Positions 1 through 29,915 of a stretch of DNA of 29,915 bases are shown piece by piece. The notes beneath the pieces are model-generated. The model did not search any database. It saw nothing but the letters and a program-made list of their open reading frames with translations, and was not told the DNA's origin. Numbering within the stretch: position 1 is the first letter of the stretch; every line of letters starts with the position of its first letter. Source of the stretch: an uncultured Chloroflexia bacterium (GTDB lineage: Bacteria > Chloroflexota > Dehalococcoidia > DSTF01 > JALHUB01); NCBI GenBank assembly GCA_963726245.1, contig CAVSBT010000013.1:1-29915 (forward strand), in the 5' to 3' direction. Made by a program: the position numbers and the translations under genes.

Positions 1-2
1 AC

Positions 3-50
3 CGGTTCAAGACGCTCGACACAGACATGGCGAGCAGGATGAGAGGTTAG
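3..50 (+). CDS. nuoK: NADH-quinone oxidoreductase subunit K, 3' end (partial)
   Basis: Reads RFKTLDTDMASRMRG* directly upstream of nuoL and resembles NuoK C-termini ending in MRG. Confidence 0.8.
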   Translation, partial: RFKTLDTDMASRMRG

Positions 51-51
51 C

Positions 52-1938
52 TTGCTGAAGCTCCTCTGGCTGGTCCCGATGCTGCCTTTCGCCGGCTACT
101 TCTTGCTGGCGATGATCGGCGCGCGGCTCCCGCGAAAGGCGGCGGCGATCATCGGCGTCAGCTCGGTAGGGCTGTCGGCATTCTTCGTCATCCTGATAGC
201 GATTAGCTTCCTGGTCTCGCCACCCGAAGGCGACGCCTACCTCCAGACGGTCTGGACGTCGATCAAGGTGGGTGATTTCCAGCCGCAGATCGCCTTCTAC
301 CTCGACTCCATCTCGCTGATCATGATCCTGGTGGTGACCTTCGTCGGCTTCCTCATCCACCTGTATTCCGCCGAGTACATGGCCGACGACGAAGCGTACA
401 GCCGCTTCTTCGCTTACATGAACCTGTTCGTCGGCTCCATGCTCATGCTGGTCCTGGCCGACAACCTGCTGCTCCTCTACCTGGGCTGGGAGGGCGTGGG
501 ACTGTGCAGCTACCTGCTCATCGGCTTCTGGTACAGAGACCCGGCCAACGGGCGGGCGGCCCGCAAGGCCTTCATCGTCACCCGCATCGGCGACACGGCG
601 ATGACCGTGGGCTTTCCTCTCTTCACCAACCTGGGGACCCTGCAGATCCAGGACCTGATCACGCGGGCTCGCTGCAGTGGCCCGTCGGTCGGCCTGCCGT
701 GCTGGCGGCGTTGCTGCTCCTGGGCGGCGCCGTGGGCAAGTCGGCGCAGTCCCGCTGCAGACGTGGCTGCCCGACGCCATGGCCGGCCCGACGCCGGTGA
801 GCGCCCTCATCCACGCGGCGACGATGGTCACGGCCGGCGTGTACCTCATCGCGCGGACCCACGTCCTCTTCGCCCTGGCCCCGGGGTCGAGCTGACGGTG
901 GCTGTCATCGGTGCGGCGACCCTGCTTGTGGCGGGGCTCACCGCCCTGGCGCAGTCGGACATCAAGCGCGTGCTGGCCTACTCGACGATCAGCCAGATCG
1001 GGTACATGTTCCTGGCCCTGGGGGTGGGCGCCTGGTCGGCGGCGATCTTCCACTTCATGGTGCACGCCTTCTTCAAGGCGCTGCTCTTCCTGGGGGCCGG
1101 GGTGGTCATCATCAGCTCCACCACGAGCAGGACATGTTCAAGATGGGCGGGCTGCGCAAGCAACTGCCGCTGACCTTCTGGACGTTCCTGATCGGTGCGG
1201 CGTCGCTGGCGGCGCTGCCGCTGATAACGGCCGGGTTCTACAGCAAGGACATGATCCTCTGGGAGACGTGGTCCTCGAAGATCGGCAACCGGGCTGTGGG
1301 CGGCCGGCCTGGCCGGGGCGCTGATCACCTCGCTGTACACGTTCCGCATGGTCATTCTCACCTTCTTCGGCGAGGCGCGGCAGCAGATCAGCCACAAGCC
1401 GGGCCTGGCGATCAGCATCCCCCTGGTGATCCTGGCCTTCCTCTCGCTGGCCGGCGGTTTCGTCGAATTGCCGCGCCCGCTGGGGGACGTCCCGGCCTTC
1501 TCGGACTTCATGCACAGCGCCCTGCCGGAGCTATCGGTCAACGCGGCGCGCGGCGGCGTCGGGACGGAGGCCGCGTTCGAGATCATTGCCGCGATGGTGA
1601 CTCTGTTCGGTGTCTACCTGGCATTCATGCTGTTCCTGCGCGCCCCGCGGCAGGTTGAGCGGCTGGTGGAGACGCCGGTGGGCGAGAAGCTGCATCGCTT
1701 CTGGTTCACCGGCTGGGGCTTCGACTGGGTGTACGACAGGCTGTTTGTCTGGCCCTTCGCCTGGATCGCGCGCATCAACCGCAGCGACTTCGTCGACCTG
1801 ATCTACACAGGCGTCGCCTGGGTCAACCGGCTAACTTATGGAGGGCTGCGCCAGACGCAGACCGGGCTTGTGCGCTGGTACGCGATGGGGATCGCCGTGG
1901 GCGCAGTCGCAGTCATGGCGATCGTGGTGTTCCGATGA
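52..1938 (+). CDS. nuoL: NADH-quinone oxidoreductase subunit L (several frameshifts)
   Basis: Motifs [59 protein letters not shown] and [10 protein letters not shown], spread over ORFs 52-1173, 677-895, 1134-1658 and 1348-1938. Confidence 0.95.
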
Positions 1939-3504
1939 TGCTGGTGGCGTTCATCCTCATCCCCGCAGCCGGCGGCGTAGTTGCCTGGATAGCGGCGCGC
2001 TGGGGCTCCCAATGGCCCCGCTGGATCTCCCTTTCGCCCTCACGATCGACCTCATACTGGCGGTGGCGTTCTGGGCCCACCACTTCGGGCCGCTGGCCGC
2101 CTCGTTCAGCGGCCCCTGGCTGGCCGAGACGAACCACACATGGATCACACAGCTCGGGATCAGGTTCCACCTGGCGATAGACAGCCTGAGCCTCCTGCTG
2201 ATCGTGCTGACCGCCTTCCTGGGGATCATGAGCGTCCTCGCCTCCTGGCGGGAGATCGAGGAGCGGGTAGGCTTCTTCCACTTCAACCTGATGTGGACGC
2301 TGGCCGCGATCACGGGCGTCTTCCTGGCGCTGGACCTGTTCCTCTTCTACTTCTTCTGGGAGATGATGCTGGTCCCCATGTACCTCCTCATCATCCTCTG
2401 GGGCCATGAGAACCGCATCTATGCCGCCGTCAAGTTCTTCCTGTTCACGCAGGCCAGCGGCCTCCTGATGCTGGCGGCCATCCTGGGGTTGTACTTCGCC
2501 CACGGCCACAGCACCGGGACGTACACCTTCGACTATACGCAACTGCTGGGCACGGCGATGTCCGGCGAGGACGGCGATGTGGCTCATGCTCGGCTTCGTC
2601 GCCGCTTTCGCCGTCAAGCTGCCGGTCGTGCCGCTGCACACGTGGCTGCCCGACGCCCACACCGAGGCGCCGACCGCCGGCAGCGTCATCCTGGCCGGCC
2701 TCCTGCTGAAGACCGGGGCCTACGGGTTGCTGCGCTTCGTCCTGCCGCTCTTCCCGGGGGCCGCCCTGGACTTCGCGCCGTACGCGATGGGATTGGGGGT
2801 CGTCGGCATCATCTACGGCGCTGTGCTGGCATTTGCCCAGTACGACTTGAAGCGTCTGGTGGCATACACCAGCGTCAGCCACATGGGGTTCGTGCTGCTC
2901 GGCATCTTCGCCTTGAACGAGCTGGCGCTGCAGGGGGCGGTGATGCAGATGATCTGCCACGGCATCGCGACCGGGGCGCTCTTCATCCTCGTCGGCGAGC
3001 TCCAGGAGCGCACCCACACCCGCGACATACGCAAGATGGAGGGCCTGTGGGCGACGGTGCCGCGCATGGGGGCCGTCGCGCTCTTCTTCGCCCTCGCGTC
3101 GCTGGGCCTGCCGGGGATGGGCAACTTCGTCGGCGAGTTCCTGGTGCTGCTGGGGGCGTATCAGGCTCGCCTGGTGTTCGCGATACTCGCCTCGCTGGGC
3201 CTCATCGCCGCCACCATATACGCGCTGTGGATAGTGCAGAGCACCTTCCACGGGCCGAACACGGCCGGGTGGAAGCTGCCGGACCTCCGGCCGCGGGAGA
3301 TGGTGATCATGGGACGCGCTGATGGCCGTGATCATGTGGCTGGGCCTCTACCCGCAGTCGGTGATCAGCACGGCGAAGCAGTCGCTGGACAATCTGCCAC
3401 AGATCGCTTCGACCTCGCAGGCGGTGTCGTCCCCGCCGGCTGCGGGCGCTGTGGTGCCGGGTGGCGAGTCCCAGCCTAACCTGCTGTTCGGAGACGGCCG
3501 ATGA
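1935..3504 (+). CDS. nuoM: NADH-quinone oxidoreductase subunit M (frameshifted)
   Basis: Motifs LFYFFWEMMLVPMY, AVKLPVVPLHTWLPDAHTEAPTAGS and LGLPGMGNFVGEF. The start overlaps the nuoL stop (ATGA). Confidence 0.95.
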
Positions 3505-4934
3505 CGGGCACTGAAATCGTTACCCTGTTGCCGCTCATCGTCCTGGCGGCGGCGCCGGTCGTCATCATGCTGGTGGTCGCCTTCTACCGCGACCACCGGC
3601 TGACCGTCGCGCTGACCATGTTCGGACTCGTCCTGGCCTTCGCCATGCTTCCGGTGTCGTCAAAGACCAGCTCCAGCGAGGTGACGGCGCTTCTCATTCT
3701 CGATCGCTACGCGCTCTTCTACATGGGGCTGATCTTCGCAGCCGCCTTCGCCGTCGCCGGGCTGGCGTACAGGTACCTGGAAGGGCGCGAGGGCAGCGCC
3801 GACGAGTTCTACATCCTCCTCCTGCTGGCCACGCTCGGTTCGGCGGTGCTGGTGGCCAGCAGGCACTTCGCCTCGTTCTTCCTGGGGCTGGAGATCCTCA
3901 GCGTCTCGCTCTACGGCTTGATCGGCTACCCACTTAGAGAGCACAGCATTGAGGCGGCGATCAAGTACCTGATCCTGGCCGCGGCCTCGGCGGCGTTTCT
4001 GCTCTTTGGCATGGCCCTCATCTACGGCGAAGTGGGGACGATGGAGTTCGCCGGCATTGCCTCGTCCATATCCGGACTGAGCGACATACAGAAGACGGTG
4101 CTGATGACGGGCTTCGGCATGGTGGTCGTCGGGGTCGGGTTCAAGCTGGCGGTTGTGCCGTTCCACATGTGGACACCCGACGTGTATGAAGGCGCGCCGG
4201 CGCCGGTGACCGCGTTCGTGGCATCCGTATCCAAGGGAGCCATGTTCGCGCTCGTGCTGCGCTTCTACACGCAGATCGACTACCGCTCCTACGACTCGCT
4301 GTTCGCCGCGTTCTACGCCATCGCCGTCGCCTCGATGCTCGTCGGCAACCTGCTCGCGCTGCTGCAGAGCAATGTGAAGCGGATCCTGGCCTACTCCTCC
4401 ATCGCCCACCTTGGGTATCTGCTGGTCGCCTTCCTGGCCAGCGGCTCGCTGGTGGTGACGGCCGTGACCTTCTACCTGGTCGCCTACTTCGCGGCCACCC
4501 TGGGCTCATTCGGCATCATCACGGTGCTATCGGGCCCCGACCGCGAGGCGGACAGCCTGGACGACTACCGCGGCCTCTTCTGGCGCCGCCCCTGGCTGGC
4601 GACCGCGTTCACGGCGACGCTCCTCTCGCTCGCCGGCATACCTCTGACGGCGGGCTTCCTGGGGAAGATCTACCTGGTGACCGCGGCCGCGGGGTCCGCC
4701 CTGTGGGCGCTGGTCATCATTCTCGCCGTGAGCAGCGTCATAGGCCTGTTCTACTACCTGCGCGTCATCGGCACGATGTTCGCGCACCCGCCGGAGGAGG
4801 TTAGAGGACCGGCCGTCGAGCCATCCCTATCTCTGGCCGACAACCTGGTACTGGCAGTGGTGATGTCAGTGGTGGTCTGGCTGGGCGTCTACCCTGCCCC
4901 GCTAATCCACGTGATTGAGGCGATCAGCCGCTGA
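3501..4934 (+). CDS. nuoN: NADH-quinone oxidoreductase subunit N
   Basis: Intact 477-aa ORF with EAAIKY, FKLAVVPFHMWTPDVYEGAP and KRILAYSSIAHLGY. Confidence 0.97.
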   Translation: MTGTEIVTLLPLIVLAAAPVVIMLVVAFYRDHRLTVALTMFGLVLAFAMLPVSSKTSSSEVTALLILDRYALFYMGLIFAAAFAVAGLAYRYLEGREGSADEFYILLLLATLGSAVLVASRHFASFFLGLEILSVSLYGLIGYPLREHSIEAAIKYLILAAASAAFLLFGMALIYGEVGTMEFAGIASSISGLSDIQKTVLMTGFGMVVVGVGFKLAVVPFHMWTPDVYEGAPAPVTAFVASVSKGAMFALVLRFYTQIDYRSYDSLFAAFYAIAVASMLVGNLLALLQSNVKRILAYSSIAHLGYLLVAFLASGSLVVTAVTFYLVAYFAATLGSFGIITVLSGPDREADSLDDYRGLFWRRPWLATAFTATLLSLAGIPLTAGFLGKIYLVTAAAGSALWALVIILAVSSVIGLFYYLRVIGTMFAHPPEEVRGPAVEPSLSLADNLVLAVVMSVVVWLGVYPAPLIHVIEAISR

Positions 4935-5120
4935 AGCCGCTGAAAACGCCCCCCCCCGCTGAATGGCTCCCCCAGCGGACTCCTGACACCATAATGACTC
5001 GATCTTGGGCACCCACCAGCGCGAAACCATTCTCATTATCTTGTGGAAACGCATCGGGGGCGGACAATTACGTCCGCCCCCAATATTGAGGATTCAGTCG
5101 CCTGCCGACAGGCCGGCAGC

Positions 5121-5381
5121 CTAAACGCGAGCCATGCTCTGCGAAAGCACGCTCGCCGGGAGCATGCCTTCGAGGACCCTCTCAAGGGCCATGGTATGGC
5201 AGCAGAAGCCCCATCCGGCAAAGAAGTCACAGGAGCAATTCCAGCGTTCGTCCTCCAACCACACCTCGTGGGAGTCGTTCTCGCCTCGGAAGCCCACGCG
5301 GAGGCTGGAGAAACGGATGCGATCTCGCTCCTGAGCGTAGCGCTTGGCCTTCTCGATTTTGCCGATGAGACTAGACTGCAT
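5121..5381 (-). CDS. Small SWIM zinc-finger protein
   Basis: 86 aa with the CxC-x8-CxH pattern (CSCDFFAGWGFCCH) and an AAGGAGG RBS upstream. Confidence 0.8.
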   Translation of the reverse strand: MQSSLIGKIEKAKRYAQERDRIRFSSLRVGFRGENDSHEVWLEDERWNCSCDFFAGWGFCCHTMALERVLEGMLPASVLSQSMARV

Positions 5382-5410
5382 CTCTCCTCCTTAGCTCTGT
5401 GGCGACCCGC

Positions 5411-5451
5411 AGAGAAAGAATAGGGCACCGGCCACTGCTAGGCTGGTGCCC
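5411..5451 (-). terminator. Putative intrinsic terminator/attenuator upstream of the SWIM gene
   Basis: Minus-strand hairpin GGGCACCAGCC-7nt-GGCCGGTGCCC (one mismatch) followed by TATTCTTTCTCT. Confidence 0.5.
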
Positions 5452-5530
5452 ATAAGACGCTATTCGATTGTCAGCGCCGCCAGTCATGCCATTTGGCTCC
5501 TTTTGGCGCGTGCCCCCGAACTAGATTCGT

Positions 5531-5559
5531 ATTATAGCCCGGGCGGCTCTCGACGTCAA
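5531..5559 (-). promoter_or_regulatory. Sigma70-type promoter
   Basis: TTGACG-N17-TATAAT on the minus strand. Confidence 0.75.
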
Positions 5560-5611
5560 GCCGTGTGCGAGGCCGTAACCGGTTCGTCACCGGCGAGCAG
5601 GCGGGGCGCCG

Positions 5612-6294
5612 CTATGCGCCGGCGGGCGAGGAGCGGGGAAACCGGGCCAGACACTGGTAGCGCGCCCCGCCCGGTTCGAGGGTGCTCTGCATGAGGCTCA
5701 GCGCGTCCAGCGTTGCGCCGGGTAGCGGCGGCAGCTCCAGGGTCCGGACGAGGTCGAAGAGACGGCGACGGTCCTGCGGGCTGGCCTCATCCTTCACCCG
5801 CGCCAGAGTGAGGTGGGCGGCGAAGGGGCGCCGTTCGCGCTCGAAGCCCATAGACTCCATGGCCCCCTCCACCTGCGCCGCCAGTCGCGCCAGCGCCTCG
5901 ACATCTCCCTCCAGTCCTACCCACACGACCCGCAGGCCGGTGGAGCCGCCGAAGGAGCCGAGCCTTCCCAGCCTCACCGACAGACGGAAGGGCTCGCTCA
6001 CCGCCCGCGCCAGCGCCCTTTCGATGGCCTCCAGGCGGCGGGCCGGCACCGGGCCCAGGAACTTCAGGGTGAGGTGAATGCCTTCCGGCCGCACCCAGCG
6101 CAGTCCCTCGGCGCCCTGCTCCTGGAGGAGGCGCTGGACGGTGGCGAGGGCCTCCCTGGCTTCGCCGGGAAGCTCACAGGCGACGAAGAGGCGGAGACTC
6201 GGCCCGCCGGGGCCCGCGTCCCGAAAAGGCCGGCCGTCGGGGTCGGGCCAGACCTGTGACCCGCGCTCCGGCGTGGGGGCTCACGGCGCGTCAT
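5612..6294 (-). CDS. thpR: RNA 2',3'-cyclic phosphodiesterase (2H family); 5' end frameshifted or start uncertain
   Basis: LRLFVA N-terminal motif plus two HxT motifs (IHLTLKFLG, AHLTLAR). Confidence 0.88.
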
Positions 6295-7160
6295 GAGGGC
6301 AGTCTCAGCAGGCGGCGGGCGTTCTCGCCCAGGACAAGGCGCTGCTCCTCCTCCTGCAGGCCCGCGTCTCGAACCTGAGCCAGGCAGCGGCCCTGGGAGA
6401 GCAGCGGGAAGTCGCTGCCGAAGAGGATGCGGTCCGCGCCCACCAGGTCGATGGCCCGCCGGTAGATGAGCGGGTCGTAGAGGAGAGGGGTGGCGGCTGT
6501 GTCGAAGAAGGTGTTGCTCAGCGCCTCCCTCACCTCCGGCATGAGGGCGTAGAAGGGGAGGCCGCCGCCCCAGTGGGCGGCCACGACCGTCACGTCCGGA
6601 TACTTCTCCAGGAAGCGGTATAGGGCGGGCGGCTCCAGCCCCATCTTGCCGGGGTAGCGGTGTCCCACCGGCTCGCTGACGTGGAAGAGGAGGGGCAAGT
6701 CATGGGCTCGGGAGGCCCAGGCCAGAAGCTCGGCCTCCTGGCTGTCCGCCAGGTCGTAACCCTGGTTCCAGGGACGCAGCCCTTCGGCAAGCTCAGGACG
6801 CAGCTCGCCGAGGCCGCGGGCGCCCGCCGACGCGCAGCGTTCCACCTCGCGGCGCGCCTCGTCGCCGGCCCGGGGCTGCAGGCAGCAGAAGGGCACCAGA
6901 CGTCCGCCGCTGCAGGCCGCGGCTTCCAGGATGTAGTCGTTCGTCTGGCGGCAGAGGTCCATCTCGCCCCAGGCGAACCCCACGATGACGCTGACATCGA
7001 CGCCGGCCTCATCCATGCTGGCCAGCACGTCTTCGGCGCCGGCCAGCTTCGAGCGGGGGTCGCTGTAGAGCTCGCGGAAGGTGGCATCGCGCCGCAGGTA
7101 CTCGTCGCGCTGCTCGCGCACCTGCGGAGGGAAGACGTGGGTGTGGAAATCGACGATCAC
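6291..7160 (-). CDS. Amidohydrolase_2 family metal-dependent hydrolase
   Basis: Motifs DFHTH, AHWGGG and ILFGSDFP; 289 aa. Confidence 0.9.
   Translation of the reverse strand: MIVDFHTHVFPPQVREQRDEYLRRDATFRELYSDPRSKLAGAEDVLASMDEAGVDVSVIVGFAWGEMDLCRQTNDYILEAAACSGGRLVPFCCLQPRAGDEARREVERCASAGARGLGELRPELAEGLRPWNQGYDLADSQEAELLAWASRAHDLPLLFHVSEPVGHRYPGKMGLEPPALYRFLEKYPDVTVVAAHWGGGLPFYALMPEVREALSNTFFDTAATPLLYDPLIYRRAIDLVGADRILFGSDFPLLSQGRCLAQVRDAGLQEEEQRLVLGENARRLLRLPS
6772..6804. repeat. Small repeat element inserted in frame in a CDS
   Basis: CCCTTCGGCAAGCTCAGG core with GGACGCAGC direct repeats at 6772-6780 and 6796-6804. A near-identical core lies at 15883-15904 in the opposite orientation. Confidence 0.7.
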
Positions 7161-7866
7161 GGCGGCCGCTCGAACTGCACTCGGCGGAAGCCCTCGGCGT
7201 ACTTGCAGCCGGCCTTCTTGCCGACCTCCCGGTGCCAGCGGCGCATCCGCTTCAGCAAGTCTCCCCGCGGCCGCTTTCCGACCTGGCTGGCGTGCTGTCG
7301 CAGCGCTTCCATCTTCCGGTCGAAGTAAGAGGTTATGTCAACGTAGTGGTCGGGCTCCTCGGCGCCGGCGAGCCATAGCTCCGAGGCCCGGTAGGGCCCG
7401 AGCCCTTCCTCGCGGTGCTCGGGATAGAAGAGCAGGGAGCGCGCCGCCGGGTAGATGGCGTCGTAGACCACGCGCCCGACGATGCGGTGGTCGCGATGGT
7501 TGAAGCCGCGCCGGAATCCGTCCCAGGTCACCACCACCTCGGGCTGATGCTTCCGCAGCAGCCGCACGATCTGCTCACGGAGCTCCAGGCTCTCCTCCAG
7601 GAAGCCGTCGGCATAGCCCAGGAAAATGCACTCCCTGACGCCCAGGACGCGGGCGGCGTCGCGCTGCTCTTTCTCGCGCCGGGCGGCCAGCTCTTGATGG
7701 GAGACGTTCTCGTCGCGGCTGCCCTTGTCGCCGAGGTGGCGATGACGTAGTAGACGTCCCAGCCCTCGTCGCACCAGCGGGCGACGGCGCCGGCGCAGAG
7801 GAACTCGGCGTCATCGGGATGGGCCATGACGACCATGGCCCGCTTCGGGGCCTGAGATTCAGTCAT
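7157..7866 (-). CDS. PIG-L family N-acetylglucosaminyl deacetylase (MshB/BshB-like), one frameshift
   Basis: Motifs AHPDDAE, GDKG, RREKEQRDAARVLG, HRDH and KMEALRQHASQ across ORFs 7528-7866 and 7157-7774. Confidence 0.88.
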
Positions 7867-7887
7867 GCGGCCAGTGGGCGCCCTGGG

Positions 7888-7915
7888 AGGGGCAGGGACA
7901 GGGCCCTGCCCCTAC
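7888..7915 (-). repeat. GTAG-type REP-like palindrome
   Basis: The minus strand reads GTAGGGGCAGGG-CCCTGT-CCCTGCCCCT, a 10-bp stem beginning within a GTAG tetranucleotide. Confidence 0.55.
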
Positions 7916-8002
7916 GTCTCCCGTCAACAATGTGTTGTTGATGACCGTGAGGCCCCGACAGGTTCGCGGGGTCTGAAGGTCCTCAAGCATTTCCGCTCAC
8001 CT

Positions 8003-8053
8003 CTGAGGGTTGAAACCCTCAGCTTCGAGGAAGCTGCGGATTTGAATCCGCAG
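8003..8053. repeat. Inverted doublet of 20-bp palindromes (REPIN/BIME-like)
   Basis: CTGAGGGTTGAAACCCTCAG (8003-8022) and CTGCGGATTTGAATCCGCAG (8034-8053), joined by a palindromic CAGCTTC-GAG-GAAGCTG linker. Confidence 0.6.
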
Positions 8054-8095
8054 GGTTAGTCTATTTGGATTAACGCCATCAATCCGCAGTGTTAA

Positions 8096-9351
8096 TCACT
8101 GACCATAAGAGCCAGAGACGCTCGCGAGGGGCTGAAGAGCCTCGCCGGCAGCCTCCTCCAGAAGCTCCCGGTACAGTCCCACCACCGCTTCGGCGACGTT
8201 CGCCCAGCGGTAAAGCTCCACGGTCTCGCGGGCCGACTCGCCGAAGCGATGGCGCAGGGTCTCGTTGCCCAGCAGGAGCTCCAGGCGCTCGGCGAAGGGC
8301 TCCGGACAGCGCCAGGAGATGAGATAGCCCGTCTCGCCGTCCCGCACCGTGCCCGTTAGCCCGCCGACCCGTGAGGCCACGACCGGCGTCCCGCAGGCCA
8401 TGGCCTCCAGGGCCACCAGCCCGAAGCTCTCGTAGTACGACGGCACCACACAGACGTCAGCGGCATTGTAGTAGAGCGGCAACTGCTCGTGGTCCACGGC
8501 GCCCAGGAAGCACACCCGCTCGCCGATGCCCAGGTCCGACGCCAGGTCCTGGAGGTGGCTCACCTGCTGCCGCGAGCGATTGTCGCCGCCCACTATGAGC
8601 ACGTGGAAGTCCGACTCGTCGCCGAGCTGGGCAGCGGCGTTGATCAGGATGTCGATGCCCTTCAGGGGCTCGATGCGCCCCACGAACAGGATGATGCGCT
8701 CATCGTTGAAGCCCAGGGCGCGACGGGCCTCCTCCTTGTCCTGGGGCCGGAACAGGTCAAGGTCGACGCCGCAGGGCACGACAGCGACGCGATCGGGGTC
8801 GGCGTCGTAGAGGCGGGCCAGCAGGTGCTTCTCGTGCTGGCTGGCGCAGACGATGCGGTCCGCCTCAGCGGCCAGCCGGCGCTCCACGCGGATGCGCTGC
8901 GGCGCCTCGTGCTCCGTGACGCGCGCCCGGTTCTTCACCTCGCCCAGGGTGTGGAACATCGTGACGTGGGGCAGGCCCCAGCGCTCTTGAAGGCGAAGCG
9001 CCACCGAGCCCGAGAGCCAGTAGTGGCTGTGCAGCAGGTCGTAGGCGAGCCCTCGGCGGAGGCGAAGCGAACCAGGTTCTCTTCGAACTGGTCCAGGTAG
9101 CGGCGCAGCCGCCCCTTCTCGACCGGCCGTCGTGGCCCGGCCTCCAGGTGCACCACGCGCACGTTCTCGCCGTCTTCGACGACGTCAGGGGTCGATGCGT
9201 CCTGGCGGCGGGTGAAGACGTCGACCAGGAAGCCGCGCTGCCCCAGCTCCCTGCTGAGCTGACGCACGTAGACGTTCATGCCGCCCGTCTCGGGGCCGCC
9301 CAGCGGAGCCAGGGGCGAGGTATGGTAGCTGATCATGGCCACCCGCCGCAT
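8096..9351 (-). CDS. GT4 glycosyltransferase, MshA-like (frameshifted)
   Basis: Motifs HTSPLAPLGGPETGGMNVYV, HSHYWLSG, FVGRIEPLKG and PSYYESFGLVALEAMACGTPVV are typical of the MshA group. Confidence 0.88.
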
Positions 9352-9362
9352 CGCGCGCCTCG

Positions 9363-10347
9363 CTAGCTCCGCCGCACCCGGCAGCGGTAGATGGGGAGGT
9401 CGTGGCCCCCCAGGTCGTACTTGTAGGGCTCGCTGCCGCGCAGGAAATCCACGCAGCCCTTCCCTTCTTTGATGGCGACCTCCAGGCAGAGGACCTTGGA
9501 GAGCAGGCCCACCGACAGGGAGGACAGGTCGGGGTCGAAGCCGCTGTTGTAGAGGTGGAGTTGCCGGCAGCAGTCGAAGCAGAGCACCGAGGCCGCCGGG
9601 CGGCCGTCGAGGTCCATCATGAAGAGGCGGATGAGCCCTTCGCCGGCCAGCGCGACCGACATGTCCCGGAAGAAGCCCTCCATCTGGGGGCTCATGAACT
9701 CTGCCTTGTCGCTGCGGCTGGCGGTGTGCAGTCGGAGGAAGTCCTCGATGCCGGCGGCCACCTCAGGCGGCGAGCGCAGGTCGCGGAGCTCCACGCGGGC
9801 CCCACTCTGGCTCAGCCGGCGCATCTTGCGTCGCAGCTCGTGGCGGTCCTTCCCATTCAGGCCCCCCAGGTACTCCTCCCAGGAGGAGGGCAGCTCTACG
9901 TGCGGCGCTACCGCCTCCAGCTCCTGCTCGACCCGCCAGCCCAGGCCATTTGTCGCCTTGGGCAGCGTTGCCAGCGCCGGCGAGTAGGCGGCCAGCCCCC
10001 TCAGGTCCATCTCCTCCCAGGACTCCTCGCCCAGCGAATGGAGTACGGCGGCGAAGAATTCGCCCTCCCGGCCTGGCTCCACCACGAAGTCCATGTAATC
10101 GCAGAATCTCATGGTCGCCGACCAGGGCGAGGCGCGGGCCTTCGCGCATGAGGGGCGCTACGCCCACCAGGCGCTCGCCGTCGCGGACGGCCAGGAACAG
10201 GGGCTCCCGCCCGTCGCCGAAGTGCTTCAGCCACAGCTCCTGCCAGATGGGGCGATGAAAGACGTGGGGCTCCGGTGTCCGCGAGACGAGGTCCTGCCAC
10301 TCGTCGCGGAGACTGTCCAGATCCTGCCTTCGAACCGACAGAGCCAT
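9363..10347 (-). CDS. GNAT-like acetyltransferase (CelD/BcsL-like), one frameshift
   Basis: Motifs LVGVAPL, CDYMDFV, LYNSGFDP and DFLRGSEPYKY across ORFs 9763-10347 and 9363-10112. Confidence 0.8.
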
Positions 10348-10352
10348 GGGGA

Positions 10353-10964
10353 CTACTTGCCCTGCACCAGAGAGAGGAACTCCGAGCGGCTGAGGGCGCT
10401 GCGCTGGAACTGGCCGCGCATCGCCGAGGTGACCACGCGGCTGCCCGGCTTCTTCACGCCCCGGAAGCTGAGGCAGAGGTGCTCCGCCTCCACGACCACG
10501 GCCACGCCGTCGGGCTTCAGCGTCTCCAGGATGCAGTCGGCCACCTGGCTGGTCAGCCGCTCCTGGAGCTGCGGACGCCAGGCAAAGGCGTCGACCACCC
10601 GCGCGAGCTTACTCAGCCCCACCACGCGTCCGTTGGGGACGTAGCCCACGTGGACGCTGCCCAGGAAAGGCAGAAGGTGATGCTCGCAGAGGGAGTGGAA
10701 GGGGATGTCCTTCAGGATCACCATCTCGTCGTGGCGCTCCTCGAAGCCGACGCGCAGGATCTCGTAGGGGTCGACAGCCAGGCCGGCGAAGAGCTCGGCG
10801 TACATCTTGGCGACGCGGTGGGGGGTCTGTCGCAGCCCCTCGCGCTCCAGGTCCTCGCCGATGGCCTCGAGGATCTCGCGCACCGCCGCCGCGATGCGGT
10901 CCTGATCGACCGCGCACCGCTCAGTGGGCGCCGCCGTGTCTGTTGTCCGACGCGGGCTGCTCAA
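10353..10964 (-). CDS. folE: GTP cyclohydrolase I
   Basis: Motifs SLCEHHLLPF, GLSKLAR, QLQERLT and EAEHLC..RG. The start codon is uncertain. Confidence 0.95.
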   Translation of the reverse strand: MSSPRRTTDTAAPTERCAVDQDRIAAAVREILEAIGEDLEREGLRQTPHRVAKMYAELFAGLAVDPYEILRVGFEERHDEMVILKDIPFHSLCEHHLLPFLGSVHVGYVPNGRVVGLSKLARVVDAFAWRPQLQERLTSQVADCILETLKPDGVAVVVEAEHLCLSFRGVKKPGSRVVTSAMRGQFQRSALSRSEFLSLVQGK

Positions 10965-11027
10965 TTCCGTGCGCTTGACCTCACTCTGAGAGCAAGACCG
11001 CCCTGCGCGGGCGGCGTAGATAGGCCT

Positions 11028-11041
11028 GCCTGCCGGCAGGC
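11028..11041. repeat. Short GC-rich palindrome
   Basis: GCCTGCCGGCAGGC is a perfect palindrome; a one-mismatch copy (GCCTGCCGACAGGC) lies at 5100-5113. Confidence 0.5.
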
Positions 11042-11072
11042 GCGAGGCGAACCACGAACAAGCCTAGCACTA

Positions 11073-11200
11073 ACAGTCTATCATAAAGGAATCTGCAAGC
11101 TAGTCTACAGACTAGCTCTATTTATCTCGCAATTGCTCACGAATGCGAGGCAAGTCTATTTAGGTGCATCTGGGGAAGTGCTAGAACTCCGCGATGAAGG
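11073..11200 (+). repeat. 128-bp direct repeat, copy 1
   Basis: Matches 28261-28388 with 5 mismatches by manual alignment. Confidence 0.95.
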
Positions 11201-11431
11201 GACGATGCGCTGGCTGGGAACGTATTCGGTGATGGTCAGCGTGTCCTCGTTGCGGCCGAACTGGTGACCGACTGACCTGAACGTCGCACCCTGGCCGATA
11301 GGCCCTTGTGACGTCTTCTCCACCTGGAGCTTGTGTTCCTCTTTGCTCCACTCAGGGTGCTTGGTGATGTCCGCCAGATAGGCGAACACCTTCTCAGCCG
11401 GTGCGTTGATCGTGATTTGTTGCTTGGGCAC
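11156..11431 (-). pseudogene. Truncated SRPBCC (START/polyketide cyclase) family gene
   Basis: The N-terminus ITINAPAEKVFAYLADITKHPEW is SRPBCC-like; the fold-like sequence ends at the repeat edge (11200/11201). Confidence 0.75.
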
Positions 11432-12305
11432 CTACGGTCTCCTTTCCGCTGCGCTCCTCCCGCTGCCTCTTGTAGAACTCCAGCTCCTCCGAGTACTGAT
11501 AGGGCAGCTCCGGAGACCTCCAGTTCGCGACCGGCTTTCCGGCGTTCAACTTGGTCCGCAGATAGTCGGATGCCATCACGCTGAAGGGTTTCGCCTTGTC
11601 CAGGCCCAGCGCGCGCAGGTTCTCCGCCATGCGGTGCTTCGTGGGCGCGACTTTGACCTGGGCCCGCTTGCACCGGGAGTGTCTCACCTTGCCATTAGTC
11701 TGCACCACTGTCCGCAGGATCTTGTCGTCGTGGTTGCTGAACGTCACCATATCGAACGGCCGGCCCGAGAAACCCACGCCGCTCTCCGCGTCGACCGCGA
11801 CAATCGGCTCCTGCGAATCGGGGTCGAGCACGCTGAACTTGAATCGGTTGCCGGACACCTCGCTCGGTATCTGCGTGAGGAACTTCGGATAGCCCCAGAT
11901 CTCACGACCGCCGGACCGCGCTTCCGGGATGGTTACCACCATCTCGACAACGTACACGCCCATGTTCTGCCAGCGGTTCTCGCCCTTGGCGAACATGAGC
12001 CTCAGCGTCGGCCACGATGGCTTGGCCATCGCATGCGGGTACACGCTGACCGACAGCACCACCTCGTCGTAGGCGGTGAGGCTCACCTCCTGATAGTTGA
12101 ACCACGTCAGCGACGTGAGCACCTTCCTGTTGAAATAGCGGAGCGGCAGCAACCCCGTTTCCTTTACGACCGGAAGCACGCGGTCGTACTCGACGAAGTA
12201 GTTGATGGTCCGCATCCGCAGCCGCTGGTAGAACACCGGGAGCTGGACGACGCCGGTCGACGTCGTGTAGTCGGTTTGGGGAACGTCGAAGAAATCGCTT
12301 CTCAT
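11394..12305 (-). CDS. Acetoacetate decarboxylase-like family protein
   Basis: GREIWGYPK Schiff-base lysine motif and YDEV motif. Confidence 0.8.
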   Translation of the reverse strand: MRSDFFDVPQTDYTTSTGVVQLPVFYQRLRMRTINYFVEYDRVLPVVKETGLLPLRYFNRKVLTSLTWFNYQEVSLTAYDEVVLSVSVYPHAMAKPSWPTLRLMFAKGENRWQNMGVYVVEMVVTIPEARSGGREIWGYPKFLTQIPSEVSGNRFKFSVLDPDSQEPIVAVDAESGVGFSGRPFDMVTFSNHDDKILRTVVQTNGKVRHSRCKRAQVKVAPTKHRMAENLRALGLDKAKPFSVMASDYLRTKLNAGKPVANWRSPELPYQYSEELEFYKRQREERSGKETVGAQATNHDQRTG

Positions 12306-12630
12306 GGCGAACCTCCTGCGGTTGTCCGGACATGACGCCTTCTTTGCGTCGGTCAGCCAAGAATGTCACCGGCGTCCGCAGCCGTCAAGGCCGCGCGTGT
12401 CAGGAGGGTGGCGACCAGCGTCCGGCGCACTGACGGCGATCCTCGCTGCTGGGCTGACGTGCCAAGCCAGCCTCCACAATTCTCTAAGCCTCCCTTAGCA
12501 TACACAACATCCTGCATGTTTTTTCATTTGACCCGCAATCATGTCACCTACTATCCTCTTCCCGTCTGAAAGCGGCTTCCTATCTTCGATGGAAAGGAGA
12601 TTCCGGGTCAGACCGAAAGGGGGAAGGGCT

Positions 12631-13116
12631 ATGCCGGAGGAAAAGCTGCCGGAATGGTTCGAGAAGGACTTCTTCCTGCACGACAAGCAGCAGCGGAGCT
12701 GGGACGAACTGGAGGTCGGTGAGGAGTACGAGACGGTGCCCTTCACCGTCACCGCGGAGAGGATAGCGAAGTATGTCGAGGGTACCGAGGATTACAACCC
12801 GGTGTTCTGTGACGAGGAAGCCGCAAAGGATTCGCAGTTCGGAGGGATGATCGCTCCCCCCACCATCGTGGTCCCCATAGTCTTCGCGACCACCCCACCC
12901 GATATATGGATAAAGATGCCGGGGGCGATCAACCCGGGGCAGAAGCTGGAGTTCGGCGTCCCTGTGAGGCCGGGAGACACCGTCCGTTGCATGGCGAGGC
13001 TGACCGACAAGTACATCAAGAGGGGCAGGAAATACGCCATGAGCCGGATGCAGATACTGAACCAGAGGGACGAGGTGGTGTGCGTCTGGACCGGCGGGCT
13101 CATCCTGCCGCGCTGA
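12631..13116 (+). CDS. MaoC/hot-dog dehydratase, HadA-like partner subunit
   Basis: Motifs DYNPVFCDEEAAK, APPT and PVRPGD. ATG at 12631 chosen as the more likely start. Confidence 0.8.
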   Translation: MPEEKLPEWFEKDFFLHDKQQRSWDELEVGEEYETVPFTVTAERIAKYVEGTEDYNPVFCDEEAAKDSQFGGMIAPPTIVVPIVFATTPPDIWIKMPGAINPGQKLEFGVPVRPGDTVRCMARLTDKYIKRGRKYAMSRMQILNQRDEVVCVWTGGLILPR

Positions 13117-13138
13117 ATCCGGGGAAGGAGGTGGCGAT

Positions 13139-13582
13139 ATGACCGAGAAATTGCGTTTCGACGAGATAGAATTGGATTACGAGATCCCTCCGCAGAGCAA
13201 GGGGATCAACCAGGAGAAGATAACCAGGAACGCCGAGGCCTCGCTCGATTACAATCCCATCCACATAGACCCGGAGTATTGCAGGAAGATAAACCTTCTG
13301 GGTAAGGGCACGACCATTGCCCACGGCATGATGACTTTGTCTTTCATGGGGAAGATCGTCACGGATTGGGCCTATCCGGCCGGCGGGTATATGAAATCCT
13401 TGGAGGGCAAGTTCACGGCTCCGGTGAGACCGGGAGAAGAGATAACCGTTCACGCGGTGGTGACCGAGAAGCACTATATGGCCAAGAAGGAGGACAACTT
13501 CGTCGTCCTGGACGTATGGTGCGAAAAGCAGGACAAGACCAAGGTCTCCGTCGGGAGGGCCTCGGCCGTGATCCCCCACTGA
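13139..13582 (+). CDS. MaoC family dehydratase, catalytic (HadB-like) subunit
   Basis: Hydratase motif DYNPIHID, plus IAHGM and FTAPVRPG; AAGGAGG RBS. Confidence 0.85.
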   Translation: MTEKLRFDEIELDYEIPPQSKGINQEKITRNAEASLDYNPIHIDPEYCRKINLLGKGTTIAHGMMTLSFMGKIVTDWAYPAGGYMKSLEGKFTAPVRPGEEITVHAVVTEKHYMAKKEDNFVVLDVWCEKQDKTKVSVGRASAVIPH

Positions 13583-13608
13583 GCATGGAGGGTCGGACGC
13601 GAAGCCTG

Positions 13609-13807
13609 CCGCGAGTGGTACGAGTCGGTACTGATGCCCCGCCTTGGGCCGACGGCGATCGTCGGGCTGCTCTTCACCATCGTGGTCATGTTCGCACTCA
13701 AAGAGGAGTACATCCTTGATATGCCGCTCGACGTGCTGCGAATAGCGGGTCCGCTGCTCCTCTATTTCCTGATCATGTTCAGTGTCTCGTTTTTCATGTC
13801 CTGGCGG
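13609..13807 (+). pseudogene. acr3: Internal fragment of an Acr3 arsenite efflux transporter
   Basis: REWYESVLMPRLGPTAIVGLLFTIVVMFALK...DVLRIAGPLLLYFLIMF resembles the mid-region of Acr3; both termini are missing. Confidence 0.75.
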
Positions 13808-14116
13808 GGTGTTGAGCCCAATGCGCACACGTACGGCCCGCTCAGGCTCCCGCCGGTTGCGTCCTGGTATCGCCCTCTGGATATCGACCGCGCAGGCGAC
13901 AGCCCTTCGCGCGGAGGTGAAGGCGACCATTAGGCCATCGCCAGTGTGCTTGACCTCTTGCCCGCGATGCCGGGTGATCTGCTGGCGGACCAGCTCGTCA
14001 CAGGCGCGCAGCACCTCGCGGGCGGCGTCGTCGCCGAGCCGTGTCGTGAGGTCAGTGGACCCTTCGCAATCCGTGAAGAGGACTGTGACCGTGCCTTCGG
14101 AGAGCTCTTGTGTCAC
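13808..14116 (-). pseudogene. Truncated class III nucleotide cyclase gene (gene D)
   Basis: Motifs TVLFTDCEGST, KHTGDG and VRIGLNT, then an abrupt end. The GTG start overlaps the upstream TGA. Confidence 0.85.
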
Positions 14117-17100
14117 GACCCGATCTCCCCCAGCATCTCCTCCGCCATCTCCACGTGCTTGGGCATGCCGATCCGGCGGTACATGGCGATGGCTCTCCGT
14201 GAGGAGCTCGCGCGCCTTCTCGCGGTCGCCGGGGGCGTCGCGGTCGATGAGCATGCGGGCGTACCAGCGCCGCACCTCCGGCTGCTCGATGACGACCGGC
14301 AACTCGTGGGCCTGGCGCAGGGCCGTCTGGTAGTGCTCCTCCGCCTTCTCCCACTGGCCGCCGGCCGCGGCCGCCATGCCGGCCAGAGACTGAAATAGCC
14401 CCGCGGCCAGTACACGAGGGCACCGGAATTGACAGCCTCTAGCACCAGGGGGTAGAGCTTCGCGGCCTCCTCCCGTTCCCCGAGGACGGCCAGCCCTTCG
14501 ACCGCCGCGAAGAGCATCGCCCAGGCGCCCCAGATGTTGGCGCGGCCGGGGCGCGGAAGGCCCTCCCGCCGCTCCTCGAGCGCGGCCAGGGCTGCGTCCT
14601 TGTCGCCCATGTACGCCTGGCACATGAACAGCCCGGCCCAGTCGTAGCCGGCCAGCATGCCGGGGGGCTCGAGCCTGGCGGCCTCCCGGAAGCTCTCCAG
14701 CGCCTGGTCCCAGCGGCCCCTCCAGAAGTGCGCCAGGCCAAGGTAGGTGTAGGAGTTGGAGATCCAGGGCATGCCGGCGCTGCGGCAGAGCTCCAGGTCT
14801 GCCCTGGCGAACTCCTCGAACCTGTCGATGTCGCCCGTCAGGCTGAGATTCGTTGACGCCGCTACCGCGCCTGACCGCCATGAGGGCGCCCAGGTGGCCC
14901 AGGCGGATGGCCAGGCCCTCCGCCTCCTCGGCCATCCTGGCGGCTTCATCGAAGCGGCCGAGGAAATGAGGGCGTACTGGGTGTACCACAGCGTGTCGGC
15001 CAGAGCCCAGAGGTCGCCGGCGGAGCGCAAGAGCTCGGCCGCTCGCAGGCCGGCGTCGACCGCTTCCCGCGGCTGCAGGTACCACACGTGAACCTGGGCC
15101 TTCATTGAGAGGACCAATCCCAGGAGGTGCCGGTCGCCCAGCTCCTCGGCCATGGCGAGCCCCTCAGTGAGCATTGCGTCGCCGCCGGCGTAGTCTCCGC
15201 CGAGGCTGAGCTCCCATCCGGCCGCGGCGGCGAGGCGGCAGCGGTCGACGCTCACCTGTTGGCCCAGCGCGCGAAGGCCGCGGCGGGCGACCTCCACCGC
15301 TTCGTCCCAGCGGGCTGCCCAGCCCAACTGGGCGGACAATTCGTAGCAGACGCGGGCCACCGCCTCGGCGTCGTCCAGCTCCTCGTAGGCGGCCAGCGCC
15401 TCCCGCCAGTCGGCCAGCGCCTCCTCCCAGCGGCCCAGGCTGCGCAGGGCCAGCCCCCGCTTGTACAGGAGGTCGGCCCGCGTGCGCTGGTCGTCGGCCG
15501 GATAGTAGGGAGAGGGCGTCATCGTAGTGGCGCAGGGCGTCCTCGAAGGCCGCTGCCTCCATGGCCTGATCGCCGGCCAGCGCCAGGTAGCGCACCGTCT
15601 TCTCGGGGTCGGCGGCGGCCCCGGCCTGGTTGAGGTGGTAGGCCAGGTCGGCGGCGTGCTCTTCGATGGACCGGGAGTAGGCCCGCTCGATGGCTTCCGC
15701 CACCCGCAGGTGCAGCCGCTGACGGCGGGGCAGGGAGAGGCCGCTGACCAGCGTCTGGCGGATCAGCTCATGCGCGAAGGTGAAGCGGGCCTCGCGGAGG
15801 CCGTCGGCGGGGCCGTCTGAGGCGGTGATGAGGTGGGCCCGCTCGGCCTCGTCGACGGCGTCCAGCAGGGTCGACATCCAGGCTGCCCTGAGCCTGCCGA
15901 AGGGTCGCCCAGCGCCTCCAGCAGCTCGAAGCTGAAGCCGCGGCCGATGACGGCGGCGGCGGTGAGTACCCGCCGGCAGTCCTCGCTGACTCGCTTGAGT
16001 CGGCGTCCGATGACCAGGCGGACCCCCTCGGCACGTCCAGCTCGGCGACCTTGAGGTCGGACCGCCAGCGGCCTTCAGCATCAAACAACTTTCCCTCCTC
16101 TGCCAGGTGCTGGAACACCTCCTCCACAAAGAAGGGGTTGCCCTCCGTCTCGCGTAGACGCGCCTGACCAGCGAGGCCGGCGGCTCCTGGCCGCTCAAGG
16201 CCCGCAGCATGGCCGCCACGCCTTCCTCGGGCAGGCGCCTGAGGGACCAGTATGGGTCAGACGGTGGCGGTGGAGCTCTTCCAGGGCCCTGGCCAGCGGA
16301 CGGTCCACGTCCAGCTCGACGTCTCGGTAGGTGCCCAGGATGAGGACGAGGCATCTCGCGGATCTGCTGAGCGATGTGCTGGAGAAGCAGCAGGGTGGAG
16401 CTCGTCAGCCCAGTGCAGGTCGTCCAGGACCAGGAGCAGCGGCTGGGCTCGGCCGGCCCGCGCCAGGAACTCGCGCATGCCGTTGAACAGGTAGCGGCGC
16501 TCCTGTTCCGGCGGCAGCTCCAGGCGGCTGCGGGATGTCTGGGAAGAGGCGGCGCAGCTCCGGCAGCAGCTTGGCCACCTCGGGCGCCGAATCGCCCAGG
16601 GCGTCGCGAAGCGCCTCGCGGCGGGACCAGGCGGGCGGCACCCTCGAGCATCTCCACAAAGGGGATGTAGGGAGGCGCGCCCTCCATCTCGTAGCAGTGC
16701 CCGATTAGGGCCGTCATGCCTCTCTGGCGGGCCTCCAGCAGCAGCTCCTGGGCGAGGCGCGTCTTGCCCACGCCGGGCTCGCCGCCGATCATCACCAGCG
16801 CGCCCCGACCACGAGCCGCTTGGCCAAGAGAGCGCCGCAGCTCGGCCTGCTCGGCCTCGCGCCCCACGAAGGGCGTGCGCTCCGCGAGGGTCGGCACGGC
16901 GGCGGTAGGGGCCTCCTCCTGCCAGACGACCTCGTACAGGCGCCAGCGTTCGGGGAAGCCCTTGAGGCGGAAGCGGCCGCGGTCGACCAGTTCCACGTTC
17001 TTGGGACGCCCCAGGACCGCCCGCACAGCCTCGGATATCAGTATCTGGCCGCCCTTGGCCTTGGCTGCGATGCGGGCAGCGGCGTTCACCGCCTCCCCAA

Positions 17101-17442
17101 ACAGGTCCGCCTCCTCCTGGATGGCCTCTCCCGTGTTCAGGCCGATGCGCACCTGTACCTGGTGGTCGAGGTTGCTGCCGGTTGTGCTCCTCGAGCGCCC
17201 GCTGGATGGACGACGGCGCAGGCCACGGCACGCCGCGCCGACCCGAACGCCACCATGAAGCCGTCACCTATCGACTTCACCTCGCAGCCGCTGTGCTGCC
17301 CCACTTGCTGCCGCACCAGCTCGCGCTGAGCGCGGAGGATCGCGTGGGCGACATCGTCGCCCCGGCGTGTCGTCAGGTCAGTGGAGCCCTCGACATCCGT
17401 GAATAGGACAGTAATGGTGCCTTCAGGAAGCTCCTGGACCAT
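14113..17442 (-). CDS. Cyclase - STAND/AAA_16 NTPase - TPR-like protein (gene C, frameshifted)
   Basis: Cyclase motifs FTDVEGST, KSIGDG and DLFGEAVNAAAR; Walker A GEPGVGKT; Walker B LVLDDLHW; GNPF; FAHELIR; helical repeat tail. Confidence 0.88.
15883..15904. repeat. Second copy of the small coding-inserted repeat
   Basis: The minus strand reads CCCTTCGGCAGGCTCAGGGCAG and encodes an extra PSAGSGQ in the NTPase region. Confidence 0.65.
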
Positions 17443-17486
17443 GGGAACGAATCCTCACCGCGTGAGCGAACCAGATTCTCCGTTAT

Positions 17487-19888
17487 TCACGGCCTCGTGC
17501 CGGGCCACGCCTCCCTGCCTCCAGCAAAGGTGGCGGTGAAGATCTTCGCGGGCTCGCTGGTCTCCTCCACATTGGGCACACTGGAGCCGGCCATGCTGCC
17601 ATACCCTGCGGGCACATAGAGGACGAAATCGAGCGGTTCTCGCTCCCCGTTCAACACCTCGGTCACGTATCTGTGGGCACCTTCTGGGTCGGGCTGGCTG
17701 CGTATCTTGCCCGCGTGGCGGCCGTCATTCTGCGTGAGGTCAGCGTAGCGGAACGCCTGACAGTAGAGGCTCGGAAAGCCCACTTTGTTCGGAAACCCCG
17801 CGCCGTATATTGCGACGCCGACTTGGACATACGATGCGAGCTGGAAGCTTGGCCATTTGCCTTTGCCCCAGGTCAAGGAAGGGAAGAACGGGTCGGGCGC
17901 CTCCAGCTCAAGCTGCGACATGGTATGGGCCGCTAGACAGGCCGGGCCATAGGAGAACTCCTCGTACACATCGTGCCCGTCCGAGTTCCACATTGAATTG
18001 GCGCATTTCAGCATCGTGGAATTCACCGTGAACTGTCCTCGGAGGTAACCCAGCTTCTCTGCGCCCATCGTGGCTATCCATCTGCCCAAGATGAAGAGAG
18101 CGGACACTCCAGATGCCCTTCTTCCCAGCCTCCTCGTAGCTGACGGCACCGTCCCCATCATCGTCGAAGGCTGCTAGGAAGTCCTTCTTCAAGGATGAGC
18201 CCGTCAACGCATCCACAGCCTCGAAGTAGCTGAGGGCGGTACGCTGCAGGTCCCAGGGTAACTTGTAGGCATCGAAGTACAGGGTACTGCTGATAAGGTC
18301 GGAGAAAGCGTCCTCACTGATCGTCCCCAGGTGACCGCGCAGGGAAGCAACCGGCCGATTGGTCACTGCGTCCCCACCCACTACGTAGTACTTCCTCTTG
18401 CCTAGACCTCTCCTCTCCGCGTAGCGGAAGGACGTGTCACGGGACAGGGGACAATCGAATCCGATCCGGGTCACGATGCTGGCGTCTTCCACCGTGGGTA
18501 CCGGCACGCGCTGGGGGAAATGGCCACCATTGCCGTCGTCTAGACCAGCCTCCTCGGCCTCCTTGAGGGGGACGTTGCTGAACATGTATCGCGCACACAG
18601 GAGATCGGTGGCCACCGGATCGATGCCCGCGAAGACAAGGCCCTCGGGCACCTTCACGCCTGGCAGCACGCCCTGGTGGTCCAGGTTGACCGCCTCGATG
18701 GCATCGACGACATGCAGCATGAAGATGTCCTGGCTAGTAACCGCTTTGATGATGTCGACCATCGTTCCACAGATGCCGGCCGTCTCGTGCACCACGTATT
18801 GACCATTGGAATCCCTTCTTGGGAGGTCACTGCGAGGATCAATGTCGGCGACCCATACCTGGTGGGGTATGCCAGCCTTTGACTCCTGGCAGAGCGGTGT
18901 GAGGAAAGCCGTAGTCCCACTGGAAACGTCCTACCCTAGCCGCCTGCATCGGGTACAGCCCTATTCCAAGGTTCTTGATCACGTTGGTGAAGAGGGTAAT
19001 GGCGTGGACTTTCAACTTGGGCACGTTGATCAGTATGCACCCGGGATACGCCTTCATGTCCTCAGGGTTGTCTGGGTCCCCGCCCACGACCGCCTTGTGC
19101 AAAGTGATGGACTTGAAGTTGGCGCCATCGGTCACCTCTATGTCCCTGCCCTTGGTCATGTCGTCGAAGATGCGGTTGAGGTCATACACCAGCAGTCTGT
19201 CCCCGGCCTCCCCAGGTGGGAGATACGTCCCGGCTACGCTTTCCTCGTGGCCCTCCATCGGGTCATCGCTATGGGACGAGGGGTGGCTCTCGGCCAGGTA
19301 CTTGCGGACAAAGTAGAACCCCCAGCCCCCATAGGAATCGCCAGCCTTGCCCTCCATCACGGCCTCGGCGGTCACCGGCGGAGCTTCCGGGTTCAGCATC
19401 GAATAGAGGCCCGCGGCTGCCGCCATGACGCTGGCAGCCTCCCCCAAAGCCATCTGGTGGTAGCTGACCTCCAGCTTGTCGTGGAACCACCTCATAAGGG
19501 CTGCCACGAAGGGCCATTCGGTGCACGCCGTGCTCCCCATGGCAGGGCCATGCGTCTGTGGGTCTATGTTGAGTGGGTTAACGAGGTTGGGCTTGAAGAG
19601 CAGCTTCTGTCCTTTGGCCGCCCTTGCAGCTATCTCTCGCCCGAATCCGGTCTCGGCATCCAAAGGGGCGAGCGCCAAGTCAAGGCTCTGGTACGTATAG
19701 TCTATCTTGGCCTTGATCTTCTGCCAGGCCTCGCCACTGGAATGGTTGATGTACTCCTGCAGAAGCTCGCTGATGCCAGTGTAGGATCTCGTCGCATCCA
19801 TTCGGACGACGCCCACAGGCGAGCCAGCGGCATCCAGCTTGCGCCTGCCGATGGGCGAATTCACTGACATACCCTTGATCAGAGCCAT
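17487..19888 (-). CDS. Large DUF362-domain protein with an EF-hand-like loop (frameshifted, about 800 aa)
   Basis: Motifs LLFKPNLV, INVPKLKVH..FTNVIKN and GIDPVATD; DDDGDGAVSYEE loop; AGGAGG RBS. Confidence 0.75.
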
Positions 19889-19948
19889 TGTCAGCCTCCT
19901 ATCGACAAGAGTGACCGTTTCGGCACTGCTGGATGCGCGGCTCCATGG

Positions 19949-22900
19949 CTACCAGACCACCTCGTACACCCGCTGGCGGCCGATGCCCTTGAGCTGCTTG
20001 CGGCCTGCGTCGCGGAACTCCACGCCCGCCAGCGAACCGCCGAGGTTGCGCACCAGCTCTGAGACCAGGATCTGCCCTCCCTGGGCCCTGTCGGCACACG
20101 GGCGGCCAGGGTGACGGCCGTGCCGAAGTAGTCCCCCGCCTCCTTTATGGACTCCCCCGCGTTGAGGCCGATGCGGACGCGGATCGGCTCATCGGCAGTC
20201 TCGTTGTGCTCCGCGAAGGCCTTCTGGATGCCCACGGCGCAGGAGAGGGCCCTGGAGGCAGAGGAGAACGCCACCATGAAGCCGTCACCGGTGTGCTTAA
20301 CCTCATGGCCGCCGTGGCGGGCCACCTGCTCCCTCAGGATGCGGTTGTGCTCCCGCAGAAGCCCATGGTATGCCTCGTCGCCCAGACGCTGGGCCAGCGC
20401 GGTGGAGCCCTCGATGTCGGTGAAGAAGATGGTGACGGTGCCATCGGGGGCAGCGTGGGGGCGCAGGTCGGGCTGCTCGGCCTCGACCGCCGCGGCCACG
20501 ACGCCGATGGAGCTGTAGGGGCTTGTCCTGTCAACCCCCTGGAGCTGGAGCTTCAGCGCTAGCGCCCGTTCGACATCCTTCTTCATGCCTAGCTCCTCGA
20601 AGGTGGCTAGCGCCTGGTTCACGAGCCCTTGCGCCTTCTCACGGTCGCCCGGCTGATCGCGTCTCTGAAGCATGGCGGCGTACCAAGATTGCGTGCGGGC
20701 CAGCCAGGGCCGGGCGCCGATCTTCTCGTTGAAGGCGAGGGCATCCCGGAAGTGCCGCTCGGCATCGTCCCAGTTGCCCATCGTGTCGGCGAGCTGGCCG
20801 AGAAGGCGAGACGCCGACCCGTCGCACAGCAGGGCGAAGCTGACGACGATGCCGCGGGCAGCGTACGGCTGCAGCATCTCGTAGAGGAGGGCCGCCCGGC
20901 GGCGGTCCCCTAGCCGGCTCGCAATATCGGCTGTGAGGCTGAAGGTCGCTATATCGCTGGGGATATCGCTGAAGTCGTTCGCCGCCAGCCGCTCGAACCA
21001 CTCCAGGGCCTGTTCGGGCCGGTCCGTCTCCAGATACATGTAGGCCAGAGCTGCCTGCGTGATAGACACCACCTCGGGGAACTGCTCGAGGCCTTGCGGA
21101 AGAATCGGCTCGAGCTCGCCGAGCCGGCCCTGTCCACGGCGAATGTCGAAGAGGTGGGCGGTCACGGCCTCTACGTAGTGTGGATGCTGCGTCCGCTGGA
21201 CGATGGGTATGTACTGGACAAACAGCTGCTCGGCTTCCCCATACCGCCCCTCCATCGCTGCCCGCATGCAGGCCCACAGCAGACGGAAGCCGCTCAACAA
21301 CGGCTCACGCATCTGCTCAGCTAGGTCGGAAGCGATCACTGTCTCGCGCTCAACCTCCTGCATGTCGCCGAGTTCAGCCAGGTCCGACAGGCGGAAAAAG
21401 TGGGCCCACAGGATTTGCAGACGGTCCCCGGCCTCTTCCGCAAGCTGGAGCCACTCATTCGCCACGGCGAGCCGCTCCTCCGTCCACTCCGGGCCCAGCA
21501 GGGCCCAGTGCAGGGCGCTCAGGGCTGAAGCCCGCGCCCCGAAGTCTCCGACCCGTTCCGCCATCTCCTTCGCCTGCCGCGCCATCGCCAGGCGCTGTTC
21601 GCGCGGCGCCAAGCGATACAGGGATACGCTGAGTGTCGCCAGCAGTGTCGCCCTTAGGGGGCTGTCTTCCCGACCGACCGCCTCCAGCGCCCGCTCCAAA
21701 GCGGGCACATCTGCCCCCGTGCCCCAGAGGGGGCCCCGAAAGGCTGCCAACGCATAGGCGCTGGCGGCGTCGCCCTGGAGCTGGGGGTCACCGAGTGCTT
21801 CGGCGACCTGCACGGCACACTCCAGCGCCGCCGTGGCCTTCTCCGGCACGTCGGCGCGGGCGTACGCCTGGCCGAGTGCCATCAGGAGGTCGAAGCGCCG
21901 GCGCTTCTCCGGCCTGTCCTTGAGATCGAGGGCCTGGAGCGCAATCTCGTAGTGGCCGGCAGCCTCTTCGTAGGCAAGGAGGGCGACAGCACGGTCCCCA
22001 GCCCGCCTGGCGTAGTCGATGGCCTTGTCCACCTCGCCGCCGGGGGCAGCCTGATAGAAGTGGTGCGCCAGCTCCGCCAGGTGGGGCTCCAGGTTGTCGG
22101 CGTGTACCTCCTCCAAGGCGCGCCCTATTTGCCGATGGAGGATCACCCGCCTGGGGGTGCTCAGCTCGCCGTAGAGGGTCTGGCGGATGAGGGCATGGGT
22201 GAAGTCGTAGTTGCCGGCATGGTCACCCCGACGCTCCTGGATGAGCTGGGCGGCCAGCGCTTCGTCCAGCAAGTCCAACAGCGCTGGCTCGGACTCGCCG
22301 GTGATCGCCTTCAGCTCCTCCCACGAGAAGCCACCCGTCATCGTCGAGGCCAACGTCAGCACCCGGTTGCAGCCCTCGCTCAGCCGCGACAGGCGCCTGC
22401 CCACGACTTCACGCACCCCCTCCGGGATGCCGAATTCGGATACGCTCGTGACCTTGCTCGTCCAGCGGCCGCCCTCCCGGTAGAGCTTCCCTTCCTCCAT
22501 TAGGTGACTGAGCACCTCGCGCATGAAGAAGGGGTTACCCTCGGTCTCCCGGTAGAGCGCCGTGGCCAGCGCCCGCCGTGCCGCTGCGCTCTCCTCCGAG
22601 GGCTCGATGGCAGTGAGGAGGGCGAGCACGTCCTCTTCCGAAAGCCCGCGCAGGAGGAGACGCCGGTAGAGCTGCTCCCGGCGCAGCGTCGCGATGACCT
22701 CTGACAGCGGATGTGTGCGGTCAAGCTCAACGTCGCGGTAGGCGCCGAGAGTGAGCACGCGCTGGCCAGCGACGCTCCGCGCCAGGTAGCGCAGGAGCAG
22801 GAGCGAGGGCTTGTCGGCCCAGTGCAGGTCGTCCAGCAGGAGGACGAGGGGGTTGGCAGCCGCTGCGTTGCGGACGAAGGCGCTGACGCTCTCGAAGAGG

Positions 22901-24365
22901 CGGAGGCGCTCGGCGTCAGGCTCTAGGGGCGGCGCCTCCGGGATGTCGGGGAAGCGGCGGCGTACCTCAGAGATGAGCTTGGCTACCTCGGGGGCGCCAT
23001 CCCCCAGCTCCTGGCGAAGTAGTGGATCGGGACGGTCCTGAACGTACTGGCGGAAGGCCTCCACAAAGGGCCGGTAGGGCAGCGCCACCTCTCCCTCATA
23101 GGCGCGGCCGGTGAGCACCTGGGCACCACGCAGGCTGGCGTAGACGCCGAACTCCTCGGCCAGGCGCGTCTTGCCGATGCCCGGCTCCCCGACCATCATC
23201 ACCAGCGACCCGCGGCCGGAGAGGGCGTTCTCCAGAGCGGCCTTGAGCTGGTCCATCTCCTCCCGCCGGCCGACGAAGCGGCCCCAGTCGACCCCCTGGA
23301 GGTCGGCAGCGGGCGCGGCTGGCGGCGGTATCGCCAATTGTTCGGTGGAGCTTTCGCCGGATGCGGCGCAGCTCTTGTGCGACGGCGGCGGCGCTCTCGG
23401 GGCGCTCCTCCGGCGCTTTGGCCAGCAGCCGCATGATCAGCGCCTCCAGGGCCCGCGGCACCTCCGGATTGTGCCAGGAGGGCGCCACCGGCGCCGTGTT
23501 GATGTGCTGGGAGATGACGGCCACGGCGTCGTCGCCCAGGAAGGGCGGGCGGCCCGCCACCATCTCGTAGAGCATCGCCCCCAGCGAGTAGAGGTCGCTG
23601 CGGGCGTCGGCCTGGCGGCCGAGGGCCTGCTCCGGCGGCATGTAGGCGACGGTGCCCACCATCATGCCCGCCTGGGTGACGCGGGAGCGGTCGAGGACCA
23701 CGGCAAGGCCGAAGTCGCCGAGCTTGGCGCTGCCGTCCTCGCTGAGCCAGACGTTGCCCGGCTTCAGGTCGCGGTGGATGATGCCCCGGCCATGCGCATA
23801 CTCCAGCGCCTGACACACCTCGCTGGGCGATACGCAGCGCCTGGTCCATCGGCAGGCGGTGGTTCTCAGCCTTCTGGAGCAGTTCCTCCAGCTCCCCGCC
23901 GCCCATGTACTCCTAGACGATGTATGGCTGCCCGCCCTCCTCGCCGATGTCGTAGACCGTGACGATGTGCGGGTGGTCGCCGAGGCGGCCCATCGCCTGG
24001 GCCTCGCGCCGGATGCGGGCCAGGCCGTCGGCGTCCAGGCCCTCGGTCTTGATAAGGGCGAAGGCCACGTCGCGGTCGAGCTTCGTGTCGTGGGCCAGGT
24101 AGACCCGCTTCTAGCCGCCCTCGCCAAGGAAGCGCCGCACCTGGTAGCGGCCTGAGGCGAAGGAGGTGGGGATAGCGGGAGTGGGAGCGGGTGTCGGCGC
24201 CTGTGGCGGTGCTTGGCTCAGGGAAGCGCCGCAGGCGTTGCAGAAGGTGCTACCGGGAGGATTCGTCTGGTTGCAGCTGGGGCAACGTGCCTCTAACCGG
24301 AAGCTGCACGAATTGCAGAAGCGCGCTTTCGGAGGGTTCTCATGGCCGCACGACGGACATTTCAT
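19949..24365 (-). CDS. Double zinc ribbon - Ser/Thr kinase - STAND NTPase - TPR-like - class III cyclase (gene B; two in-frame TAGs and frameshifts)
   Basis: Four CxxC pairs; HRDLKPGN, DFG and YMPPEQ; GEPGIGKT, LLLDDLHW and GNPF; FTDIEGST and KHTGDG. The probable true end is LKGIGRQRVYEVVW* at 19949. Confidence 0.88.
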
Positions 24366-24367
24366 GC

Positions 24368-27300
24368 TTAGACCTCGGCCGCTCGCCGGATGCCCTGCAC
24401 GTGCTCCGAGCCAAGGAAGGTCTCTCTGAGCGACTCGTCGGTGAGCCCTGGCGGCCACCCCTTCGATGACGGCGAGGGCATCGCGATAGGCTTGGCGGGC
24501 ATCGTCGCGCCGTGCCCTGGGCCTTTCGCAGGTCTCCCAGGGCGGCGTGGGTCTTCCAGAGCTGGGGCGGGTTGCCGATCTGCTGGGCAATCTCCAGGGC
24601 GGTGGCAAGCTCCTTCTCCGCCTCCGCCAGCTTGCCCTGAGCCAGGAAGACCTGCCCCCGCAGGCGGCGGCCCTTCACGACGTTCTTCTTACTGTGGCTC
24701 GATTCCGCCAGGGCCAGGCACTCGTCGGCGTATGCAAGGGCCTTGTCGTAATCGCCCCTGGCCAGCCACAGCTCGCCGTAGCTGTGGAACAGGTGCTGGG
24801 AGTAGCGCCACAGCATCCAGCGGTCCTGGGGACGTGGGTTTCGCACCACTTGCTCGACCCTCTGGAACTGCTCCTCAGCCTCATCGGGGCGGCCCAGCGC
24901 CACCAGGTTGTCCCCGAGGTTCAGGCGGGCGTTGCTCTCGACCTCTGGGTCGGGGAAGTCCGCCTCCACTGCTGCCTCGACCCCCCGCGTGTTCCACTCC
25001 ATCGCCTGCTGGTGGTCCTGGAGCTCGCCGTAGACCCAGCCTATGGTGTTCACGACGCGAGCCCGAAGATAGACCTCGCCCACGCGGCCGCAGGTCGCGA
25101 GTAGATGCGCGAGGAGAGCAAGGGCCTGCTGGTAGTCTCCCCTGCCCCCACGGGCAAGGGCGTCTGCCCACTGATTCCACATGAGCTGGGTGATCTGATG
25201 GCTTTCTTCGGCCGCGCCGCGCCAGCGCTCGAGAACCTGCAGTGCCTCGTCATAGTGGCCTGCCCAATTGGACACCAAGCTGCTGATATTGCCCAGACGG
25301 ACTGAAGGGGTTATCAACCTTTGGCGCCAGCTCCCCTGCCGTCTGCATAGAGCGTTTGGGCCTCAGCGTGGCGGTTAAGGTCGCGCAAAGCACAGCGAGC
25401 CAGCACGCTCGCGACAAAGCGAACGTCGTCAAAACCTTCATCGCCAATGGCCAGGGCGGCCCTCAACGTTTGCTCGGCCGTCTCGAAGTCGTGGTTCGTA
25501 CAACTCCTGCATACCGCGAAGGGCGAGAGCCATCCCCTCCAGGCGCCGGTCGCCCAAGCTGCGGGCGGCCATCAGCATCCGGTCGAAGTCGGCAACACCG
25601 CCCGAAAAACCCCCGATGGTGTAGTTCACGAAGCCCCGGCTCAAGGCTACGGAGGCGGATACCGCAAGGGCCGGCTTGCCCAGCCTCTCGCACACGTCCA
25701 GGGCTCGCGCGTAGTAGTCCAGCGCGTCTTGGTTGGCGTAGGCGGCGGTGGCCTTGTTGCCGGCCTTCACCAGGTAATCCAGGGCCTTCTGCCACTGCTG
25801 TCCCTGGTAGTAGTGGTGGGCCAGCGCCTCGTAGTGCTCGGGCAGCCGGTCGGCATACAGCTCCTCGATGGCGGCCGCCACGACGCGGTGCAGGGCTCTA
25901 CGCCGCTCCACCAGCAGGGTGGAGTAGGCCACATCATGGGTCAGGGCGTGCTTGAACATGTAGGACAGCTCGGGGAAGTAGGCCTTCTCGTAGATCAGCT
26001 CCAGCGATTTCAGCTCCGCCAGCAGCTCGTCCATCTTCACCTCGATGTGCGAGATGCGGTTCAGCAGCCGCACCGTGAACTCGCGGCCGATGACGGAGGC
26101 GAGCTGGATGGCTTCCTTGGCCTGGCGCTCCAGCCGGTCGATGCGGCTGAGGATCACCTCCTGGATGGTGTCGGGCACCCGGATCTGCTCCAGGGCGCGT
26201 TCCACCGAGTAGCTACCGTTGGTCTTGCGGAGGACGCCGGACTCCACCAGGGACTTGGTGACCTCCTCGATGTAGAAGGGGTTGCCCTCCGCCTTGCCGA
26301 TGATGAGCTGCTGAAGCTGCTGGGGCAGCGTGGCCACCTGGAGCACACCCTCGGCCATGACCACGCTCTCCTCCGGCGGCAGGTGACCCAGCGCCAGGCG
26401 GCTGTAGTAGGTGCGCTCGCCCAGGGAGTGGGCGTAGCCGGGCCGGTAGGTGAGAACCAGCAGCACCGGCGCCGAGGCGACGACGTCCACCAGCGCCGCC
26501 AGCGCCTCCTCTGACATCTCGTCCACCCAGTGCAGGTCCTCCACGACCACCACCAGCGGCCGCCGGCGGCTCTCCTGGAGGAGGAGCGCCCGCAGGCTGT
26601 CGAAGACGCCGGCCCGCCGCTCCAGGGGGTCCATGACCGTCACAGCCGGGTCGCCGGGGTCTACGTTCAGCAGGTACTTGAGATAGGGGACAGTCGCCTG
26701 GGCCGCTTCGTCCCAGGGGGCGGTGCCCTCGTCAACTTTGCGGATAATGGCGGCGTCGTTGTCCGCCTCCTGCACGCCGAAGTTGCCCTTCAGGATGTCG
26801 ATGATGGGCAGGTAGGGGATGTTCTTGCCATAGGAGATGCAGTGGCCTTCCAGCCAGGTGGCCGCCTCGTCTAGGATAGAGCGGCGGAACTCCAGGAGGA
26901 GGCGGGACTTGCCGATACCGGCTTCGCCCGAGATGAACACCACCTGTCCCTGGCCCCGCTTGGCCTGCTCCAGGTAGCCCCCGAGCACGGTCAGCTCCTG
27001 GTCGCGGCCGATGAAGGGGGTGAGGCCGCGCTCAGCTGCGGCCTCGAGGCGGGTGCGCGCCGCCTTCTCCCGCTAGGGCCCTGTAGGCCACGACCGGCTC
27101 CGCTTTGCCCTTCACCGCTAGCGAGCCCAGGGGCTCGCACTCGAAGTAGTCCCGTGCCGCCCGGTAAGTGTTCTCGGTGAGGTAGACGGCACCGGGCTCG
27201 GCCATCTCCTCCATTCGGGCCGCCAGGTTCACCGTGTCGCCCAGGGCCGTGTAGTCCATGTCCAGGTTGTCGGAGATCTTGCCGACGACCACGGGGCCGG

Positions 27301-27868
27301 TGTTGAGGCCGACGCGAAAGCGGCACTCGACGGCGTGACGCTTCTTGACCTCGGCAGCATAATCGTCGAGGGACTTCTGCATCTCAAGGGCGGCGGCTAC
27401 AGCGCGGCGGGCGGCATCCTCGTGGGCAATGGGGGCGCCAAAAAGGGCCATGACGCCGTCGCCCGTGAACTGCGTAATCGTGCCCTCGTAGCGATGGACA
27501 GCCTCCATCATCCGGCTGAAGCAGCCCTGCATCAGGTCATAGACCTGTTCCTCATCCAGGCGCTCGGAGATGGGAGTAAAGCCCACGGCGTCCGCGAAAA
27601 GGACGGTTACTGTGCGGCGTTCGCCTTCCAGGGCGGCGCGGTTGCGGAGGATTTTCTCGGCCAGGTGGCGCGGCGTATAGGCGAGGGGGTCTCCCGGCGC
27701 GGGTGGCCTAGAGGGTTCAGGTAGCCTGTGGCCGCAGGACTCACAGAAGCGAGCTGAAGGCCTAAGCTGCGCCCCGCAGTTCGGGCAGGCCCGCGCCAAG
27801 GCTCCGCCGCACTCGCCGCAGAACTTTAGGCCCTCTGGATTCTCGTGGCCACAGGAAGGGCAGCGCAT
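24368..27868 (-). CDS. Double zinc ribbon - class III cyclase - STAND NTPase - TPR protein (gene A, frameshifted)
   Basis: MRCPSCGHENP; VLFADAVG, QFTGDG and GDTVNLAAR; GEAGIGKS, VVEDLHW, GNPFY and FKHALT; TPR-like tail. Confidence 0.9.
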
Positions 27869-27918
27869 CCCGCTCCGCCTCCCCTCCAAGGTTGCCCGAC
27901 TCCGTTCGGGACAGCGCA

Positions 27919-27957
27919 ATTGTCTATCAGGGCCAGAGAGATGTCAAATGGCTGACA
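27919..27957 (-). promoter_or_regulatory. Putative promoter of the STAND operon with an overlapping palindrome
   Basis: TTGACA-N17-GACAAT on the minus strand; TGTCA-N6-TGACA palindrome at 27942-27957. Confidence 0.55.
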
Positions 27958-28260
27958 CTATGCGAGTACACACACCCCGATAGTGATCCGGGGTGTTCCT
28001 TTCGGAGACGCATAGGTACAATAGGCATTGTGGATGCGATCACCACGGACGGTGCCATAGGCCAACGAATACCCTTGGGGGCGCCGGGGACTCGCACGCG
28101 AGGTGGCTGTCGGAGATGCCGGTGGAGGCCGTTGCCTAGGATGTAGTCCGCCCTGCGAGACCCTCCCATACCGGGCATTACGGGAAGGCTAGCTTCGCAT
28201 GACGACGGGATCGGGAGAAAGATTCAGTTGGTGTGACGACTAGCTTGCAGATTCGGCCTT

Positions 28261-28388
28261 ACAGTCTATCATAATGGATTCTGCAAGCTAGTCTGTAGAC
28301 CAGCTCTATTTATCTCGCAATTGCTCACGAATGCGAGGCAAGTCTATTTAGGTGCATCTGGGGAAGTGCTAGAACTCCGCGATGAAGG
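28261..28388 (+). repeat. 128-bp direct repeat, copy 2
   Basis: Matches 11073-11200. Confidence 0.95.
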
Positions 28389-28650
28389 TCATGATCCCGT
28401 TCTGAAGAGTCGTGACCCAGAAGACCCCCATCGTGATGTAGGCGCGGCCGTTCTCCCAGACGACAGGCACCAGGGCCCAACCGGCCGTGTACGCCTGGGG
28501 CAGCCGCGCTCGCCAGCCCGAGGCGCGCGGCCAGCCCAGAACTCCAGCGGCGTCGGCACCGCCGCGCAGTTACCTAGCGGCCCCACCTCGAAACCCGCCA
28601 GAACCGTCGCCCAGCTTCCGACAACGAAGATTATCGGGCGATCTGGGAAG
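28370..28650 (-). pseudogene. Degraded gene remnant of unknown function
   Basis: A protein-like tail LPQAYTAGWALVPVVWENGRAYITMGVFWVTTLQNGIMTFIAEF* has its stop inside repeat copy 2. The 5' limit is unclear. Confidence 0.35.
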
Positions 28651-28722
28651 GGTGTCCAACCCCAATTGGAGGACCCGGCAAGCGTGGCGCTGTTCTAGAT
28701 GGCGAGTCTGAGTACGCCGCAT

Positions 28723-28751
28723 TTGACATCCTTCTTAATCTGATAGAAGAT
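28723..28751 (+). promoter_or_regulatory. Putative promoter of the divergent kinase gene
   Basis: TTGACA-N17-GAAGAT, with the same architecture as the 27919-27947 promoter. Confidence 0.5.
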
Positions 28752-28802
28752 CGCTTCATCCGCGAAAGCTCCCCAGGCGACGCGGAGAAGGGCGGGGGGG
28801 CG

Positions 28803-29915
28803 ATGCGCTGCCCTTCCTGTGGCCACGACAACCCGGACGATGCGACCTTCTGCGGCGAGTGTGGGTCTTCGCTTCAGAGCGAGCTGACCTGCAGCACCTG
28901 CGGTCGGCCGAACCCACCGACCACCAGGTTCTGCCACGGCTGTGGGCAGAGCCTTTCTCAACCCGCGGCCCCTGCCAGACCGTCTACATCAGCCCCTTCC
29001 CCCTCCCTCCCCACCTTCTTCGCCTCAGGCCGCTACCAAGTGCGGCGCTTCCTGGGCGAGGGCGGCAAGAAGCGGGTCTTCCTGGCCCACGACACCAGGC
29101 TCGACCGGGATGTGGCCTTCTCCCTGATCAAGACCGAGGGCCTGGACGCATCCGGCCTGGCCCGTGTCCGCCGCGAAGCGCAGGCGATGGGTCGTCTAGG
29201 CGACCACCCTAACATCGTCACCGTCTTCGACATCGGGGAGGACGCCGGGCAGCCCTGCATCGTCTGCCAGTACATGGAGGGTGGCTCGGTGGAGGACCTC
29301 GTCGACCAGGCGCCTGACCACAGGCTCCCCATCGACCAGACCCTCCAGATGGCCTCCGAGGTCTGCCAGGCCCTGCGCCATGCGCACGACCGGGGCATCA
29401 TCCACCGCGACGTCAAGCCGGGCAACATCTGGCTCACGGCAGACGGCCATGCCAAACTGGGCGACTTCGGCCTGGCGGTGGCCCTCGACCTCTCCCGCCT
29501 CACCCAGGCGGGCATGATGGTCGGTACCGTCGCCTACATGCCCCCTGAGCAGGCCCTGGGCGGCAAAGTAGACACGAGAAGCGACCTCTACGGCCTGGGG
29601 GCCACCCTCTACGGATGGCCTGCGGCAGGCCCCCTTCTCCGGCCACGACCCGGTGGCCGTCGTCTCCCAGCACCTCAACACGCCGCCCGTGGCACCCTCC
29701 TTCCATAACCCCTCACTTCCTCCGGCCCTCAACGACCTCATCCTCAAGTTGCTGGCCAAGAACCCCGATGACAGGCCTCCCTCGGCTGACGAGGTCCTGG
29801 CAGTGCTAGGAAGTCTGTCGGAGCAAGTCGAGCGCGGTGAGGTAGTGGCCCCCGCCGAGCCTGCCGCCGTCACTCCCCTCAGCCGGGTGGCCTGGGGCGC
29901 CTTCGTGGGCAGGGA
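28803..29915 (+). CDS. Double zinc ribbon - Ser/Thr kinase - (STAND NTPase) paralog, gene E, runs off the window
   Basis: Four CxxC pairs; HRDVKPGN, DFG and YMPPEQ; frameshift near 29615; ends VAWGAFVGR, matching the NTPase entry motif of gene B (VDWGRFVGR). Confidence 0.9.

Follow-up and report, generated by a model that had tools for sequence, protein, structure and literature searches.

The window, that is, the whole stretch of 29,915 nucleotides that was analysed, contains two genes for Hanks-type kinase domains in which a lysine stands in the glycine-rich loop and none stands at the usual position in strand beta3. One of them, gene E, encodes a double zinc ribbon (Pfam DZR, 1.2e-12) followed by a kinase domain (Pkinase, 3.2e-37; the PF00069 match of 128.8 bits lies above the cut-off of 31.7). 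The gene ends with the contig, which is also the end of the window, at the point where its ATPase domain starts. Its features are listed here, with counts out of 222 referring to the kinase clade described below.

28803–29915, plus strand: gene E, 5' part encoding the double zinc ribbon and kinase; the rest of the gene is lost at the contig end
29055–29072, plus strand: Gly-rich loop GEGGKK, with Lys90 (29070–29072) at the third-Gly position
29112–29123, plus strand: beta3 motif VAFS, with Ser107 (29121–29123) in place of the VAxK lysine
29130–29132, plus strand: Lys110 of LIK, 3 residues past the beta3 position
29175–29177, plus strand: alphaC Glu125 (RREAQ); Glu in 222/222 clade members
29403–29426, plus strand: catalytic loop HRDVKPGN; in the clade Asp 222/222, Lys 220/222, Asn 221/222
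29463–29471, plus strand: DFG; Asp in 222/222 clade members
29541–29549, plus strand: PPE (APE motif); Glu in 215/222, with 6 outside the alignment

Positions 29055–29135 of the plus strand translate to GEGGKKRVFLAHDTRLDRDVAFSLIKT. The initial annotation had quoted this string correctly but started it 3 nt late, since the leading Leu is encoded by 29052–29054. An ungapped HMMER alignment places Ser107 on the lysine of the StkP motif VAVK and Lys90, the proposed catalytic lysine of gene E, on the third-Gly position. Two 1-nt deletions, both inside 29613–29633, interrupt the gene. An intact relative with 98% identity (P0036), in which AAA_16, TPR and Guanylate_cyc domains are present, reads LYEMACGRPPFSG; the downstream domains of gene E are known through this protein alone.

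Gene B lies on the minus strand. Its reading from the ATG at 24365 includes FLGEGG*KRVYLAHDTKLDRDVAFALIK, where the asterisk marks a TAG codon, and it is interrupted by two such codons and by three frame changes (about 23823, 23357 and 20095). Its features and those of the neighbouring paralogues are as follows.

24365–19949, minus strand: gene B, encoding double zinc ribbon, kinase, AAA_16 STAND ATPase, TPR and class III cyclase
24108–24125, minus strand: Gly-rich loop GEGG*K, with TAG (24113–24111) at the fifth position and Lys (24110–24108) at the third-Gly position
24048–24068, minus strand: VAFALIK, with Ala (24059–24057) in place of the beta3 Lys and the Lys of LIK at 24050–24048
23913–23915, minus strand: second in-frame TAG (IV*EYM), at the gatekeeper position
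23823, minus strand: frame change 1; one base fewer in related contigs (runs X1, X2, X3)
23708–23776, minus strand: HRDLKPGN (23776–23753) and DFG (23716–23708), in the second frame, past a frameshift
23357, minus strand: frame change 2; one base fewer in related contigs (runs X1, X3)
22759–23280, minus strand: AAA_16 (STAND NTPase; Pfam PF13191, 1.7e-30), Walker A GEPGIGKT
19952–20448, minus strand: class III adenylyl/guanylyl cyclase (PF00211, 4.3e-15), with the third frame change near 20095
24340–27868, minus strand: adjacent paralogue without kinase, encoding double zinc ribbon, cyclase, AAA_16 and TPR
13100–17454, minus strand: more cyclase, AAA_16 and cyclase coding fragments, in several frames

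A TPR_12 match follows AAA_16 in gene B, as expected of a STAND NTPase, and the cyclase contains both metal-binding Asp residues (motifs FTDIEGST and GDG). The fusion to a STAND NTPase that had been claimed for these kinases is therefore present, as AAA_16 in gene B and in the close relative of gene E. Also correct was the central observation of a lysine at the third Gly combined with Ser or Ala at the beta3 position (GEGGKK/VAFS in gene E and GEGG*K/VAFA in gene B). The gene B string holds when read on the minus strand, although its end coordinate was 1 nt off; the plus-strand reading of 24049–24129 is meaningless. The first TAG of gene B occupies the fifth position of the loop, which is K or R in most relatives; it does not fall on the third-Gly position, where both genes have Lys. 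The claim that HRDxKPxN, DFG, the alphaC Glu and PPE are intact is true of gene E, where HRDVKPGN, DFG, RREAQ and PPE all lie in one frame; HRDLKPGN and DFG of gene B lie in another frame. Several interruptions had gone unmentioned, namely the second TAG and three frame changes of gene B, the two deletions in gene E and its truncation at the contig end.

Interrupted reading frames

The stops and frameshifts in both local copies are probably assembly errors, since rpoB of the same assembly is spread over 3 frames and rpoC, which has an in-frame TGA, is broken into 9 pieces. The intact 98%-identical relative of gene E likewise speaks for errors rather than decay. Should the interruptions be real, genes B and E would be pseudogenes. 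For comparison we used Logan contigs from runs that contain no more than 0.26 of the words. The pieces are mostly 88–95% alike and therefore come from relatives of a different strain. In these contigs the second TAG of gene B is replaced by CAG (23915 A>G on the plus strand, runs X1 and X3), an observation that concerns this one of the two TAG codons. The Logan contigs thus show that relatives are in frame, which is not proof of error in this assembly. We also considered that TAG might be a sense codon, for example for pyrrolysine, as a paralogue has Lys at the first TAG site. This idea was dropped because gene B also contains three frameshifts, because rpoC has an in-frame TGA in addition to its 9 pieces, and because relatives have CAG at the second TAG.

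A lysine exchange across a bacterial kinase clade

The distribution of the two lysines was mapped in 319 kinase domains from 263 proteins, a sample that consists of the best matches to gene E; both this sample and a scan in which one of the six patterns was the motif itself are biased towards the family. The Gly-loop lysine without a beta3 lysine occurs in 222 of the 319 domains and the reverse arrangement in 90, while not one of the mapped domains has both. The remaining 7 domains with neither lysine comprise 3 misalignments by one position (+-1) and 4 degraded domains that have lost several motifs. Since every one of the 222 clade members sampled has Lys at the third-Gly position, the motif is not a chance occurrence. 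The beta3 position is small (A, S, G or C) in 218 of these domains and V, Y or L in 4 (A167, S47, G2, V2, C2, Y1, L1). The clade is under purifying selection, with the Gly-loop Lys, the alphaC Glu, the HRD Asp and the DFG Asp all invariant across the 222 domains. Among the 120 closest homologues (61–98% identity), 117 fit the motif regex, each of them with the Gly-loop Lys; clade members reach down to about 50% identity. Two loci read ALIN.

In a FastTree phylogeny of 320 domains the trait changes once. When the columns from the Gly loop to beta3 are removed, 223 domains still form one clade with a support of 82. The co-variation of Gly-loop Lys and loss of beta3 Lys that the initial annotation had suggested looking for is present as strict mutual exclusion in the 319 domains. 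Because the trait arose once in this sample, the co-variation records one event that was then retained, rather than many independent changes.

These counts also bear on the suspicion that the motif is itself an artefact, produced by sequencing error or by decay of two pseudogenes and without meaning at the level of a family. The assembly is indeed rich in errors, and stops or frameshifts occur in both genes. The same residues are nevertheless found in 222 related domains of independent assemblies and, among 80 loci of named MAGs, in 76. This recurrence refutes the artefact reading, to which we assign a negligible probability, and agrees with the earlier argument that the exchange is no sequencing error: it is a conserved family trait, found in 222/222 clade domains.

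The sources of the clade are mostly uncultured Dehalococcoidia and other Chloroflexota. In a sample of 401 genomes drawn evenly over the phylum, the exact Gly-loop DNA pattern occurred at 17 sites in 6 genomes (reversed control: 0), counts that are lower bounds as the pattern is strict. This result shows that the kinase family is patchy and not phylum-wide. Within the window's own genome, kinases with the Gly-loop lysine are the only Hanks-type kinases found. In the same genome neither a PP2C_2 nor an FHA domain was found, an absence that is weak because the genome is 82.8% complete and error-rich, and SpoIIE gave one weak match. There is thus no evident sign of a wider network of Ser/Thr phospho-signalling.

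Candidate lysines and catalytic activity

We consider it most probable, at roughly 0.7, that genes B and E belong to a PknB-type clade in which the lysine that contacts the ATP phosphates has been relocated to the Gly loop, and that they encode likely active, STAND-linked kinases. According to this proposal the phosphate-anchoring lysine would have moved from beta3, where Ala or Ser now stands, to the third-Gly position at the start of the adjoining strand beta2. From this position it would grip the phosphates of ATP and form a pair with the alphaC Glu, which is retained. The HRD Asp, the Asn and the DFG Asp would carry out the usual chemistry, and a conserved activation-loop Thr would serve as autophosphorylation site. 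The kinase would be the N-terminal output module of a protein that continues, after the double zinc ribbon and kinase, with an AAA_16 NTPase, a TPR sensor and usually a class III cyclase. If the TPR/NTPase part senses a signal, the response would consist of phosphorylation together with cyclic-nucleotide output, a signalling logic that we infer.

An AF2 model of the clade member P0133 (mean pLDDT 84.9) has beta2 at residues 102–109 and beta3 at residues 114–121. Its best PDB match is PknB (1o6y), with a TM score of 0.94 and an rmsd of 1.5 Å. A homodimer prediction with two copies of P0133 residues 84–360, ATP and Mg scored 0.36, against a mark of 0.42.

The catalytic lysine could alternatively be the downstream lysine of LIK, brought into place by a register shift or by a longer beta2–beta3 hairpin. 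In that case only the motif spacing of an otherwise ordinary kinase family would be unusual. This lysine position is K or R in 219 of the 222 clade members as opposed to 24 of 90 canonical neighbours, a conservation for which we have no explanation. Its distances from the Gly loop and to the alphaC Glu would still fall within the range of known kinases (EGFR, Src). On the other hand, the StkP alignment runs without a gap from the Gly loop through VAVKVLR and puts the LIK lysine on the Arg of VLR. In the P0133 model, which superposes on PknB at 1.5 Å, the same lysine is residue 122, just beyond beta3. According to the initial annotation, a model with the LIK lysine in the canonical beta3 position would count against the relocation; alignment and model both locate this lysine after the beta3 position. 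The position also varies (K204, R15 and 3 others among 222, with ALIN at the two loci mentioned above), while the Gly-loop Lys never does. A residue that stands opposite an StkP Arg, and that is Arg in 15/222 members, is a poor catalytic candidate, so that we regard this alternative as quite improbable. Slightly less credit still is due to the idea that the fifth residue of the Gly loop, the TAG site of gene B, supplies the catalytic positive charge in place of the sixth. It is basic (Lys or Arg) in 191 of the 222 domains and stands where canonical bacterial kinases have Met (66 of 90), but the other 31, which are otherwise catalytically complete, have S, N, T, M, Q, W or some other residue there.

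A different objection is that the domain may transfer no phosphate at all. As a pseudokinase or nucleotide-binding switch it would bind ATP, perhaps through its basic Gly loop, and would serve the STAND protein as a scaffold or conformational module. Absence of the VAxK lysine is the usual sequence criterion for such proteins in the available text of two studies (10.1101/2025.01.12.632604, PMC12599244), and the missing PP2C_2 or FHA partner in the genome would fit the same reading. Against it stand the HRD Asp, DFG Asp and alphaC Glu in 222/222 members and the Asn in 221; the bacterial pseudokinase families described in the accessible parts of these sources, like the 4 degraded domains of our own sample, have lost at least two such residues. 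In addition, WNK is active with the same arrangement, as far as the text at hand describes it (PMC1821047). We therefore hold a pseudokinase to be unlikely. Since all other catalytic residues are conserved, the kinases of the clade are most likely active, and the Gly-loop Lys may well take part in catalysis. As a large bacterial clade shares the exchange, the relocated lysine is probably a functional solution of independent origin. A further and rather doubtful extension is that a lysine on a mobile loop forms a built-in switch, operated by the STAND/TPR module or by a small anion or osmolyte, as an independent parallel to WNK control. Catalysis would in that case depend on the conformation of the Gly loop.

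WNKs are treated as the sole functional protein-kinase family without the beta3 lysine in the text available of PMC1821047, and a term search of the accessible text of a 2026 WNK review (PMC13686953) returned 0 occurrences of 'bacteri' and 'prokaryot'. Our literature search found no description of a WNK-like bacterial kinase clade of this kind in the portions of the sources available; supplementary family tables of the bSTK atlas might list one. The bacterial clade with the Gly-loop lysine is large and apparently undescribed. If the relocation is true, a second independent and species-rich clade would make the exchange of Lys-72 for Lys-55 a repeatable evolutionary route. It would also caution against calling bacterial kinases pseudokinases by the VAIK lysine alone, and would provide simple bacterial proteins on which the effect of the relocation on regulation could be tested. 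The architecture of kinase, STAND and cyclase would furthermore join phosphorylation and cyclic-nucleotide output in one sensor.

Comparison with known kinases

The closest mechanistic precedent is eukaryotic WNK. Its lysine is located at PKA position 55 and is required for catalysis, and K72 is described as shifted to the G-loop (Kannan 2007, PMC1821047, text available in part); a later account, likewise available in part, speaks of a lysine that migrated to beta2 with Cys at beta3 (PMC12599244). The initial proposal that the exchange involves the WNK positions, 55 and 72 in PKA numbering, agrees with these descriptions. WNK1 (Lys233 in the Gly loop/beta2, Cys250 in beta3) and the bacterial clade are alike in the third-Gly Lys and the small beta3 residue, and both have kept the alphaC Glu, the HRD motif and the remaining catalytic machinery. 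They are not homologous at the family level. The nearest solved relatives of the clade are StkP, PknB, PknA and PknE; no WNK occurs among the best 60 of 1054 or the best 60 of 1560 PDB matches. Because PknB and StkP, rather than WNK, are the closest structures that have been solved, the swap is convergent, as had been suspected, and arose independently of WNK inside the bacterial kinases. The chloride site of WNK is built around a DLG motif. The bacterial clade has DFG where WNK has DLG, and since it keeps DFG, WNK-like chloride sensing is unsupported; nothing in these sequences supports chloride or osmotic sensing by the clade. The domain context of zinc ribbon, STAND ATPase, TPR and cyclase is also unlike that of WNK.

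By sequence the clade belongs with the PknB/StkP/PknA-type Hanks kinases, which are the best matches to the family profile (E from 5.5e-81 to 1e-65). HRDxKxxN, DFG, the alphaC Glu and APE are present and the beta3 VAxK lysine is absent. The likeness to the PknB type includes the RD catalytic loop, the Thr-containing activation loop and the best fold match to PknB 1o6y; the differences are the missing beta3 Lys and a Gly loop in which Met-Gly is replaced by (K/R)-K. Compared with the PASTA receptor kinases, the clade protein is cytoplasmic and multidomain.

The pseudokinase families ActPs1-3, GLW, CP1, DYD and DLHK (O'Boyle, Kannan et al. 2025) also miss the VAIK lysine. In the parts available of the two reports on them (10.1101/2025.01.12.632604, PMC12599244), however, these families have in addition lost the HRD Asp, the DFG Asp or both, or else the alphaC Glu, unlike the clade, which keeps all three in 222/222. 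The same parts describe no Gly-loop Lys for any of these families, and basic residues in beta2 are proposed to bind ATP in the DLHK pseudokinases (PMC12599244). The CAK-chloro subfamily of ePK-like kinases has likewise shifted its positive charge away from position 72 and to position 55, judging by the portion available of Kannan 2007 (PMC1821047). It is small-molecule-kinase-like, has Arg55, Met72 and a Phe where the alphaC Glu would stand, and is no Hanks protein kinase.

With regard to architecture, the TOMM kinase/cyclase fusion TIGR03903 is likewise a single polypeptide made up of kinase, NTPase-like region and cyclase. The clade falls outside this family, because its scores (280.7 bits for the intact relative P0002 and 91.7 for the N-terminal part of gene E) are far under the cut-off of 705.75 bits. 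Mycobacterial kinase–STAND proteins of the PknK type also combine a kinase and an NTPase-like region in one polypeptide, with the canonical lysine in PknK.

The two kinase genes as assembled

Both kinase genes of this contig encode a relocated lysine: the third Gly of GxGxxG is Lys in each, and the VAxK (beta3) lysine is replaced by Ser in gene E and by Ala in gene B. RREAQ, HRDxKPGN, DFG and PPE are present. Translation confirms the swap, the retained motifs and the protein strings described in the initial annotation, the coordinates of which were 1-3 nt off. Gene E reads GEGGKKRVFLAHDTRLDRDVAFSLIKT at 29055-29135. The downstream part of gene B encodes AAA_16 (1.7e-30), TPR and a class III cyclase domain (4.3e-15), with intact Walker A (GEPGIGKT) and cyclase motifs (FTDIEGST and GDG).

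Features of the contig
28803 (ATG) to window end, + strand: gene E, double zinc ribbon (Pfam DZR, 1.2e-12), then kinase domain (PF00069, 3.2e-37)
29613-29633, + strand: two 1-nt deletions within gene E
24365 (ATG) to 19951-19949 (true stop), - strand: gene B, reads FLGEGG*KRVYLAHDTKLDRDVAFALIK
24113-24111, - strand: in-frame TAG of gene B, fifth Gly-loop position
23915-23913, - strand: in-frame TAG of gene B, gatekeeper position
near 23823, 23357 and 20095, - strand: frame changes of gene B
27868-24340, - strand: kinase-less paralogue (double zinc ribbon, cyclase, AAA_16, TPR)
17454-13100, - strand: fragments of a cyclase, AAA_16, cyclase gene spread over several frames
43-4934, + strand: three Proton_antipo_M genes (NADH:quinone oxidoreductase chains L/M/N or Mrp-type)

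Both genes are interrupted as assembled, and the window holds no intact copy. The window takes in all of contig C13, and gene E ends at the contig edge, exactly where its ATPase domain starts (FVGR). We read the interruptions as assembly errors and not as decay, since rpoB and rpoC of the same assembly (contig C37, 108750-116692, outside the window) are also broken, with rpoB matches spread over three frames inside ~400 bp, and with nine separate matches and one in-frame TGA in rpoC. Contigs of related organisms from public runs point the same way: they have one base fewer at exactly 23823 and 23357 and CAG in place of TAG at 23915-23913, although at only 88-95% likeness to the window they show relatives to be in frame and do not show the same for this strain. 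P0036, a natural relative 98% identical to gene E, reads LYEMACGRPPFSG where gene E has its deletions. The assembly (2.68 Mb, 46 contigs, ~66% G+C; rated 82.8% complete and 6.3% contaminated) appears to contain many indel errors, so its broken genes should not be taken for pseudogenes without read support. These errors make the window's two copies poor material.

Two further STAND-type signalling genes, the paralogue and the fragmented gene (24340-27868 and 13100-17454, - strand), adjoin genes B and E. The contig also carries NADH dehydrogenase subunits and metabolic genes; a 227-codon ORF (1255-1935) between the first two Proton_antipo_M genes has no Pfam match. Genes B and E are the only Pkinase (PF00069) matches in this 82.8%-complete genome, both of the relocated-lysine type, and the Pfam search found no canonical Hanks kinase in it. 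Guanylate_cyc matches number 15 in 2.68 Mb.

Conservation, origin and distribution of the swap

Among the longer homologues, the best 120 (61-98% identity across a 270-residue N-terminal query) all contain Pkinase, and all except the truncated protein P0114 contain AAA_16. Most also contain DZR and TPR, and those of 1450-1500 residues Guanylate_cyc too. A regular expression from Gly loop to beta3 matched 117 of the 120, each with Lys at the third-Gly position (117/117). With the 150 best representatives of a 50%-identity library added, every domain was mapped onto gene E by phmmer, giving 319 domains from 263 proteins in a sample composed of best hits to gene E.

Lysine positions in the 319 domains, and residues of the 222 with the relocated lysine (the clade)
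Gly-loop Lys, no beta3 Lys: 222 domains
beta3 Lys, no Gly-loop Lys: 90 domains
both lysines: 0 domains
neither lysine: 7 domains
Gly-loop Lys, alphaC Glu, HRD Asp, DFG Asp in the clade: each 222/222
Asn: 221/222
catalytic-loop Lys: 220/222
APE Glu: 215/222, 6 outside alignment coverage
beta3 site: A167, S47, G2, C2, V2, Y1, L1
fifth Gly-loop residue: K98, R93, other 31

Three of the seven domains with neither lysine are +-1 misalignments of ordinary kinases; the other four are degraded and lack the HRD Asp, in most cases together with the alphaC Glu or further residues of the catalytic loop. Canonical neighbours have Met at Gly-loop position five and Gly at position six (66/90 each). As judged from these alignments, the relocated lysine is a family trait. 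In the 3024-residue protein P0124, two relocated-lysine domains stand in tandem (LGEGAYKRVY...VALALLK and LGEGAFKRVY...VALALVK), and in both the fifth Gly-loop residue is aromatic. The gatekeeper varies in the clade, where Cys, Gln and Ser were seen: gene E has Cys (29262-29264) and gene B the TAG that is CAG in relatives (23915-23913). Met is typical of bacterial kinases at this position, according to the part consulted of the bSTK atlas preprint (10.1101/2025.01.12.632604).

A PDB sequence search with gene E gave 1054 matches at E<=1e-10, with StkP, PknB, PknA and PknE first; the family profile gave 1560 at E<=1e-20, with the same four first (StkP, 5.5e-81) and eukaryotic kinases starting at ~1e-40. 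WNK entries are absent from the best 60 of either set, and no clade member has a solved structure. The trait changes once on a FastTree tree of 320 domains, and removal of the columns from Gly loop to LIK Lys leaves the 223 carriers together in one clade (support 82), which argues that the swap is convergent with WNK and, in this sample at least, had a single origin among PknB-like bacterial kinases. The initial annotation's claims that the swap is no sequencing error, probably arose by convergence and belongs to proteins fused to STAND NTPases agree with these results. The co-variation test that it suggested gives perfect exclusivity of the two lysines; given the single origin, this is one change kept over a long time and no case of recurrent co-variation.

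In species-representative genomes a scan turned up 454 stretches encoding relatives; the motif itself was among the six scan patterns, which biases this set. The best 80 all come from MAGs, mostly of Dehalococcoidia and other Chloroflexota, SAR202 included; 76 match the motif expression, all 76 with the Gly-loop Lys. Beyond Chloroflexota the 80 also include several Thermodesulfobacteriota and "Deltaproteobacteria", one Acidobacteriota and one Binatia, a spread that suggests the family has moved between phyla. When searched for in 401 evenly drawn genomes of the phylum, a strict DNA pattern for GEGG[KR]K[KR]V[YF] hit 6 of them, at 17 sites, against none for the reversed control. The one other genome from the window's family and the one from its order in this search gave no hit. 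Since such matches are few and some genomes hold several copies, at times near one another, the clade is patchy and locally expanded. One "Deltaproteobacteria" MAG contig has three members (L036, L074 and L063) in ~36 kb (258978-294695), and other MAGs have four or five copies.

The probable catalytic lysine

The rival candidate for the catalytic residue is the LIK Lys, three residues past the beta3 site. HMMER aligns gene E with solved StkP without a gap from Gly loop to beta3 except one inserted residue in the hairpin turn (GGKKRVFLAHD...VAFSLIK on GGMADVYLAKD...VAVKVLR). This places Ser107 opposite the catalytic Lys of StkP and pairs the LIK Lys with the Arg of VLR, so ordinary bacterial kinases can have a basic residue at this place too; of the 90 canonical domains sampled, 24 have K or R there. 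The clade has K204, R15 and 3 others, and two further loci read ALIN. Because the position tolerates Arg and Asn, the LIK Lys is a poor candidate; the Gly-loop Lys is invariant. Its Lys/Arg character is far more conserved in the clade than in canonical neighbours.

We modelled member P0133 (396 aa, 62% identical to gene E) with AlphaFold2 from the 46-row family alignment A1 (mean pLDDT 84.9; block means 92-97 across Gly loop and strands beta1-beta3). The strands span 90-98 (beta1), 102-109 (beta2) and 114-121 (beta3), so that beta2 begins with the Gly-loop Lys (102) and the LIK Lys (122) directly follows the end of beta3. Among PDB entries PknB 1o6y fits best (TM 0.94, rmsd 1.5 A, 38% identity), and further PknB, PknA, Stk1, PknF and PknE chains come next; neither the predicted model nor its PDB match gives any sign of a register shift. 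We infer from the WNK precedent that Lys102 contacts the ATP phosphates and the alphaC Glu. In the parts consulted of two papers, WNK is described as placing the K72 charge at G-loop position 55, where it is needed for catalysis (PMC1821047), and as having Cys at beta3 with Lys migrated to beta2 (PMC12599244). As a whole the earlier interpretation is supported, and we infer activity: the relocated lysine in genes B and E is confirmed, and sequence evidence supports reading the family as probably active bacterial kinases with a WNK-like lysine.

Likely working and known systems

The proteins resemble STAND sensors whose NTPase/TPR core drives an N-terminal effector and often a C-terminal cyclase. 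On chassis that are otherwise alike, either a kinase or a cyclase sits at the N-terminus as effector. The HRD motif of the kinase retains its Arg, and at least 90% of the sequences of alignment A1 share the activation-loop Thr (RLT), a pattern that fits regulation by activation-loop phosphorylation, as in PknB. Since the 82.8%-complete genome yielded no PP2C_2 or FHA domains and one weak SpoIIE match, the kinase may act mainly on itself or on few targets.

The finding bears on kinase evolution and on the annotation of bacterial "pseudokinases". In the literature covered, which included the bSTK atlas by its preprint only, we met no bacterial kinase described as having its catalytic lysine in the Gly loop; in a 2026 WNK review (PMC13686953), the terms "bacteri" and "prokaryot" are absent. 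O'Boyle, Kannan and co-workers described seven families of bacterial pseudokinases (10.1101/2025.01.12.632604; PMC12599244) in which the HRD Asp, DFG Asp or alphaC Glu is missing too, and these descriptions, as far as consulted, set the clade apart. The clade scores far under the TIGR03903 cut-off, and agrees with Hanks kinases on every test except the VAxK lysine. WNK has a DLG-type chloride site, and the clade shares neither this site nor common descent with it. The arrangement probably works like that of WNK, yet the family itself is not WNK.
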